Positions 1-64,000 of a DNA stretch of 64,000 nt are shown here, piece by piece (the stretch's first letter is position 1; each line of letters begins with the position of its first letter). The position numbers and the translations under genes were made by a program. The notes under the pieces are model-generated. The model did not search any database. It saw only the letters and a list, made by a program, of their open reading frames with translations, and was not told the DNA's origin. Origin of the DNA: Candidatus Staskawiczbacteria bacterium (GTDB lineage Bacteria; Patescibacteriota; Minisyncoccia; Minisyncoccales; Staskawiczbacteraceae). The stretch is taken from NCBI GenBank assembly GCA_903831095.1, contig CAIKWD010000021.1:1518-65517 (forward strand). The letters are read 5' to 3'.

Positions 1-2
1 GT

Positions 3-170
3 TTAAAGGAGTTTGATTTTGGTGGTTATTGTGAAAACGGAGAAGATGAAGAAAAAAATAACATAAGTAATTTTAAGAAAAGTTTTGGAGGCAAAATGAT
101 AAGTCATTTTACGTATGCAAAATATTATTCAAAATTATATAAGATAATATCTTTATTAAGAAAAATATAA
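3..170 (+). CDS. 3' end of a gene cut by the window edge; weak FemAB-like C-terminus
   Basis: Frame 3 is open from the window edge to TAA at 168-170. The tail ...NFKKSFGGKMISHF... recalls the FKKGFGG motif near FemAB-family C-termini (recollection only). Confidence 0.3.
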   Translation, partial: LKEFDFGGYCENGEDEEKNNISNFKKSFGGKMISHFTYAKYYSKLYKIISLLRKI

Positions 171-174
171 AAAT

Positions 175-807
175 ATGGAAAACGAAAATAATATTGCTAA
201 ATTTTGGGATGAGTATAAGGCAGATTTTGCTGGTGATATTCTAGCCCCAGAAATAATAAGTTTGTCTAAGAGTTATATTGGTAAATCTGTTTTAGATGTG
301 GGAGCAGGTTCAGGTGCTTTGATTGCTAAAATACCAAATGCTATTGGTATAGATTTAGCACCAAAAAATTCTGGCATAATAAAAGGAGATATATCTAAGA
401 TACCTTTCGAAAATAACAAATTTGATACTGTTTTCGCAACTGAAGTTATTGAACACTTGCCAGAAGAAGTTTTATCTAGTGGTTTGTCCGAGATTAGAAG
501 GGTTCTAAAATCAGATGGGGTATTTATTATGACTCTTCCTTATAAGGAAGATATTAATTTAGATGTTGTTGTTTGTCCAAAATGTGGAGAAAAATTTCAT
601 CACTGGGGGCATCTTCAGTCTTTTGATGAAGAAAAAATTACAAAAATTTTAGAAGATAAAGGATTTAAAATTATAAAAATTCAACCATTGCCACTTGGAG
701 CTATGGCAAGACACCAATTTTTGAAAAACTTTAGGTGGTTTTTTCAAAAGATTGGACGTTTTCAGCCAACTAATTTTTTTATAGTTTCTCAAAAATGGGA
801 AAAGTAA
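175..807 (+). CDS. Class I SAM-dependent methyltransferase
   Basis: SAM motif I VLDVGAGSGAL and post-I/II motifs (DTVFATEVIEHL); 210 aa. Confidence 0.75.
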   Translation: MENENNIAKFWDEYKADFAGDILAPEIISLSKSYIGKSVLDVGAGSGALIAKIPNAIGIDLAPKNSGIIKGDISKIPFENNKFDTVFATEVIEHLPEEVLSSGLSEIRRVLKSDGVFIMTLPYKEDINLDVVVCPKCGEKFHHWGHLQSFDEEKITKILEDKGFKIIKIQPLPLGAMARHQFLKNFRWFFQKIGRFQPTNFFIVSQKWEK

Positions 808-1934
808 AAGTGACATTTTTTTTGCAAAATCTTGAAACTGGCGGAGCTGAAAGAAGCACTGTTCGTCTTGCTAATGCTTTAAACATGAATATTTTTGATG
901 TTTCTTTTTTACTATGTAAAAGAAAAGGCCCTCTTTTGCAAAATTTGTCGAAAGATATAAAGATTGTAGATCTTAAAAAAAATCATGTTAGTTTGTCATT
1001 ATTCAAGGTTATAAGATATTTTAAAAGTGAGAAACCAGATATAGTAGTTTCTGTTTTAGACCATGTTAATATAATAAGCATATTAGCCGGTTTGTTTTGT
1101 AAACGAAAACCTAAAATTATTATTACCGAGAGGAGCACTTTTTCACGTGTTTCTACATATTCTGCGACTAAATTCAGAAATAAACTCATTAGCCGCTTTC
1201 TTTTGCCCTACTTGGCAAAAGTTTTCTATAAAAAAGCAGATTTAATAGTTTGTGTTTCAAAAGGCGTGGCAGATGATATTGTCCAGATTATTGGTAATTT
1301 GTCTACTATTAAAGTTATTTATAATCCTGTTATTGGTAATAATTTTTCCGAATTTGCAGAAGAAAAGATAGAGAATTTTAATGTTAAAATCAAATCGCTA
1401 CCTATTATTATTGCGGTTGGTCGTCTTACGAAAGCTAAGGATTACCCCACATTATTGAAAGCATTTTCTTTAGTTTTGAAAGAGACACCAGCTAATCTTT
1501 TAATAGTGGGTGAAGGAGAAGAAAGACAGAGGATTGAAAAGCTTATAGAAGAATTAGATATTATGGAAAACGTTGTTCTTCTAGGTTTTCAAAAAAATCC
1601 TATAAAATATATGGTCAAATCTGATGTATTTGTGCTTTCCTCTATGTTGGAAGGTTTCCCTAATGTTCTAGTTGAGGCCATGGCATGTGGGATCCCAGTT
1701 ATTTCTACTGATTGTCAGTCTGGTCCAAATGAAATAATTGAAAATGGAAAAAATGGGTTATTAGTGTTAGTTTCTGATGAAAAAAAAATAGCTGAGTCTA
1801 TTATTGAACTTTTAAAGAATCCAGAGCTTAGAAGCAAATTTTCAGAAGAAGGAAAAAAGAGAGCTCAATATTTTTCAATTGATAAAAGTGTTAAAGAGTT
1901 TGAGAATATTTTTAAAAATATGCTAGAAAAATAA
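795..1934 (+). CDS. Glycosyltransferase, GT4-like (GT-B fold)
   Basis: C-terminal [21 protein letters not shown]...GKNGLLV motif typical of GT4; overlaps the upstream gene by 13 nt. Confidence 0.8.
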
Positions 1935-1935
1935 T

Positions 1936-2769
1936 ATGGAAAAATTTTCGTTTGGTAAAAATTGGCAAAGATATATCAAAATTTATTTTAATGAAGAAAT
2001 TATTAATGAAGCTAAAAAGTCGTTGTTGTCTTATCATCCAGAAGATTATTATAAAGATAAGGTTTTTATTGATATAGGCTGTGGTTCTGGAATTTTTTCA
2101 CTGGCAGCTTTGATGTTGGGTTGTAAAGAGGTTTATAGTCTTGATGTTGATGAAAATAGCGTCGAAGCTACAAAGTTTTTAAAAAATAAATTTATTGATC
2201 TTATTAAAGAGAATAATAAAAAATGGGAAGTTTTTAAAGCTAGTATATTAGATACTTCATTAGTTACTAAATTTTTAGAAAAAGGAGATATTGTTTATAG
2301 TTGGGGGGTTCTTCATCATACAGGTGATATGTGGACAGCAATAAAAAATGCATCAAAAATAGTTAAACTTGAAGGATTATTTGTTATTGCTATCTATAAT
2401 AGGGCGCCTTCTTCTAATTTTTGGCTAAGTGCTAAAAAATATTATAATAATAGCAATATAGTCATAAGATTTGTGATGGTTTCTATTTTTTTTATGGGAA
2501 TAGTTTTAAGAAGACTTATTTCAATGAAAAACCCCTTTAAAACAGAGCGTGGTATGCGAGTTTTTACAGATGCTATTGATTGGCTTGGGGGTTATCCTTA
2601 TGAGTTTGCTTCTTTTGAAGAAATAAATAATTTTGTTAAAGGAATTGGCTTCGATTTAATAAAAAATCCTAGAGAGATTATACCTTCTCCAAAGGCTCGT
2701 AATTTTATAGATAAGATAAGGGGTCGTTATATGGGTTGTAACGAGTTTGTTTTTAAAAGAATAAAATAA
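1936..2769 (+). CDS. SAM-dependent methyltransferase
   Basis: Motif [13 protein letters not shown]; starts 1 nt after the upstream stop. Confidence 0.7.
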
Positions 2770-2774
2770 TATTT

Positions 2775-4709
2775 ATGTGTGGAATAACCGGGGTTTGGGA
2801 ATTTAAAAATAAAAATAAGGTAAGCCAGTCATTAATAAAAAATATGACTGATACCTTACACCACAGAGGTCCAGATGACTCGGGTATTTTTATTGATGGA
2901 AAAAATAATATTGGATTTGGGCATAGAAGGTTGTCTATCCTAGACTTAACTGCAAAAGGCCATCAGCCGATGTTTAATGATGATGAATCGCTTTGCATAA
3001 CATATAATGGTGAGGTTTATAATTTTGCCGAGATTAAAAAAGAATTGGTAGATGAAGGTTGTCAATTTAAAAGCGATTCTGATACAGAAGTTATTTTAAA
3101 AGCGTATCAAAAGTGGGGAATTGAATCAATCAAAAAATTTCGTGGAATGTTTGCTTTTGCTATTTGGGACAAAAATAAGGAGAAACTGACCTTGGCAAGA
3201 GATCGAGCAGGAGTAAAGCCATTATATTATTATTTTAATGGAGATAGATTTATATTTACTTCTGAGTTAAAGGCCCTGCATAAATATCCCGGATTTCAAA
3301 AGGATATTAATTTTGATGCATTGGCAGTATTTTTACAATTTGGTTATATTTTAGCTCCTCATACTATTTTTAAAGATACGTATAAACTAAAACCAGGGCA
3401 TTATCTTGAAATTGATAATAAAGGTAAGTTAGAAGAAATTAAATATTGGGATATAATTGATTATTATTTAGCAGAACCAAACAATAAATCTGAAGAAGAG
3501 GTAGAAAAAGATTTGGAAAAAATTTTAATAGAATCTTTTAATTACAGAATGGTGTCTGACGTCCCAGTTGGGGTTTTTTTATCAGGGGGAATTGACTCAA
3601 GTTTGGTTGCAGCTATTTTACAATCTAAGGCAAAAACACCAATCAAAACATTTACTATTGGTTTCCATGAAAAAGGTTATGATGAAGCCCCTCATGCAAA
3701 AAAAATTGCTGAATATCTCAAAACAGATCATCACGAATTTTATTGCACTTCAAAAGATGCTTTAGAAATTATTACTAAATTGCCAGAAATTTATGACGAG
3801 CCTTTTGGAGATAGCTCGGGGATTCCTACTTATTTGGTCTCTAAGTTTGCCAGAGAAGAAATAAAAGTGGCCCTTTCCGCTGATGCTGGAGATGAGCTTT
3901 TTTGTGGCTATTCTAGATATAAATTGCTTAGTAATTATTATAAAACAATAAAAAAAACTCCTAGATTTTTATTGTTTATTTTTTCTTTAGTTTTATCTTT
4001 ATTTTCTCCAGCTTTTATTGCTGATTTTTATAAAATTTTCTCATTATTTTTGCCAAAATATGCTAATGTTAAGGATAAAATTTATAAGTTTAAAAATGTA
4101 TTGAAATATAACGATAGTGAGCTGTCTGTTATAGTAAGAAATAGTCATAGTCATTGGCTTGAAAGTCAGATAAAACAATTATTAAAAAAGCCATATAAAT
4201 CTTTAAAAACTGATTTTTCTGAGTTTGAAAAGGTTAAGAGTTTAGATGTGATATCTCAGATGCAGGCCGTAGAGTTTAAAACATATCTTTGTGATGATAT
4301 TTTAACCAAGGTGGACAGATCAACTATGTCTGTAGGTTTAGAAGCTAGAGAACCCTTGATTGACCATAAGATTGCAGAATATATAGCTAACGTTCCTATT
4401 AATTTAAAATATAAAAATGGTGAGAGTAAATATATTTTAAGAAAAATATTATATAAGTATGTACCTAGAAAATTATTAGACAGGCCCAAACAAGGCTTTG
4501 GAATTCCAATAGATAGTTGGTTGAAAAATGATTTAAGAGGTCTTTTAGAGAAGTATCTCTCGGAAAAGAATATAAGAGAGCAGGGTATTTTTGATGAAAA
4601 ATATATAAAGAAAAACTTAGATGATTATTTATTAGGAAAATCAGATTCAGCTTATAAATTTTGGTTTCTTTTGATGTTCCAAATGTGGTACGAAAAATGG
4701 ATGAAGTAA
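2775..4709 (+). CDS. asnB: Asparagine synthase (glutamine-hydrolysing)-type amidotransferase
   Basis: N-terminal MCGITG with nucleophile Cys2; PP-loop VFLSGGIDSS; 644 aa. The glycan-locus context suggests a sugar amidotransferase role (inference). Confidence 0.85.
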   Translation: MCGITGVWEFKNKNKVSQSLIKNMTDTLHHRGPDDSGIFIDGKNNIGFGHRRLSILDLTAKGHQPMFNDDESLCITYNGEVYNFAEIKKELVDEGCQFKSDSDTEVILKAYQKWGIESIKKFRGMFAFAIWDKNKEKLTLARDRAGVKPLYYYFNGDRFIFTSELKALHKYPGFQKDINFDALAVFLQFGYILAPHTIFKDTYKLKPGHYLEIDNKGKLEEIKYWDIIDYYLAEPNNKSEEEVEKDLEKILIESFNYRMVSDVPVGVFLSGGIDSSLVAAILQSKAKTPIKTFTIGFHEKGYDEAPHAKKIAEYLKTDHHEFYCTSKDALEIITKLPEIYDEPFGDSSGIPTYLVSKFAREEIKVALSADAGDELFCGYSRYKLLSNYYKTIKKTPRFLLFIFSLVLSLFSPAFIADFYKIFSLFLPKYANVKDKIYKFKNVLKYNDSELSVIVRNSHSHWLESQIKQLLKKPYKSLKTDFSEFEKVKSLDVISQMQAVEFKTYLCDDILTKVDRSTMSVGLEAREPLIDHKIAEYIANVPINLKYKNGESKYILRKILYKYVPRKLLDRPKQGFGIPIDSWLKNDLRGLLEKYLSEKNIREQGIFDEKYIKKNLDDYLLGKSDSAYKFWFLLMFQMWYEKWMK

Positions 4710-4721
4710 AATTTTAATAAT

Positions 4722-6161
4722 ATGGGATTTTTAAAAAACAATAAACCTTTAATATCAGTAATTTTTATCATTATTTTGTTTGTAATTTTTTGTTTCGATA
4801 AAGGCTTATTTTTTGGCATTGATTTGCTTGTTATTTTTTCTGGAATTACTTTTTTTATTCTAAATAAGCTAGGTCATAAAAATAGAAACATATATTTATT
4901 ATTTTTAATTGTATTAGTTTTACGTTTGTGCACTACATTGTTTATGCACTATGCTGATTTCCAGCCATTCTCTGGTCACAACGGGGACTATTCCACATAT
5001 CAGAAGTCAGCAGTTGAAATATCACAAAGCTTCAGACAAGGAATTTTTTCGATTAATGATATAACCTTAAAATACCCAGATTTATATACAGCGCATTACT
5101 ATCCTGTAATTATTGGGTCGTTATACGCATTGACTATGCCTGAGGAGATTATAGGATTGCTATTTAATGTTTGGCTGGTTGCGCTTGCAGTTATTTTTGC
5201 TTATCTTATTATTTTAGAACTGGGTGGGACTTCAAAAAACGCTTTTATAGTTGGACTTATAATTTCCCTTTACCCAAGTTATATATTTAACACGGGTCTT
5301 TTACTTAAAGATGCTATAGAAATATGTTTTACAATTTTGGGATTATTATTTCTAATAAAAACAATAAAAAAACTTACTTGGCTTAATTTTTTGGTGTTGT
5401 ATTCGGCTATATTATGTGTGACGCATTTTCGTTTTTATATAGGATATGCACTAATAATTTCATTTTTAATATCTTGGTTTTTAATTTCTAAAATAAGTTT
5501 TAAGAAAAGGATTATATGGGGGATTATATTTGTTGTTCTTTTTGGATTTATTCCTGAAGTAGCATATAACCAAGGGTATTATGGTATTAATTCAGTAAAA
5601 ACATATTTAAATAAAAAGACAATAACTTTTTATAGACATACTGCTTATAATCCGGTAGCCAATATTCCTACCATAGTTAACCCTGTTTTAAATAGTACTG
5701 TTTCTAATGAGAAAAAACCCATATCTGTTGTTGGCTTGGATTCTTCATTTGTAGTAGAACACGGGCCAATTGGCTATGTAAAATCTTTCTTATATACAGT
5801 ATTTGGACCATTGCCTTGGCAGATTAAAAACTTAAGGCAGCTTTTTGCTCTTTTTGAGACCTTACCATGGTATATATTGCTATTGTTTATTTTTGACGGT
5901 ATTGTTATTTCATATAAAAAAAAGATAAAGGAAGTTGCTGTATTATTAATTTTTAGTTTTATTGTTTTAATTGTTGTAGCTATATTTGATAATAATTACG
6001 GATTAATTTTAAGAATTAGAATTCCGGCTTTTATTTCCCTTTTATGTATTGGTTCTTTTGGGTTTAATAATCAAAATATTTTATATAATTATTTAGAAAA
6101 AATTTATGAAAAAATATTTAGTAACCGGAGGAGCAGGATTTATAGGTTCAAACATAGTTAG
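4722..6161 (+). CDS. Polytopic membrane protein, possible glycan polymerase or GT-C-like enzyme
   Basis: At least 10 hydrophobic segments; sits inside the glycan locus; no diagnostic motif recognised. The 3' end overlaps the next gene by 56 nt. Confidence 0.4.
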   Translation: MGFLKNNKPLISVIFIIILFVIFCFDKGLFFGIDLLVIFSGITFFILNKLGHKNRNIYLLFLIVLVLRLCTTLFMHYADFQPFSGHNGDYSTYQKSAVEISQSFRQGIFSINDITLKYPDLYTAHYYPVIIGSLYALTMPEEIIGLLFNVWLVALAVIFAYLIILELGGTSKNAFIVGLIISLYPSYIFNTGLLLKDAIEICFTILGLLFLIKTIKKLTWLNFLVLYSAILCVTHFRFYIGYALIISFLISWFLISKISFKKRIIWGIIFVVLFGFIPEVAYNQGYYGINSVKTYLNKKTITFYRHTAYNPVANIPTIVNPVLNSTVSNEKKPISVVGLDSSFVVEHGPIGYVKSFLYTVFGPLPWQIKNLRQLFALFETLPWYILLLFIFDGIVISYKKKIKEVAVLLIFSFIVLIVVAIFDNNYGLILRIRIPAFISLLCIGSFGFNNQNILYNYLEKIYEKIFSNRRSRIYRFKHS

Positions 6162-7050
6162 TAAAATTTTAGAGCAGGGAAACTTTGTCAGAGTTTTGGA
6201 TAATTTTTTTACTGGAAAGCAAGAAAATATAAAAGAATTTTTGGACAATAAAAATTTTGAATTAATTGAAGGAGATATTACTGATTTGGGAGTTGCAAAA
6301 AAAGCTGTAAAGGGTATTGATTTTGTTTTGCACCAGGCAGCTGTGCCCTCTGTTCCAAGATCTATAGAAGATCCTATACGGTCAAACGAGGCTAATGTTA
6401 CGGGTACTTTAAATATGCTGGTGGCTGCCAGAGATGAAAAAGTGAAAAGATTTGTTTATGCTTCTTCTTCGTCAGTTTATGGAGACAACCCTGAGTTGCC
6501 AAAAAGGGAAGATTTTCCAATAAGGCCAATTTCTCCGTATGCACTTACAAAATATGCAGGTGAAAGATATTGTCAGATTTTTTGCCAAATATATGGCTTG
6601 CCGACAATTTGCCTGAGATATTTCAATGTATTTGGTCCTAAACAAAATCCATTTTCTCAATATGCAGCTGTGATACCAAATTTTATTTTGTCTGCTTTGA
6701 AAAATGAAAAGCCTATAGTATATGGAGACGGAGAACAGTCAAGGGATTTTACTTTTGTGGAAAATGTTGTTAGTGCTAATTTGTTGGCAGCAGAAGCTGA
6801 AAGCGGTTTTGGAGAGGTTTTTAATGTTGCCTGCAATAAAGAAACAAGCTTGAATCAATTACTTTCCATGATAAGTGAAATGAACGGGACAGAGATTGTT
6901 GCAGAATACAAAACAGGACGCGTTGGAGATGTTCCGCATTCTAAGGCTGATATTTCAAAAGCTAAAGAAATTTTAAAGTATGATCCAAAAGTGGAGTTTA
7001 AAGATGGTCTGTTGAAAACCTTTGACTGGTACAAAAATAATGCAAAATAG
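6106..7050 (+). CDS. NAD-dependent sugar-nucleotide epimerase/dehydratase (extended SDR)
   Basis: Rossmann motif TGGAGFIGSN; catalytic YxxxK (YALTKYAGE); 314 aa. Confidence 0.85.
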   Translation: MKKYLVTGGAGFIGSNIVSKILEQGNFVRVLDNFFTGKQENIKEFLDNKNFELIEGDITDLGVAKKAVKGIDFVLHQAAVPSVPRSIEDPIRSNEANVTGTLNMLVAARDEKVKRFVYASSSSVYGDNPELPKREDFPIRPISPYALTKYAGERYCQIFCQIYGLPTICLRYFNVFGPKQNPFSQYAAVIPNFILSALKNEKPIVYGDGEQSRDFTFVENVVSANLLAAEAESGFGEVFNVACNKETSLNQLLSMISEMNGTEIVAEYKTGRVGDVPHSKADISKAKEILKYDPKVEFKDGLLKTFDWYKNNAK

Positions 7051-8227
7051 TACCCCTTTGGGCACAAGTAAAATTAAAATTTGCCATGTTGCCAATACAG
7101 ATAAGGCTGTTAAGTTTTTGTTATTGCCTCAGCTTAGGTTTTTAATTGAAAATGGATATGATGTTTCTGTTATCTGTTCTTCGGGAAAATTTGTTTCAGA
7201 AATAGAAAAAGAGGGGATAAAAGTAAAAGTGATAAAAATGAAAAGGAAGATAAGTCCATTTTCTGATTTAGTAGCTTTAGTAAAGATTTTTTTGTATTTT
7301 AAAAAGGAAAAATTTGGAATTGTTCATGTTCACAACCCAAAACCTAGTCTTTTAGGACAACTTGCAGCAAAATTAGCTAGGGTACCAATTATAATAAATA
7401 CAGTTCACGGTCTGTATTTTCAACAGGATTCTTCAAAATTTAAAAGAAGTTTTTATATTTTTATAGAGAAAATAGCTGCTCTTTGTTCTAGTCTGATTTT
7501 TTCTCAAAATAAAGAAGACATAGAAACATTGATAAAGGAAAAAGTCTCAGATCCTAAAAAAATAAAGTATTTGGGCAACGGAGTAGATATTGGCAAATTT
7601 GATTGTAAAAGATTTTCCGAGGAATTTATATCTAAAAAACGTAAAGAACTAAATATTCCCGAAGGGTTTAAGGTTGTAGGAATTGTAGCTAGACTCGTTG
7701 AGGAGAAAGGATATTTAACCTTGTTTGAGGCTTTTGCATCTGTAGTAAAGGAATTCCCTAAAACAGTTATTTTGGCAATTGGTCCAAAAGAACCAGAAAA
7801 ATCAGATGCGCTTGACCTGCAAATAGTTGAAAACTATGAAGTTAAAAATAATGTCATTTTTTTGGGTGAAAGAAATAATCTTGAAGAATTATATCCGTTA
7901 ATGGATATATTTGTTCTGCCATCATATAGGGAAGGGATGCCAAGGTCTATATTGGAGGCCATGGCTGAAGAAAGGCCAATTATTACAAGTAATATAAGAG
8001 GGTGTAAAGAAGAGATAGAAGATGGTATAAGCGGGATTTTATTTCCAGTTGGGGATTCAGAAAAATTGGCAGGATCTATAATTGATTTGCTTGAAAATCC
8101 AGCCAAAGCAGAAGAAATGGGGAAAAATGCCAGAATTAGGGCAGAGAAATATTTTAATGAAAACTTTATTTTTGGTAGAATAAAAGAAGGATATGACCTA
8201 CTATTAAAAGAAAAACATGGAAACTAA
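7040..8227 (+). CDS. Glycosyltransferase, GT4-like
   Basis: REGMPRSILEAMAEERPIITSNIRG...ISGILF motif. ATG at 7040 is preferred over the TTG at 7022 given in the ORF track. Confidence 0.8.
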   Translation: MQNSTPLGTSKIKICHVANTDKAVKFLLLPQLRFLIENGYDVSVICSSGKFVSEIEKEGIKVKVIKMKRKISPFSDLVALVKIFLYFKKEKFGIVHVHNPKPSLLGQLAAKLARVPIIINTVHGLYFQQDSSKFKRSFYIFIEKIAALCSSLIFSQNKEDIETLIKEKVSDPKKIKYLGNGVDIGKFDCKRFSEEFISKKRKELNIPEGFKVVGIVARLVEEKGYLTLFEAFASVVKEFPKTVILAIGPKEPEKSDALDLQIVENYEVKNNVIFLGERNNLEELYPLMDIFVLPSYREGMPRSILEAMAEERPIITSNIRGCKEEIEDGISGILFPVGDSEKLAGSIIDLLENPAKAEEMGKNARIRAEKYFNENFIFGRIKEGYDLLLKEKHGN

Positions 8228-9578
8228 TCAAAATAAATTTTTAAAATCTGTTTTGTTGCTGGGAGATGTTTGCTTAATGTATGTGGCACTGTTTCTGGCA
8301 CTATTGTTAAGGAATAATGGTTTGGCCGGGCAAATTAATGGGTTTTTTTATAATTTCATAATTTTATATGTTATATGGATTATTTTGATTTTTGTCTTTA
8401 ACTTGTACAATTTACATTTTTTCAAAAAGCCGATAGATTTTTTCTTCAGTCTGATATTTTTTTCCATTTTGGCCTTTTTTATTGGAGTAACATATTTTTA
8501 TTTTTATCCCAATATTGGAATCTCTCCTAAAACAGTGTTATTTTTAGATGTTGTTATTTTCGCTATTTTGTTTCTTGTTTGGAGATATTTATTTAACTTT
8601 TTTCTTGAGGCAACAGCAGTTAAAGAAAAAGTGGTTATTGTAGGATTTTACAAAAGGTTAAATGAAATTTTACCGCAGATTAAGAGAATTTATAGCATAG
8701 AGACAATTTTTTGCCCAACAGCTATGAAAGAGCAGAATAAATGCTTGGTTGTTGATTCTAATGCGAGCATAATTTCTGAAGTGTCTGATTTGAAAAATAT
8801 TGTTACAAGTAAAAAAATTACTTCCATTATTTTGTCACTAGACTTTTATTCTAATGAAGATTTGGTAAAGAAAATTTTTAATGCCTTACCTTTAACATTG
8901 AATTATATAGGAATTGACGAGTTGTATGAGGTAATAACCAAAAAAGTTTCTTTGAACCACTTAGATGAAGTTTGGTTTTTGGAAAAAGTTTCAAAGCCGG
9001 AAGATGTTTTTGAAAAAATTGTAAAAAGAGTTTTTGATTTTGTTTTTTCTATTGTTGGATTGTTATTGTTTATAGTTTTTTTCCCATTTGTGGCTATTGC
9101 CATAAAAATAGAAGATAGAGGTTCAATTTTTTACAATCAGAAAAGAGCTGGGAAAAATGGAAAGGTAATTTTAATAAGCAAATTTAGGACAATGGTTGAA
9201 GATAAAAACCAAAATAAGGAAACTTGGCGTGAAGCTAATAAGAATAACATTACCAAAGTTGGAAGAGTTTTACGTAAACTTCATATAGATGAATTACCCC
9301 AGGCTTGGAGCTTGTTTACCGGAGATTTGAGCTTTGTTGGGCCGAGAGCAGAGTGGGTAGAGCTTGTTAAGATTTTTGAAGATAAAATACCTTTTTACAA
9401 GCAAAGATTTTTGGTAAAGCCGGGACTTTTCGGGTGGGCACAAATAAATTTTCCAGCTTCTAAGTCAGTTGACGAAGCGAAAGAAAAATTTGAATATGAT
9501 TTATATTACATAAAAAATCATTCTTTGCTTTTGGATTTGGAAATTATTTTAAAATCAATCAAACTTTTTTTTCTTTAG
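8217..9578 (+). CDS. Polyprenyl-phosphate glycosyl-1-phosphate transferase (bacterial sugar transferase family, priming enzyme)
   Basis: N-terminal TM block plus C-terminal KFRTM...DELPQ...GDLSFVGPRA...KPGLFGWAQI...YDLYYIKNHSLLLD. Confidence 0.8.
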   Translation: METNQNKFLKSVLLLGDVCLMYVALFLALLLRNNGLAGQINGFFYNFIILYVIWIILIFVFNLYNLHFFKKPIDFFFSLIFFSILAFFIGVTYFYFYPNIGISPKTVLFLDVVIFAILFLVWRYLFNFFLEATAVKEKVVIVGFYKRLNEILPQIKRIYSIETIFCPTAMKEQNKCLVVDSNASIISEVSDLKNIVTSKKITSIILSLDFYSNEDLVKKIFNALPLTLNYIGIDELYEVITKKVSLNHLDEVWFLEKVSKPEDVFEKIVKRVFDFVFSIVGLLLFIVFFPFVAIAIKIEDRGSIFYNQKRAGKNGKVILISKFRTMVEDKNQNKETWREANKNNITKVGRVLRKLHIDELPQAWSLFTGDLSFVGPRAEWVELVKIFEDKIPFYKQRFLVKPGLFGWAQINFPASKSVDEAKEKFEYDLYYIKNHSLLLDLEIILKSIKLFFL

Positions 9579-9646
9579 CTTAGGCGCTATCAGGGCTGGT
9601 TCGTAAATGAATGTTGTGATAGTATGAAAAATACAAACAGAATATC

Positions 9647-11356
9647 ATGAAGCTATATATAAAACTTTTTTTAGTCGCTGGAGTTTTTTTCTTTTTGTCT
9701 GGGGTAAATGTGGCAAAAGCTGTCAACACTGGAGACGTTGTCAATTTTAATGTAGATAAAAGTTTTGATGCCAGCAGTAGGACACAAATATCTGCTACTT
9801 TAGTGAAAGTTGGCGCAAAACTTTATTTTTATGTTGAAAAAACATGGTGGGATTCACAAACCTACACAAAACAAAGTGAAATTTTAGTTGATTTGGATAA
9901 TTTGTCCAATGAATTTGATAACAATATATACCCCAAGCTAACATCGACTTTCGGACCAGAATGGAACCCGGGCATAGACAAAGATTCCAGAATTACTATT
10001 TTGTTTGATTCTTTAAATAGTACCGAAGGAGGATATTTTAGGGAAGCAGATGAATACGAAAAATTGCAGCTGCCAAGTTCTAATGAAAGGGAAATGCTGT
10101 ATTTGTCGGTTTCTAATATTACGAATAATAATTTAAGGGTGGTTCTTGGCCATGAATTTACACATTTAATAACTTTCAATCAGAAAAACAAGATTTTTGG
10201 AGTTGAGGAAGATACCTGGCTAAACGAGGCAAGAGCTGATTATTCTTCAACAATATTAGGTTATGACGACCAGTATAATGGAAGCAATCTTCAGCAAAGA
10301 GTTAAAGATTTTATTGAAAATCCATCAGATTCAATAACAGATTGGAATAATACAAAATACGATTATGCGAGTGTAAGCTTGTTTATAAACTATATTGTAG
10401 GCCATTACGGCATAAATATTTTATCTGATTCTTTAAAGTCAAAGTCAACTGGTATTGAAAGTATTAATGGAGCTCTTTTGTACAATAATGCCAACAAAAA
10501 TTTTAGCCAGGTTTTTACTGATTGGACAGTGGCATTGGCTGTAAATGACTGCTCACAAAAAAAGGAATACTGTTATTTGAGTCAGAATTTGAACAGCTTG
10601 AGAGTTAATCCTACGCTTATTTTCCTGCCTCTTTCTGGAAGCAGTTCTTTGTCTACTACAAACATCACTAAAAATTGGTCTGGAAGTTGGCAGAAAATCA
10701 TAGGAGGAAGCGGAAACCTGAAGTTGGATTTTTCTAGCATAGCAGGTTTGAATTTTCAGGTTCCATATGTGCTTTATGACAAGGATAATGGATATTCTGT
10801 TAAGTTTCTTCAGTTAGATAACAATGGGAAAGGGGAAATAAATTTGCAGGATTTTGGGACAAATTACAAGTCTTTAGTTATTATTCCGTCTTTGCAGAGC
10901 AAAATTTCCGGGTTTGAAAACTCAGATCTTATTTATCCGTACAGTTTTGTAGTTTCAATAGTTGGCAAAGATACAGATATAGACAAAGCGCTTTTGATAC
11001 AAAAACTTTTAGCTCAAATTGAATCGCTTAAAAAGCAAATAGCAGATATTTTAGCTCAAAGAGCTATAGCAACTCCGCCAACTGCTTGTTCCCAAATAAC
11101 CAGCAATCTTTCATTTGGAATGTACAATAATGACCAGGTAAGGTGTTTACAGACATTTTTAGGAAGCCAAGGTTCAGGATTTTATTTAGGCTTGGTTACA
11201 GGATATTATGGCCCATTAACTCAAGCTTCAGTGACAAAATTTCAGGAAAAATATGCGTCTGATATTTTAACTCCGGCCGGGCTTAAAATAGGAAACGGCA
11301 TTGTAGACGACAGAACAAGAGCAAAAATTAACCAAATTCTTAAAGCTGGTAAATAA
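9647..11356 (+). CDS. Secreted HExxH-motif protein with C-terminal peptidoglycan-binding-like domain
   Basis: Signal-like N-terminus (MKLYIKLFLVAGVFFFLSGVNVAKA); VLGHEFTHL; C-terminal LQTFLGSQG...GYYGPLTQASVTKFQEKY resembles PG_binding_1. Confidence 0.5.
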   Translation: MKLYIKLFLVAGVFFFLSGVNVAKAVNTGDVVNFNVDKSFDASSRTQISATLVKVGAKLYFYVEKTWWDSQTYTKQSEILVDLDNLSNEFDNNIYPKLTSTFGPEWNPGIDKDSRITILFDSLNSTEGGYFREADEYEKLQLPSSNEREMLYLSVSNITNNNLRVVLGHEFTHLITFNQKNKIFGVEEDTWLNEARADYSSTILGYDDQYNGSNLQQRVKDFIENPSDSITDWNNTKYDYASVSLFINYIVGHYGINILSDSLKSKSTGIESINGALLYNNANKNFSQVFTDWTVALAVNDCSQKKEYCYLSQNLNSLRVNPTLIFLPLSGSSSLSTTNITKNWSGSWQKIIGGSGNLKLDFSSIAGLNFQVPYVLYDKDNGYSVKFLQLDNNGKGEINLQDFGTNYKSLVIIPSLQSKISGFENSDLIYPYSFVVSIVGKDTDIDKALLIQKLLAQIESLKKQIADILAQRAIATPPTACSQITSNLSFGMYNNDQVRCLQTFLGSQGSGFYLGLVTGYYGPLTQASVTKFQEKYASDILTPAGLKIGNGIVDDRTRAKINQILKAGK

Positions 11357-11362
11357 AAATAT

Positions 11363-11869
11363 ATGACTGACAAAAGCCAAGGAGAAGCAGAAATATTGAA
11401 GGCTGATAAAAAAGATGTTCAAAAAATAGCTGAAATTGCTTCAGAAAATTTTTCTGGCTTGAAGGAAAAGAGAAACGCGCTAAAATGGGTGACTTGCAAT
11501 TTTGGAGCATTTCCAAGAATGCAATATTTTGTCGCCAAAAAAGGCAAAGAAATTGCAGGTTATATTTTATGGGTTGAAAAGGGCGGATTTAGGAAACAGT
11601 CTGTTTGGGAGCTAGAGCAAATTGCCGTGCAAAAATTGTTTCATGGACAAGGCATAGGAACCAAGCTTGTGGAGGATTCATTTTTGGAGATTAAAAGTAT
11701 TGTTAAAAAAAGGAATTCAACTTTGAAAGCAGTGGAAGTTACAACAGGTGTAGAAAACGAGGCACAAAACTTATATAAGAAAACAATTGGGGCAAAAGTA
11801 GAATGCGTCGTTAAAGATTTGTTTCGTGGTGACGAAGCTATAATGATTGCTAGATTCAAAGATTTTTAA
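11363..11869 (+). CDS. GNAT-family N-acetyltransferase
   Basis: Acetyl-CoA motif A QIAVQKLFHGQGIGTKLV; 168 aa. Confidence 0.6.
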   Translation: MTDKSQGEAEILKADKKDVQKIAEIASENFSGLKEKRNALKWVTCNFGAFPRMQYFVAKKGKEIAGYILWVEKGGFRKQSVWELEQIAVQKLFHGQGIGTKLVEDSFLEIKSIVKKRNSTLKAVEVTTGVENEAQNLYKKTIGAKVECVVKDLFRGDEAIMIARFKDF

Positions 11870-11870
11870 A

Positions 11871-12839
11871 ATGGTTTTTCAAAAATTAAAGCAAGAATTG
11901 CCTGGAGTAAAGGCAAAAGTTGCATTAAAAAATTATACTACTTATAAAATTGGGGGACCTGCCAAGTATTTTTTTATTGCAAAGTCAAAAATAGATTTGA
12001 TATCTGCTTTAGGTGCAGCGAAAAAATTCAAGTTGCCAGTCTTTATTTTGGGAGGAGGAAGTAATCTTTTAATTTCAGAAAAGGGATTTAATGGCTTGGT
12101 AATTAAGATAGATATTTTGAATATAGATTTTCAAGGAAAAAAAGTTTTTGTTGGAGCTGGAGCTAACATTACAAAATTTGCTTATTTGTCTGCTGATATG
12201 GGACTTTCTGGCGTAGAATGGGCAGCAGGAGTGCCAGGGACAGTTGGCGGATCAATTTATGGAAACGCACAGGCATTTGGCACAAAAATTTCTGATATGC
12301 TAAAAAGTGTAGAAGCAATAAATATTAAAACCTTAGAAGTAAAAAATTTTTCCAGAGAAGAATGCCAATTTTCCCTTAAAAATAGTATTTTTAAGAAAGA
12401 CAAGAATTTGATAATTATTTCTGCTGTTTTTGAATTTGAGGAAAAGGTTCCTGAGCACATAAAAAATCAGATTAGAGAATTTTTGCGATATAGGAGTACA
12501 AAACACCCAATGGATTTTCCGTCTGCAGGATCTACTTTTGTAAATCCGGAAATAAAAATTAAAAATAAGAAGCTGTTAGAAAAATTTCCAGAATTAATTG
12601 AGTATAACGAAAAAGGAGCAATACCTGCGGGATATTTGATACAAAAATCTGGAATTCAGGGAAAGAAAAAAGGAAAAGCCCAGATTTCAGAAAAGCATGC
12701 TAATTTTATTATTAATCTTGGTGGGGCTAAAGCGAGTGAAGTTATGGCGTTAATTAATTTAGCAAAGAAGAAAGTGAAAAAGAATTTTGGCATATTACTG
12801 GTACCAGAGGTACAATTTGTCGGCTTTAGTAAAAAATAA
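11871..12839 (+). CDS. murB: UDP-N-acetylenolpyruvoylglucosamine reductase
   Basis: LKNYTTYKIGGPAKYF, ILGGGSNLL and SAGSTFVNP motifs. ATG at 11871 directly follows the upstream stop. Confidence 0.85.
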   Translation: MVFQKLKQELPGVKAKVALKNYTTYKIGGPAKYFFIAKSKIDLISALGAAKKFKLPVFILGGGSNLLISEKGFNGLVIKIDILNIDFQGKKVFVGAGANITKFAYLSADMGLSGVEWAAGVPGTVGGSIYGNAQAFGTKISDMLKSVEAINIKTLEVKNFSREECQFSLKNSIFKKDKNLIIISAVFEFEEKVPEHIKNQIREFLRYRSTKHPMDFPSAGSTFVNPEIKIKNKKLLEKFPELIEYNEKGAIPAGYLIQKSGIQGKKKGKAQISEKHANFIINLGGAKASEVMALINLAKKKVKKNFGILLVPEVQFVGFSKK

Positions 12840-12912
12840 GGTTGTTTTTATATTGGAAACGTTTTATTATTAATTATGTAGTACTATTTATAAGGTAAAT
12901 AAACACAAATAT

Positions 12913-13293
12913 ATGAAAATTATAATAAATGCGAAGAATTTAGAGCTGACTCAGGTTTTAAAGACATTTATAGAAAAGAAAGTAGGATCTATAAAAAAGT
13001 TTATAAATATCTTAAAGCAGGATACTCCAGAGGGATTAAAAACATTAGCTGAAGTATTTATTGAAGTTGAAAAGGAGTCTAAACACCATAGGAAAGGAGA
13101 AATTTTCTTGGTTAGGGCTCAGGTTGTTCTTCCTGGAAAAACCTTGGCAGCTTCAGCTAACGCTGATGATTTGTTTAAAGCTATTATAGAGGCTAAAGAC
13201 GAGTTAAAGAAGGAAATAGGAAAATACAAATTCAAGAAAATAGATACTATTCGAAGAAAGCAAAGAAAGGCAAAGGAAGAAATAGAAAATTAA
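12913..13293 (+). CDS. hpf: Ribosome hibernation-promoting factor / RaiA family
   Basis: Short-HPF length and N-terminal pattern (IIINAKNLELTQVLKTFIEKKV); classic position upstream of secA. Confidence 0.65.
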   Translation: MKIIINAKNLELTQVLKTFIEKKVGSIKKFINILKQDTPEGLKTLAEVFIEVEKESKHHRKGEIFLVRAQVVLPGKTLAASANADDLFKAIIEAKDELKKEIGKYKFKKIDTIRRKQRKAKEEIEN

Positions 13294-13297
13294 ATTT

Positions 13298-13326
13298 AAA
13301 AGCCACCCTTGAAATAGGGTGGCTTT
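13298..13326 (+). terminator. Rho-independent terminator after hpf
   Basis: aaaaGCCACCCTtgaaatAGGGTGGCtttt. Confidence 0.7.
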
Positions 13327-13353
13327 TCGTATAACCTAAGTATATACAAATAT

Positions 13354-15801
13354 ATGAGCATTTTAACCAAGATATTCGGAGACCCAAATGAGAAGTTTGT
13401 AAAAAAACTTCAGCCAATAATAGAAAAAATAAATTTCTTTGAGCCTGAGTTTGAAAAGTTTTCTGCAGAACAGCTTAAGGACAAAACAAAGGAATTTAAG
13501 GAAAGGCTGACAAAGGGAGAAACTTTGGATGACATACTTCCAGAGGCTTTTGCATTGGTTAGGGAAGCTGGAAAAAGGACTCTTAACCAGAGGCATTTTG
13601 ATGTGCAGTTGATAGGAGGAATTGTGCTCCATCAGGGAAAGATAGCTGAGATGAAGACTGGAGAGGGTAAAACCTTGTCAGCTACGCTGCCAGCCTATCT
13701 TAACGCTCTAGAAGGCCGTGGGGTGCACATTGTTACAGTAAACGATTATCTGGCCAAGCGTGATATGGTTTGGATGGGGCAGGTCTACGACGCTCTAGGG
13801 CTATCTACAGGATGCATTGTCAACGAATCAGGATACGTCTACGACAGAGAATACAAAAATAGTGATAAAGACGAGCTTCGCGACGCAACAGGCAACTTCA
13901 AGGTAATTCAAGACTATTTAAAGCCTGTGCCAAGAAAAGACGCTTATTCAGCAGATATTACTTATGGAACAAACAATGAATATGGGTTTGATTATTTGAG
14001 AGATAATATGGTTTATGAAAAAGGCCAGGAAGCCCAGAGAGGTTTTAATTTTGTGATTGTTGACGAAGTTGACTCAATTTTAATTGATGAGGCCAGAGTT
14101 CCTTTGATAATTTCTGGAGAAGCTGAAGAAGCAACAGAAAAATATTATACATTTGCCAGAATTGCCGACACTTTGGAAAAAGGTACAGATTATGAGTTAG
14201 ATGAAAAAATAAAGTCTGCAACTTTTACAGACCAAGGGCAAAACAAGGTTGTAAAAAGTTTGGGGTTTGACCCATGGTTAGACAACGACATTATCGCTAC
14301 ACATCAATTGGAGTCGGCGTTGAAAGCTAAAGCATTGTTTTTAAAGGATCGAGACTACACAGTAAAAAATGGGGAGATTTTAATTATAGATGAATTTACT
14401 GGCAGGATTTTGCCAGGTCGCAGATGGTCTGCAGGTCTGCACCAGGCAGTTGAAGCAAAAGAAGGAGTTGTGGTTCGCCCCGAGTCCATAACAATGGCAA
14501 CAATAACTTTCCAGAATTATTTTAGGATGTATAAAAAAATATCTGGAATGACTGGAACTGCTTTGACTTCGGCTGAAGAGTTTGACAAGGTTTACAAATT
14601 GGAAGTTGTAGCCATACCTTCACATAGGCCAATGAACAGGCAGGATTTTGCCGATAAAGTTTTTAAAACAGAAGCTGGAAAATTTACTGCAGTAATAAAA
14701 GAAATTGAAGATCTTCACAAAAAAGGCCAGCCAATTTTGGTGGGAACAAGGTCTGTAGAGAGAAATGAATATTTGGGAAAATTATTGGAGGTAAAGGGAA
14801 TTCCACACAATATTTTAAATGCCAAAAATCATGAAAGGGAGGGAGAAATTATTGCTCAAGCTGGTAAAAAAGGAGCTGTAACAATTGCTACAAACATGGC
14901 AGGACGCGGAGTGGATATTATTCTCGGTGGTAATCCACCGAGCCCTGAGGAGACTCGAAGGGTTGGGGAACTTGGAGGCTTGCATGTTATTGGAACAGAA
15001 AGGCACGACGCCAGAAGAATAGACAATCAGCTACGAGGAAGATCAGGCAGGCAGGGAGACCCAGGTTCAACACAATTTTTTATTTCTTTGGAAGACGACT
15101 TAATGAGAATTTTTGGTGGAGATAGAATAAAAGGTTTGATGGGGGTTTTAAAAATTCCAGAAGATGAGCCAATACAGGCAGGAATGCTTTCTGGAGCCAT
15201 TGAATCGGCCCAAGAAAAAATTGAAGGGTTTAATTTTGATGCCAGACATAATTTACTTGAGTACGATGATGTTTTAAACAGGCACAGGGAAATTATATAT
15301 AAGAGAAGAAAAGAATTTTTAGAGAGCGTTGATTTAAAGACAAAAATTTTGGAAATGTTTGCCAAGGCTGGTTTGACCGAGGAAGATTATAACAAAAAAG
15401 AAACAGAAATTGGAAAGGAAAACATGCATGGAATGGTAAGAATAGTTTGTCTGCGAGTTTTGGATATGATTTGGCAGGAACATTTGTCTTATATGGATCA
15501 TGTTAGAGATTCTGTCAGGTTACGAGCTTATGGCGGAAGGGACCCTTTAGTGGAATATAAAAATGAAGGGCACAAGGCTTTTGGCCAATTGCTGGCAACT
15601 ATAGATGCCAACATTGCAGAAAACATTTTGAAAGCTGGTTTGCAAGTTCAGGCCAAACAGCCCGTTCAATCTCATGCAGTTGAGTCTGGGAAAAAAGAAA
15701 TTGGGCGTAACGACGAATGCCCATGTGGTAGTGGCAAAAAATATAAAAAATGCGGAATGTTAAACACCGAAGAACATAGAAAATTAATGAGCCAAAAATA
15801 A
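13354..15801 (+). CDS. secA: Preprotein translocase ATPase SecA
   Basis: MKTGEGKTL Walker A, VIVDEVDSILIDEA, TNMAGRGVDI and C-terminal zinc motif CPCGSGKKYKKCG. Confidence 0.95.
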   Translation: MSILTKIFGDPNEKFVKKLQPIIEKINFFEPEFEKFSAEQLKDKTKEFKERLTKGETLDDILPEAFALVREAGKRTLNQRHFDVQLIGGIVLHQGKIAEMKTGEGKTLSATLPAYLNALEGRGVHIVTVNDYLAKRDMVWMGQVYDALGLSTGCIVNESGYVYDREYKNSDKDELRDATGNFKVIQDYLKPVPRKDAYSADITYGTNNEYGFDYLRDNMVYEKGQEAQRGFNFVIVDEVDSILIDEARVPLIISGEAEEATEKYYTFARIADTLEKGTDYELDEKIKSATFTDQGQNKVVKSLGFDPWLDNDIIATHQLESALKAKALFLKDRDYTVKNGEILIIDEFTGRILPGRRWSAGLHQAVEAKEGVVVRPESITMATITFQNYFRMYKKISGMTGTALTSAEEFDKVYKLEVVAIPSHRPMNRQDFADKVFKTEAGKFTAVIKEIEDLHKKGQPILVGTRSVERNEYLGKLLEVKGIPHNILNAKNHEREGEIIAQAGKKGAVTIATNMAGRGVDIILGGNPPSPEETRRVGELGGLHVIGTERHDARRIDNQLRGRSGRQGDPGSTQFFISLEDDLMRIFGGDRIKGLMGVLKIPEDEPIQAGMLSGAIESAQEKIEGFNFDARHNLLEYDDVLNRHREIIYKRRKEFLESVDLKTKILEMFAKAGLTEEDYNKKETEIGKENMHGMVRIVCLRVLDMIWQEHLSYMDHVRDSVRLRAYGGRDPLVEYKNEGHKAFGQLLATIDANIAENILKAGLQVQAKQPVQSHAVESGKKEIGRNDECPCGSGKKYKKCGMLNTEEHRKLMSQK

Positions 15802-15802
15802 T

Positions 15803-16123
15803 ATGGTTTCTAAAATTATATTTAAGAACGATAAATATAAAAAAAATAGAGGAGGGTACTCAAGACTTTTGTCGTTAACTTGTGATAAATGTAAGAATCC
15901 CATATTTTTATATCAAAAAGATGGCCCAGGAATGTTAAAGCGCCTTTATCTTGATAGAATAATAGCTAAAGAAAAAATTTCAGGAAAAAACTTAATCTGT
16001 AATAAATGTAAGATGTTGCTCGGTATTAGAATAATATATCAAAAAGAAAATAGGCCAGCTTATAGGCTATTTGCTGGAGCAGTTGGGAAAAAAATCGTTA
16101 AACTTGTTGAGCTTAAAAAATAA
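15803..16123 (+). CDS. Small zinc-ribbon protein, function unknown
   Basis: CDKC...(37 aa)...CNKC pair; 106 aa; starts 1 nt after the secA stop. Confidence 0.4.
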   Translation: MVSKIIFKNDKYKKNRGGYSRLLSLTCDKCKNPIFLYQKDGPGMLKRLYLDRIIAKEKISGKNLICNKCKMLLGIRIIYQKENRPAYRLFAGAVGKKIVKLVELKK

Positions 16124-16124
16124 A

Positions 16125-16460
16125 ATGAAAGATAAGTTTCCACCAAAAAAATTGTTGAAATCTGCTTATCGCAGGGAAATGTGGAAAAATGTTGAGGTGA
16201 TTGTAAAGAAGATTGAAAAAGTATTGCCAATATCTTCAGTTCATTTAATGGGAAGTTTTGCATCAAATAAACGAAGACCGGCTGATGTTGATTTTATTGT
16301 TATGTTACAGACGCCGGAAAAAAGGAAAAATGCTAAGTGGTTTGTGGATTTAGTAATTGCTCCGGACAATAAACATGGTAAAGAGTTACTGGAAGACAAT
16401 AAAAAATGGATGAAACAAAAGTATGGAGCAAAAAAATCAGAAGTTATTAGATATCGGTAA
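16125..16460 (+). CDS. Minimal nucleotidyltransferase (MNT-like) domain protein
   Basis: GSFASNKRRPADVDFIV matches the GS...DxD NTase motif. ATG at 16125 is preferred over the 16071 ORF-track start. Confidence 0.55.
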   Translation: MKDKFPPKKLLKSAYRREMWKNVEVIVKKIEKVLPISSVHLMGSFASNKRRPADVDFIVMLQTPEKRKNAKWFVDLVIAPDNKHGKELLEDNKKWMKQKYGAKKSEVIRYR

Positions 16461-17568
16461 AAATAATGTACTTGGTAAAAGAATAATTGCTCATTTGGAC
16501 ATGGATGCCTTTTTTGCCTCGTTGGAAGAAGCGGGAAGTCCTATTTTTAAGGGAAAACCAATTGTAGTTGGATCTGACCCAAAAAACGGGCAAGGAAGGG
16601 GAGTTGTTTCTACTGCAAATTATAAGGCCAGGGAATACGGTATACATTCGGCTTTGCCAATTTCTATTGCCTGGCGACTTTCGCAGAAAGCAAAAGCAGA
16701 AGGGAAAGATGAGGCTGTATTTTTGACGGTTGACTTTGAAAGATATGAAAAAGCCCATGATGAAATTTTAGAAATTATCAAAAAATATTCCAAAGAAGTT
16801 GAACCTGCCAGTATAGATGAATTTTATTTTGACTTGTCTTATCTAAAAAATTACAAGAAAGCGGAAGACATTTGTAAAAAGATAAAAGAGGAAATAAGAA
16901 AGAAATTGAAGGTTACATGTTCTGTGGGAATTGGGCAAAACAAGTTGATAAGCAAGATTTCCGCTGGTATGAAAAAGCCAGATGGATTGGTGGTTGTAAA
17001 AGAAAAAGATTCGGAAAAATATTTGGAGCTTTTACCTGTTAGAAAAATACCTGGCATAGGCCCTAAAACAGAGCAGGTTTTGAAGGACAAGGGAATTGAA
17101 ATTGTAAAAGACTTAAAGAAATTATCAAAGACAGAATTGCGTGAGATACATGGCAAGTGGGGAGAAGATCTTTATTATAAAGTTAGGGGAATTGATGAGG
17201 ACCCAATTGTAGAAAGTAGAGAAGCAAAATCAATTGGAGAACAAATGACATTTGAGCACGATACTCTAAATTTTGTAGAAATTGGAGAAATGTTTGAAAA
17301 TTTGTGCAAAGGAGTTTTCAAAAGTTTTTTGCAAAGTGGATTTAAAACTTTTAAGACTGTGGGAATAACCGTAAGATTTTCTGATTTTGAAACTAAGACA
17401 ACAGCTAAGACTTTGAAAAAGGAATCAAAAAGTGAAAAAGAATTTATTATAGAGACTTTGAAGTTGTTGTTGCCGTACATGGATAAAAGGAAAAACCCAA
17501 GGAAAAAACTAATACGCTTAATTGGAGTAAAAATGGAAAAATTAAGCAGTCAAAACATATTAATCTGA
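16423..17568 (+). CDS. dinB: DNA polymerase IV (Y-family)
   Basis: IAHLDMDAFFASLEE, SIDEFYFDL and C-terminal HhH (IPGIGPKTEQVLKDKGI). The start is uncertain because it overlaps the upstream gene by 38 nt. Confidence 0.85.
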   Translation: MEQKNQKLLDIGKNNVLGKRIIAHLDMDAFFASLEEAGSPIFKGKPIVVGSDPKNGQGRGVVSTANYKAREYGIHSALPISIAWRLSQKAKAEGKDEAVFLTVDFERYEKAHDEILEIIKKYSKEVEPASIDEFYFDLSYLKNYKKAEDICKKIKEEIRKKLKVTCSVGIGQNKLISKISAGMKKPDGLVVVKEKDSEKYLELLPVRKIPGIGPKTEQVLKDKGIEIVKDLKKLSKTELREIHGKWGEDLYYKVRGIDEDPIVESREAKSIGEQMTFEHDTLNFVEIGEMFENLCKGVFKSFLQSGFKTFKTVGITVRFSDFETKTTAKTLKKESKSEKEFIIETLKLLLPYMDKRKNPRKKLIRLIGVKMEKLSSQNILI

Positions 17569-17575
17569 TTTCAAT

Positions 17576-17938
17576 ATGACAAACAATAATTCAAGATCAT
17601 TGGAGATTGCTAAGCAATTTTTGGGAAAGGAAATTGAGATCATAATAGATAGACCTATTGGAAGTAAACATCCAAAATACGATTTTATTTATGAAGTTAA
17701 TTATGGCTATGTTCCAAATACCAAAGCTCCAGATGGAGATGAACTTGATGCTTATTACCTGGGAACTAATGAGCCATTGGAAAAAGTAAAAGGATTTGTT
17801 AGGGCGATTGTTCATAGATTGGATGACGATGATGATAAATTAGTTGTTATGCCGAAAGATTTAGATATGTCATATGAGGAAATAGAAAAACAAATTTTAT
17901 TTCAGGAAAAGTGGTTTAAGTCTAAAATTATCAAGTAA
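17576..17938 (+). CDS. Short inorganic-pyrophosphatase-like protein
   Basis: DGDELDA fits the family I PPase signature D-[SGDN]-D-[PE]-[LIVMF]-D-[LIVMGAC], but the protein is only 120 aa. Confidence 0.45.
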   Translation: MTNNNSRSLEIAKQFLGKEIEIIIDRPIGSKHPKYDFIYEVNYGYVPNTKAPDGDELDAYYLGTNEPLEKVKGFVRAIVHRLDDDDDKLVVMPKDLDMSYEEIEKQILFQEKWFKSKIIK

Positions 17939-17941
17939 ATT

Positions 17942-18817
17942 ATGAGAATATCAAAAATAATTACATTTGTCATAATAGTTGGGGCGTTTGTGGCAGGGGC
18001 ATATTACAGGGATGACGCTGTAAGATTTTATAATGGCTTTAATAAACAAGTGCAGAGTTTTCAGAATACTGATGTTGGTAAAACTATAACTCAGGCCAGT
18101 AAACAAATACTTACTTCTACTCCATTGAAAGTGGGTGGAACAAGCAATAATGTTGTTTTAGTACAAAGCAAAATTGTCATAGAAACAAATTTGCAAAGGC
18201 AGTTAAATGGAAACCTCCCAGCATTAACAGAAAATTCAAGACTTGATGAGGCAGCAGCAGCCAAGGCTAATGATATGTTTTTAAATCAGTACTTCGAGCA
18301 TGTTTCGCCTTCAGGGGTTGGCCCGGGAGATTTAGCGCAGAAATATGGGTATGATTATATTGTTGAGGGAGAAAATTTAATATTGGGAAATTTTTCTTCC
18401 GAAAAAGATGCAGTTGTAGATTGGATGAATAGTCCTGGGCATAGGGCAAATATTTTGAATACTAGGTATACAGAAATTGGAGCTGCCATGATAAAGGGAA
18501 CTTACAAAGGAGAAACTGTTTGGATTGGCGTGCAGGAGTTTGGACTTCCATTGTCTAGTTGTACACAACCAGATGTAAATTTGAAAAATCAAATTGATTC
18601 TGAAAAAATGCAGTTGGATGAATTAGTCTCAGAAATAAATTCAAGAAAAAATCAAATTGAGAGTACAGGGAAATTATCTCCTGCATATAGACAAATGGTT
18701 GAAGATTATAATCAATTAGTTGTGCAATATAATTCGTTGGCTAATGAAATAAAGGGGATTATAAGTAAGTATAACAATACTGTAAATAATTTTAACCAGT
18801 GCTTAGCTGGAAAATGA
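17942..18817 (+). CDS. Membrane-anchored CAP/SCP/PR1-like domain protein with C-terminal coiled coil
   Basis: N-terminal TM; HVSPSG...WMNSPGHRANIL...IGAA pattern of CAP domains. Confidence 0.6.
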   Translation: MRISKIITFVIIVGAFVAGAYYRDDAVRFYNGFNKQVQSFQNTDVGKTITQASKQILTSTPLKVGGTSNNVVLVQSKIVIETNLQRQLNGNLPALTENSRLDEAAAAKANDMFLNQYFEHVSPSGVGPGDLAQKYGYDYIVEGENLILGNFSSEKDAVVDWMNSPGHRANILNTRYTEIGAAMIKGTYKGETVWIGVQEFGLPLSSCTQPDVNLKNQIDSEKMQLDELVSEINSRKNQIESTGKLSPAYRQMVEDYNQLVVQYNSLANEIKGIISKYNNTVNNFNQCLAGK

Positions 18818-19062
18818 AAATAAAAACAATTATCAGAGAATTTCTTGTCAGTTGTTTTATTACTTATTTATTATTGGCAATAAATAATGTATTTTGGAAT
18901 ATAAATGATTTATCTCAATATGAATGGTGTTTTTATGAAAATTGTAGTACTGGTTTGTTTCCGATATTTTACAGTATTGTGATGAATGTTGGAGATTGGG
19001 CCACTATTATTTTTGGTGGCATAATAATTCCATTATTATTCGGAAGGATTAAGAGAAATTAA
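18814..19062 (+). CDS. Small membrane protein
   Basis: Two hydrophobic segments; ATGA start/stop overlap with the upstream gene. Confidence 0.3.
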   Translation: MKIKTIIREFLVSCFITYLLLAINNVFWNINDLSQYEWCFYENCSTGLFPIFYSIVMNVGDWATIIFGGIIIPLLFGRIKRN

Positions 19063-19063
19063 T

Positions 19064-19522
19064 ATGAAGATTGCAGTTGTTTCAGACACGCACAATAACA
19101 TGGCCAATTTCAAAAAGGCCATTGAATGGATAAATAAGGAAAAAATTCAGTTGCTTTTGCATTGCGGGGACATATGTAGTCAGGAAACAATTGATGAAGC
19201 AGAAAAGATTTTTGACGGGGAAATGAAGTTTGTTAAGGGTAATGGAGATTATAATTTAGATTTTCCAGAAAAAATGGAATTGGAATTTAATGGGAAGAAT
19301 ATAGCATTCACGCATTTTCCAGATATTGCAAAAAAAATGGCACAGTCTGGTAAATTTGATTTGGTTTTTTATGGGCATAGCCACCGTGCATGGGATGAAA
19401 AAGTAGGAGAGACTCATATGATAAACCCAGGGGAATTAGCCGGGCAATTTTATAAACCAACATTTGCAGTTTACGATACTGTGAGTGGAAGTTTAGAATT
19501 AAAAATTTTGGAAAAGATTTGA
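19064..19522 (+). CDS. Metallophosphoesterase, YfcE/MJ0936-like
   Basis: VVSDTHNN, HCGD, GNGD and GHSH motifs in canonical order. Confidence 0.8.
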   Translation: MKIAVVSDTHNNMANFKKAIEWINKEKIQLLLHCGDICSQETIDEAEKIFDGEMKFVKGNGDYNLDFPEKMELEFNGKNIAFTHFPDIAKKMAQSGKFDLVFYGHSHRAWDEKVGETHMINPGELAGQFYKPTFAVYDTVSGSLELKILEKI

Positions 19523-19596
19523 CAACATTTGGTATTTTTTATAGTGTAACGTATGTTCTCTGAAAATTTTAATTTTGAATAAGAAAGGGGTGATTT

Positions 19597-20112
19597 ATGA
19601 AGAACGAAATTTTATGGTCCTTGTTGAGCAGGTGCCATACTCCGACTCAGGCAGACAAAGTGGAAGCTTTTCTTGAACAGGAAAGTGGATTTTCAGAATA
19701 TGGAGAAATGATCATATGTTGTATTTTTTTCCATACTCAAGTACAGAAAAGGGATTTTGCAAAGGCGTTTGAAGCTTGTAAATATTATTGGGAGCACTGC
19801 TGGCGCTTTCAACCGTTTGAAAAAAACTGTGTTGCAAGTAACATGGCGCTATCAAGTCTTTGTGAAAAAATAGGGATTTCAAACCCTCAGCATGAAGGCT
19901 TGAGAATACCAATTGAAGCATTTATTGCCGCAGAAATTTGTCATTTTGGCCCAGTGGATGGCAAATGCATTCGCGACATAAGTTGCGATACATATATATT
20001 GCAGTATGAAAAATGTAGGATAACATTTTACATGCCAGACTTATTTGTTCTGGTTACCCCGATAACTGATAAAGGTGAAGAAAAGAAAGTTGAAACAATA
20101 TTACTGAAATAA
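19597..20112 (+). CDS. Hypothetical Cys-rich protein (12 Cys in 171 aa)
   Basis: ORF with strong SD (aaaGGGGTGa), its own TTGACA promoter-like box at 19518-19523 and its own terminator. No family recognised. Confidence 0.45.
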   Translation: MKNEILWSLLSRCHTPTQADKVEAFLEQESGFSEYGEMIICCIFFHTQVQKRDFAKAFEACKYYWEHCWRFQPFEKNCVASNMALSSLCEKIGISNPQHEGLRIPIEAFIAAEICHFGPVDGKCIRDISCDTYILQYEKCRITFYMPDLFVLVTPITDKGEEKKVETILLK

Positions 20113-20120
20113 GGTCTAAT

Positions 20121-20144
20121 GCTCGGTTTACTCCGAGCTTTTTT
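20121..20144 (+). terminator. Rho-independent terminator
   Basis: GCTCGGtttactCCGAGCtttttt. Confidence 0.7.
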
Positions 20145-20145
20145 A

Positions 20146-20174
20146 TTGACTATTTTAGATATGAGATGTATACT
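20146..20174 (+). promoter_or_regulatory. Sigma70-like promoter for secDF
   Basis: TTGACT - 17 nt - TATACT. Confidence 0.55.
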
Positions 20175-20212
20175 AAAAAATACTTTTTAAAAGCAAAATT
20201 AAGAATCTATAT

Positions 20213-21640
20213 ATGCAACAAAAATATTATATTTTTATCGGTGTTTTAGTCTTGGCAATTTTGGCCGGGATTTTTTCATATCCTAATTATTATAACAAAG
20301 GGATTGATGTATTAAATCATAAATTATCTTGGACTCTTCCACACTTTGTAGAAAAGCTTTTTGTTTTGGGCTTGGATTTACAGGGTGGAGTTACATTGGT
20401 TTATCAAGCAGATTTGAGTCAGACCACAGACAAGTCGGTCGCCATGTCTGGGTTAAGAGATGTTATAGAAAGAAGGGTGAACATGTTTGGAGTTTCAGAG
20501 CCAGTTGTCCAAATACAGGGACAAGACAGGTTGTTAGTTGAGTTGCCAGGAGTCACAAATGTTAGCCAAGCAATTCAAATGATTGGCCAAACACCATATT
20601 TGGAATTTGATGAGCAAAGAACAGAAGCTGAAACAAAAACAATTACAGATAAAATAAAAGAAATTCAGGATGCGCTGAAAAAAGATCCAAAAGCAGATAT
20701 TACAAAAATAAAGGATTTTAATTTGGTTCAGGAAAATCCATATTTCAAGCCGACAGAGCTAACTGGAAAATATTTAACCAAAGCAGTGGTTATTTTTGAT
20801 CAAACAACATACAAGCCACAAATTCAATTGCAGTTTAATTCAGAAGGAGATAAAATTTTTGCAGATATAACAGGAAGAAATATAAAGAAGCCTTTGGCTA
20901 TATTTTTGGATGGAGCTTCTATTATAGATACAAATGGAGATGGTAAAATTGATGGTCAAGATATGTATGCTCCAATTGTTCAGGACAAAATTACAGGTGG
21001 AAGAGCAGTTATAACAGGAGATATGTCCAACGCAACAGCAACTTCATTGGCTTCAAGATTGAACTCGGGAGCTTTGCCAGTTAAGATTGGAAGCCCTATT
21101 TCCCAGGAGTCAGTTGGACCAACTTTAGGTGCAGTATCGCTTCAGAAGTCGCTTGTAGCAGCATTATACGGCCTTTTGGCAGTGGTTATTTTCATGGTGG
21201 TATTTTACCGCTTTCCAGGATTGCTGGCCAGCTTAGCCCTTGTGATATACGTGGCAATAGCCTTGTCTATATTTAAGTTAATTCCTGTAACAATGAGTTT
21301 GTCGGGAATTGGAGGTTTTATACTTTCCATTGGTATGGCAGTTGATGCAAATATCTTGATTTTTGCCAGAATGAAAGAGGAAATAAAACTAGGCAAAGGA
21401 TTGGGTCAGGCAATAGACGAAGGATTCAAAAGAGCATGGCCTTCAATTCGTGATAGTAACTTCAACTCATTGATTGTTTGCGCAATATTGTTTACAGTGG
21501 CAACTTCATTTATCAAGGGGTTTGCTTTCACATTGGCAATTGGTATTATTGTAAGTTTGTTCTCGGCAATATTTATAACAAGAATATTCTTAATGGTTTT
21601 TGTCGGTAAATGGGCCGAGAAAGCTAAATGGCTTCTTTAA
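20213..21640 (+). CDS. secD: Protein translocase subunit SecD
   Basis: LGLDLQGG, periplasmic domain and C-terminal 6-TM block with GIGGFILSIGMAVDANILIFARMKEE. Confidence 0.9.
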   Translation: MQQKYYIFIGVLVLAILAGIFSYPNYYNKGIDVLNHKLSWTLPHFVEKLFVLGLDLQGGVTLVYQADLSQTTDKSVAMSGLRDVIERRVNMFGVSEPVVQIQGQDRLLVELPGVTNVSQAIQMIGQTPYLEFDEQRTEAETKTITDKIKEIQDALKKDPKADITKIKDFNLVQENPYFKPTELTGKYLTKAVVIFDQTTYKPQIQLQFNSEGDKIFADITGRNIKKPLAIFLDGASIIDTNGDGKIDGQDMYAPIVQDKITGGRAVITGDMSNATATSLASRLNSGALPVKIGSPISQESVGPTLGAVSLQKSLVAALYGLLAVVIFMVVFYRFPGLLASLALVIYVAIALSIFKLIPVTMSLSGIGGFILSIGMAVDANILIFARMKEEIKLGKGLGQAIDEGFKRAWPSIRDSNFNSLIVCAILFTVATSFIKGFAFTLAIGIIVSLFSAIFITRIFLMVFVGKWAEKAKWLL

Positions 21641-22560
21641 TCCATACTACTATGCAATTTAATTTTACAAAGTATTCAAAAGTATATTATATAATCTCGG
21701 GAATTCTGATAATTGCCTCGATTGTTTCTTTGTCCATGTTTGGATTGAAGTTTGGAATTGAGTTTGTTGGAGGAAGTAGTATGCAAATTGATTTTACAAA
21801 TGCCAGACCATCTAACGAGGCAGTTAAGACGGCTTTAAAGACATTTAATTTGGGAGACATTGTAATACAACCAACAGGATCAAATGGAGAAATTTTACAA
21901 TTTAAGGGAGTTGACGAAGCAATGCATCAGCAAATTTTAGCTGAACTGGTAAAGTTGTCTCCAGCTACTGAAAAGAGCTTTCAATATATTGGGCCTTCAA
22001 TTGGAAACGAATTGAGAAATAAGACAGAATTGGCTATTTTCTTGGCATTGTTGGCAATTACTTTATATATTGCCTTTGCTTTCAGAAAAGTTTCAAAGCC
22101 AGTTAATTCATGGAAATACGGAATTGCTTCATTAATAGCATTATTTCACGACGTAATAATTCCGATTGGTGTGTTTTCAATATTAGGACATCTTTTCAAT
22201 GTTGAAGTTACAATACCAATTATTGCAGCTTTGCTAACAATTCTTGGTTTTTCAGTTCACGACACAATTGTTATTTTTGACAGAATCAGAGAAAACATTT
22301 TGAGAAGGGGAATGGGTCAGTTTGAAGATACAGTAAATTGGTCTTTAACTCAGACTTTAGGAAGGTCAATTAGCACTGTTGCAACAGTGGAATTTGTCTT
22401 GTTTGCTCTTTATTTCTTTGGTGGAGAGACTTTGAAATATTTTGCTTTGACCTTGATTATTGGTATTACATCGGGAGCATATTCTTCAATATTTATTGCC
22501 AGCCCATTGCTGGTTTCGTGGTATAAACATAGCCTTAAAAAGGAGCTAAAAGGCAAGTAA
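21628..22560 (+). CDS. secF: Protein translocase subunit SecF
   Basis: GIEFVGG, LFHDVIIPIGVFS and GFSVHDTIVIFDRIREN; overlaps the secD stop. Confidence 0.9.
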   Translation: MASLIHTTMQFNFTKYSKVYYIISGILIIASIVSLSMFGLKFGIEFVGGSSMQIDFTNARPSNEAVKTALKTFNLGDIVIQPTGSNGEILQFKGVDEAMHQQILAELVKLSPATEKSFQYIGPSIGNELRNKTELAIFLALLAITLYIAFAFRKVSKPVNSWKYGIASLIALFHDVIIPIGVFSILGHLFNVEVTIPIIAALLTILGFSVHDTIVIFDRIRENILRRGMGQFEDTVNWSLTQTLGRSISTVATVEFVLFALYFFGGETLKYFALTLIIGITSGAYSSIFIASPLLVSWYKHSLKKELKGK

Positions 22561-22655
22561 AACACTGTACAAGCAACTTACCCTTGACATATAAAAATTA
22601 ATATGGTAAGCTTAATTAATACGGTGGGTGACCACCTAGTTTATATTCAAATAAG

Positions 22656-23684
22656 ATGAAAAAAGTTAATTATTCGCAAATTTATCAGAAGTTCACCAAA
22701 GGCCTTAGTCCAAAAACTAAGGACATTTTTGATAGGAGATTTGGAGTTAAAACTGGAGAGCCAGAAACTTTAGAATCAATTGGAAAAACTTTGGGAATAA
22801 CCAGGGAAAGAGTGCGCCAGATTGAAGAGGCGGGTTTTAGCTTTGTTAGAAAAAACAACCAGGCAGCTTTGGATGCTATTTATGCAGACTTTGCAGAATA
22901 CTTTAAAAAGCAGGGAGGATTTAAAAAAGAGGAAAATGTTTTGGAAGAATTAGGAGGCAAGAATCAAAGACCTTTTGTTTTGTTTTTGCTGACTATTGGA
23001 GAACAATTTTCAAAGGTTTGTGAGAAAAAAGATTATCATTATTTTTGGGCAAATATACCAAGTGCACAGGACAAAGTAAAAGAAACTTTGGGAGCATTGG
23101 TTGCGCAAATGCAGAAAATTGGAAAACCAATTCCAAAGAAAGAATTTTATGCACAAGTTGCTTCAAAGATGAATATTTCAGAACCTGCAACATTGTCATA
23201 TTTGGAAATTTCAAAAAACATACAGCCAAACAAGGAAGGAGCTTTAGGATTAATTCAGTGGCCTGAGATAAAGCCAAGAGGAGTCAAAGACAAGGCATTT
23301 TTGGTATTTAAAAAGCACGGAAAACCATTGCATTTTACAGAAGTTGCAAAATTGATAGATAGATTTGACTACAACATGCCAAACAAGAAAACCTATCCTC
23401 AAACAGTTCATAATGAACTTATAAAAGATGGAAGATTTGTATTGGTAGGAAGGGGAACTTACGCTTTGGCAGAATGGGGATATGTTCCAGGAACAATTAA
23501 AGATATAATTACAAATGTGTTGAAGGGGCAAAACGATCCAATGCATAAAGACGAAGTTGTAAAACAGGTTTTAGCTCAGAGATTGGTTGCAAAGAATACA
23601 GTCTTAATGAACTTGAATAATAAGAAACATTTTGATAAGGATTTAAGTGACAAATATTTCTTGAGAAAGACACAATCAGCATAA
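22656..23684 (+). CDS. DNA-binding protein with sigma-70 region-4-like HTH and C-terminal HARE-HTH-like domain
   Basis: TLESIGKTLGITRERVRQIEEAGF resembles region 4.2. HFTEVAKLI...TVHNELIKDGRFVLVGRGTYALAEWG resembles the HARE-HTH / RNAP delta N-terminal domain. Confidence 0.5.
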   Translation: MKKVNYSQIYQKFTKGLSPKTKDIFDRRFGVKTGEPETLESIGKTLGITRERVRQIEEAGFSFVRKNNQAALDAIYADFAEYFKKQGGFKKEENVLEELGGKNQRPFVLFLLTIGEQFSKVCEKKDYHYFWANIPSAQDKVKETLGALVAQMQKIGKPIPKKEFYAQVASKMNISEPATLSYLEISKNIQPNKEGALGLIQWPEIKPRGVKDKAFLVFKKHGKPLHFTEVAKLIDRFDYNMPNKKTYPQTVHNELIKDGRFVLVGRGTYALAEWGYVPGTIKDIITNVLKGQNDPMHKDEVVKQVLAQRLVAKNTVLMNLNNKKHFDKDLSDKYFLRKTQSA

Positions 23685-23690
23685 TTTTAG

Positions 23691-23716
23691 AAAAAGCGCC
23701 GAAAGGCGCTTTTTTG
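23691..23716 (+). terminator. Rho-independent terminator (A-run/T-run, potentially bidirectional)
   Basis: aaaaAGCGCCgaaaGGCGCTtttttg. Confidence 0.7.
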
Positions 23717-23732
23717 TTGTGTAAAAAATAAT

Positions 23733-23758
23733 AAAAAAGCGGTTAGATAACTAACCGC
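23733..23758 (-). terminator. Rho-independent terminator of pyrC (minus strand)
   Basis: Minus strand reads GCGGTTAGttatCTAACCGCtttttt, 22 nt after the pyrC stop. Confidence 0.7.
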
Positions 23759-23780
23759 AAATAATTGAATAAGAATATAT

Positions 23781-24812
23781 TTATTCTTCGACTTGCCAGT
23801 GCAAAGTCTGGCCAGCCATAAACGGAATAATTTTACTTTCTCCGCAAGGGTAGCTATTTGGAACAGTCCAATCTTTTTTGACAAGATTGATTATTCCAGA
23901 ATTTTGGCTTAACCCATAAAATTCAGCTCCAAATTTTGAAGTAAAATTTTCAAGCCGGTCAAGTTTTCCAGCTTCTTCAAAAATTTGAGCAAGTAATTGC
24001 AGGGCAATTGGGGCGTTGAATACGCCAGCGCATCCTTCTGAACATTCTTTATTTTCCTCGAGATGGGGAGCGCTGTCTCCTCCATAGAAAAATCTAAAAT
24101 GTCCACTTGTAGCTGCTTCAATTAAAGCAGCTCTATCTGTTGGCCGTTTTGCAATTGGCATACAGAAGTTATGGGGATGGAGTTTTCCGTCGCTGACGTC
24201 GTTAAGCGTAAGTATTAGATGATGCACTGTTATTGTGGCAGCAACATTACTGCCCAAGCGTCTAATGCACTCAACTGCTGCACTTGTAGTTATGTGTTCT
24301 AATACTATTTTGAGGTTGCAAAGCCTTTTGTTTAAATCAATCAGCTCCTTTAAAAATATTTCTTCCCTGTCTAGGCAGAAAACATTTTCTCCGGGCATTT
24401 CCCCATGCAAAAGCAAAAGTATATCTTGTTCTTGCATTGCTTCGAAAACTGGGTAAAGAGATTTTAAATCTATTACTCCATTTTCTGAATTAGTTGTGAC
24501 GCCTTTTGGATAGACTTTACCTGCAACAACTCCGGCTTTTTTTGCTTCGGCAATCATAGCTGGCGTAGTTTTATCATTGATTTGAATGGTCATCAATGGT
24601 TCAAAATTATCATGGCAGGCAATTTTTATAGCATTTCTGTAGGCAGATGCTATATCTGCTGTTAGTACAGCTTTGGGGGTTGTGTTTGGCATTATTATGG
24701 CCCGCCCCCAATATTTGGAGGTAAAGTCAACAACTGATTTTAAAACTACTCCTGTGCGTAGGTGGCAGTGCATGTCATCTCCCTTTATCATTTCAAACGC
24801 CTTTACCTTCAT
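23781..24812 (-). CDS. pyrC: Dihydroorotase, E. coli-type (homodimeric class)
   Basis: DDMHCHLR (HxH), GRAIIMPNTTP, AGKVYPKGVTTNS (carboxylated-Lys position), LLLHGE, LEHITT, GGDSAPH. About 343 aa, like E. coli PyrC. Strong SD (aaaGGAGAcgg). Confidence 0.8.
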   Translation of the reverse strand: MKVKAFEMIKGDDMHCHLRTGVVLKSVVDFTSKYWGRAIIMPNTTPKAVLTADIASAYRNAIKIACHDNFEPLMTIQINDKTTPAMIAEAKKAGVVAGKVYPKGVTTNSENGVIDLKSLYPVFEAMQEQDILLLLHGEMPGENVFCLDREEIFLKELIDLNKRLCNLKIVLEHITTSAAVECIRRLGSNVAATITVHHLILTLNDVSDGKLHPHNFCMPIAKRPTDRAALIEAATSGHFRFFYGGDSAPHLEENKECSEGCAGVFNAPIALQLLAQIFEEAGKLDRLENFTSKFGAEFYGLSQNSGIINLVKKDWTVPNSYPCGESKIIPFMAGQTLHWQVEE

Positions 24813-24905
24813 TTTCCGTCTCCTTTTCTAATTATGGTTTTTTATCAAATCAAGGTTCTAGATATTTGTTATCATAATTAGCGCAATTAGTAAATGATTC
24901 ACTTA

Positions 24906-24934
24906 TTGATTATGTATTTTGGTAGATGTATAAT
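24906..24934 (+). promoter_or_regulatory. Sigma70-like promoter for the membrane-protein/ATPase operon
   Basis: TTGATT - 17 nt - TATAAT, 25 nt upstream of the ATG at 24960. Confidence 0.6.
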
Positions 24935-24959
24935 ATATTAATAATTAGGCAAAATAATA

Positions 24960-25184
24960 ATGGATATTTTTACAACTGGAATAATAGTTTTGCTTGCTTC
25001 GACAATAGTTGTATATATTGTTCTTTTTTCGTTTATATATTATTGGCATTTAACTAAAATAACATTCGTAGTTGTTCCGGTATTTTTTACTTTTGAATTT
25101 TTTTTATTAGGATTTTTTACAGTTGCTGTAATTTCTATTATTCTTAATTATCTGCCTATTTTAGTCAGATCTGCAGGCATATGA
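24960..25184 (+). CDS. Small integral membrane protein (2-3 TM), first gene of the ATPase operon
   Basis: 74 aa, almost entirely hydrophobic; ATGA-type overlap with the next gene. Confidence 0.5.
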   Translation: MDIFTTGIIVLLASTIVVYIVLFSFIYYWHLTKITFVVVPVFFTFEFFLLGFFTVAVISIILNYLPILVRSAGI

Positions 25185-26578
25185 TGAAACTTCCAAAATA
25201 TTTGTTTTGGTTGGAAACAGTCAAAAAAATTGTCTGGGATCCTTTTTGGTGGGTGATTTTCTTTTTAATTATTTTATGGATTCCATTTTTAAGAGTTTGG
25301 TGGTGGATATTTTTGCCATGGATGTTGCAGGCTCAATTAAAAACAATTTATAAGTGGTATATTAACTGGGATTTTGATTATGCCAAGGGAAAGTGGGTGG
25401 TGCTTGAAATAACTCCTCCACGTGAGCTTTTGGTTCCTATAAAGGCTATGGAAGACGTTTATTCAGTTTTATGGCCAATCATGGATGTGGCTAACTTTAG
25501 GGAACAGTGGTGTGACGGAGAACTAAACAACGGGCCCTATTGGTTTTCCTGGGAAATAGCCAGTATTGAAGGCAAGGTACATTTTTATATAAGATTTATG
25601 CAACAGCACGTGTCCAGCGCTGAAATGGCTCTTTATGCGCATTATCCAGATATTGAAATTAGGGAAGTTACAGATTATGTAAAATTGGTTCCGCAAACTA
25701 TTCCAAATGAAGATTGGGACATGTATGGAGAAGATTGGGATTATTATAATGACGATTGCTTCCCAATCAAAACATATGAGAAATTCTTTGAGCCTCAGGG
25801 AGAAAGAATTTCTGCCGAAGAAAAAAGAATTGACCCAATGATTGGATTGCTTGAAGGTTTGTCAAGACTTGGGCCCGGAGAACATTATTGGGTGCAGTTT
25901 ATTACTGATCCAATAGTGGAGTATGATGAACCAAATGTTTTTAAAGAGGCAAAAAAAGTAATCAATAAAATAGCAGGGCGTGTAGAAAAGAAAGAGCCGA
26001 CATTAATGGAAGATTTAAAAAAAGTGGCCAAAGAGCTTGCCATGGGTCCGGAAAAAGAAGGGTCTGGAGATTCGGCATCATTTTATTGGGAGGAAGACGA
26101 GGAGACGGGTGAGAAACAAATATCACTTACTCCGGGCGAAAGAGAAATTATTACGGAAGTGGAAAATAAAATGAAAAAGCCTTTGTACAGGACTACAATA
26201 AGGGCTGTTTATGTTGCTAAAAGAGATGCATGGAAAGCGCCTCATAGAACTTTGTTCAGGTCTTATACATCGCATTTTATTACTAATAATTTAAATTCTC
26301 TTAATTTTAAGGCTGAGACTAGGCCGAGGATCCACTTTTTTTGGAGAAAGAGAAGAGTATTTTTAAGAGCCAGGAAAATGTTTAGGAATGCTGTTATGCG
26401 TTTTCCTCCTTTGTTTCCAGAAAGAATGGCAGAAGATTTGCAACCAATAATGAGCACAGAAGAATTGGCAACATTGTATCACTTCCCAATAAGGGTTTCT
26501 GGAATGGTATCTCCAACCATGGGAAGCGTGGAATCAAAGAAAGCCGGACCGCCTGCCAATTTGCCGATTGGCGAGTAA
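25181..26578 (+). CDS. Membrane-anchored protein (N-terminal Trp-rich TM pair plus about 380-aa soluble domain), putative partner of the ATPase
   Basis: WWVIFFLIILWIPFLRVWWWIFLPW TM hairpin, then a soluble domain (WFSWEIASIEGKVHFYIRF...). No named family recognised; translationally coupled neighbours. Confidence 0.5.
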   Translation: MMKLPKYLFWLETVKKIVWDPFWWVIFFLIILWIPFLRVWWWIFLPWMLQAQLKTIYKWYINWDFDYAKGKWVVLEITPPRELLVPIKAMEDVYSVLWPIMDVANFREQWCDGELNNGPYWFSWEIASIEGKVHFYIRFMQQHVSSAEMALYAHYPDIEIREVTDYVKLVPQTIPNEDWDMYGEDWDYYNDDCFPIKTYEKFFEPQGERISAEEKRIDPMIGLLEGLSRLGPGEHYWVQFITDPIVEYDEPNVFKEAKKVINKIAGRVEKKEPTLMEDLKKVAKELAMGPEKEGSGDSASFYWEEDEETGEKQISLTPGEREIITEVENKMKKPLYRTTIRAVYVAKRDAWKAPHRTLFRSYTSHFITNNLNSLNFKAETRPRIHFFWRKRRVFLRARKMFRNAVMRFPPLFPERMAEDLQPIMSTEELATLYHFPIRVSGMVSPTMGSVESKKAGPPANLPIGE

Positions 26579-26604
26579 TGATTTTAATATAATTATATTT
26601 ACCT

Positions 26605-28908
26605 ATGCCAAAAGACATAACTTATATTGCTAAGACAAATTTTAGAAATGCCAAACAAGTATTTGGGATAAAAAGAGTTGACCGACGTCAGCACATGTAT
26701 GTGATTGGAAAAACCGGTGTTGGTAAAACTGCTTTTTTAAAGAACATGGCTTTGCAGGACATCAATAACGGGCAAGGACTTGCCATTATTGACCCTCACG
26801 GAGAGTTTGTAGAAGAAGTTTTAGACAATGTCCCGCCTCATAGAGTAAATGATGTTGTTTATTTCAATCCTGCAGATATGGAGTTTCCTGTCAGCTTTAA
26901 TATTATGGATGTGCAGGATCCAAAATACAAGCACTTAATTGCTTCGGGATTAATTGGTATTTTTACAAAAATTTGGGCAAATGTATGGTCTGCTAGAATG
27001 GAATATATTTTGGCTAATTGTATTTTAGCTTTGCTTGATACTCCTGGCACCACGCTTTTGGGTATACCAAGAATGTTGGTTGACAGAGATTACAGACAAA
27101 AAATTATCAACAACCTCAAAGACCCGGTTGTTAAATCTTTTTGGGTCAATGAATACGAAGAATGGGAATCCAGGTACAGAAATGAAGCTATAGCTCCGGT
27201 TCAAAATAAGGTTGGACAGTTTTTGAATGTTTCGTTTGTAAGAAATATTGTTGGTCAGGGAAAAAATACCATTGATATTGACGACATAATGAATAACCAG
27301 AAAATTTTACTGGTTAACGTTTCTAAGGGAAGAATTGGAGAAGATAACGCAGCTATTTTGGGAGCCATGATTATTACTAAAATACAGTTGGCTGCCATGG
27401 AACGTGTTAGAATTCCTGAAGACGAAAGAAAAGACTTTTACATGTATGTTGACGAGTTCCAAAACTTTGCCACTGATTCTTTTGTAAATATTTTGTCTGA
27501 AGCTAGGAAATACAGATTGGATTTGATTATTGCTCACCAGTATATTGGGCAGTTAGTGACTGACACAAGCACCGCTGTAAGAGATGCGGTTTTTGGAAAC
27601 GTGGGAACAATGATTTCTTTCCGCGTGGGCGCTGCTGATGCAGAATTTTTAGAGCAAGAATTTACTCCTGAATTTTTGCAAACTGATATTATTCGTTTGG
27701 ACAACTACAATATTTATTTAAAACTCATGATAGATGGAATTACTTCAAGGCCATTTTCTGCTACAACTATTGCTCCTGCTCCTACTATTAAGGATGACAA
27801 AAAACGACAGGAAATAATTAGAGTGTCTAGGGAAAGATATGCTCATACTGTAAAGTTTGTTGAAGATGAGATTAATCGCTGGGCCGGAAGCATTGATGTG
27901 CCTTCTAATAATGTTCAAAGTCCTTCTGATCTTTCCAACCCACAAAGCTTTTCCAAACCTTTGTACCAGCCAAGCAATAATAAATCTTCTGATTCAACAA
28001 AATTGTATGACGTTAAATGTTCAAATTGCGGGAAAGATACCAAAGTTATTTTTGAACCAATTGCGGGCAGACCTGTTTACTGCAAAAATTGCTTAAAAAA
28101 ACTAAAAGCAGGAGAAATTTCTCCTATTGCTTCAACTGCTGTAGCGCCATCTAGCAGGCCACAAGCACAAGTAAAATGGACAAATGGTGCTCCTGCACAG
28201 GCAGGTGCACCTGCACCAGCAGGACGGTCTGTAAATAATTCAGCGGGCAATTCAGCGTTGGGTGATTTGGGTATAGAATTTGGTCCTTCTCCAAGTTCTG
28301 CCAAACCAACTGGAAAAATAGGAAAGTTTGCTAAAATTTTTCAAAGCAAGCCTCAGATAAAACAACAAGAAGAACAAGATATTTTACCAGAGGCAGAACC
28401 AGCGAAGATAGAAAATATTTCTTTTCACAATCCAAAAAATAGACCTCAGGAGCAAAGGCAGGAAAAGCCAAAGAGAAAAGAAATTAATTTGGCAGACTTG
28501 CGTAAAACATTAGAAGCATCCCTCGGCCATAGCCCCTTAGGGCGTAGCCCAACGGGCGAGCCTACGGGCGAGGCACTTTTAAAAAAAGAAGAGCCAGAAG
28601 AAGATGAAGGCATAGAAGAAGTAGTTAACAAGCCAACAGAGCAAGTTCATAAGCCCGAAGAATATCCTGCTGTAATTGAAAAAATATCTGTTCCTGCTAC
28701 TATTCCTGTAGAACCGCCTGTTGTTGTTAAATCTCCAGAACAAGAACTAAGAGAAAGAATAGAACAGGAAAGAGAAGAAGATAAATTTGATATGGAAGGC
28801 AAACCAGTTTTACCTCAGAAAAATGAACCCGCCTCCGTCAAAAACTCCGGCGTGGCTAAGGAAGATATAAAAAAACCAATAAAGCCTGGGGAAACAGTTA
28901 AATTCTAA
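26605..28908 (+). CDS. FtsK/HerA/VirD4-superfamily P-loop ATPase (T4SS coupling-protein-like), with disordered C-terminal tail carrying a CxxC-x17-CxxC zinc ribbon
   Basis: Walker A VIGKTGVGKT; IIDPHGE; Walker B FYMYVDEFQNF; LIIAHQY. No TM segment. Tail from about aa 430 is P/E/K/Q-rich and contains CSNCGKDTKVIFEPIAGRPVYCKNC. Confidence 0.7.
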   Translation: MPKDITYIAKTNFRNAKQVFGIKRVDRRQHMYVIGKTGVGKTAFLKNMALQDINNGQGLAIIDPHGEFVEEVLDNVPPHRVNDVVYFNPADMEFPVSFNIMDVQDPKYKHLIASGLIGIFTKIWANVWSARMEYILANCILALLDTPGTTLLGIPRMLVDRDYRQKIINNLKDPVVKSFWVNEYEEWESRYRNEAIAPVQNKVGQFLNVSFVRNIVGQGKNTIDIDDIMNNQKILLVNVSKGRIGEDNAAILGAMIITKIQLAAMERVRIPEDERKDFYMYVDEFQNFATDSFVNILSEARKYRLDLIIAHQYIGQLVTDTSTAVRDAVFGNVGTMISFRVGAADAEFLEQEFTPEFLQTDIIRLDNYNIYLKLMIDGITSRPFSATTIAPAPTIKDDKKRQEIIRVSRERYAHTVKFVEDEINRWAGSIDVPSNNVQSPSDLSNPQSFSKPLYQPSNNKSSDSTKLYDVKCSNCGKDTKVIFEPIAGRPVYCKNCLKKLKAGEISPIASTAVAPSSRPQAQVKWTNGAPAQAGAPAPAGRSVNNSAGNSALGDLGIEFGPSPSSAKPTGKIGKFAKIFQSKPQIKQQEEQDILPEAEPAKIENISFHNPKNRPQEQRQEKPKRKEINLADLRKTLEASLGHSPLGRSPTGEPTGEALLKKEEPEEDEGIEEVVNKPTEQVHKPEEYPAVIEKISVPATIPVEPPVVVKSPEQELRERIEQEREEDKFDMEGKPVLPQKNEPASVKNSGVAKEDIKKPIKPGETVKF

Positions 28909-28928
28909 TTTATAATAAGTATTTTAAA

Positions 28929-28956
28929 GGCCACCTTTTAAAAGAGGTGGCTTTTT
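28929..28956 (+). terminator. Rho-independent terminator after ATPase 1
   Basis: gGCCACCttttaaaagaGGTGGCttttt. Confidence 0.65.
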
Positions 28957-28985
28957 GATAGTATTAAATAATAAATAATTTTTAT

Positions 28986-30695
28986 ATGAATTCAGAAACT
29001 AAAAGTTGTCAAAACTGTAAAAAGGACTTTGTAATAGAGCCCGAGGATTTTGATTTCTATGAAAAGATAAAGGTTCCTGCGCCAACATTTTGCCCCGAGT
29101 GCAGAATTGTAAGGCGTATGACTTGGAGAAATGAGCGTACTCTTTATCATAGAAAGTGCGACGCCACAGGAAAGGATGTAATTACAATGTTTGCTCCTGA
29201 ACAGCCTCTTTTGGTTTATGAAAGAGATTATTGGTGGAGCGACAAATGGGATCAGCTTGAAAGCGGGCGAGATTATGATTTTTCAAAACCATTTTTTCAG
29301 CAGTTTAAGGAACTGTTTGAAAAAGCTCCTCTTCCCAATCTTGCCAATTCCAATATAGTAAACTCTGAATATGGAAACCACAACGCTGATATGAGAAATT
29401 GTTATCTTGTATATGCATCTTTTGGCGGAGAAGATTTGTCATATTGTTATGGTGCTCTAGATTCTAAAAATTCTTTTGATTTGTACTTTCCTCTTAATTT
29501 TACTCAATGTTACGAAGATGTTTTGGGGGCTAATATGAATCGTGTATTTTTTTCATATGACAGTGATGAAAGTGTAAACTGTGCATTTTTGCATGCTTGC
29601 AAAAATATGATAGATTCTTTGGGTTGCATTAATATGCGCAACAAATCTAACTGTATTTTTAACAAGCAATATACAAAAGAAGAGTATAAAAAGGAATGTG
29701 CCAAGTATGATTTTGGCAGTTATAAGGCGCTTTGCGAATTTAAGAAACAGTTTGCTGAATTTATAAAATTACATCCAAGGCGTTATGGATTTGTTCAGAA
29801 ATCTGTGAATTCTATTGGAGACAATATTTTAAATTGTAAAAACGTGCATATGGGGTTTGATGTATTTGGTGAAGTACAAGACAGTAAATACGTAATTCAT
29901 GGTTTTAAAGCCAGTGATATTTATGACGCATATGGTTTTGGAAGTAATGCAGATAATTCTTATGAAGTTGTTGATACTGGGGTTGACGCCACTAGTAATC
30001 TTTTTTCTGTTTTTACTCATTCATGTCAGAATACAAATTACACTTATGCCTGCAAAAATTCTAAAGGTCTTTTTGGGTGTGTTGGACTTCGCAGTAAGCA
30101 ATATTGTATTTTAAATAAGCAATATACAAAAGGAGAATATGAAGAATTAGTACCTAAAATTATTGCTCATATGGTAGATATGCCATATGTAGATAAAAAG
30201 GGCAGAGTTTATAAATATGGTGAATTTTTTCCTGCAGAAATTTCTCCCTTTGCTTACAACGAAACTATAGCCCAAGAATATTATACAAAAACAAAGTCAG
30301 AAATTTTAGAGCATGGATACAGGTGGAAGGAACCTGATATAAAGCAGTATAAAATTACAGTTCAGTCTGCAGATTTGCCAGACCATATAAGAGACGTTTC
30401 TGATGACATTTTAAACCAAGTTATTGGGTGTGAGCATGAGGGCAAATGTAATGAACAATGCATGGGTGCTTTTAAAATTATCCCTTCAGAACTGCAATTT
30501 TACAGGGCAATGAATTTGCCTTTGCCAAGATTATGTTCTAATTGTAGGCACTACAACAGGTTACATCAGCGCACTCCTTTCAAACTGTGGGACCGCACCT
30601 GCGCAAAGTGTGGTAACTCAATTAAAACTTCTTACGCCCCAGAGCGCCCGGAAATAATATATTGCGAAACCTGCTATAATAACGAAGTTGCATAA
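28986..30695 (+). CDS. Cys-rich multi-zinc-ribbon repeat protein, paralog 1 of 11 (function unknown)
   Basis: N-terminus CQNCKKDFVIEPEDFDFYEKIKVPAPTFCPECR. Two ...N[KE]QYTK[EG]EY... motifs. C-terminus CEHEGKCNEQC...LPLPRLCSNCR...CAKCGNSIKTSYAPERPEIIYCETCYNNEVA. Confidence 0.9.
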   Translation: MNSETKSCQNCKKDFVIEPEDFDFYEKIKVPAPTFCPECRIVRRMTWRNERTLYHRKCDATGKDVITMFAPEQPLLVYERDYWWSDKWDQLESGRDYDFSKPFFQQFKELFEKAPLPNLANSNIVNSEYGNHNADMRNCYLVYASFGGEDLSYCYGALDSKNSFDLYFPLNFTQCYEDVLGANMNRVFFSYDSDESVNCAFLHACKNMIDSLGCINMRNKSNCIFNKQYTKEEYKKECAKYDFGSYKALCEFKKQFAEFIKLHPRRYGFVQKSVNSIGDNILNCKNVHMGFDVFGEVQDSKYVIHGFKASDIYDAYGFGSNADNSYEVVDTGVDATSNLFSVFTHSCQNTNYTYACKNSKGLFGCVGLRSKQYCILNKQYTKGEYEELVPKIIAHMVDMPYVDKKGRVYKYGEFFPAEISPFAYNETIAQEYYTKTKSEILEHGYRWKEPDIKQYKITVQSADLPDHIRDVSDDILNQVIGCEHEGKCNEQCMGAFKIIPSELQFYRAMNLPLPRLCSNCRHYNRLHQRTPFKLWDRTCAKCGNSIKTSYAPERPEIIYCETCYNNEVA

Positions 30696-30705
30696 ATAAT
30701 AAATT

Positions 30706-32370
30706 ATGAATCAAGAAATAAAAAATTGTCATAACTGTAAGAAAGACTTTACTATAGAGACTGATGACTTTGAATTTTACGAGAAAATGAAAGTTCCAGC
30801 TCCGACTTTTTGTCCAAATTGTAGAATGATTAGAAGAATGGGTTGGCTTGGTTACGGGCAGTATTTGTTTAAGCGCAAATGTGATTTTACCGGAGATAAC
30901 GTTATAACGTGTTACAATTCTGATTCGCCACATAAAATATACAGGCAGGATATATGGTGGTCAGACAAATGGGATCCAAAGAGCTATGGCAAGGATTATG
31001 ATTTTTCAAAGCCATTTTTTGAACAGTGGAAAGAATTATTTGAAGCTGTACCATTGCCGGCTCTCAGCACTGAATATTCAACTATGATTGAAAGCGATTA
31101 TTGCAATGGAGCTAATAACTTAAAAAATTGCTATTTGCTTTTTGGGGCAGGCGAGAATAAGGGTTGTGCATATGGTAGATCGGTAAATTATTGTCAGGAT
31201 TCACTTGACCTTACGCACGTGCATAATTTAGAACTTTGCCATGACACGGTTATGGTTGACCGTGGGTATAAGGTTTTTTCATCAAGATATTGTGAAGATT
31301 GCCATGATGTATGGTTTTCAGAAGATCTTGTTGGGTGTACAGATTGTATTGGTTGTATTAATTTAAGAAACAAACAGTATCATATTTTCAACGAGCCGGT
31401 TACCAAGGAAGAATTTAAAAAATTTATTAACGACCTTGATTTGGGCTCATATCAAAATCGTGTGGCTTTTAAGCAAAAAGCCAAAGAGTTTTTTTTGACT
31501 AAGCCTCATAAAAATTTTCATGAAAGGAAAAATATAAATACATCCGGTGATTATATTTATAATTCAAAGAATGTAAAAAATTCATATTTGGTATTTGGAG
31601 GCGAAAATGTACACTATACTCAAATGGTAGAAACACCTTCCGCAGCGAATGTTTATGATTTTTCCAATTTTGGATATGGTATTGAATTTGTATATGAATC
31701 TGCATGGTGCGGACTTTCAAGCAATAATATAAAATTTTGCTGTTGGAACTATTATGTGCATGATTTGGAGTATTGTTTTGGGTGCCATGGATCTGGAAAT
31801 TTGTTTGGGTGCGTTGGAATTAGAAGTGGGGAATATTGCATTTTAAATAAGCAATATACAAAGGAAGAATATAAAGATATTGTTCCTAAAATTATTGAGC
31901 AAATGAAGTCAACGGGAGAATATGGCGAATTTTTCCCTCCTCAACTTTCGCCTTGGGCATATAACGAAACATTGGGTAACGATTATTTACTGCTCTCAAA
32001 AGAGGCTGTAGAAAATTTTGGATTTAAATATCACGAAGAGCTACGCCAGTATCAGGAGGCTACAATGCCAGTTCCAGACAACATAAAAGACGTTAAAGAC
32101 GACGTGCTTGATGCAATTTTAAAATGTGACTTGTGCGGTAAAAACTATAAAATTATCCGCATGGAATTGGAGTTATACCGCCAGATGAATATACCCATAC
32201 CAAGACAATGTTCATTTTGCAGGTACGACAATCGCATCCGTTCTCTTAATCCTATTGCAATTTATAACCGCAAGTGTGTAAAGTGCGAAAAAGAGATAGA
32301 GACGAGCTATGCCCCAGAGCGCCCAGAAATAATATACTGCGAAAGTTGTTACAATAACGAAGTTGCATAA
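30706..32370 (+). CDS. Cys-rich multi-zinc-ribbon repeat protein, paralog 2
   Basis: CHNCKKDFTIETDDFEFYEKMKVPAPTFCPNCR ... CDLCGKNYKIIRMELELYRQMNIPIPRQCSFCR ... CVKCEKEIETSYAPERPEIIYCESCYNNEVA. Confidence 0.9.
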   Translation: MNQEIKNCHNCKKDFTIETDDFEFYEKMKVPAPTFCPNCRMIRRMGWLGYGQYLFKRKCDFTGDNVITCYNSDSPHKIYRQDIWWSDKWDPKSYGKDYDFSKPFFEQWKELFEAVPLPALSTEYSTMIESDYCNGANNLKNCYLLFGAGENKGCAYGRSVNYCQDSLDLTHVHNLELCHDTVMVDRGYKVFSSRYCEDCHDVWFSEDLVGCTDCIGCINLRNKQYHIFNEPVTKEEFKKFINDLDLGSYQNRVAFKQKAKEFFLTKPHKNFHERKNINTSGDYIYNSKNVKNSYLVFGGENVHYTQMVETPSAANVYDFSNFGYGIEFVYESAWCGLSSNNIKFCCWNYYVHDLEYCFGCHGSGNLFGCVGIRSGEYCILNKQYTKEEYKDIVPKIIEQMKSTGEYGEFFPPQLSPWAYNETLGNDYLLLSKEAVENFGFKYHEELRQYQEATMPVPDNIKDVKDDVLDAILKCDLCGKNYKIIRMELELYRQMNIPIPRQCSFCRYDNRIRSLNPIAIYNRKCVKCEKEIETSYAPERPEIIYCESCYNNEVA

Positions 32371-32389
32371 AAAATATAAAAAATAATTT

Positions 32390-34078
32390 ATGAATCAGGA
32401 AACCAAACAATGTCAGAATTGCAAAAAGGACTTTACTATTGAGTTAGAGGATTTTAATTTCTATGAGAAAATGAAAGTGCCTGCACCAACATTTTGCCCG
32501 GAGTGCAGATTGTTTCGCAGGTTAATTTGGAGAAATGAAAGGATTTTTTTTCGTAGGCCAGAATCATTAACTGGAAAAGAAGTTTTTTCTGGATTTCCGC
32601 CTCAGGCTAAAATAACAGTTTATGATATTGAATATTGGAAGTCTGACGCTTGGGATGCTTTAGATTATGGTAAGGAATATGACTTTTCAAAATCATTTTT
32701 TGAGCAATTTAAAGAATTGATTTATCAAGTACCTTGGCCGTCTCGGGCAATAAGCAACTTGGTAAATTCTGATTACAGTAACCAGGCTGATTATTTAAAA
32801 AATACATATTTGGTACATAATTCCGGTTATGTTGAAAATAGTGCCTATGTTGTTCGCGGTCATAACACCAAGGATAGTTTTGATATTTTAGAAAGCGATG
32901 AAGTTGAGTTGGCATATGATTCTACATTTTTTACCGGTGGATTTAAAATATTCTATTGCTTTGATTGTGTTGATTGCCATGATATTTGGTTGTCAAAAGA
33001 TTTGCATGGTTGTTCTAATTGCGTTGGTTGCGCCGGGTTGCGTGGCAAAAATTACTGTATTTTTAACAAACAATATACAAAAGAAGAATATGCTATTGAA
33101 TTAGAAAAATTAAATTTGAATACTTATTCTGGGTTGGAAACAGCGCGTAAAAAAGCTTATGAGATTTGGCAGAAAACACCTGTAAAATATTACCACGGCA
33201 AGCTGTTGGTTAATTGCGTTGCCGACAACGCCCAAAACAGTAAGAACTGTAAGGAAAGCTGGGGGATAAGAGACAGTCAAGATTCAAAGTTTTGCCAGAA
33301 TGTATATGAATGCACAGATTCCTATGACTACAGCGTTTGGGGAGAGAAAGCTTCTCAAATGTATGAATGTTTGACTTGCGGAAGCCAAGTGGAAAATATG
33401 AAGTTCTGTTTTGATTGCTGGCCTGGAAGCAAAGATTTGGAATATTGCATGGGTTGCAGATCTTCTTCAGACTTGTTTGGATGCGTTGGATTGAAAAGAA
33501 AGCAATATTGTGTTTTTAATAAGCAATATACCAAAGAAGAATATGAAAAATTGGTTGCCCGCATAAAAGATCAAATGATCCAGGTGCCATTTACAGATTC
33601 GCGTGGCAGAGTTTATAAATATGGTGAATTTTTCCCGCAAGAATTTAGTCCTTTTGCATACAACGAAAGCCATTTACAAGACTTGTTTCCCAAGACCAAA
33701 GAGCAGGCAGAAGAATTAGGATTCTTCTTGAGAGAACAACCAGTAAAGGAATTTAAAATTACTTTGCAGTCTTCAGAATTGCCAGATTCTATTGATGAAG
33801 TGCAAGATGACATTTTAAATCAGGTTGTTTCCTGTGGCAATTGCGGGAAGGCTTATAAAATTATTGCTACGGAACTGCAATTTCTAAGGCAAATGAAGTT
33901 GCCCCTTCCAAGGCTTTGTGTAGAGTGCCGTTTTCAAGCGCGCAACAAGTTTATTAATTCTCCATTTTTTTACAACCGAAATTGTGCCAAATGCCAAACT
34001 GCCATTCGTACAACATATGCTCCAGACAGAAAAGAGATAGTTTATTGCGAAAGCTGTTACAATAGCGAAGTGTCATAA
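32390..34078 (+). CDS. Cys-rich multi-zinc-ribbon repeat protein, paralog 3
   Basis: CQNCKKDFTIELEDFNFYEKMKVPAPTFCPECR ... CGNCGKAYKIIATELQFLRQMKLPLPRLCVECR ... CAKCQTAIRTTYAPDRKEIVYCESCYNSEVS. Confidence 0.9.
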   Translation: MNQETKQCQNCKKDFTIELEDFNFYEKMKVPAPTFCPECRLFRRLIWRNERIFFRRPESLTGKEVFSGFPPQAKITVYDIEYWKSDAWDALDYGKEYDFSKSFFEQFKELIYQVPWPSRAISNLVNSDYSNQADYLKNTYLVHNSGYVENSAYVVRGHNTKDSFDILESDEVELAYDSTFFTGGFKIFYCFDCVDCHDIWLSKDLHGCSNCVGCAGLRGKNYCIFNKQYTKEEYAIELEKLNLNTYSGLETARKKAYEIWQKTPVKYYHGKLLVNCVADNAQNSKNCKESWGIRDSQDSKFCQNVYECTDSYDYSVWGEKASQMYECLTCGSQVENMKFCFDCWPGSKDLEYCMGCRSSSDLFGCVGLKRKQYCVFNKQYTKEEYEKLVARIKDQMIQVPFTDSRGRVYKYGEFFPQEFSPFAYNESHLQDLFPKTKEQAEELGFFLREQPVKEFKITLQSSELPDSIDEVQDDILNQVVSCGNCGKAYKIIATELQFLRQMKLPLPRLCVECRFQARNKFINSPFFYNRNCAKCQTAIRTTYAPDRKEIVYCESCYNSEVS

Positions 34079-34082
34079 AAAA

Positions 34083-35780
34083 ATGGAAAGCCAAACTAAA
34101 ATTTGTCAGAGTTGTAAGAAAGACTTTACTATAGAGCCTGATGATTTTGATTTTTATAAAAAGATGAAAGTTCCGCCTCCGACATGGTGTCCGGAATGCC
34201 GAATGATCAGGCGCATGCTGTGGCGTAACGAGCGCAAATTGTTTAGAAGAAAAGATGCTCGTACCGGGAAGGATTTGTTGGCCTTATATCCTGAAGAATC
34301 TGGGTGGCCGGTTTATCATGAAAGCGATTGGTGGAATTTGGATTTGTGGGATCCGCTTTCATACGGGCAGGATTTTAATCCTCAAAAATCTTTTTTGGTG
34401 CAGTTTTTTGAATTGTGCAAAAAGGTGCCCAAACCTCATTCAGATGCAGTTAACATGGTAAACAGCGAATACTCCGCAAATGCTGCTGATATGAAAAACT
34501 GCTATCTTGTTTTCAACTCTGCTTATGACGAAGATTGCGGATATGGCAATGGGTTTACTTCTAGCAGAAATTGTTATGATGGCTCGTATGTTAACAAGTC
34601 GGAAAGATGCTATGGATCTTTTTGGGTAGACAATTGTTACGAAACGCACTTTTCCTCGCATTGTGATAATTGCGTTTCTGTATGGTTTTCCAGAGATTGT
34701 CGGGGATGTTCTTATTGTGTTGGCTGTGCCAATTTACGGAACAAAAAATACTGCATTTTTAATGAGCAATTTACCAAAGAGGAATATGATGTTCGTATTG
34801 CCCAAATGAAGCTTGATACATGGACTGGCATTGTTTCTGTTGGAAATCAATCAAAAAGTTTTTGGCTTTTATATCCGTACAAATATATTCAAGGAGTGCA
34901 AAATACCAATGTATCCGGAGCATATATCTCCAATTCTAAGAATACAAAAAAAAGCTACTTGATACGAGGCGCAGAAGACATTGCTTATGTGCAATATGGC
35001 CAATATCCACCTTTGAGAGACGCAATGGATGTGACCGTAACCGGCGAAACAGAGCTTGTATATGAAAGTTTAACTTCTGGGTGGTCTGGCTCAAATATAA
35101 AATTTTGCGTTGAATCATGGAATGGCGGTCATGACTTGGAATACTGCTTGTTTTGCTCCAGCAATGGAGCTAATTTATTTGGATGCGTTGGAGTAGGCAA
35201 GTACCAATATTGTATTTTGAACAAACAATATACCAAAGAAGAATATTTTGCCTTGCGGGAAAAAATCATTCAGCAAATGAATGATATGCCATATGTAGAC
35301 AAACAAGGCAGGGTTTACAAATATGGAGAATTTTTTCCACCGGAATTTTCTCCTCTTGCATATCAGCAGACAATTCTGCCCGAACACTTCAATATGACTC
35401 AACAGGAGGTGGAAGCATTTGGCGCTCGTTGGCAGGAGTCTAATTCTACTGAATATCAAACTACAAAAGACGCCAAAAATCTGTCAGATTCCATTGAAAA
35501 TGTTGATTTAGAAGTGTTAAAAGAGGTTATAAAATGCGAAAAGTGCGGGAAGGCTTATAGGATTATTCAACCGGAATTGCAATTTTTAAAACAAGTCAAA
35601 ATTCCCTTGCCACACACATGCGTTGATTGCAGACACTTTGATAGAATAAGTCAAAGGAATCCTGCTATATTTTATAATAGAAAATGCGCTAAATGTGGCA
35701 TAGATATAGAAACAAGTTATGCTCCGGACAGGAAAGAGATAGTTTACTGCGAAAAGTGTTACAATGAAGAAGTAGTGTAA
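34083..35780 (+). CDS. Cys-rich multi-zinc-ribbon repeat protein, paralog 4
   Basis: CQSCKKDFTIEPDDFDFYKKMKVPPPTWCPECR ... CEKCGKAYRIIQPELQFLKQVKIPLPHTCVDCR ... CAKCGIDIETSYAPDRKEIVYCEKCYNEEVV. Confidence 0.9.
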   Translation: MESQTKICQSCKKDFTIEPDDFDFYKKMKVPPPTWCPECRMIRRMLWRNERKLFRRKDARTGKDLLALYPEESGWPVYHESDWWNLDLWDPLSYGQDFNPQKSFLVQFFELCKKVPKPHSDAVNMVNSEYSANAADMKNCYLVFNSAYDEDCGYGNGFTSSRNCYDGSYVNKSERCYGSFWVDNCYETHFSSHCDNCVSVWFSRDCRGCSYCVGCANLRNKKYCIFNEQFTKEEYDVRIAQMKLDTWTGIVSVGNQSKSFWLLYPYKYIQGVQNTNVSGAYISNSKNTKKSYLIRGAEDIAYVQYGQYPPLRDAMDVTVTGETELVYESLTSGWSGSNIKFCVESWNGGHDLEYCLFCSSNGANLFGCVGVGKYQYCILNKQYTKEEYFALREKIIQQMNDMPYVDKQGRVYKYGEFFPPEFSPLAYQQTILPEHFNMTQQEVEAFGARWQESNSTEYQTTKDAKNLSDSIENVDLEVLKEVIKCEKCGKAYRIIQPELQFLKQVKIPLPHTCVDCRHFDRISQRNPAIFYNRKCAKCGIDIETSYAPDRKEIVYCEKCYNEEVV

Positions 35781-35894
35781 ATTTTTTATTAAATTGTGAG
35801 AGAATGAGTTCAGCGCGAATTAGGGAAATAATGTGATTTATATAATCATATGCCCTAATTCTCGAAGTAACCTTGTTCGCTCGCTCACAAGGCC

Positions 35895-36206
35895 ATGATA
35901 TTTATTTATGTGCCGTGTCAAAATCTTGAAACGGCCAAAACTATCGCTAAAATTTTGGTCGAAGGAAAAAAAGCAGGCAAGGTAGACATTTTGCCTACCA
36001 ATTCAGTTTCTCGCGAAGCCGGTGGAATAGTTGAAACTGTGGGGGCAACTATGATTATTATGACCATAGACAAACATGTCCAAGACATAGAGGACATTGT
36101 TAGAGAACATTACCATGATGGCGTGCCTTGTATGGCAACTATTTCACTATATCGACTAAATCGCGACTTTAAAGATTGGCTTATTGCCTCTACAGATTTA
36201 ATTTAG
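35895..36206 (+). CDS. CutA-like (divalent-cation-tolerance family) small protein
   Basis: 103 aa. IFIYVPCQNLETAKTIAKILVEGKKAGKVDILP ... MIIMT ... DFKDWL follows the CutA1 pattern (recollection); no SD. Confidence 0.45.
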   Translation: MIFIYVPCQNLETAKTIAKILVEGKKAGKVDILPTNSVSREAGGIVETVGATMIIMTIDKHVQDIEDIVREHYHDGVPCMATISLYRLNRDFKDWLIASTDLI

Positions 36207-36231
36207 GGCCTGCCCTGAGCCCGCCGAAGGG
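36207..36231. repeat. 25-nt GC-rich element, copy 1 (intergenic)
   Basis: ggcctgccctgagcccgccgaaggg. Its reverse complement matches 48113-48138 at about 21 of 26 positions, in an otherwise AT-rich window. Confidence 0.7.
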
Positions 36232-36298
36232 TTGAAGAAAGTGCATAAAAAAGCTATTATTAAAAAAAAGATAGTTAAAATTTAATTTAGTAACGTTT

Positions 36299-37759
36299 AT
36301 GGCAGAGAATAATAGAATACGAAGATTTAAATTGGCGCCTCCGCCTCCAGAGCTGCCTATTTACGGTACAGTTGATCCTGAAGAATGCTCATTTATTGGT
36401 AAAACCAACTATGAAGCGGCTTTACAAGAACAGAAGTTTATTTTTGGAATTAAAAGGGTAGACAGACGCAGGCACTTGTATATTGTAGGAAAATCCGGAG
36501 TTGGAAAGTCAAAACTTCTAGAACTTTTTGTGCGCCAAGACATTGGATATGGCCACGGGCTTTGTTTTATAGATCCGCACGGAGACGTTATAGATGCAAT
36601 TTTGGATTTTATTCCTGAAGACCGCATAGATGACGTTGTTCTTATTGACCCTTCAGATGCCAAGTTCCCAATATCTTTCAACCCTTTAGCCAATATTGAT
36701 CCGGCTTTCAAACATCAATTGACTCAGGGTTTAATTGAGGTGCTAGAGAGGCAGTTTGGCGCTAACTGGACACCAAGGCTTGAGCACGTTTTCCGTTTTA
36801 CCTGTTTGGCTCTTTTGGATTATCCTCATGGCACAATGCGCGGAATGATTTCCATGCTGACTGATCGCAATTACCGCCAGCTGGTGGTTGAGTATATTGA
36901 AGACGACATGGTAAAGCGCTTCTGGGCCATTGAGTTTGCCGATTGGTCTGAAAAATACGACACCGAAGCTATTATCCCTTTGGTTAACAAACTTGCACAG
37001 TTTTTGTCTGACCCGGCCTTGCGTGGAATTTTTGGACAAGAGGAAAACAAAGTTGATTTGGAAAAGCTGATGAACGAAGGCAAGATTATTTTGATTAACT
37101 TGTCTAAGGGAAAATTGGGAGAGGAAAACGCCAGCTTTTTTGGCTCAATGTTTATTACAAAAATAAAACAGGCTGGTATGGCGCGCGCTTCGCTTCCTGA
37201 ATCAGAGAGGAATGATTTTTATTTGTATGTTGACGAGTTCCACAACTTAATGACCGAGACCTTTGAAAACATATTGTCTGAAGCCCGCAAATACGGCATT
37301 TGTCTTACAGTTGCTCACCAGTACATGGGCCAGCTTCTGCCAAAAGTTCAGCAAGCTGTTTTGGGAAACACGGGAACCATTATTGTATTTAGAGTTGGTG
37401 GAGAAGATGCAGTTAAACTTGAGCCGGAAATGGCGCCAATATTTGGAGTCAAAGACATGGTAAACTTGGGAGTGCAGAATTTTTACATCAAGGAAACAAT
37501 TGATGGAGAAGCTTATGACCCTTTTTCTGCTGAAACTCTCAAAGTTATGCCGCCAACTCACAAGTCTTTCAAAAAGGAAATTATTGAGGCTTCACGCTCA
37601 AAATATACTATTTCAGCTGAGGCCGCAAAAGAGCTTATGCAGTCTGAAGAATCTAAAATTATGAGAAGCTCGCACGAGAAATCCATAATTCAAGGCAAGG
37701 GAAAAGGCCCCGAAGAATCTAAAAAAGCAGAAGACAAACCCGAAGAGCCATTAATCTAA
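36299..37759 (+). CDS. FtsK/HerA/VirD4-superfamily P-loop ATPase, second paralog (no ribbon tail)
   Basis: FGIKRVDRRRHLYIVGKSGVGKS, FIDPHGD, FYLYVDEFHNL, LTVAHQY. Colinear with 26605-28908 over about 430 aa, roughly half identical by eye. Confidence 0.7.
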   Translation: MAENNRIRRFKLAPPPPELPIYGTVDPEECSFIGKTNYEAALQEQKFIFGIKRVDRRRHLYIVGKSGVGKSKLLELFVRQDIGYGHGLCFIDPHGDVIDAILDFIPEDRIDDVVLIDPSDAKFPISFNPLANIDPAFKHQLTQGLIEVLERQFGANWTPRLEHVFRFTCLALLDYPHGTMRGMISMLTDRNYRQLVVEYIEDDMVKRFWAIEFADWSEKYDTEAIIPLVNKLAQFLSDPALRGIFGQEENKVDLEKLMNEGKIILINLSKGKLGEENASFFGSMFITKIKQAGMARASLPESERNDFYLYVDEFHNLMTETFENILSEARKYGICLTVAHQYMGQLLPKVQQAVLGNTGTIIVFRVGGEDAVKLEPEMAPIFGVKDMVNLGVQNFYIKETIDGEAYDPFSAETLKVMPPTHKSFKKEIIEASRSKYTISAEAAKELMQSEESKIMRSSHEKSIIQGKGKGPEESKKAEDKPEEPLI

Positions 37760-37822
37760 TAATTGTAAAGTTTAGTGATAAAAAAGGTGCGAAAGCATCT
37801 TTTTTGTTTGCTTATAAAAACA

Positions 37823-37851
37823 TTGACATTATTCTAAATTAGTTGTAGAGT
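37823..37851 (+). promoter_or_regulatory. Promoter, copy 1 of a duplicated 40-nt block
   Basis: TTGACA - 17 nt - TAGAGT. The block 37823-37862 matches 38811-38850 at 38 of 40 nt and is followed by SD aaaAGGAGAt. Confidence 0.6.
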
Positions 37852-37892
37852 TATATTGGTTCTTTATATAACTAACTAAAAAGGAGATAGAA

Positions 37893-38708
37893 ATGAAAAC
37901 GAACGAAGCAGTGGGAAGACCGGTAAGGATTTTTGTGGCGATGGATGTAAATAATCCAATTCGCCGGGCGATTGAGAAGGTTGTGAGATTGATGAAGGCT
38001 GAATATCGATGTGTTGTTGAAAAAATAGACGAGGCAGATCTCGTAATTTTCTGTGACACAAAGGATATTGAGCGTAGATACGATAAGGATAAATTCTACG
38101 TATTTATCCAGCTTGCTGAAAAAGTCCCAGTATTGCCCGAAGGATGCTTCGTAATTCCACTGAGTGAAGCTATGCTCGGACTTATGAAGGCAGTCGGAGA
38201 TGTTCACGAAGAACTCAAGCCCATTGTTGAAGTCCCAGTTATTGATTCAGTTTCAGTTCGGTCTGATGCCATGCGCATTCTTGTTATTGATGACACGGCA
38301 AAAAACATCAAGAGCGCGAAAGTTGGTTTGGCAGGACATATTCTCACCACAGTTACAGGTTATGAAGACGCGTTAGATATTCTTGAAAAAGAAAAATTTG
38401 ACGTTGTTTTGACAGATATGAATCTGCCAATGTCATCGAAGAACCTGTGCAAAAACTTCAAACTTGGAGAGCTGGTTCCTTATGGAACTTTGTTGATGAT
38501 GAAAGCAGCGCACCAAGGAGCGAAGTATGTGGGCATTGTCAGCGACATTGCCAGTCATCCTGAGGACCCGGTTTCGGCAACGTTTGAGAATTACACAAAG
38601 ATTATTTTTTGCGTTGACAGCGCGAAAGTAATGTTTATCCGTGCTAAAACGGATTCAGACGGATATAAGGATTGGGCGGATGCGCTTTTGCAGCTCATGA
38701 AAGGCTAA
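37893..38708 (+). CDS. Receiver (REC)-like domain protein with uncharacterised N-terminal domain
   Basis: C-terminal half MRILVIDDTAKN...GYEDALDILEKEKFDVVLTDMNLPM fits the CheY-like receiver pattern (acidic pair plus putative phospho-Asp). No output domain recognised. Confidence 0.5.
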   Translation: MKTNEAVGRPVRIFVAMDVNNPIRRAIEKVVRLMKAEYRCVVEKIDEADLVIFCDTKDIERRYDKDKFYVFIQLAEKVPVLPEGCFVIPLSEAMLGLMKAVGDVHEELKPIVEVPVIDSVSVRSDAMRILVIDDTAKNIKSAKVGLAGHILTTVTGYEDALDILEKEKFDVVLTDMNLPMSSKNLCKNFKLGELVPYGTLLMMKAAHQGAKYVGIVSDIASHPEDPVSATFENYTKIIFCVDSAKVMFIRAKTDSDGYKDWADALLQLMKG

Positions 38709-38767
38709 AACTTTTTCTAGGCGGATACATTCCGCAGATGACATGATATGTCATAGACAAATATCAA

Positions 38768-38795
38768 GCTCGAATTTATTCGGGCTTCTTTTTTT
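38768..38795 (+). terminator. Rho-independent terminator
   Basis: GCTCGAAtttaTTCGGGCttcttttttt. Confidence 0.6.
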
Positions 38796-38810
38796 ACTAG
38801 TTTTATAATA

Positions 38811-38839
38811 TTGACATTATTTAAAATTAGTTGTAGAGT
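38811..38839 (+). promoter_or_regulatory. Promoter, copy 2 of the duplicated 40-nt block
   Basis: TTGACA - 17 nt - TAGAGT. The ORF-track TTG start at 38811 is actually the -35 box. Confidence 0.6.
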
Positions 38840-38879
38840 TATATTGGTTCATTTAATAATCTATACAAAGGAGATAAAA

Positions 38880-39470
38880 ATGGAAAATATCTGCGCTTGC
38901 ATAATAGTCATTATGACTTCGCTTTTCGCAGTATTTTATGCTTATCAAATTCGAAAACATAAAATAGACCCAACACTTTCAACCTGGATTATTTTCATGT
39001 CAGGAGTTGGCATAAGCTTGATAACTTATACAATTGCCGAGAATAAGGATTTTAAATCAGGAATACTAAATAAAGTGGATGCAGCTTTTGTGTTAGTGGT
39101 TATCTCAGCAATATTTGCTTGGGGTAAAAGAGAACTACGCTTGAAGCCGTTCGAAAAATGGTATCTGCTAGGAGTTTTGGTTATTATTGTATATGGAATA
39201 TTGTCAAAAAGTGCCTGGAATTCTAATGTCCTTTCACAAGTGCTTCTAAGTGTGGGGTATATACCGACAATTCATCATTTAATCCAACAAAAGAAGAATA
39301 GGGAGTCTTTTCTCGGTTGGGGATGTTCGATGATTGCAGCTATTGCTGCCCTTTATCTTGCCAGAGTTGCTGGTAAACCCTTGGAAACATTATATGCAAG
39401 TCGTGCATTATTCTTTGCTGCGCTTCTCTTGTGTTTGATGTTTTATTACGAGATTAAACAAAAAAAATAG
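38880..39470 (+). CDS. Integral membrane protein (about 6-7 TM), function unknown
   Basis: ATG at 38880 preceded by SD aaAGGAGAt; hydrophobic throughout; no motif recognised. Confidence 0.5.
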   Translation: MENICACIIVIMTSLFAVFYAYQIRKHKIDPTLSTWIIFMSGVGISLITYTIAENKDFKSGILNKVDAAFVLVVISAIFAWGKRELRLKPFEKWYLLGVLVIIVYGILSKSAWNSNVLSQVLLSVGYIPTIHHLIQQKKNRESFLGWGCSMIAAIAALYLARVAGKPLETLYASRALFFAALLLCLMFYYEIKQKK

Positions 39471-39496
39471 CCCGTGGTGCACCCATGGGTTTTTTA
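39471..39496 (+). terminator. Rho-independent terminator, followed by a second weaker hairpin at 39501-39527
   Basis: CCCGTGGtgcaCCCATGGGtttttta immediately after the stop codon. Confidence 0.7.
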
Positions 39497-39561
39497 TTTA
39501 AAAGCCTTTTAATTGAAGGGCTTTTTTGGTAGGATTAGGTAATTAATTAATCTAAAATATT

Positions 39562-41223
39562 ATGGATCAAAAAACATGCAAGTGTCAAAGTTGCAAGCAA
39601 AATTTTACTATTGAGCCTGATGATTTTGAGTTTTACCAAAAAATAGATTTGCCTTCGCCAACAATGTGTCCTGTCTGCCGTTTCAAGTACCTTCTGGCTT
39701 TCTGGGTTTTTGGAAGGTTTAGAATTACCAAGTCTGCCTTGAGTGGGAAAACAATTATCACAGTTATCCCTGAGTCAGCTCCTTTTCCTATTTATGAAAG
39801 AAGCGAATTTGTATCTGATGCCTGGGACCCGCTGACATATGGCAGAGACTATGATTCGACACGTTCATTTATAGAACAGCTGGTTGAGCTTCAGTCTGTT
39901 GTGCCTCATCCTCATCAGTGTGGAATTAAAAATACCAATTCAGAATGGGCTGATGATGTTTGGGAGTCTAAAGATGCATATTTAACGCGTTCGGCCTTGT
40001 ATCTTGATTCTGTTAGCTATGGATATAGAGTAATAAATTGCAAAAACTGCATTGATATAACTTATTCCTTTGATTTGGAGCGTTCATATGACTGCTTGTT
40101 TTGTTTTAAAAGCTATAACTTAAATTATTCTTTCAATTGCCGAGACTGCATGGATAGTTATTTCTTGTATGACTGCAGAAACTGCCAGAATTGCTTTATG
40201 TCCTGGAATTTGCGAAATCAAAAATACTGTATTTTAAATCAGCAGTATTCCAAAGAAGATTATTTTGAAAAAATTAAAGAATACAATCTTGATTCACGTT
40301 CTTCAATTGAAGCTTTGAAAAAAGAAATGTGGCAGCATATTCAAAAGGATGCTGTAAATAGACAAGACTACAATCTTCAGGCAGTACAATCTACCGGAAA
40401 CTTCCTGACAAACGACAAAAATTGCCATGTTTGTTATTTTACCGAAGAGTCAGAAAATTGCCGTTATATTTTTAGGGGTTTTAAAAGTAAAGAAACTATT
40501 GATTCAGTGGGAGCTCTTGAGTGTGAAAAAAGCGCGCTAGGAATACAAGATCAAGTTTCATATAATAACTTGTGCAATCTTTATACTACTAATTGCAGAT
40601 ACAGCGCTTACTTGGATAATTGTGAAGAAACAGAATATTGTTTTGGATGTGTAGGATTACGAAAACAGAAATACTGTATTTTGAATAAACAATACTCTAA
40701 AGAAGAATATGAAGGTTTGGTTGAGAAAATTAAAAAAGATATGAAAGAAAGAGGTGAGTGGGGAAAGCTTTTACCACTTTCAGCTGCATATTGCGGATAC
40801 AATCTTTCTTTAGCCCAGATGATGTATCCAATGACAAAAGATGAAGTCGTTGAGTTTGGTGCTAAATGGGAAGAAACTGTTGAACCAAAATACGAAAATA
40901 TTATCAATGGAGATGATCTGCCGGACACTATTGGAAAAGTCAGTGATGACATTACCAAACAGCGTATTCTTTGCCCTGAGACAAAACTCAGCTATAACAT
41001 AACAAAAGAAGAACTGGCATTTTATCGCGAGCACAATATTCCACTTCCAAGAAGGCATTTTGACTGGAGAACCTTGGACCGTTTTAAGCCATTTAGTTTG
41101 ATGATAACGCCCCAGAAAGGAACATGTTATTACTGTAAAAAAGAGATTGAACATTATTACAGCCCTGAGCTTGGATTTCAGAAAATAGCTTGTTTGGAAT
41201 GTTATCAGCGAGAGGTTGCTTAA
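39562..41223 (+). CDS. Cys-rich multi-zinc-ribbon repeat protein, paralog 5 (most divergent)
   Basis: CQSCKQNFTIEPDDFEFYQKIDLPSPTMCPVCR ... degenerate C-terminal ribbon (CPETKLSYNITKEELAFYREHNIPLPRRHFDWR) ... CYYCKKEIEHYYSPELGFQKIACLECYQREVA. Confidence 0.9.
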   Translation: MDQKTCKCQSCKQNFTIEPDDFEFYQKIDLPSPTMCPVCRFKYLLAFWVFGRFRITKSALSGKTIITVIPESAPFPIYERSEFVSDAWDPLTYGRDYDSTRSFIEQLVELQSVVPHPHQCGIKNTNSEWADDVWESKDAYLTRSALYLDSVSYGYRVINCKNCIDITYSFDLERSYDCLFCFKSYNLNYSFNCRDCMDSYFLYDCRNCQNCFMSWNLRNQKYCILNQQYSKEDYFEKIKEYNLDSRSSIEALKKEMWQHIQKDAVNRQDYNLQAVQSTGNFLTNDKNCHVCYFTEESENCRYIFRGFKSKETIDSVGALECEKSALGIQDQVSYNNLCNLYTTNCRYSAYLDNCEETEYCFGCVGLRKQKYCILNKQYSKEEYEGLVEKIKKDMKERGEWGKLLPLSAAYCGYNLSLAQMMYPMTKDEVVEFGAKWEETVEPKYENIINGDDLPDTIGKVSDDITKQRILCPETKLSYNITKEELAFYREHNIPLPRRHFDWRTLDRFKPFSLMITPQKGTCYYCKKEIEHYYSPELGFQKIACLECYQREVA

Positions 41224-41226
41224 ATT

Positions 41227-42978
41227 ATGAATAAAGAAACAAAACAATGTCAGAGTTGTAAGAAGGACTTTACTATAGAGTCTGATGATTTTGAGTTTTA
41301 TGAGAAGATGAAAGTACCGGCGCCGACATTTTGCCCGGAATGCAGAATGCAGAGGCGATTAATATGGCGAAACGAACGGACTTTGTATAAAAGAAAATGT
41401 GATGCGCCTGGCCATACTGAAGATCTTATCTCAATGTATGCACCTGAGCATACTTTTCCAGTATATGATCATGAATTTTGGTACAGCGACAAATGGGATG
41501 CTTTGGATTATGGAAAAGATTTCGATTTTACTAAACCATTTTTTAAACAATTTGAGGAACTTTTTCTTACTGTACCACATGTCGCACTTTTTGACAGTAA
41601 GTCGGTTAATTCCAGTTATTGCAATATTGTTGTAGAACATAAGAATTGCTATCTTGTCAGTGCTGGATGGGGAAATGAGGATTCTATGTACAGTAATAGG
41701 ATTGCTAATTGTAAAAATACTTTTGATTCCTATGTTTGTCATAGGACTGAGTTTGGTTATGAAAACGTTTATTGTCGGGAATCAAATTTGCTGAGATTCA
41801 GTCTTAGAAGCGAGGGTTGTGTTGATTCATATTTTCTTTATGATTGCAGAAATTGTTCTAATTGCATTTGTTGTTCAAACTTAAGGAATAAAAGCTACTG
41901 CATTTTCAACGAGCAATACACCAAAGAAGAATATGCAAAAAAATTGGCAGATTTAAATCTTGGAAGTTATAAGTCTTTTCAAGCGCTGGCAGAAAAATTT
42001 GAGGAGATGAAATTAAAAGCTATTAATAAATTTGCTTATCTCTTAAATACCCAGAATGTTATTGGGGACAATGTTTATAATTCCCGAAATTGCTATTATT
42101 GTTTTGATTTGGAAGGAGATGCTGAAAATGTTAAATATTCCAATTGGGGCACTTTGTCTCTTCGTGATTCCCATGATACTGGTCCTGGCACCAGCGGCAA
42201 TTCTGAATTGATTTATGAAGGCATAAGTATTGGAGTTAAGAACGCACGTTGTAAGTTTGGGGTGATTGTTTGGTATTCTCATGATATGCAATATTGCTAT
42301 AATTGCCAGGATTCTCATGATCTTTTTGGATGCGTTGGCCTGCGAAAAAAACAATACTGCATTTTAGATAAACAGTATACAAAAGAAGAATATGAGGCTC
42401 TTGTGCCAAAGATCGTTTCGCATATGAATGAGATGCCATATGTAGATAAAAAGGATAGAGTTTATAAATATGGAGAATTTTTTCCAGCAGAATTATCTCC
42501 ATTTGCCTATAACGAGACAGTAGTCCAGGATTATATGCCCCTTACTGAAAAAGATGCTTTGGACAAAGGTTTTGAGTGGAGGCCAATTGATAATAGAAAT
42601 TACAAAACAACTATTTCCTGGCAAAATTTGCCTGACACAATTAAAGAAACTCCTGATTCTATTATTGACGAAGTTATTAGCTGTGCCCATGAAGGCAAAT
42701 GCAATGAACAATGTACAGGCGCTTTTAAAATTGTGAAAGAAGAACTTAATTTTTATAAGAGGATGAATTTACCTATTCCAAGGCTTTGTCATAATTGCAG
42801 ACATTATGGGCGAGTAAAGCAGAGAAACCCAATGAAATTATGGCATCGCCAGTGCATGTGCGATAAATTAGGTCATGATCATACTGACAGGTGTACAAAC
42901 GAATTTGAAACCAGTTATGCGCCGGATAGGCCGGAGACAGTTTATTGCGAACAGTGCTATAATAGTGAAATTGCTTAA
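41227..42978 (+). CDS. Cys-rich multi-zinc-ribbon repeat protein, paralog 6
   Basis: CQSCKKDFTIESDDFEFYEKMKVPAPTFCPECR ... CAHEGKCNEQC ... LPIPRLCHNCR ... ETSYAPDRPETVYCEQCYNSEIA. 34 Cys in 583 aa (hand count). Confidence 0.9.
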   Translation: MNKETKQCQSCKKDFTIESDDFEFYEKMKVPAPTFCPECRMQRRLIWRNERTLYKRKCDAPGHTEDLISMYAPEHTFPVYDHEFWYSDKWDALDYGKDFDFTKPFFKQFEELFLTVPHVALFDSKSVNSSYCNIVVEHKNCYLVSAGWGNEDSMYSNRIANCKNTFDSYVCHRTEFGYENVYCRESNLLRFSLRSEGCVDSYFLYDCRNCSNCICCSNLRNKSYCIFNEQYTKEEYAKKLADLNLGSYKSFQALAEKFEEMKLKAINKFAYLLNTQNVIGDNVYNSRNCYYCFDLEGDAENVKYSNWGTLSLRDSHDTGPGTSGNSELIYEGISIGVKNARCKFGVIVWYSHDMQYCYNCQDSHDLFGCVGLRKKQYCILDKQYTKEEYEALVPKIVSHMNEMPYVDKKDRVYKYGEFFPAELSPFAYNETVVQDYMPLTEKDALDKGFEWRPIDNRNYKTTISWQNLPDTIKETPDSIIDEVISCAHEGKCNEQCTGAFKIVKEELNFYKRMNLPIPRLCHNCRHYGRVKQRNPMKLWHRQCMCDKLGHDHTDRCTNEFETSYAPDRPETVYCEQCYNSEIA

Positions 42979-42981
42979 ATT

Positions 42982-44700
42982 ATGAATCAAGAAATAAAAG
43001 TTTGTCAGAATTGCAAAAAGGACTTTACTATAGAGCCTGATGATTTTGATTTCTACAAGAAAATAAATGTACCAGCTCCAACTTTTTGTCCGGACTGCAG
43101 AATGCAACGCAGGTTTTCCTGGCGAAATGAGTGGAGATTGTTTAGAAAAAAAGATGTCCATGGAAAGGAAATTTTTTCCATGGTAAGTGAATCTTCTCCG
43201 GTAAAAATAATGGAAATGGCAGAATGGTATTCTGATTCATGGGACCCAATGGATTATGGACAGGACTATGACTTTTCACAGCCATTTTTTAAACAGTTTG
43301 GTAAATTAATGAGCCAGGTTCCTCTTATGTCTAGGAATCTTATCAGAGCTGTAAACAGCGACTACTGTTCTAATGCCACCCAACCTAAAGATTGTTACTT
43401 AACATTTAGTTTGTCTTACGTGGAAAATTCAGCATATTCAATTTGGGGCGGAAAATCAAAGGATATTTTTGACTGTTATATGTATAACGAGTCCGAGCTT
43501 TGTTATGACTGCGTGAATATGAGTAAATGTTATAATGCCTCTTATTCTATAGATTGTGACAATTGCAATGACATCATGTTTTGCAAAAGCTGTGTTGGGT
43601 GCAACAACTGTTTTGGAAGCGCTAATTTAAAAAACAAAGCATATTACATTTTTAACGAACAATACACCAAGGAAGAATACGCAAAGAAATTGGAGGAGTT
43701 TAAGACAAATTTTAGGTCAAATGTTGAAGCTATCAGGGAAAAAAGTATAAAGCATTGGCAAAATTTTCCCAATAAGTTCATCCATGGACGACACAACACC
43801 AATGTTTCGGGAGATTATATATTGGAATCTAAGGATGCTAAAAATTGTTGGAGAATAATTGGAGGAGAAAATTTGAAATACTGCCAAAATTTTACTTTGG
43901 GTCCGGTAAAAGATTCTTACGACCAAAGCAATTTTGGAGACAATTCAGAATTGGTTTATGATTCTTTGGTAGTTGGGAACGGAGCCTATAATGTAAAATT
44001 TTCATGTCAAAGCTATCCTTCAATAACTGACCTACACTATTGTTTTCAGTGCCAAAATTCGTCACATTTATTTGGGTGTATCAGCTTGAGAAACAAGCAA
44101 TATTGTATTTTAAACAAACAATATACAAAAGAAGAATATGAAGAATTAGTGCCCAAAATTATTGCGCACATGAATGAAATGCCTTATGTAGACCAAAAGG
44201 GAATAATTTATAGGTATGGAGAATTCTTTCCAGCGGATATGAGTCCTATGGCTTATAACGAATCGCTTGCTAATGATTTTTTTCCAATGACCAAAAAAGA
44301 GGCAGAAGAACAAGGACTTGCTTGGCGTGAGCAAAGTAAAAGAGAATACAATGCCACAAAGTCTGCGCTTGAGCTTCCAGACAATATTGAAGATGTAGAT
44401 GACAGCATTTTAAAGGAGGTTATAAGTTGTCCACATGAGGGCAAATGCAGTCATGACTGTGTTGGAGTATTCAAAATTACTAATCAGGAATTACAATTTT
44501 ATAGAAAACTTGGCATACCCTTGCCACGGATTTGCCAAAACTGCAGGCATTATGCGAGGTTTGCCTGGAGAAATCCGCCAAAGCTTTACCACAGGAGCTG
44601 CATGAAGCCTGGATGTAAAAATGAGTTTGAGACAAGTTATGCTCCAGACAGGCCTGAAATTGTTTACTGCGAGCAATGTTATAACGAGGAAGTGGCATAA
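42982..44700 (+). CDS. Cys-rich multi-zinc-ribbon repeat protein, paralog 7
   Basis: CQNCKKDFTIEPDDFDFYKKINVPAPTFCPDCR ... CPHEGKCSHDC ... IPLPRICQNCR ... ETSYAPDRPEIVYCEQCYNEEVA. Confidence 0.9.
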   Translation: MNQEIKVCQNCKKDFTIEPDDFDFYKKINVPAPTFCPDCRMQRRFSWRNEWRLFRKKDVHGKEIFSMVSESSPVKIMEMAEWYSDSWDPMDYGQDYDFSQPFFKQFGKLMSQVPLMSRNLIRAVNSDYCSNATQPKDCYLTFSLSYVENSAYSIWGGKSKDIFDCYMYNESELCYDCVNMSKCYNASYSIDCDNCNDIMFCKSCVGCNNCFGSANLKNKAYYIFNEQYTKEEYAKKLEEFKTNFRSNVEAIREKSIKHWQNFPNKFIHGRHNTNVSGDYILESKDAKNCWRIIGGENLKYCQNFTLGPVKDSYDQSNFGDNSELVYDSLVVGNGAYNVKFSCQSYPSITDLHYCFQCQNSSHLFGCISLRNKQYCILNKQYTKEEYEELVPKIIAHMNEMPYVDQKGIIYRYGEFFPADMSPMAYNESLANDFFPMTKKEAEEQGLAWREQSKREYNATKSALELPDNIEDVDDSILKEVISCPHEGKCSHDCVGVFKITNQELQFYRKLGIPLPRICQNCRHYARFAWRNPPKLYHRSCMKPGCKNEFETSYAPDRPEIVYCEQCYNEEVA

Positions 44701-44709
44701 AAATAACAT

Positions 44710-44734
44710 ATAACCGATTAAATTGGTCGGTTAT
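44710..44734 (+). repeat. Intercistronic palindromic hairpin, copy 1
   Basis: ATAACCGATTAAaTTGGTCGGTTAT, 12-bp stem with two G-U pairs possible only in plus-strand RNA. Lies 10 nt after the paralog 7 stop. Confidence 0.6.
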
Positions 44735-44750
44735 GCGGTTAAAATAAAAT

Positions 44751-46412
44751 ATGCATAATTTAGAAAATAAAGTTTGTCAGAGTTGCAAGAAAGACTTTGT
44801 GATAGAGCCTGATGATTTTATTTTCTATGAAAAAAATAAATTGCCTGTGCCTGTTTGGTGCCCAGAATGTCGGCAGAGAGACAGGATTTTGATAAGAAAT
44901 TTTAAGACGCTTTATAAAAGGAATTCCGACAAGTCTGGCAAGTCTATAATTTCCATGTATTCTGCAAAGGCACCGTTTCCCGTTTGGAGTCATGAAGAGT
45001 GGTGGTCTGACGACTGGGATGCAAAAACATACGGACGAGATGTTGATTTTTCAAAGCCAATTTTCTCGCAAATTAAATCACTATGGGATGCAGTTCCCAG
45101 ATATGCAGTTATAAATACAAGAAGCGAAAATTGTATTTATTCAAATGGCGTGCTCAATGCCAAGAACTGTTATTTTGTTTTTGGATGCGTTGATGCTGAG
45201 GAATGCGCTTATGGCCATATTGTGTGGAATTCAAAGGACTGCGTAGACGGTCTGTATGTTTTCAAGTCGGAATTTTGTTATGAGTGTGTGGATGTTTTGG
45301 GCTCTTACAATGTTTTGTATTCTCAGGAGTGCGAGGACTGCAATAATTGTATTGGACTTTTTGACTGTAAGGGATGCTCAAATTGTATTGGGTGTGTTGG
45401 CTTGAGGCAGAAATCAAATTATATTTTCAACAAACCAGTGGAAAAAATTGAAATTGATGAATTTCTAAAGGAGCATCCTTTGCATGATCTAAAAAAAATT
45501 TCCATGATCTTGGAAAAGCAGGAAGAATTGCGCAAGAAAATTCCACAGAGATTCTTTTTTGGATCTCACAATACCAATGTTTCTGGAAACCATATTTACA
45601 ACGCCAAAAATGTCCATTATGCGTTTGACGTCAAAAGCGGAGAGGATTCAAAATATATTTTTACTTGTAGGCAAGCAATTGATTCTTATGACATATCTTT
45701 TACTGCTGACATTGAACTGGGATATCAAAATGCCCACTGTGTTGGGCGAAACATAATGGGTTCACACGTATGCGTGAATTGTACTGATACATATTATTCG
45801 GACAATTGTACAAATTGCCATAATATTTTTGGGTGCGAGGGTTTAAAAAGTGCGGAATACTGCATCTTGAACAGGCAATGTACAAAGGAAGAGTATGAGA
45901 AAATGTTGCCTAAATTGATAGATCATATGCGTCAAACTGGCGAATGGGGATGGTATTATCCAAAACAAATGCTTCCTTTTGCGTACAATGAGTCAATTGT
46001 CAACGAATACTTTCCAATGACAAAAGAGGAGGCGCTTATTAGCGGTTATAGATGGGAAGATGACATTCCTCGTACCAAAGGTCAAACAACAATAAAATAT
46101 GAGGAGCTTCCTAAAAATCCTGAATTGTTTTCTAACGATCTCGTCAATCATGTATTGGAGTGTGGTAAATGCAAGTCTAACTATCGTTTAACTACCCAGG
46201 AAATTATGTTTTATAAGAGGTTTAAAGTTGCTATTCCAGGAGAGTGTTTCAATTGCCGCCATGAGAGAAGGATGAAGTCTCGCAATGTTCGCGTGCTTTT
46301 TCCTGGCAATTGTGCAAAGTGTAATGCGGAATTTAAAACTTCTTATAATTCAAACCAGCAAAAGCAATATAAAATTTACTGCGAGCAATGTTATCAGCAG
46401 GAAATGGTATAA
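44751..46412 (+). CDS. Cys-rich multi-zinc-ribbon repeat protein, paralog 8
   Basis: CQSCKKDFVIEPDDFIFYEKNKLPVPVWCPECR ... CGKCKSNYRLTTQEIMFYKRFKVAIPGECFNCR ... CAKCNAEFKTSYNSNQQKQYKIYCEQCYQQEMV. Confidence 0.9.
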   Translation: MHNLENKVCQSCKKDFVIEPDDFIFYEKNKLPVPVWCPECRQRDRILIRNFKTLYKRNSDKSGKSIISMYSAKAPFPVWSHEEWWSDDWDAKTYGRDVDFSKPIFSQIKSLWDAVPRYAVINTRSENCIYSNGVLNAKNCYFVFGCVDAEECAYGHIVWNSKDCVDGLYVFKSEFCYECVDVLGSYNVLYSQECEDCNNCIGLFDCKGCSNCIGCVGLRQKSNYIFNKPVEKIEIDEFLKEHPLHDLKKISMILEKQEELRKKIPQRFFFGSHNTNVSGNHIYNAKNVHYAFDVKSGEDSKYIFTCRQAIDSYDISFTADIELGYQNAHCVGRNIMGSHVCVNCTDTYYSDNCTNCHNIFGCEGLKSAEYCILNRQCTKEEYEKMLPKLIDHMRQTGEWGWYYPKQMLPFAYNESIVNEYFPMTKEEALISGYRWEDDIPRTKGQTTIKYEELPKNPELFSNDLVNHVLECGKCKSNYRLTTQEIMFYKRFKVAIPGECFNCRHERRMKSRNVRVLFPGNCAKCNAEFKTSYNSNQQKQYKIYCEQCYQQEMV

Positions 46413-46422
46413 TTATAAAAAT

Positions 46423-48087
46423 ATGCAAATCGAAACAAAACAATGCCAAAGCTGTAAGAAGGACTTTAATATAGAGCCTGATGATTTTGCGTTCTATGAA
46501 AAAATGGGCGTGCAACCACCAGTTTCTTGCCCAGACTGCAGATTTAAAATAAGAGCTCAATTTAGAAATGAGACGACTTTGTATTCCAGAAAGTGCGATT
46601 TGTGCGAGCGCGCCATTGTTTCTATGTATAACCCCAGCTCTCCTTATACGGTTTACTGTGAAGAGTGCTACAGATCAGACAATTGGGATCCTTTTTCTTA
46701 TGGTCAGGATTACAATCCCAACAAGCTATTTTTTGAACAGCTGGGAGAATTATTCAAGCGAGTTCCCAAAATGGCAATTTTTTCAGACCACAGCAGGCCA
46801 AGCATAAACAGCGAATATATAAATTATTCCGGAGGAAACAAAAATTGCTATTTGCTTTTTAATGGGGGAGATTCGGAAAATTCCATGTATTCCAGGGGTA
46901 CTAGGTTTTTGAAAGACACTTCGGACATTTATTTTGGTCAAAAGCTGGAGCGATGCTACCAAGGGATAAATGTGAACCAGTCAAATGGAGTGAGGTTTGG
47001 CAAGAATGTTACCGGAAGCGTGGACTCGGATTTTTTATATGACTCGGTCAATGCGCAGGATTGCTTTGGATGCGTGAACTTGAGGCACAAAAATAATTAT
47101 TTTTTAAATGAACCATTAAACAAAGAAACTTATAAAAATAAAACAGAAAATATTAGGGGAAGTTATTCTAAAACCAAAGATTTTTTAGAACAGTTTAAAA
47201 AGTTTAGTTTGAAATTTCCAAGGCGTGAGAATAATAATTTGAAAACCACAGACTGCTCGGGAGACTATATTTTTGAATCGAAGAACTGCCACAATTGTTT
47301 TGAAACAGCTGTTTGCGAAAACTGCAAGTACGGATTTTTCATTAAGAATTCAAAAGACTGCTATGATGTGACAGGTTATGGCTACAGCGCCGAACTTTTG
47401 CTTGAATGCGCTGGAGTTGGGTTTTCACAAAATGTTATTGGGACTTTTTGGGCTGAGAGTTCACACGACATTGAATATTGCTTTAGTATGTTTACTAGCG
47501 AATATTGTTTGGGATGCAGTGACTTAAACCATGCGCAATATGCGATTTTAAACAAAAAATACACAAAAGAGGAGTTTGAATCGCTAAGGCAACAAATTTT
47601 GAATGAATTAAAGCTCAAAGGTATTTATGGTTCTTTTATGCCGCCTGCTATTGCGCCATTTAGTTATAATGAGACAATTGCTCAAGATTACATGCCACTT
47701 TCAAAGGGAGAGGCCGTAGCTCAAGGTTACACTTGGCAAGACAACCTTCAAATAACAAAAGGCAGGGAAACCGTGAAATCGGAAAATATTCCTGACAACA
47801 TCAAGGACGTGCCCGATTCAATTGAGAAAGAAATTTTGGTTTGCATTAGTTGTGGGAGAAACTATCGAATTATAAAACAGGAGTTGGAATTTTATCGCAA
47901 GGAAAATCTTCCAATCCCGCGGGAATGTTTTTATTGCAGACATAAGCAAAGAGTGAAGGAATCCGGCGGGCTTAAATTTTATGAAAGAAAGTGTGACAAA
48001 TGTAGCAAACAAATTAAAACAACATATGCCCCAAATTGCCCAGAAATTGTTTACTGTGAAGAATGTTATCAGCAGGAAGTGATATAA
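46423..48087 (+). CDS. Cys-rich multi-zinc-ribbon repeat protein, paralog 9 (both terminal double-ribbon modules intact)
   Basis: ATG at 46423 (MQIETKQCQSC...) replaces the ORF-track start at 46285, which lies inside paralog 8. The N-terminal 76-aa module and the C-terminal 76-aa module align without gaps. Confidence 0.9.
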   Translation: MQIETKQCQSCKKDFNIEPDDFAFYEKMGVQPPVSCPDCRFKIRAQFRNETTLYSRKCDLCERAIVSMYNPSSPYTVYCEECYRSDNWDPFSYGQDYNPNKLFFEQLGELFKRVPKMAIFSDHSRPSINSEYINYSGGNKNCYLLFNGGDSENSMYSRGTRFLKDTSDIYFGQKLERCYQGINVNQSNGVRFGKNVTGSVDSDFLYDSVNAQDCFGCVNLRHKNNYFLNEPLNKETYKNKTENIRGSYSKTKDFLEQFKKFSLKFPRRENNNLKTTDCSGDYIFESKNCHNCFETAVCENCKYGFFIKNSKDCYDVTGYGYSAELLLECAGVGFSQNVIGTFWAESSHDIEYCFSMFTSEYCLGCSDLNHAQYAILNKKYTKEEFESLRQQILNELKLKGIYGSFMPPAIAPFSYNETIAQDYMPLSKGEAVAQGYTWQDNLQITKGRETVKSENIPDNIKDVPDSIEKEILVCISCGRNYRIIKQELEFYRKENLPIPRECFYCRHKQRVKESGGLKFYERKCDKCSKQIKTTYAPNCPEIVYCEECYQQEVI

Positions 48088-48099
48088 TAAACAAAAAAT

Positions 48100-49908
48100 A
48101 TGAACCAAGAAACCCTTCGACCTGGCTCAGGGCAGGTCAAACAATGCCAAAGTTGTAAAAAAGACTTTACCATAGAGTCGGAAGATTTTGATTTTTACGA
48201 GAAGATGAAAGTGCCCTCGCCAACTTGGTGCCCAGACTGCAGACTGCAAAGGCGAATGGTTACCCGTAACGAGCACTTTTTGTACAAGACAAAATGCGCA
48301 AGAACCGGGAAGACAATATTCAGCATGTATCCTGTCACTGCCAAACTGAATGTTTGGGATGTTAATGAATGGACAAAAGATGATTGGAACCAGGAAGAAT
48401 TTGGGAAAGATTATGACTTTTCACGGCCATTTTTTGAGCAGTTTAAGGAATTGTTGCAGATTACTCCTGTTCCGTGCAAGTCGGTAACTCAGCTTGTAAA
48501 CAGCGATTACAGCAACAACAGTAGTTATTTGAAAGACTGCTATTTGAGTTTTGGAGTGACTCATGGTGAAAATCTTTTGTACTGCGAAAACATAACCGGT
48601 TCTAAAGATTGTGTAGACTCATCATTTATTTTGAACGGAGAACTTTCTTATGATTGTTTTTTTAATTTAAAGTGCGCGAGGGCTTTTTATTCCTCATACT
48701 GCACAGACTGCCACAGCATTTATTTTTGCCGAGAGTGCTTGGGATGCACTGATTGTTTTGGTTGTTTTGGACTTCGCAATAAGTCTTTTTATATTTTCAA
48801 CGAGCCATATTTAAAAGAAGAATACCATAAAAAACTGGAGGAATTTAAATTGTCTTCGCGCAAATCTGTTGAGGAAATGAAGAAAAAAGCCGGTGAATTT
48901 TGGCTGAGGCATCCGGTAAAATATGTCAGGAGCTATAAAAATGAAAACTGCTTGGGCGAATACCTAACCAATTCCAAGAATGTTCAGAAAAGTTATTATG
49001 TAAATGGAGGAGAAAATTTGAAATACTGCCATTCGCTGTACAATGCTCCTGCCAAGGATTCTTATGACCATTACAGATATGGGCTGAATTCCGAGCTCAT
49101 ATATGACTGCTCGTCTTGTGGAGACCAGATTTCAAATTTGAAATTTTCTTACGGGTGTTTTAATAATTGCCGAAATATAGAATATTGTTTTTATTGCCAG
49201 AGGTCTTCAAATTTGTTTGGATGCGCCGGATTGTATGGAAAGGAATATCACATTTTTAACAAACAATACACTAAGGAAGAATATGAAGAGTTGGTGCCAA
49301 AAATTAGAGAGCAAATGAGTAAAATGACATACACTGACAAGAAGGGGAGAGTTTTTGCCTACGGAGAATATTTTCCGCCGGAAATAAGTCCGCTTGCATA
49401 CAATGAAAGCATTGCCTATGAATATTTTCCTTTGACTAAGGAAGGTGCAGAAGAATATGGTATGAGCTGGAGTGAAATTGCGGAAAAAAATTATGCTTCA
49501 ACAATTAAGTTTGAAAATATTCCTGATTTGCTGGAAGATGTTGCAGACTCCATAACAGGCGAAGTGTTAGAATGCGCTCACCACGACAAGAAGTGTAGCC
49601 ACCAATGTACAACTGCCTTTAAGATAATTCCCCAGGAGCTGGCTTTTTATAAACGGTTTAATATACCGCTTCCAAAGCTTTGCCCAAACTGTCGATATTT
49701 TGAGAGAATTTCTGTACGCGCACCAATTAAATTGTGGAAGTGCAAATGCAATTGTGCTGGAACAAAATCGGAAAATGGAATTTATACAAACCTTGCCAAA
49801 CATCAGCATGGAGATGAAAAATGCGTAAATGAGTTTGAGACAAGCTATGCGCCAGAAAGGCCAGAGATAGTTTATTGTGAAAGCTGTTATCAGCAAGAAG
49901 TAGCATAA
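48100..49908 (+). CDS. Cys-rich multi-zinc-ribbon repeat protein, paralog 10 (N-terminal 8-codon insertion, extended C-terminal ribbon)
   Basis: MNQETLRPGSGQVKQCQSCKKDFTIESEDFDFYEKMKVPSPTWCPDCR ... CAHHDKKCSHQC ... IPLPKLCPNCR ... ETSYAPERPEIVYCESCYQQEVA. Confidence 0.9.
   Translation: MNQETLRPGSGQVKQCQSCKKDFTIESEDFDFYEKMKVPSPTWCPDCRLQRRMVTRNEHFLYKTKCARTGKTIFSMYPVTAKLNVWDVNEWTKDDWNQEEFGKDYDFSRPFFEQFKELLQITPVPCKSVTQLVNSDYSNNSSYLKDCYLSFGVTHGENLLYCENITGSKDCVDSSFILNGELSYDCFFNLKCARAFYSSYCTDCHSIYFCRECLGCTDCFGCFGLRNKSFYIFNEPYLKEEYHKKLEEFKLSSRKSVEEMKKKAGEFWLRHPVKYVRSYKNENCLGEYLTNSKNVQKSYYVNGGENLKYCHSLYNAPAKDSYDHYRYGLNSELIYDCSSCGDQISNLKFSYGCFNNCRNIEYCFYCQRSSNLFGCAGLYGKEYHIFNKQYTKEEYEELVPKIREQMSKMTYTDKKGRVFAYGEYFPPEISPLAYNESIAYEYFPLTKEGAEEYGMSWSEIAEKNYASTIKFENIPDLLEDVADSITGEVLECAHHDKKCSHQCTTAFKIIPQELAFYKRFNIPLPKLCPNCRYFERISVRAPIKLWKCKCNCAGTKSENGIYTNLAKHQHGDEKCVNEFETSYAPERPEIVYCESCYQQEVA
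48113..48138. repeat. GC-rich element, copy 2 (inverted), inside the paralog 10 coding sequence
   Basis: cccttcgacctggctcagggcaggtc. The 24 nt at 48114-48137 form an exact in-frame insertion relative to paralog 3 (gaaac|caaacaatg). Confidence 0.7.
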
Positions 49909-49917
49909 AAATAATAT

Positions 49918-49942
49918 ATAACAGACTAAATTAGTCGGTTAT
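49918..49942 (+). repeat. Intercistronic palindromic hairpin, copy 2
   Basis: ATAACAGACTAAaTTAGTCGGTTAT. Same offset (10 nt) after the paralog 10 stop. The whole 51-nt spacer is homologous to 44701-44750. Confidence 0.6.
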
Positions 49943-49959
49943 GTGGTTAAAAAAATATT

Positions 49960-51657
49960 ATGAACACAGAGGCAAAAAATACTTCGGCGGACTCAGCGCG
50001 AGTTTGCCAAAGTTGCAAAAAAGACTTTAATATAGAGCCGGAGGATTTTAATTTTTATGAAAAAATAAAAGTGCCTGCTCCTGTGTGGTGCCCTGAATGC
50101 AGGCTGGTAAAAAGACTTGCTTGGAGAAATGAGAGGGCGCTTTTTAAGCGTAAGTGTGATATGTGCCAGAAAGATAAAATTGTTATGTTCCCGCAAAACA
50201 GCCAATACAAAGTTTATTGCTATGAGTGTTGGTGGTCTGACAATTGGGATGCCTCAGTTTATGCAAGAAATTATGATTTGAGTAGGCCATTTTTTTCTCA
50301 GTTTGACGAGCTTTTTAGAGCAGTGCCAAGAATGGGGATTATTCAGCAGGGGCGAAACACAAACAGTGATTATGTTAACAGGGCAAGTGACAACAAAAAC
50401 TGCTACTTAATTTTTGCTTCTGGAACCAATGAAAATTGTTCGTATGGAACTTCAGTGTGGGATTCGAAAGATAGTATGGACAACTACAACATCCATTCGT
50501 CTGAATTGTGCTTTGAGTGTATTGACTGCTTTGGCTCTAGTAAATTGATGTACTCGAGAGAGTGCATTTCCTGCGTAAATTCCGCATTTTTATTGAACTG
50601 CAAAAATTGTGCGGACTGTTTTGGGTGTGCAAATTTGAGAAACAAAAATTACTGCATTTTTAACGAACAGTTTACAAAGGATGAGTATAGAGAGCAGATT
50701 GAAAAAATAATGCCAAAGAAGAACAGCGAGGTTGAAGCCATGAAAATTAAAACATCTGAATTTTTTGCAAAACAAATTGTTCCTGCTTTGGTGGAAAACC
50801 ACAGCGTTGAAGTTACCGGAAATTGGCTGGAAGAATGTAAAAACGTAAAAGCTGGGTTTAATTGCGAAAAAGTAGAAGATGGAAAATATCTTTTTGGAAT
50901 TCAAAATGCAAAAGACGTAATGGATCACACATATTGGGGACATTCGTCTGAGTTGATTTATGAGTGTTCAAGTATTGGCAGGCAGTGCTCGCAGGTGTAT
51001 TTTTCAAACGAATGTTGGGATCAACTTGTGCGGGCTCAATACTGTGTTAATTGCCACAGCTCGTCTGACTTATTTGGATGCGTTGGTTTAAGGAAAAAAC
51101 AATACTGCATTTTAAACAAACAATATACCAAGGAAGAATATGAAAAAATAGTTGCAGAAATTAAAAAGCAACCATTTTACGGTTTAACTTTTCCATTGGA
51201 TATTTATGCATTTGCATATAACGAAACAATTGCTCAGGAAATTTTTCCTATTACAAAAGAAGAGGCAACAAAGCAGGGTTATAGGTGGATTAGCCCCGAG
51301 GCAAAGAATTACAATATTACTTTGGAGGCTGAAAATGTGCCTGATTCTATTGAAGAAGTTGGCGAACAAATTTTGAAGGAAACAATTGGATGCGAACATA
51401 AAGGAGAATGTAATCACCAGTGTACCAACGCTTTTAAGGTTACAATAAACGATTTGAATTTTTATAAGCGTATGGGCATTGCAGTTCCTAAACTTTGTCC
51501 AAATTGCCGACATTTTGCCAGACTTGCTCAACGCAACCCAATTAAGCTTTATGATCGAACATGTGCAAAGTGTGGGAACTCAATTAAAACTTCTTATGCG
51601 CCAGAGAGGCCGGAAATAGTTTATTGTGAAAGCTGTTATCAGCGAGAAGTGGTATAA
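49960..51657 (+). CDS. Cys-rich multi-zinc-ribbon repeat protein, paralog 11
   Basis: CQSCKKDFNIEPEDFNFYEKIKVPAPVWCPECR followed by an intact CDMCQKDKIVMFPQNSQYKVYCYEC ... CEHKGECNHQC ... CAKCGNSIKTSYAPERPEIVYCESCYQREVV. Confidence 0.9.
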   Translation: MNTEAKNTSADSARVCQSCKKDFNIEPEDFNFYEKIKVPAPVWCPECRLVKRLAWRNERALFKRKCDMCQKDKIVMFPQNSQYKVYCYECWWSDNWDASVYARNYDLSRPFFSQFDELFRAVPRMGIIQQGRNTNSDYVNRASDNKNCYLIFASGTNENCSYGTSVWDSKDSMDNYNIHSSELCFECIDCFGSSKLMYSRECISCVNSAFLLNCKNCADCFGCANLRNKNYCIFNEQFTKDEYREQIEKIMPKKNSEVEAMKIKTSEFFAKQIVPALVENHSVEVTGNWLEECKNVKAGFNCEKVEDGKYLFGIQNAKDVMDHTYWGHSSELIYECSSIGRQCSQVYFSNECWDQLVRAQYCVNCHSSSDLFGCVGLRKKQYCILNKQYTKEEYEKIVAEIKKQPFYGLTFPLDIYAFAYNETIAQEIFPITKEEATKQGYRWISPEAKNYNITLEAENVPDSIEEVGEQILKETIGCEHKGECNHQCTNAFKVTINDLNFYKRMGIAVPKLCPNCRHFARLAQRNPIKLYDRTCAKCGNSIKTSYAPERPEIVYCESCYQREVV

Positions 51658-51679
51658 TAACTTAATTAATTTATTTATT

Positions 51680-52735
51680 ATGAGATTTAAAAAAATAACA
51701 GATATTAGTGTAATAAGCAAACGTGTTTTAGTAAGATGCGATTTCAATGTTCCTATGGATGAAAAGGGAAATATTTCTGACGATTTTAGAATAAAACAGA
51801 CCTTGCCAACAATAAAATATTTGATGGACGACCACTCGAGAATAATTTTAATGTGCCATTTGGGTGAGCCCGAAGGACAAGTTGTTCCAGAGCTTAGGGT
51901 AAACAAGATTGCTGAGAGACTGTCTGAGTATCTTAATTGCTCGGTTTTAAAGGCAGATGACTGCATTGGGCCTGAAATTGAAAGCGAAGCCAACACTTTG
52001 GGTGCAGGAGAAATTTTGCTTTTGGAAAACTTGAGATTTCACAAGGAGGAAACAGACAACAACCCAGAGTTTGCAAAAAAGCTTTCATATTTGGGTGACG
52101 TATATGTAAATGATGCTTTTGGAGTTTGCCATAGGAATAACGCTTCAATAACAGAAGTTCCCGAGATAATGCCTCATTGTGCAGGATTTTTGCTGGAAAA
52201 GGAAATTACAACATTGGAAAAAATTATGAAAGAAGGCCCAGAGGGCGCTCAAAAGCCTATGGTGGCAATTATCGGCGGAAAAAAAGTTGAGACAAAGGCA
52301 AAATTCATCGACAACATTTCAGAAGTGGCAGACTACGTGATAGTCAGCGGATTGATTGCAAAAGAAGTAGCTGAGAAGGGTATAAAGTTCAAATATCCTG
52401 AGAAGATAATAACTCCTTTGGGGCAATTGGATGCTTTGGATATTAGCAAAGATTCTATTAAATTGTTTCGCGAAAAAATAATGCAGGCAAAAACAGTTTT
52501 GTGGAATGGGCCTTTTGGAAAGTTTGAGGAAAGGAAATATGCCAAAGGTTCTTTGGCAATTGCCGAGGCAATTATAGAAAGCGGAGCATTTTCAGTGGTG
52601 GGAGGAGGCGAGACTGTTGAATTTATTACCAAACAGGGTATGATTGATAAGTTCAGCCATGTTTCAACCGGAGGAGGTGCAATGCTGTCATTTTTGAGCG
52701 GAGACAAGCTTCCTGGACTTGAAGCGCTGAAATAA
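51680..52735 (+). CDS. pgk: Phosphoglycerate kinase
   Basis: VLVRCDFNVPMD, FRIKQTLPTIKYL, LENLRFHKEE, VNDAFGVCHR, GGGETV, STGGGAMLSFL. ATG at 51680 is preferred over the 51626 ORF-track start. Confidence 0.9.
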   Translation: MRFKKITDISVISKRVLVRCDFNVPMDEKGNISDDFRIKQTLPTIKYLMDDHSRIILMCHLGEPEGQVVPELRVNKIAERLSEYLNCSVLKADDCIGPEIESEANTLGAGEILLLENLRFHKEETDNNPEFAKKLSYLGDVYVNDAFGVCHRNNASITEVPEIMPHCAGFLLEKEITTLEKIMKEGPEGAQKPMVAIIGGKKVETKAKFIDNISEVADYVIVSGLIAKEVAEKGIKFKYPEKIITPLGQLDALDISKDSIKLFREKIMQAKTVLWNGPFGKFEERKYAKGSLAIAEAIIESGAFSVVGGGETVEFITKQGMIDKFSHVSTGGGAMLSFLSGDKLPGLEALK

Positions 52736-52739
52736 TAAT

Positions 52740-53972
52740 ATGAAAAGCGAATCAGGATTATCATCACAACAAGATCAGGCTCCACAGGATTCAGGTTTAA
52801 CGGATTTTCAGTTTAATGCTGAAGAGACCAATAAAAGAATTAATGAAGCCAAGGAAGCTTCTGAAAAGGTTAAGGTTCACCTAGTAGGGTTGAATTGCAA
52901 GCCGGCTTCTTCTGACGAATTAGAAAAAATACTTGAAGATAACACTGAAGGGAATATATCTTTAGAAAGGCTAGAAGAATTAGCAAAAAAAGAAGAATCA
53001 ATTTCCTATGTTTTGGAAAATGCTGATTGCGGTTATTTAGATAGGGATAATTTAAGGGATGCAAGATATTTTACAATAAGTGAAATAGCCAAAAGGGCAG
53101 AAGAGAGAGTAGAGTTGCTGGAAAAGGCCAAGGAAGAGATTAAAAATTTCAACGGGGATCAACCAGCATTGCAAAGGCTTTATGACGAATATTCAATTAA
53201 GGAGAAAAGGCTGTTTGGTACTGACGAAAAAACTGGCAAGGTATTTTTGAAAAAAATGAGCGAAAGAGATATGAAAGTGGTGCAAAAGAAGTTTGATGAA
53301 AGAATTGAAAGGGATAAATGGTTTGGTAGTGAAATTTCCAATGTTTTAACTTCTGGAAGAACAGGCATAGATATTGGAGTTTTAATGGTTTCCAAAGACA
53401 GAACAAAAATGAATGAAGGCGACGAAATTGGAGGTATGGGGGGCTTTTATATTGTAAGAGGAGAATGCAAGGGAGAATTAAATAAAATTGGGCTCATAGC
53501 TATGCCTTTATTTTTAGACCCATATATTTTAAAGCATGAATATGCGCACTTTGAAGATTTGATTCATAGCGACGAAAAAAGATTGAAATTTGACGCATTT
53601 ATTACAGAAATCAACAGCTTTTTTTTAGCCCATCCGGAAAAATTGTCGAAAGAAAATGCAGCTAAGGTTTTTGAAAATATGAAAGAAATTATTGTAAACG
53701 ATTACGTTGGAAAAAAGATATCTGAAATGGCAAGTTTGAAGGTAGAATCTGAACAGTTACCCGAGCAAATTTTTGAAAACCAAAAAGAAAAAGTTGAGCG
53801 TTCTATAGATATTATTGAACGCCTGTACAAGAAGGGTTTTTCTGAACATATTATAAATTCAATGCTAATGCACGCGAATACCTTTGAAGATATTATTCAG
53901 TGGGAAAATGTTGAAGATAAGGATCTTAAGGGGTTGTTGGCAGATGAAAAAGATGTTACCGAAATTGCATAA
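52740..53972 (+). CDS. Hypothetical acidic protein with HExxH motif
   Basis: 410 aa; LKHEYAHFEDL (HEYAH); no signal peptide; no family recognised. Confidence 0.4.
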   Translation: MKSESGLSSQQDQAPQDSGLTDFQFNAEETNKRINEAKEASEKVKVHLVGLNCKPASSDELEKILEDNTEGNISLERLEELAKKEESISYVLENADCGYLDRDNLRDARYFTISEIAKRAEERVELLEKAKEEIKNFNGDQPALQRLYDEYSIKEKRLFGTDEKTGKVFLKKMSERDMKVVQKKFDERIERDKWFGSEISNVLTSGRTGIDIGVLMVSKDRTKMNEGDEIGGMGGFYIVRGECKGELNKIGLIAMPLFLDPYILKHEYAHFEDLIHSDEKRLKFDAFITEINSFFLAHPEKLSKENAAKVFENMKEIIVNDYVGKKISEMASLKVESEQLPEQIFENQKEKVERSIDIIERLYKKGFSEHIINSMLMHANTFEDIIQWENVEDKDLKGLLADEKDVTEIA

Positions 53973-54012
53973 AATTTAAATAATATATCTCGGCAACAAA
54001 CTTTTTTCATCG

Positions 54013-54102
54013 CTCGGCAACAAACTTTTTTCCGTTGCTGGTAACCCCCTTTGTCCTACTGGACAAGTGGACCAGGGACTGCAAAAAGTTCATTACCTCG
54101 CT
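54013..54102. repeat. About 90-nt intergenic repeat, copy A (preceded by an extra half-copy of its 5' module at 53989-54012)
   Basis: ctcggcaacaaacttttttccgttgctggtaaccccctttgtcctactggacaagtggaccagggactgcaaaaagttcattacctcgct. About 85-90% identical to 62857-62948. Confidence 0.75.
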
Positions 54103-54129
54103 TTGTGGATTAACTACGTATAGATATAT

Positions 54130-55284
54130 ATGCAAAAGAAACAGAAGATAAAAAATTTGGAAAAAGCTTCAGACAGGATTAAAAAAGCCATTGCTAACAA
54201 TGAGCGCATTATTTTGTACGGAGACTCGGACTTGGATGGAATTTCTTCTGTGGTTATTTTGGAGGAGGCCATTAAGAATTTGGGCGGACATGTTGATTGC
54301 TCATTTTTTCCAGACAGGGAAAACGATGGATATGGCATAAACCTTAATGCTTTAAAAATGTTGGAAGGCAAGGCTCCTGCTCTTTTTATAACCTTGGATC
54401 TTGGTATTGGAAACGTGGTAGAAGTGGACTTGGCAAACAAAATGGGCTTTGAAGTTATAATTGTTGACCATCATGAACCTTTGTCTAAAGTACCCAATGC
54501 TTCTATTGTTGTAGACATGAAACAATTGGACGACCCTTACACTTTTAAGGGTTTGGCAAATGTGGGAGTTACATTTAACCTTTGCATGGAATTGTTGGGA
54601 GATAATATTTCGGCCAATTTGAAAAATAGCTTTTTGGAATTGGCAGCTTTGGGAACAATTGCCGACATGGTGCCACAAATTGAGCAAAACCAAGTAATTA
54701 TTGAGGAAGGTTTGAGGTCTTTGAAAAATACATTTCGCCCAGCTATAAGGGCGTTTTTGGAACTAATTGGAAATGGGGAAGTGTTTGAGGGCAGTTTACC
54801 AAAAATTATTTCTGCCTTAAATGCCGCAGAATCTTTGAATTTTGCCAACGAGTCTTACATGCTTTTGACTTCTTCTGACATGGAAAAATGCAAAGACTTA
54901 GCTCAAATGCTTTTAGACAAAACAGCTTACAAACAAATTCAAATTAAAAACATTGTGCAGGAAGTGGAAAGAAGAATGTCACAAAAACCCGACGAAGCAG
55001 TTATTTTTGAAGGCGACCCATCTTGGAAATTAACTTTGGCTGGCCCCGTAGCCTCTATTATCTGTAACAAATACGCAAAACCAGCGTTTATTTATAAGAA
55101 AATGGACAAGGAGTCCTGCGGTTCGGTACGAAATCCAAAAGACACCAATTCTGTGGAAGCTATGAAAACCTGCGCTGACTTTTTGATAACCTATGGCGGA
55201 CATGCCAACGCCTCGGGCTTCCGTGTCAAAAATGAAAATCTAGATCTCTTTTGCACCCGCCTAAACTCCTACTTCAAAAAATAA
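54130..55284 (+). CDS. DHH/DHHA1 phosphoesterase (RecJ-like or NrnA-like)
   Basis: ILYGDSDLDGISS, IIVDHHEP and C-terminal GGHANASGF (DHHA1). Confidence 0.75.
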   Translation: MQKKQKIKNLEKASDRIKKAIANNERIILYGDSDLDGISSVVILEEAIKNLGGHVDCSFFPDRENDGYGINLNALKMLEGKAPALFITLDLGIGNVVEVDLANKMGFEVIIVDHHEPLSKVPNASIVVDMKQLDDPYTFKGLANVGVTFNLCMELLGDNISANLKNSFLELAALGTIADMVPQIEQNQVIIEEGLRSLKNTFRPAIRAFLELIGNGEVFEGSLPKIISALNAAESLNFANESYMLLTSSDMEKCKDLAQMLLDKTAYKQIQIKNIVQEVERRMSQKPDEAVIFEGDPSWKLTLAGPVASIICNKYAKPAFIYKKMDKESCGSVRNPKDTNSVEAMKTCADFLITYGGHANASGFRVKNENLDLFCTRLNSYFKK

Positions 55285-55318
55285 TTTTTTTATATATTTG
55301 TTGGGTTTCTTTATATCT

Positions 55319-55341
55319 ATCGCCACCCCGGCGATTTTTTA
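55319..55341 (+). terminator. Rho-independent terminator
   Basis: ATCGCCaccccGGCGATtttttt. Confidence 0.7.
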
Positions 55342-55397
55342 TTACCCTTGAAAACCTCCCCCCACAGGAGTAAACTGAAGTTAATTAAAATAAACTT

Positions 55398-56237
55398 ATG
55401 GAAAATAATAAAGAGTTGTCAAAAAAAGAAGCAATAAAATTTTTAGATATTCCGGAAAAAGATTTTAAGAATTATCATGAATTCAGCGAAGAAATAAAAG
55501 GGCACCAAATTAATAGGCGGTGGTATTTTAACAAAGACAATTTAATTGCTTGGAAAAAGCTCAAGGATGCCAGGACAATTAACCTATCAATCAAGGAGTA
55601 TGAAGTTTGCTTTCAGTTCGCAATAAAAATGGTTTATGGCGGGCTTTCATTAAACGGCATAAGGGGACAAAGGACTGAGGTGCAGGCTGCAGACGATGTT
55701 ATATTGGGTATTCTTGCAGAACATGCAATCAAAACTTTCCTGCATAAAAAATTTGCTACAGAAATAAAATTGGATGAAAAAGTTCACCCCGAGGAGATAA
55801 CTCCTCAAGATTTTGATCAAATAAAAGATCGGGGCATACTTAGAAAACCCAAGCTCGGGGTAGGAATAAAGGCTAGTAAGATAAAAAACGCCTTTCTGGT
55901 TTTAGGTTCAAACGAATTTGAGCTTCCAGACAGGAAAAGTGATGTTTATATTTTCGCCAGGGTAGGATTGCCTAGTGATCATTTATTCAGAATATTGAGA
56001 GATCATTCTTTTTTCGGAGAGGTTAGAAAATTTCTTGACGATCACGTCAATTTTAAAAAGATTTTGAAATTGGAAGAAATTCCAGTTTGGATTTGTGGAT
56101 TTACTTATGCGAAGGAATTAGAAAAAGTAACTAGTATTCCTGGCCAAGAGTTCACTAATGGCCATAGATATGTTAAATCAGTAGGAAATCTTCATAACTC
56201 CGATAAGGACTGGGAAACATTGATAAATAAGCTTTAA
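55398..56237 (+). CDS. Putative type II restriction endonuclease (assigned by position only)
   Basis: 279-aa ORF convergent with, and ending 3 nt from, the C5-methyltransferase gene. No nuclease motif confidently identified. Confidence 0.4.
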   Translation: MENNKELSKKEAIKFLDIPEKDFKNYHEFSEEIKGHQINRRWYFNKDNLIAWKKLKDARTINLSIKEYEVCFQFAIKMVYGGLSLNGIRGQRTEVQAADDVILGILAEHAIKTFLHKKFATEIKLDEKVHPEEITPQDFDQIKDRGILRKPKLGVGIKASKIKNAFLVLGSNEFELPDRKSDVYIFARVGLPSDHLFRILRDHSFFGEVRKFLDDHVNFKKILKLEEIPVWICGFTYAKELEKVTSIPGQEFTNGHRYVKSVGNLHNSDKDWETLINKL

Positions 56238-56240
56238 AAT

Positions 56241-57827
56241 TTAGTTTGTCATTGCTCTCATCATTTGTCTTGCTACGGCCTCTACAACGGGAACACTCAC
56301 TGAGTTTCCCGCTTGTTTATATAGGGCTGAGTCGGATATATTTTTCGGCAATATAAATTTTTCATCGAAGCCCTGAATTCTAAAACATTCCAGCGGAGTT
56401 AATTTCCTGATACCTTTTTTATCTTTGATAATGGGCACATTGTGGCCACCCATGCCCATATTGGCTGTAAGAGTGGGGCAGACGCCACTTTTGTTTTCGC
56501 GGACATATTGCCTGCGCCACTGATATACTTTTCCTTCTTCCTTTACAAATTTCTCTAATTTTTCATATAGTGGCTTGCCATTGTAATAATATTTTTCGGG
56601 GACATTTTTTTCCAAGAGGTCAGTAATTTTTACAGCTAATTTTTTCGGTTCAGGAAAAGAAAAATTATTTGCATAAGTTTCATTCTTGAATCCTACCATA
56701 TAAATCCTTTCTCGGTTCTGAGGAATATTGCCGTATTCCATGCTGTTCAAAACTTTAATATTCATATGATATCCAAGGCTTTTTAAGGTTTCTTCGATTA
56801 TTCGGAAAGTTTTTCCTCCATCATGGCTTTTCAAGTTTTTTACATTTTCCAGAAGGAAACCTTCTGGCTTGTGAGCTTCAATAATCCGTGCAATATCAAA
56901 AAATAGATTTCCGCGTCCCTTTTCATCATTGAACCCCTGCCTGTATCCAGCAATAGAAAATGCCTGGCATGGGAATCCTCCAAGCAGGAAATTAAATTTT
57001 GGCAGGTCATCGATTCCAATTTTTCTAATATCCTCTACAACCAATTTTGCTCTTGGAAAATTCAAATCATAAGTGACTTTGCATTGTTCGTCAAAATCGT
57101 TTGAAAAAGCAGTTTCAAAACCTGCCCTTTCAAAGCCAATGCGTATTCCTCCAATGCCAGCAAAAAGATCTAGAGTTTTAAATCCGTGCTTATTTTTTTG
57201 AGATATTTTTTCCCCAGGTTTAGTTGAAATATTGTTTGCAATATGAACGACTACGCCTCTTACTTCAACCTCCTTTCGGAAAAACGGAAGCATGTTTGGA
57301 TTCCTTGGTTCGAGTCTGAACCTGTTTTTCTCCCGGTAAAGCTTTTTAAGTGTTGCTTTATTGTCATCTATGATGGCAACTACTGTTTGGCCATTTTCTG
57401 AAACTGACTGCTTTTTTATTATCACAATGTCTCCGTCGAAAATGCCTTCGTCGATCATGCTGTTTCCATCAACCTTCAAGGCATAATAATCCTTTGAATT
57501 TTTGATTGAAGGATCGAATATGGAAATTTTTTCCTGTATTTCCTCTTCTATAGCTTCTATAGGTTTTCCCGCTGCTATTCTTCCTACTATTGGGATATCA
57601 ACAACTATTCTTATTTGTTTTTGAGGATTAATACTTCTACCAGAGGTTGTATTTTTTGAAAGATATCCTTTTACCCTTAGCGTATTTACATGCTCATGCA
57701 CAGTAGATATGGCGTTGAGTCTCAGCTTCTTCCTAACTTCTTCCATGGTGGGCGATATACCATTTTCTGAGATATAGTTATTAATAAAGTCTAAAACCTG
57801 TTTTTGTTTTTTTGTCAGTGTTTGCAT
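56241..57827 (-). CDS. Fusion protein: full-length LexA repressor (wHTH plus S24 autopeptidase) fused to DNA (cytosine-5)-methyltransferase
   Basis: N-terminus LTKKQKQVLDFINNYISENGISPTMEEV..., cleavage-site-like VGRIAAGKP, Ser in DGNSM, Lys in ATLKKL. C-terminus MTase motifs LDLFAGIGG (I), GGFPCQAFS (IV), ENV (VI), QNRERIYMVG (VIII), AGNSVSVPV (X). ATG at 57827 is preferred over the TTG at 57860. Confidence 0.85.
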   Translation of the reverse strand: MQTLTKKQKQVLDFINNYISENGISPTMEEVRKKLRLNAISTVHEHVNTLRVKGYLSKNTTSGRSINPQKQIRIVVDIPIVGRIAAGKPIEAIEEEIQEKISIFDPSIKNSKDYYALKVDGNSMIDEGIFDGDIVIIKKQSVSENGQTVVAIIDDNKATLKKLYREKNRFRLEPRNPNMLPFFRKEVEVRGVVVHIANNISTKPGEKISQKNKHGFKTLDLFAGIGGIRIGFERAGFETAFSNDFDEQCKVTYDLNFPRAKLVVEDIRKIGIDDLPKFNFLLGGFPCQAFSIAGYRQGFNDEKGRGNLFFDIARIIEAHKPEGFLLENVKNLKSHDGGKTFRIIEETLKSLGYHMNIKVLNSMEYGNIPQNRERIYMVGFKNETYANNFSFPEPKKLAVKITDLLEKNVPEKYYYNGKPLYEKLEKFVKEEGKVYQWRRQYVRENKSGVCPTLTANMGMGGHNVPIIKDKKGIRKLTPLECFRIQGFDEKFILPKNISDSALYKQAGNSVSVPVVEAVARQMMRAMTN

Positions 57828-57942
57828 ATTGCATTTAAAATTATTTATATTACAATTCAATTATACCGAATAAAAACCGAAACTAAAAGCGGTAGTTATC
57901 CACAGGTTTTGATTTCACCACTTTTAATTTAATTGGGAAGAG

Positions 57943-57970
57943 TTGACAGGGTTTTTGTATGGTATAAAAT
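57943..57970 (+). promoter_or_regulatory. Sigma70-like promoter, divergent from the lexA-MTase gene
   Basis: TTGACA - 16 nt - TAAAAT. Confidence 0.5.
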
Positions 57971-58096
57971 ATAAGTGAAATAAAATACGAAGATAAATTT
58001 ATCCCCAAGGTTTAACGAAACAAACATTTTTTGTGATTAAACTTTATATAACTTTGGGTCTACGATACTAATTTTAGCTTACTCTAATTTTATGTG

Positions 58097-58128
58097 CGCG
58101 GACCTAATTGGTTCGTGTTTTATTTTTT
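58097..58128 (+). terminator. Plus-strand-specific intrinsic terminator or attenuator
   Basis: CGCGGACCtaattGGTTCGTGtttatttttt. Two G-U pairs would be A-C mismatches on the other strand. Confidence 0.5.
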
Positions 58129-58170
58129 ATGGTCGACAAAATAATATTATTAATTAAAGGTAAAAAGCAC

Positions 58171-58296
58171 ATGTCAACAATAAAATTTAAAGTTGGAAGA
58201 GACGCTAAAAATGGTAGGTTTATAACAATCGAAAAGGCTAGACAAAGAAAAAGTACTGCGATTGTTGAAACTATTAAAGTAAATAAAAAAAAGTAA
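58171..58296 (+). CDS. Small basic protein (41 aa), unknown function
   Basis: MSTIKFKVGRDAKNGRFITIEKARQRKSTAIVETIKVNKKK. SD-like aaagg upstream. The ORF-track start at 58108 lies inside the terminator hairpin. Confidence 0.3.
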   Translation: MSTIKFKVGRDAKNGRFITIEKARQRKSTAIVETIKVNKKK

Positions 58297-58474
58297 AGCC
58301 TTAAAAATTCTAAGAACTACCCGAGGACTAAATCATTTGTTTTAGTTGGAAGATTGGGATTTAAGATAGAGTATGAGGAGGTCACTGTGCTAACTTAGAG
58401 GCTGATGGGTAACCAGAGTAAGCTGGTTGCTCTAAAAGGTTAAAAGTATTAAAATTAATTAAGGAATAAAAATT

Positions 58475-58738
58475 ATGGAAGAAAATTTAAATTGTAAAAT
58501 TTGTGGAGGGTTTTTATTAGTAACTATGGCTTCTAGTTTTATAGTGGTTAATATTAATATTTGTGAACCATGCCGTAAAAAAATAGAAGAAAATCCAGAT
58601 TTTCATGAAAATGTCCATAAAATGATGCCTATTGAAAGCTCTTTTATAACAGGGGTTACTGGTACAAGTGCTGTTAGTTATTCTTCCAATAATATAAGTA
58701 TCAAGAGTATTTATAAAAAAAATGATGGTGTCATTTAA
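58475..58738 (+). CDS. Small zinc-ribbon protein
   Basis: CKICGG...(19 aa)...CEPC; 87 aa. Confidence 0.3.
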   Translation: MEENLNCKICGGFLLVTMASSFIVVNINICEPCRKKIEENPDFHENVHKMMPIESSFITGVTGTSAVSYSSNNISIKSIYKKNDGVI

Positions 58739-58762
58739 AAAATTAATTGAGAAATAAAAATT

Positions 58763-59131
58763 ATGAATACTTTTGTAAAAGACAATTGGTGGAAAGTGTC
58801 TATTTTGGTGATTATTATTATCACAATTGGTGGTTGGTTTTATTGGTATGGATTAAGACCCGCACAAATTAAGCACGACTGTTCTTGGGTTAAAAAACAT
58901 GCGGGGGTATGGGCTGAAATCACCCAGGAGCAATATAATAAGTGTTGCGAAAATCAAAAAACTAATGCATCTTATTTTAATAATCTAAATACTTCCAGTA
59001 ATTTTGAAAAACTTGTGATCACACCTAGTTGTTTTTGTGAAAAACCACATGCTTATCGTCCAGCAATAGATTGGTATGAACCGGCTACTAGCGCTCATTA
59101 TTCTTTCTGTATTCACGAAAAGGGACTTTAA
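58763..59131 (+). CDS. Small membrane-anchored Cys-containing protein
   Basis: One N-terminal TM (WWKVSILVIIIITIGGWFYWY); 122 aa. Confidence 0.3.
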   Translation: MNTFVKDNWWKVSILVIIIITIGGWFYWYGLRPAQIKHDCSWVKKHAGVWAEITQEQYNKCCENQKTNASYFNNLNTSSNFEKLVITPSCFCEKPHAYRPAIDWYEPATSAHYSFCIHEKGL

Positions 59132-59148
59132 TTTTAATAAATAAATTT

Positions 59149-59718
59149 ATGGAAGAGAAAGTAGATAATTCAACACAGGGGTCTGGGGAAGCTGCGCCGA
59201 GGGAGGCTGGGCAGGATGTTGGTGGTTTGGTAGATGGGACGGAGGGTGGTGGTATACCTGGGGCCACAGATGGCCAAGGGGTGGGTTTGGGGTCGGAAAG
59301 TGATAATATACCACCTGTAATTGAAGCTCAACCCGAGGCTGTTTTGGAACCTTCTGAGCCTGTTGTGGAACAAGTTTCGGCAACTGAAGAGCCTGTAAAT
59401 GACCAAACTCCAAAGCCCAATGACCAACCAAATCCTAATGATCAAAACCTAAGAACTGAAGCAGAAAATAAGGGTTCGTTTATTAGGAATTTGCTGGTGA
59501 AGGCTGGGGAAAAGATTCAGTTTAATAAAAAGAAAAAGTTGGAGAAGGTGATGGAGTTGGCGCAGAAGAAAACAAAGATTTCGAATAGGGATGTGTGCTT
59601 GGCTTTGAGAGTTTCGGACGTGACAGCTTTTCGTTATTTGGATATACTTGAGAAACAAGGAAAAATAAAACAAGCTGGGAAAACCGGAAGAGATGTTTTT
59701 TATCAGCTTGTACCGTAA
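59149..59718 (+). CDS. Winged-HTH DNA-binding protein with G/E/P-rich low-complexity N-terminus
   Basis: C-terminus ISNRDVCLALRVSDVTAFRYLDILEKQGKIKQAGKTGRDVFYQLV. The N-terminal about 100 aa are encoded by a locally G-rich tract. Confidence 0.45.
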   Translation: MEEKVDNSTQGSGEAAPREAGQDVGGLVDGTEGGGIPGATDGQGVGLGSESDNIPPVIEAQPEAVLEPSEPVVEQVSATEEPVNDQTPKPNDQPNPNDQNLRTEAENKGSFIRNLLVKAGEKIQFNKKKKLEKVMELAQKKTKISNRDVCLALRVSDVTAFRYLDILEKQGKIKQAGKTGRDVFYQLVP

Positions 59719-59771
59719 ACACTTCAAATGGTGGAAATGAAGCGTTTAATAAAAAAATAAAATAATAATTT

Positions 59772-60521
59772 ATGAGTGAATACTATACAGCACAAAGAGC
59801 TAGGGGATTGTATGAGCCCAATTCGGCTGAGCCATTTAAATTGTCGAGGTCGAAGATTGACTTGTTTTTTGAATGTCCAAGGTGCTTTTATTATGACCGC
59901 AGGCTGGGCATTGGTAGACCGCCTGGGTTTCCATTTTCGTTAAACTCAGCTGTGGACCATTTGCTAAAGCTGGAGTTTGACATACACAGGGCCAAGGGGA
60001 CAAAGCATCCGCTAATTGAGAAATACGGAGTAGACGCTGTGCCAGTAGCTCATAAGGATTTGGACAAGTGGAGGGCAAACTTTACGGGAATTCAGTTTTT
60101 ACATAAGCCAACAAATTTACTGATTACGGGAGCCATAGACGACTTGTGGCAGAATTCGAAGGGGGAGTACATAATTGTAGACTACAAGGCAACTTCCAAA
60201 GAGGGGGAAATTAAGGAGTTGGACAAGGCGTGGCAGGATGGGTACAAAAGGCAGATGGAGATTTATCAGTGGCTATTTCGCCAGAGCGGGTTTAAGGTGG
60301 CAGATACCGGATATTTTGTGTACTGCAATGGAGACAAAGATAAAAAGGCTTTTGACGCCAAGCTGGAGTTTAATATTACTTTGATACCTTACAAGGGAAA
60401 CGATTCATGGGTAGAGGAAATTATTGTTGAAGCGCATAAATGTTTGAACGGTGACAAAATTCCTGAAGCTGACCCAGACTGCGATTACTGCAATTATATT
60501 AACGCCATAAACAGCAAATAA
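59772..60521 (+). CDS. PD-(D/E)XK nuclease-superfamily protein with terminal Cys pairs (Cas4/AddB-like style)
   Basis: ECPRCFYY near the N-terminus, GAIDDL...IIVDYKATSK core (D...D/ExK-like), C-terminal DCDYCNY. Confidence 0.55.
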   Translation: MSEYYTAQRARGLYEPNSAEPFKLSRSKIDLFFECPRCFYYDRRLGIGRPPGFPFSLNSAVDHLLKLEFDIHRAKGTKHPLIEKYGVDAVPVAHKDLDKWRANFTGIQFLHKPTNLLITGAIDDLWQNSKGEYIIVDYKATSKEGEIKELDKAWQDGYKRQMEIYQWLFRQSGFKVADTGYFVYCNGDKDKKAFDAKLEFNITLIPYKGNDSWVEEIIVEAHKCLNGDKIPEADPDCDYCNYINAINSK

Positions 60522-60605
60522 CATGAATGTTTTGATTATTGTTTTAATTGTGTTTGTTTTGGGCATAGCAGGGTTGATTTTAAAGTATTATAAAAAAGAC
60601 GAAAA

Positions 60606-60995
60606 ATGATTAGTAAAAAACAGGCTATAGATATAATAAAGGATTTTTTAGATGCTGAACTTGGGAAAGAGGATTGGTTTATTAATGTTAAGTTGTTTAT
60701 TAAAGCGTTTGTTTTATACGGGTCGGTGGCCAAGGGGACAAATAAGTTAGATTCAGATATAGATGTTTTGTTGATACTTCCTTTGGAAAAGGAAAAAGAA
60801 TATACTAAAGGAGAATATTTTTATGATTACAAAGGTTATAAGATAAATATTGTGTTGCGCTCTATAGAAAAATTAAGGAAAATTGCTTCAGAAAAAAAGG
60901 ATTTATTTCAAAAAGAAATTTTTGTAAAGGCAGAAATTATAATTGATAACGATGGAGAGGTTGCCAAGTTGTTAAATGAGATTAGTAAAATTTAA
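60606..60995 (+). CDS. Minimal nucleotidyltransferase (MNT-like) domain protein
   Basis: LYGSVAKGTNKLDSDIDVLLILP; 129 aa; no HEPN partner seen. Confidence 0.6.
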   Translation: MISKKQAIDIIKDFLDAELGKEDWFINVKLFIKAFVLYGSVAKGTNKLDSDIDVLLILPLEKEKEYTKGEYFYDYKGYKINIVLRSIEKLRKIASEKKDLFQKEIFVKAEIIIDNDGEVAKLLNEISKI

Positions 60996-61002
60996 ATAAA
61001 TT

Positions 61003-61578
61003 ATGGAAGGAGAAAAAAGAGAAGAAATTGTTATAAATTTAGAACAGGATAAAAAGGAACCGAAAATGGAGTTCAAAACGGATTATCCTATTAAGGATCT
61101 GGCAAAGTTTATTTCGTATATAAGATCCGACAAAGAGGAACGCCGTGGAAAAGTAAGTCCAGAAGTGGCTGAAGAGAGGATTAAATATATGCTTGAGAAG
61201 CCGAATGCGATAGAACTAACTTTAGAGATAGATGGTACATTGGTTGGTTGCGCTTTTTCTTATGAGGAAGATAGAGAAAGATTGGAAAAAGATGTTCCTT
61301 ATATAAACTTTTTTTCCAAGAAAGGAGAAAGAGTTTTTAAGATTAGGGAAGTTGATGTTCACCCTGATTATAGGAGGCAAGGTTTTGGAACAATAGTAAT
61401 GGAAGAAATTATGAAAAGGTTAAAAGAGAAAGGGGCGACAAAGTTGGTTTTGTCGACTTTTCCAGAGAAGGAGAATAAAGCTAATCGGTTATATACGGGA
61501 GTGGGTTTTAGGGAAGTAGCGCCAGATCAGGACGAGCATAATTATTATATGTCTTACGATTATGGATGGGACAAATAG
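61003..61578 (+). CDS. GNAT-family N-acetyltransferase
   Basis: VHPDYRRQGFGTIVMEEIM acetyl-CoA motif. Confidence 0.65.
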   Translation: MEGEKREEIVINLEQDKKEPKMEFKTDYPIKDLAKFISYIRSDKEERRGKVSPEVAEERIKYMLEKPNAIELTLEIDGTLVGCAFSYEEDRERLEKDVPYINFFSKKGERVFKIREVDVHPDYRRQGFGTIVMEEIMKRLKEKGATKLVLSTFPEKENKANRLYTGVGFREVAPDQDEHNYYMSYDYGWDK

Positions 61579-61801
61579 AAGTAATATAAAAATTGGCGGG
61601 GAGGTTGATATTGTGCTGAAGGCAGATCAGCCAACCGGGAAGCTTACGCACGGGAAGGTGGCGGATATTTTGACGAGCTCGGGGCAGCATCACCGGGGAA
61701 TTAAGGTAAGATTGGAAGATGGGCAGGTTGGCAGGGTACAAAAAATTTATCCGTCTTTTCCAAAAATTGACGGAGTTGAGTATCAAGAAGGTATAATATA
61801 A
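61562..61801 (+). CDS. YwbE-family small protein (DUF2196-like)
   Basis: GKLTHGKVADILTSSGQHHRGIKVRLEDGQVGRVQKI pattern (recollection). Confidence 0.55.
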   Translation: MDGTNRSNIKIGGEVDIVLKADQPTGKLTHGKVADILTSSGQHHRGIKVRLEDGQVGRVQKIYPSFPKIDGVEYQEGII

Positions 61802-61818
61802 AAAATAAAATATATTTT

Positions 61819-62376
61819 ATGAATGTTGAAGTAGAAGTAAAAATAAAAATAGACAATTTTGAGGAAATTAAGGAAAAAGTGGCGGGGATGGGGAAATTAA
61901 TAAAGTCTATAAGGCAGGTGGACGATTATTTTGTTCCTAGCCACAGAGATTTTTTTAGCCAGAAGCCAGACCCAACAGAGTGGCTAAGAATTAGAACAAA
62001 TCCTGATAAGACAATTTTTGAGTATGATTTATCCATAAATAAGAAGGCCGATGGCGACCAGGAATGCGCTGAGGAATATGAAACAGAAATTTCCAGTCCG
62101 GAAGACTTCAGAAAAATTTTGAATTTTTTAGATTTTAAAAAAGTTGTTACAGTTGATAAGCAAAGGGAATATTGGATGTGCGGAGATATAGAAGTCGCCT
62201 TGGATATTATAGAGGGATTGGGAAGCTTTATTGAGGCGGAAGCCAAGGGAGATTTTAAAAGCTTAGTGGAAGCAAAAAAGGCTTGTTATGATTTTCTGAG
62301 AAATTTGGGAATTGAAGATGTGGAAAATAGGCATATAAAAAAAGGTTATCCGGTATTAATATTAGAAAATAAATAA
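61819..62376 (+). CDS. CYTH-domain protein (class IV adenylate cyclase / triphosphate tunnel metalloenzyme-like)
   Basis: N-terminal EVEVKIKI (ExExK) and later acidic beta-strand pattern EYETE...IEVALD...FIEAE. Confidence 0.65.
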   Translation: MNVEVEVKIKIDNFEEIKEKVAGMGKLIKSIRQVDDYFVPSHRDFFSQKPDPTEWLRIRTNPDKTIFEYDLSINKKADGDQECAEEYETEISSPEDFRKILNFLDFKKVVTVDKQREYWMCGDIEVALDIIEGLGSFIEAEAKGDFKSLVEAKKACYDFLRNLGIEDVENRHIKKGYPVLILENK

Positions 62377-62384
62377 AACCATTT

Positions 62385-62828
62385 ATGAAGAAGATTATAA
62401 TTTATACAGATGGAGGTTCTAGGGGGAATCCGGGCAAGGCGGGGATTGGGGTTGTTTTTTGTAATGAGAAGGAACAGATTATAAAAAAGTTTGGAGAATA
62501 TTTGGGAGACAACCTGACAAACAATGACGCTGAATATCAGGCCATAATTTTTGCCTTGAAGAAGTTTAAGTCGGTTTTTGGCAAAGCTATTGCTGAAATA
62601 TCGGAGGTGGAAATAAGGGCTGATTCTGAATTGGTTGTAAAACAATTGAATGGCGACTACAGGCTGACAGACCCAAAGATACAGCAGTTTTTTATAGAAA
62701 TTTGGAATTTGAAGTTTGATTTTGAATCTGTAAAATTTAAGCATATTCCGCGCGAGAAAAATAAAGAGGCAGACGCCTTGGTTAACGCAGCTTTGGATGC
62801 ACAAGTAAGTGCAAAAACTCTATTTTAA
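62385..62828 (+). CDS. rnhA: Ribonuclease HI family protein
   Basis: IYTDGGSRGNPGKAGIGVV, NNDAEYQAIIFALK, DSELVVKQLNG, REKNKEADALVN (DEDD residues in order). Confidence 0.85.
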   Translation: MKKIIIYTDGGSRGNPGKAGIGVVFCNEKEQIIKKFGEYLGDNLTNNDAEYQAIIFALKKFKSVFGKAIAEISEVEIRADSELVVKQLNGDYRLTDPKIQQFFIEIWNLKFDFESVKFKHIPREKNKEADALVNAALDAQVSAKTLF

Positions 62829-62856
62829 CTTTCGCTTGAGTATTCTGCCCGATTAC

Positions 62857-62948
62857 GCTCAGTAACAAACTTTTTTCCGTCTGCTGGTAACCCCCTTTGC
62901 CTCTGCGGGCAAGTGGACCAGGGACTACAAAAAGTTTATTACCTCGCT
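62857..62948. repeat. About 90-nt intergenic repeat, copy B
   Basis: gctcagtaacaaacttttttccgtctgctggtaaccccctttgcctctgcgggcaagtggaccagggactacaaaaagtttattacctcgct. Confidence 0.75.
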
Positions 62949-63023
62949 TATATTTATCTCTCGGCGATATTGGGCGCCTGCGTGAGAGCATTCTCTTAGC
63001 AAAATATTCTCGCTTGATCTAAA

Positions 63024-63054
63024 CCTGGGACTGTAAAAAGTTTATTACCTCGCT
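63024..63054. repeat. Intergenic repeat, partial copy C (3' module only)
   Basis: cctgggactgtaaaaagtttattacctcgct matches the 3' ends of copies A and B. Confidence 0.65.
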
Positions 63055-63063
63055 CAAAAAATT

Positions 63064-63092
63064 ACAAACAAAAAGCTCGACGTAAAGTCGAG
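63064..63092 (-). terminator. Rho-independent terminator of rnpB
   Basis: Minus strand reads CTCGACtttacGTCGAGctttttgttt. Confidence 0.7.
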
Positions 63093-63101
63093 TGTTTTGT
63101 T

Positions 63102-63446
63102 GTCTTAGCAAGACTGTAAGCCGAATTCTGTATTATGTGATTATCTATCTGCCCACGATATTACTACCGGGATCTAGCGAACTACTTTTTACAGAATTTT
63201 GAGATGTATTTAACCCAATCTTCTGCTTTGTTCTTGCACCCAATAAGGATTTAGCCGTTTCAGTCCTGCATTACTGCAGAAATATTCCATTGCTGGAATG
63301 CCAGGTCTTTCAACCATAGCCGTTTCTGTTCGCACCTCGCACATTGCTGTGGACGGCAGTTAGCCGCTATACTTTCCCTTGCGGGATGGTGTTCGGACTT
63401 TCCTCTCTAAGCTTGCGCTTAAAGCAATCACTCATCTTGCTAAGAC
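63102..63446 (-). ncRNA. rnpB: RNase P RNA (bacterial)
   Basis: Minus strand contains GAGAGGAAAGUCCGAACACC (CR-I/P4), GCGAACAGAAACGGCU, GGUUGAAAGACC and ACAGAAUUCGGCUUACAG (CR-V/P4). Terminal P1 pairing GUCUUAGCAAGA / UCUUGCUAAGAC. About 345 nt. Confidence 0.88.
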
Positions 63447-63452
63447 ACATTA

Positions 63453-63480
63453 ATATTATCGCTTTTTAGGCATTTGTCAA
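63453..63480 (-). promoter_or_regulatory. Sigma70-like promoter of rnpB
   Basis: Minus strand TTGACA - 16 nt - TAATAT, with the -10 box ending about 6 nt upstream of the P1 5' end. Confidence 0.7.
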
Positions 63481-63565
63481 GGTAAATTTGTTTTTTCATA
63501 AAATTGCAAAACAAGGCAAAAAATAGTAATATAAAGCATATTTAACTACATATAATTACACATAT

Positions 63566-64000
63566 ATGAATCCATTTGCAAAAGTTGACGGCATTAATTA
63601 TGAACGTACAGCAGTTAAAACTAGATTACTGAATTTTAAGGATGATTTGCTGGGAATAATTGGGGAATATGTTGTACCACAAACCCAAAAAGGTGATTGG
63701 TTGGCAATTTCTGAGAAAGTTGTTTCTGTTTGCCAAAACAATGTAAGGCACATTTCTAGTGTGAAGGCTGGGTTTTTGGCTAAATTCATTGTTAGGTTTG
63801 TAAAAAAATATCCAAATGACATTGGTTTTTCTAGGGCAGAAAAAATGCAGGTGGCAGTGGAAACTTCAGGAAGGCTGAGAATGGTTTTGGCTATAATATT
63901 GGGAGTTTTAGGAAAGATTGTTGGCATAAAGGGAATTTTTTGGATTGTAGCTGGCAACCGTGTTTCGGAAATTGACGGATTTAATCCTGCAGCAATGTAC
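63566..64000 (+). CDS. 5' part of a gene running off the window; CofE-like (F420-0:gamma-glutamyl ligase family) domain protein
   Basis: ATG at 63566, open to the window end (145 codons). ...KGDWLAISEKVVSVCQN... resembles the CofE-family N-terminus (recollection). Missing from the ORF track because no stop lies in the window. Confidence 0.45.
   Translation, partial: MNPFAKVDGINYERTAVKTRLLNFKDDLLGIIGEYVVPQTQKGDWLAISEKVVSVCQNNVRHISSVKAGFLAKFIVRFVKKYPNDIGFSRAEKMQVAVETSGRLRMVLAIILGVLGKIVGIKGIFWIVAGNRVSEIDGFNPAAMY

What the first reader, a model, noticed from the sequence alone, without database searches (positions are those of the whole stretch)
36299..37759. A second, tail-less copy of the ATPase sits inside the array
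Seen: the 486-aa protein is colinear with residues ~1-430 of ATPase 1. Compare FGIKRVDRRRHLYIVGKSGVGKS / FIDPHGD / FYLYVDEFHNL / VAHQY with FGIKRVDRRQHMYVIGKTGVGKT / IIDPHGE / FYMYVDEFQNF / IAHQY. It has no adjacent membrane-partner genes and no zinc ribbon. It is preceded by a CutA-like gene and followed by a terminator-like hairpin and T-run (~37786-37806). Inference: either the ATPase duplicated together with the array, or the two form a hetero-oligomeric motor. Related ATPases work as hexamers, and some secretion ATPases have several non-identical ATPase domains. One ATPase per paralog block (4 genes, 7 genes) is also a possible organisation.
Basis: partly seen in the sequence, partly recalled or inferred. 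Interest (0 to 1): 0.55.

Follow-up and report, generated by a model that had tools for sequence, protein, structure and literature searches.

The report
Conserved second coupling-protein-like ATPase
The gene is an intact and unusually well-conserved second motor ATPase that has been kept next to its sister ATPase and a membrane protein in many ultra-small (CPR) bacteria, so the two look like parts of one uncharacterised transport machine, not a leftover duplicate.

Summary
Window 36299-37759 (+) encodes a 486-aa P-loop ATPase that is 46% identical to residues 1-430 of ATPase 1 (E 3e-135). CutA lies upstream and a strong hairpin plus T-run lies downstream.

The reading "tail-less copy that duplicated with the array" does not hold:
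- **Ancient split.** ATPase 2 (type A) and ATPase 1 (type B) are separate lineages. A orthologues are 74-96% identical and B orthologues 68-92% across many Paceibacteria groups. A versus B is only 34-49%, even within one locus.
- **Kept together.** Both are kept with the DUF8128 membrane protein in shuffled orders, sometimes as tight DUF8128-small protein-A-B operons with no array.
- **B is a split half.** B groups with single-chain DUF8128::ATPase fusions (bootstrap 100/100). DUF8128 ends in a PPxxLP linker that B lacks.
- **A stands alone.** A has its own PPxxLP linker and a short flexible tail ending in a conserved EPLI.
- **Fold.** The model resembles the conjugative coupling protein TrwB, including its all-alpha domain. 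A has no membrane segment, and no T4SS or relaxase genes were found nearby.

My inference is that A is the free second motor of a DUF8128-anchored translocase derived from a Gram-positive-type coupling protein. The substrate is unknown.

The parts
36299..37759 (+). ATPase 2, the type-A paralogue: a soluble ATPase with the TrwB/VirD4 fold, 486 aa
   Evidence: Pfam hits pass their thresholds: TrwB_AAD_bind 40.8 bits (cut-off 20.5), TraG-D_C 29.3 (22) and DUF87 26.7 (23.2). The AF2 model has pLDDT 82 and pTM 0.80. Its best PDB matches are TrwB-deltaN70 chains at E 1e-11 to 1e-9, TM 0.49-0.66. Orthologues in many Paceibacteria are 74-96% identical. No hydrophobic, TM-like stretch.
36335..36358 (+). 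N-terminal linker motif APPPPELP (aa 13-20)
   Evidence: Present in 35 of 37 type-A proteins and in 0 of 81 type-B proteins. The same motif ends 41 of 48 DUF8128 proteins and lies at the junction of the fused DUF8128::ATPase proteins. Modelled with pLDDT 85-89.
36488..36511 (+). Walker A motif GKSGVGKS (aa 64-71)
   Evidence: G64, K65, G67, G69 and K70 are invariant in the 71-sequence A+B alignment. The motif is present in 120 of 120 A hits and 120 of 120 B hits.
36701..37078 (+). Predicted all-alpha domain inserted in the nucleotide-binding domain (about aa 135-260)
   Evidence: A run of 8 helices lies between strands E113-116 and E263-267 in the model, as in the TrwB all-alpha domain. 38 of 126 residues are invariant between A and B, against 76 of 265 in the rest of the core.
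37217..37240 (+). Walker B motif FYLYVDEF (aa 307-314)
   Evidence: D312 and E313 are invariant. VDEF is present in 118 of 120 A hits. The motif aligns to TrwB LFIDEL. Q341 (in AHQY) and R365 (in FRVG) are also invariant.
37745..37756 (+). Conserved C-terminal tetrapeptide EPLI at the end of a disordered tail
   Evidence: 103 of 120 type-A homologues end in [E/P/G]-P-[L/I/F]-[I/V/L/A], and the commonest endings are EEPLI and PEPLI. About 30 of the 37 locus-derived A proteins end in this motif or a close variant. The last ~20 residues of the tail have pLDDT < 50.
37774..37812 (+). Terminator-like hairpin: A-tract, stem, GAAA loop, stem, T-tract
   Evidence: Fold energy -15.9 kcal/mol, z -4.9, and 0 of 200 shuffles fold as well. 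Sequence read directly.
36232..36260 (+). Weak promoter-like site between CutA and ATPase 2 (TTGAAG-17-TATTAT)
   Evidence: A 9/12 consensus match only. The number of such sites in the region is not above the shuffled expectation.
35895..36206 (+). CutA-like gene, a recurrent member of the cluster
   Evidence: Pfam CutA1 2.6e-12. It precedes A in 8 loci, follows A in 3, and also lies inside arrays in other lineages.
26605..28908 (+). ATPase 1, the type-B paralogue: the same core plus a CxxC-x17-CxxC finger (aa 466-499) and a long low-complexity tail
   Evidence: Orthologues are 68-92% identical. 69 of 81 carry the finger and 0 of 81 carry PPxxLP. B nests among the DUF8128-fused forms.
25181..26578 (+). 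DUF8128-like membrane protein. It ends in ...SKKAGPPANLPIGE, and with B it makes a split version of the fused protein.
   Evidence: One strongly hydrophobic N-terminal stretch. Homologues carry the precomputed label PF26449. Natural DUF8128::ATPase fusions exist. Junction alignment.
24960..25184 (+). 74-aa membrane protein upstream of DUF8128
   Evidence: Conserved at 43-73% identity in Staskawiczbacteria loci. Hydrophobic over most of its length.
28986..35780 (+). Array block 1: four paralogues (554-569 aa) of a Cys-rich treble-clef zinc-finger protein
39562..51657 (+). Array block 2: seven paralogues. The first (39562-41223) is the conserved, most divergent type that follows A in related genomes.
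   Evidence: Array-type genes also directly precede a fused DUF8128::ATPase gene in a distant lineage.

Best explanation
**What it is (shown).** ATPase 2 is an intact gene under strong purifying selection. It is the type-A member of an ancient pair of paralogous P-loop ATPases with the fold of type IV coupling proteins (TrwB/VirD4, FtsK-HerA superfamily).
- **Type A.** About 440-500 aa, soluble, with no zinc finger. It carries its own N-terminal K-x-A-PPPP-x-LP linker and a flexible tail that ends in EPLI.
- **Type B (ATPase 1).** It starts just after that linker position and usually carries a CxxC-x17-CxxC finger and a long tail.
- **The membrane partner.** DUF8128 ends in the PPxxLP linker. 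DUF8128 plus B is therefore a split form of the single-chain DUF8128::ATPase proteins. A similar single-chain layout occurs in a coupling-protein-position gene of a Bacillus conjugative plasmid.
- **The cluster.** DUF8128, a small membrane protein, A and B are kept together on the chromosome across Paceibacteria and deeper CPR relatives. A variable number of treble-clef zinc-finger genes and CutA often lie among them.

**How it most likely works (inferred).**
- B is tethered to the membrane through the DUF8128 C-terminal linker and forms the membrane-proximal ring translocase.
- A does not need that tether. It forms the second, free ATPase of the same machine, either as its own ring docking through the EPLI tail or mixed into the ring.
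- The all-alpha domain is as conserved between A and B as the catalytic core, so both probably handle the same class of substrate.
- The machine is a chromosomal derivative of a monoderm conjugative coupling protein. The substrate is unknown. The adjacent zinc-finger proteins, or DNA, are the candidates.
For: **Identity and fold**
- Pfam TrwB_AAD_bind, TraG-D_C and DUF87 all score above their thresholds.
- The AF2 model has pLDDT 82. TrwB chains are the best PDB matches (E 1e-11 to 1e-9, TM 0.49-0.66), followed by HerA and Cag-beta.
- Walker A, Walker B, Q341 and R365 are invariant in both lineages.

**Conservation**
- A is 74-96% identical and B 68-92% identical across Staskawicz-, Jorgensen-, Lipton-, Wolfe-, Sung- and Brennerbacteria and others.
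- In the same loci SecD and SecF are only about 41-54% identical.

**Ancient split**
- A-A and B-B median identity is 0.73. A-B is 0.34-0.49, and 0.39-0.48 within one locus.
- B is monophyletic in 100/100 bootstraps, and so is the split {B + tailed + fused} versus {A + short}.

**Linkage**
- Gene maps of about 170 loci show A, B, DUF8128 and the array together in shuffled orders.
- Minimal operons DUF8128-small protein-A-B have A-B gaps of 13-66 bp.
- A-like genes only 43-45% identical to ATPase 2 still lie in DUF8128-B-A or DUF8128-small protein-A-B operons with 4-16 bp gaps.

**Split and complementation rule**
- PPxxLP is present in 41/48 DUF8128 C-termini, 35/37 A N-termini and 0/81 B.
- Natural fusions exist.

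**Conjugative ancestry**
- The 833-aa DUF87 protein of plasmid pBM69 is 27% identical over 92% of A. It lies beside genes annotated as a replication-relaxation family protein, conjugal transfer proteins and a large ATP-binding protein.
- Its N-terminal part aligns to the window DUF8128-like protein (E 2e-7).

**Literature**
- PMC12102498 reports 5,713 VirD4-type homologues in 2,918 Patescibacteria genomes. Only 148 lie near virB4, and the authors raise exaptation.
Against: - Nothing here shows physical contact between A, B and DUF8128. Co-folding was not possible with these tools.
- In 4 of 25 long B-anchored loci, B stands alone with no A or array within 10 kb.
- One lineage with a fused ATPase has array genes but no A within reach. 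A is therefore not needed everywhere, or it can be encoded elsewhere.
- Whole-genome co-occurrence could not be counted.
- In the window A has its own promoter-like site and its own terminator-like hairpin, which allows separate regulation.
- Both paralogues keep full catalytic sites, so there is no alpha/beta-type division of labour that would point to a mixed ring.
- The trees are neighbour-joining trees on 407 columns, not maximum likelihood.
Confidence: 0.6

Rival explanations
1. A and B alternate in one mixed hexameric ring (A3B3) on DUF8128.
For: - The two genes have been linked for a long time, sometimes only 13-66 bp apart.
- About 29-30% of core positions are invariant between A and B, including the candidate trans-acting R365.
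- Both are far more conserved than their neighbours.
Against: - Both keep complete catalytic sites.
- A has its own linker, while B takes its linker from DUF8128, which suggests different attachment.
- Fused single-ATPase lineages exist, so a homomeric ring is sufficient elsewhere.
- No interface test was possible.
Confidence: 0.2
2. A works independently of B, and the linkage is only inherited gene order. For example, A could be the coupling protein for the chromosomal virB4-type T4SS encoded elsewhere, or a soluble DNA translocase or helicase.
For: - Gene order in these small genomes is generally conserved: the SecD-SecF-sigma-like genes also travel with the cluster.
- A has its own terminator and promoter-like site here.
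- B is sometimes alone.
- The literature notes coupling-protein homologues far from virB4.
Against: - The order within the cluster is repeatedly shuffled, yet A, B and DUF8128 stay together.
- Deep relatives keep them as tight operons even where the array and the SecDF context are gone.
Confidence: 0.17
3. ATPase 2 is a recent, truncated and decaying duplicate of ATPase 1.
For: Only the impression from this single window: a shorter protein with no finger, sitting inside the array.
Against: - 46% identity to ATPase 1, against 74-96% to orthologues in other lineages.
- Catalytic motifs are intact in 118-120 of 120 homologues.
- It has its own conserved N- and C-terminal motifs.
- It forms a separate clade with 100/100 support.
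Confidence: 0.01
4. It is the coupling protein of an integrated conjugative or mobile element.
For: - The T4CP fold and Pfam families.
- Distant homologues on plasmids.
Against: - No relaxase, VirB4, integrase or transposase appears in the Pfam-annotated neighbourhoods.
- The same chromosomal position, between SecDF and PGK, is kept in many genomes.
- Base composition is uniform across the window.
- The best plasmid hit is only 38% identical.
Confidence: 0.02

Closest known systems
TrwB (plasmid R388) and the VirD4/TraD/TraG type IV coupling proteins
   Same: - A RecA-like nucleotide-binding domain with an inserted all-alpha domain.
- Walker A, Walker B and the conserved Gln.
- Best structural match in the PDB, and Pfam TrwB_AAD_bind and TraG-D_C score above threshold.
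- A ring-shaped hexamer is therefore expected.
   Different: - About 15% identity.
- No N-terminal transmembrane domain.
- No T4SS or relaxase genes nearby.
- A chromosomal gene conserved like a core gene.
- It comes as a fixed pair of paralogues.
- The curated NCBIfam coupling-protein models score far below their cut-offs.
Single-chain DUF8128-like::ATPase proteins, including the 833-aa DUF87 protein of Bacillus methanolicus plasmid pBM69
   Same: - The same ATPase family: 27% identity over 92% of ATPase 2.
- The pBM69 N-terminal part aligns to the window DUF8128-like protein (E 2e-7).
- The CPR fusions show the junction order ELATLYHFP ... PPxxLP ... TNFR ... GIKRxDRRRH.
   Different: - One polypeptide instead of DUF8128 plus B plus a free A.
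- The plasmid protein sits beside genes annotated as a replication-relaxation family protein, conjugal transfer proteins and a large ATP-binding protein. The CPR cluster has none of these.
Orphan VirD4-type homologues of Patescibacteria (Microb Genom 2025, PMC12102498)
   Same: This gene is almost certainly one of them. The paper counts about two per genome (5,713 in 2,918 genomes). Nearly all lie away from virB4, and the authors suggest exaptation.
   Different: - I found no mention in that paper of two lineages, the DUF8128 partner, the split/linker rule or the zinc-finger array.
- The full-text library holds no paper with the term DUF8128.
Machines that use two or more paralogous FtsK/HerA-type ATPases (VirB4 with VirD4 in T4SS; the stacked ATPase domains of EssC in type VII secretion)
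   Same: This is a comparison of how it may work, from general knowledge: paralogous ring ATPases act in series on one membrane channel.
   Different: No sequence-level membership. Here the two ATPases are much closer to each other (46%) than VirB4 is to VirD4, and the membrane partner is DUF8128.
HerA DNA translocase/helicase
   Same: Second-best structural match (4d2i and others). Pfam DUF87, the HerA central domain, scores above threshold.
   Different: - Lower TM-score (0.38-0.48).
- No NurA or defence partner nearby.
- PADLOC HerA hits are weak, E 7.5e-6 or worse.

Membership tests
Type IV coupling protein (VirD4/TrwB/TraD/TraG) | P-loop nucleotide-binding domain of the TrwB type, with Walker A and B | tested here: met
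   Pfam TrwB_AAD_bind 40.8 bits (cut-off 20.5) and TraG-D_C 29.3 (22). GKSGVGKS and VDEF are invariant. TrwB is the only PDB sequence match with E below 0.1 (E 1e-3).
Type IV coupling protein (VirD4/TrwB/TraD/TraG) | All-alpha domain inserted in the nucleotide-binding domain | tested here: met
   The predicted model has an eight-helix insertion at about aa 135-260. Overall best fold match is TrwB-deltaN70. This rests on a predicted structure, not a solved one.
Type IV coupling protein (VirD4/TrwB/TraD/TraG) | N-terminal transmembrane anchor in the same polypeptide | tested here: not met
   No hydrophobic stretch reaches the TM threshold: the highest 19-residue Kyte-Doolittle mean is 1.06. The model has no membrane helix. 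Only the sister ATPase has a plausible anchor, supplied in trans by DUF8128.
Type IV coupling protein (VirD4/TrwB/TraD/TraG) | Encoded with a T4SS (VirB4 and others) and/or a relaxase | tested here: not met
   None appears in the window ORFs that were scanned. None appears in the Pfam-annotated tables of L001-L009 and L172-L176.
Type IV coupling protein (VirD4/TrwB/TraD/TraG) | Passes the curated NCBIfam models for TraD or VirD4-like proteins | tested here: not met
   SXT_TraD 49.3 bits against a cut-off of 366, conju_CD1115 45.7 against 250, and conj_TOL_TraD 37 against 647.
DUF8128-linked coupling-protein-like ATPases of CPR bacteria (uncharacterised; defined here) | Encoded in one cluster with a DUF8128 membrane protein and a second paralogous ATPase | tested here: met
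   Window: DUF8128-like 25181-26578, B 26605-28908, A 36299-37759. The same trio is found in many loci.
DUF8128-linked coupling-protein-like ATPases, type-A (short soluble) lineage | Own N-terminal PPxxLP linker, no zinc finger, and groups with the short forms rather than with B or the fused forms | tested here: met
   APPPPELP at aa 13-20. 35/37 A carry the motif against 0/81 B, and 0/37 A carry the finger. The split has 100/100 bootstrap support.
FtsK/SpoIIIE DNA translocases | Pfam FtsK_SpoIIIE motor domain, multi-pass N-terminal membrane domain and a gamma (KOPS-binding) domain | tested here: not met
   No FtsK_SpoIIIE hit at E <= 0.01. No membrane segment. The C-terminus is a disordered tail.
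HerA helicase/translocase systems (HerA-NurA and HerA-based defence systems) | HerA-type ATPase together with NurA or a defence effector partner | tested here: not met
   The DUF87 domain hit is above threshold and HerA is a structural match. There is no partner gene nearby, and PADLOC HerA hits are weak.
MADS defence system (mad8) | mad8-like ATPase together with the other mad genes | tested here: not met
   The mad8 hit scores 3e-13 and matches model positions 24-254 of 314. None of the 7 other cluster proteins tested matched a mad model.

The most novel reading that the evidence does not exclude
DUF8128, B and A together form a previously undescribed two-motor translocase that is fixed on the chromosome. 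It would derive from a Gram-positive-type conjugative coupling protein. It would be core to Paceibacteria and related CPR bacteria and dedicated to the adjacent, expanding family of treble-clef zinc-finger proteins, either exporting them (for example towards the host cell) or loading them onto a nucleic-acid cargo. That would make it a new CPR-specific transport system.
Probability: 0.25. Interest if true: 0.8.

Novelty: new variant of a known kind. Interest (0 to 1): 0.55.

Why it matters
CPR/Patescibacteria are a large share of bacterial diversity. They live with tiny genomes, and most are thought to depend on host cells.

A recent survey found about two VirD4-like genes per genome that are not linked to the secretion system and have no known role (PMC12102498). 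This analysis resolves those orphans, at least in Paceibacteria, into three linked parts:
- a membrane-linked ATPase that is one half of a split protein;
- a free-standing ATPase;
- the DUF8128 membrane protein.

The two ATPases are more conserved than SecD and SecF in the same loci. That argues for an important cellular role, not a remnant of a mobile element.

The results also give concrete, testable predictions:
- the DUF8128 C-terminal PPxxLP tail binds B;
- the EPLI end of A is a docking peptide;
- the shared all-alpha domain binds a common substrate.

Finally, they point to the neighbouring zinc-finger protein family as candidate cargo or partners. That family takes up about 19 kb of this window.

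Tried and rejected
- **Recent duplicate or pseudogene.** Rejected on identity, motif conservation and phylogeny.
- **Duplication together with the array, or one ATPase per block.** Rejected. Block 1 and block 2 paralogues intermix in the tree. The number of array genes between A and B ranges from 0 to more than 5.
- **Defence system.** PADLOC gave only a weak mad8 hit and weak HerA hits, with no partner genes.
- **Mobile element.** Plasmid and phage tblastn found only distant relatives, at most 38% identical. The best hit is an isolated gene next to transposases on a Sulfitobacter plasmid.
- **Simple terminator scan.** It missed the hairpin after the gene. Direct folding confirmed the hairpin.
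- **Local Pfam scan of the window DUF8128-like protein.** No hit even at E <= 5. The DUF8128 label comes from precomputed annotations of homologues. The local Pfam copy may lack PF26449.
- **Names for distant representatives.** The cluster look-up returned no organism names.
- **Proteins with two ATPase stretches (P0267, P0275, P0354).** I looked at them as possible A-B fusions. They are only 34-37% identical to ATPase 2, look like a different multi-P-loop architecture, and were not pursued.
- **Fold of the array protein.** The AF2 model (pLDDT 77, pTM 0.76) has no PDB match below E 2, so it gave no functional lead.
- **Literature.** Searches for DUF8128, for CPR with DUF87, and for CxxC-x17-CxxC found no description of this cluster.
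- **Not attempted.** Mirror-tree or co-evolution tests, because shared phylogeny would confound them.
Full report
**1. The observation**

Window 36299-37759 (+) is a clean ORF of 486 codons. BLASTP against ATPase 1 (26605-28908, 767 aa) gives 46% identity over 416 columns with E 3e-135.

- **Upstream gene.** It is a CutA1 family member (Pfam 2.6e-12).
- **Downstream hairpin.** Positions 37774-37812 fold with -15.9 kcal/mol, z = -4.9, followed by a T-run. The simple terminator scan missed it.
- **Next gene.** A promoter-like TTGACA-17-TAGAGT lies at 37823-37851.
- **Protein features.** ATPase 2 has 4 cysteines, no CxxC pair and no hydrophobic, TM-like stretch.

The protein is not strictly tail-less. 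It has a disordered K/E-rich tail of about 50-60 residues (the last ~20 have pLDDT < 50). The tail ends in EPLI, which is conserved in 103 of 120 homologues.

**2. The organism and the wider window**

The window has low G+C (about 30-40%) and a single dominant coding strand. It carries housekeeping genes: SecA, DinB, SecD/SecF, PGK, asparagine synthase and glycosyltransferases.

The closest homologues of the ATPases and of the DUF8128-like protein come from Candidatus Staskawiczbacteria and other Parcubacteria/Paceibacteria. The exact protein is found on metagenome contigs with the same gene order. No VirB4, relaxase, integrase or transposase was found in the ORFs I scanned.

**3. What kind of protein it is**

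- **Pfam.** TrwB_AAD_bind, TraG-D_C and DUF87 all score above their gathering thresholds.
- **NCBIfam.** The curated coupling-protein models match only weakly, far below their cut-offs.
- **PDB by sequence.** The only match with E below 0.1 is TrwB (E 1e-3).
- **Predicted structure.** An AlphaFold2 model built on 71 sequences has pLDDT 82.3 and pTM 0.80. It shows a RecA-like core with an eight-helix insertion at about residues 135-260.
- **PDB by fold.** Foldseek puts TrwB-deltaN70 first (E 1e-11 to 1e-9, TM 0.49-0.66), then HerA and Cag-beta/VirD4.
- **Catalytic residues.** Walker A (GKSGVGKS), Walker B (VDEF), Q341 and R365 are invariant across both paralogue families.

So it has the fold and catalytic equipment of a type IV coupling protein. 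It lacks that family's membrane anchor and genetic context.

**4. It is not a recent or truncated copy**

- **A-type conservation.** Homologues of ATPase 2 are about 485 aa long and 74-96% identical across Staskawicz-, Jorgensen-, Lipton-, Wolfe-, Nealson- and Brennerbacteria and others.
- **B-type conservation.** Homologues of ATPase 1 are 68-92% identical across a similar range, and most carry the CxxC-x17-CxxC finger.
- **Identity on 407 aligned columns.** A-A and B-B median identity is 0.73. A-B identity is 0.34-0.49, and for A and B from the same locus it is 0.39-0.48.
- **Comparison with neighbours.** In the same loci SecD and SecF are only about 41-54% identical. Both ATPases therefore evolve more slowly than these Sec components.
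- **Trees (neighbour-joining, 100 bootstraps).** B is monophyletic (100). B plus tailed forms plus all fused forms separate from A plus short forms (100).

The duplication therefore predates the radiation of these lineages, and there is no sign of gene conversion.

**5. The genomic pattern**

I mapped genes in about 170 related loci.

- **Staskawiczbacteria layout** (the window, L008, L011, L013 and others): SecD-SecF-sigma-like - 74-aa membrane protein - DUF8128 - B - array(n) - CutA - A - array(m) - PGK.
- **Other Paceibacteria layouts:**
  - SecDF-sigma-like - DUF8128 - ~172-aa membrane protein - A - array(n) - (CutA) - B;
  - B - DUF8128 - small protein - A (L121, L170);
  - DUF8128 - small protein - A - B with no array and A-B gaps of 13-66 bp.
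- **B-anchored genome loci.** 34 of 80 hold A. Of the 25 with at least 9 kb on both sides, 12 hold A. In 9 more there are array genes but no A within reach, and in several of these the array runs to the locus edge. In 4, B stands alone.
- **A-anchored metagenome loci.** Of the 13 with long flanks, 11 hold DUF8128, 11 hold array genes and 5 hold B.
- **Distant short forms.** Two forms only 43-45% identical to ATPase 2 lie in DUF8128-B-A (L174) and sigma-like-DUF8128-176 aa-A-B (L175/L176) operons with 4-16 bp gaps and no array.

The conserved core is therefore DUF8128 plus a small membrane protein plus A plus B. The array and CutA are frequent but variable additions.

**6. The split/complementation rule**

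The wider family is very large: 5,711 clusters at 50% identity score E <= 1e-30. Many members are single polypeptides with a DUF8128-like N-terminal part followed by the ATPase.

At the junction the fused proteins read ...ELAT[LI][YF]H[FL]P ... S[RK]K[AG]xPPxxLP ... [ST]xF[GA]xTNFR ... GIKRxDRRRH. In the split systems:
- DUF8128 ends with the PPxxLP element (41 of 48).
- B begins just after it (0 of 81 carry it).
- A carries its own copy, K-L-A-PPPP-E-LP at residues 11-20 (35 of 37).

This holds whichever ATPase gene happens to follow DUF8128, and it holds in the deep relatives L174 and L175.

Together with the phylogeny, this shows that DUF8128 plus B is a split form of the fused protein and that A is a free-standing paralogue. 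I infer that the DUF8128 tail binds B in trans, at the place where A's own segment packs against its domain. That segment is modelled at pLDDT 85-89.

**7. Link to conjugation**

tblastn against plasmids finds only distant relatives, all below 60% identity and at most 38% for the best.

One is informative. On Bacillus methanolicus pBM69, an 833-aa DUF87 protein is 27% identical over 92% of ATPase 2. It lies beside genes annotated as a replication-relaxation family protein, conjugal transfer proteins and a large ATP-binding protein. Its N-terminal part aligns to the window DUF8128-like protein (E 2e-7).

This suggests that the fused architecture is that of a monoderm conjugative coupling protein.

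The result fits the report that Patescibacteria carry about two VirD4-type homologues per genome. Nearly all lie away from virB4, and the authors raise possible exaptation (PMC12102498). I found no paper that describes DUF8128 or this cluster.

**8. The array**

- **The proteins.** The 11 paralogues are 32-51% identical to one another. They have conserved N- and C-terminal treble-clef zinc fingers and an internally duplicated Cys-rich centre.
- **Shared finger.** Their C-terminal finger belongs to the same Pfam family (zf_Tbcl_2) as the finger in B's tail.
- **No block-wise duplication.** Block 1 and block 2 paralogues intermix in the tree. Several have 70-80% orthologues in other genomes, so the blocks did not arise with the ATPase duplication.
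- **Link to the ATPase family.** Two array-type genes (36% identity, E 1e-104) directly precede a fused DUF8128::ATPase gene, and the second overlaps it by 4 bp, in a distant lineage. The link between this protein family and the ATPase family is therefore old.
- **No fold match.** The AF2 model (pLDDT 77) has no PDB match.

**9. Mechanism: shown and inferred**

Shown:
- the identity and fold class of ATPase 2;
- intact catalytic motifs;
- the ancient A/B split;
- persistent linkage with DUF8128;
- the split relationship between DUF8128 and B;
- A's own terminal motifs;
- an all-alpha domain as conserved between A and B as the catalytic core (38/126 against 76/265 invariant positions).

Inferred:
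- B is tethered to the membrane by DUF8128 and forms the membrane-proximal ring.
- A is the second, free ATPase of the same apparatus.
- The EPLI end of A is a docking peptide.
- Both ATPases recognise the same class of substrate.
- The substrate may be the zinc-finger proteins or DNA.

A literal A3B3 ring is possible but untested. I give it about 0.2.

**10. Verdict**

The finding is real. The short ATPase belongs to a separate, old lineage of free-standing soluble ATPases. The long ATPase is one half of a split protein.

This is a new variant of a known kind: a coupling-protein-like ATPase in a two-paralogue, DUF8128-linked chromosomal module.

Noticed in passing
window 28986-35780 and 39562-51657 (+): Eleven paralogues (about 553-602 aa, 32-51% identical to one another) of a Cys-rich protein take up about 19 kb. 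Each has an N-terminal treble-clef finger (weak zf_Tbcl matches), a C-terminal finger (zf_Tbcl_2 matches below threshold, in 3 of the 5 scanned) and an internally duplicated centre (...C.GLR.K.YCI.N.QYTKEEY twice). The AF2 model (pLDDT 77, pTM 0.76) has no PDB fold match, and no Pfam family covers the centre.
   Followed up: partly
window 39562-41223 (+): This array gene, the first array gene after ATPase 2 (two lineage-specific genes lie between them), is the most divergent paralogue: 32-36% identical to the others, with several zinc-ligand cysteines lost. Its 72-78% orthologues are the next recognised cluster gene after the A-type ATPase in other Staskawiczbacteria loci (L008, L011, L022, L023, L029).
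   Followed up: partly
window 46285-48087 (+): The mechanical ORF start at 46285 overlaps the previous gene by 128 nt. The conserved N-terminus (MQIETKQCQSCKKDF) shows that the real start is the ATG at 46423.
   Followed up: yes
window 28000-28102 (aa 466-499 of ATPase 1) compared with the C-termini of the array genes: The CxxC-x17-CxxC finger in the tail of ATPase 1 belongs to the same Pfam/TIGR family (zf_Tbcl_2, TIGR04272) as the C-terminal finger of the array proteins. This hints at a shared ligand or a mutual interaction.
   Followed up: partly
L003 9481-9999, L004 9463-9999, L175 9464-9994; window 24960-25184: In most other lineages a ~170-180-aa protein lies between DUF8128 and the A-type ATPase. 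It has an N-terminal membrane segment and a soluble domain with a conserved R-N-x-L-x-H (R-x4-H, HEPN-like) motif. The Pfam matches are weak: HEPN_Swt1 0.008 and Hypoth_Ymh 0.02. The window instead has a 74-aa, mostly hydrophobic membrane protein upstream of DUF8128.
   Followed up: partly
window 37893-38708 and 38811-39470 (+): Two lineage-specific genes are inserted between ATPase 2 and the array. One is a 271-aa protein with a partial receiver domain below threshold (25.6 bits against 30.2). The other is a 219-aa membrane protein with six hydrophobic stretches and a weak DUF6962 match. Beyond the near-identical contig L001, only L029 has a homologue of the membrane protein.
   Followed up: partly
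window 56241-57860 (-): A single 539-aa ORF fuses a complete LexA-like repressor (LexA_DNA_bind 1.5e-15 and Peptidase_S24 6.8e-28) to a C-5 cytosine DNA methyltransferase (1.9e-91). The adjacent 279-aa gene (55398-56237) has no Pfam hit and could be the cognate nuclease.
   Followed up: no
window 22656-23684 (+) and its orthologues in most related loci: A 342-aa protein that combines Sigma70 region 4 with a HARE-HTH domain lies directly upstream of the DUF8128/ATPase cluster in nearly all lineages, including next to a fused DUF8128::ATPase gene in L173.
   Followed up: no
type-B proteins in L007-L050 and P0121-P0240: Many B-type ATPases end their long low-complexity tail with a conserved KPGE[TA][VI]K[FL] C-terminus (43 of 120 homologues; the window protein ends KPGETVKF). 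This parallels the EPLI end of type A.
   Followed up: partly
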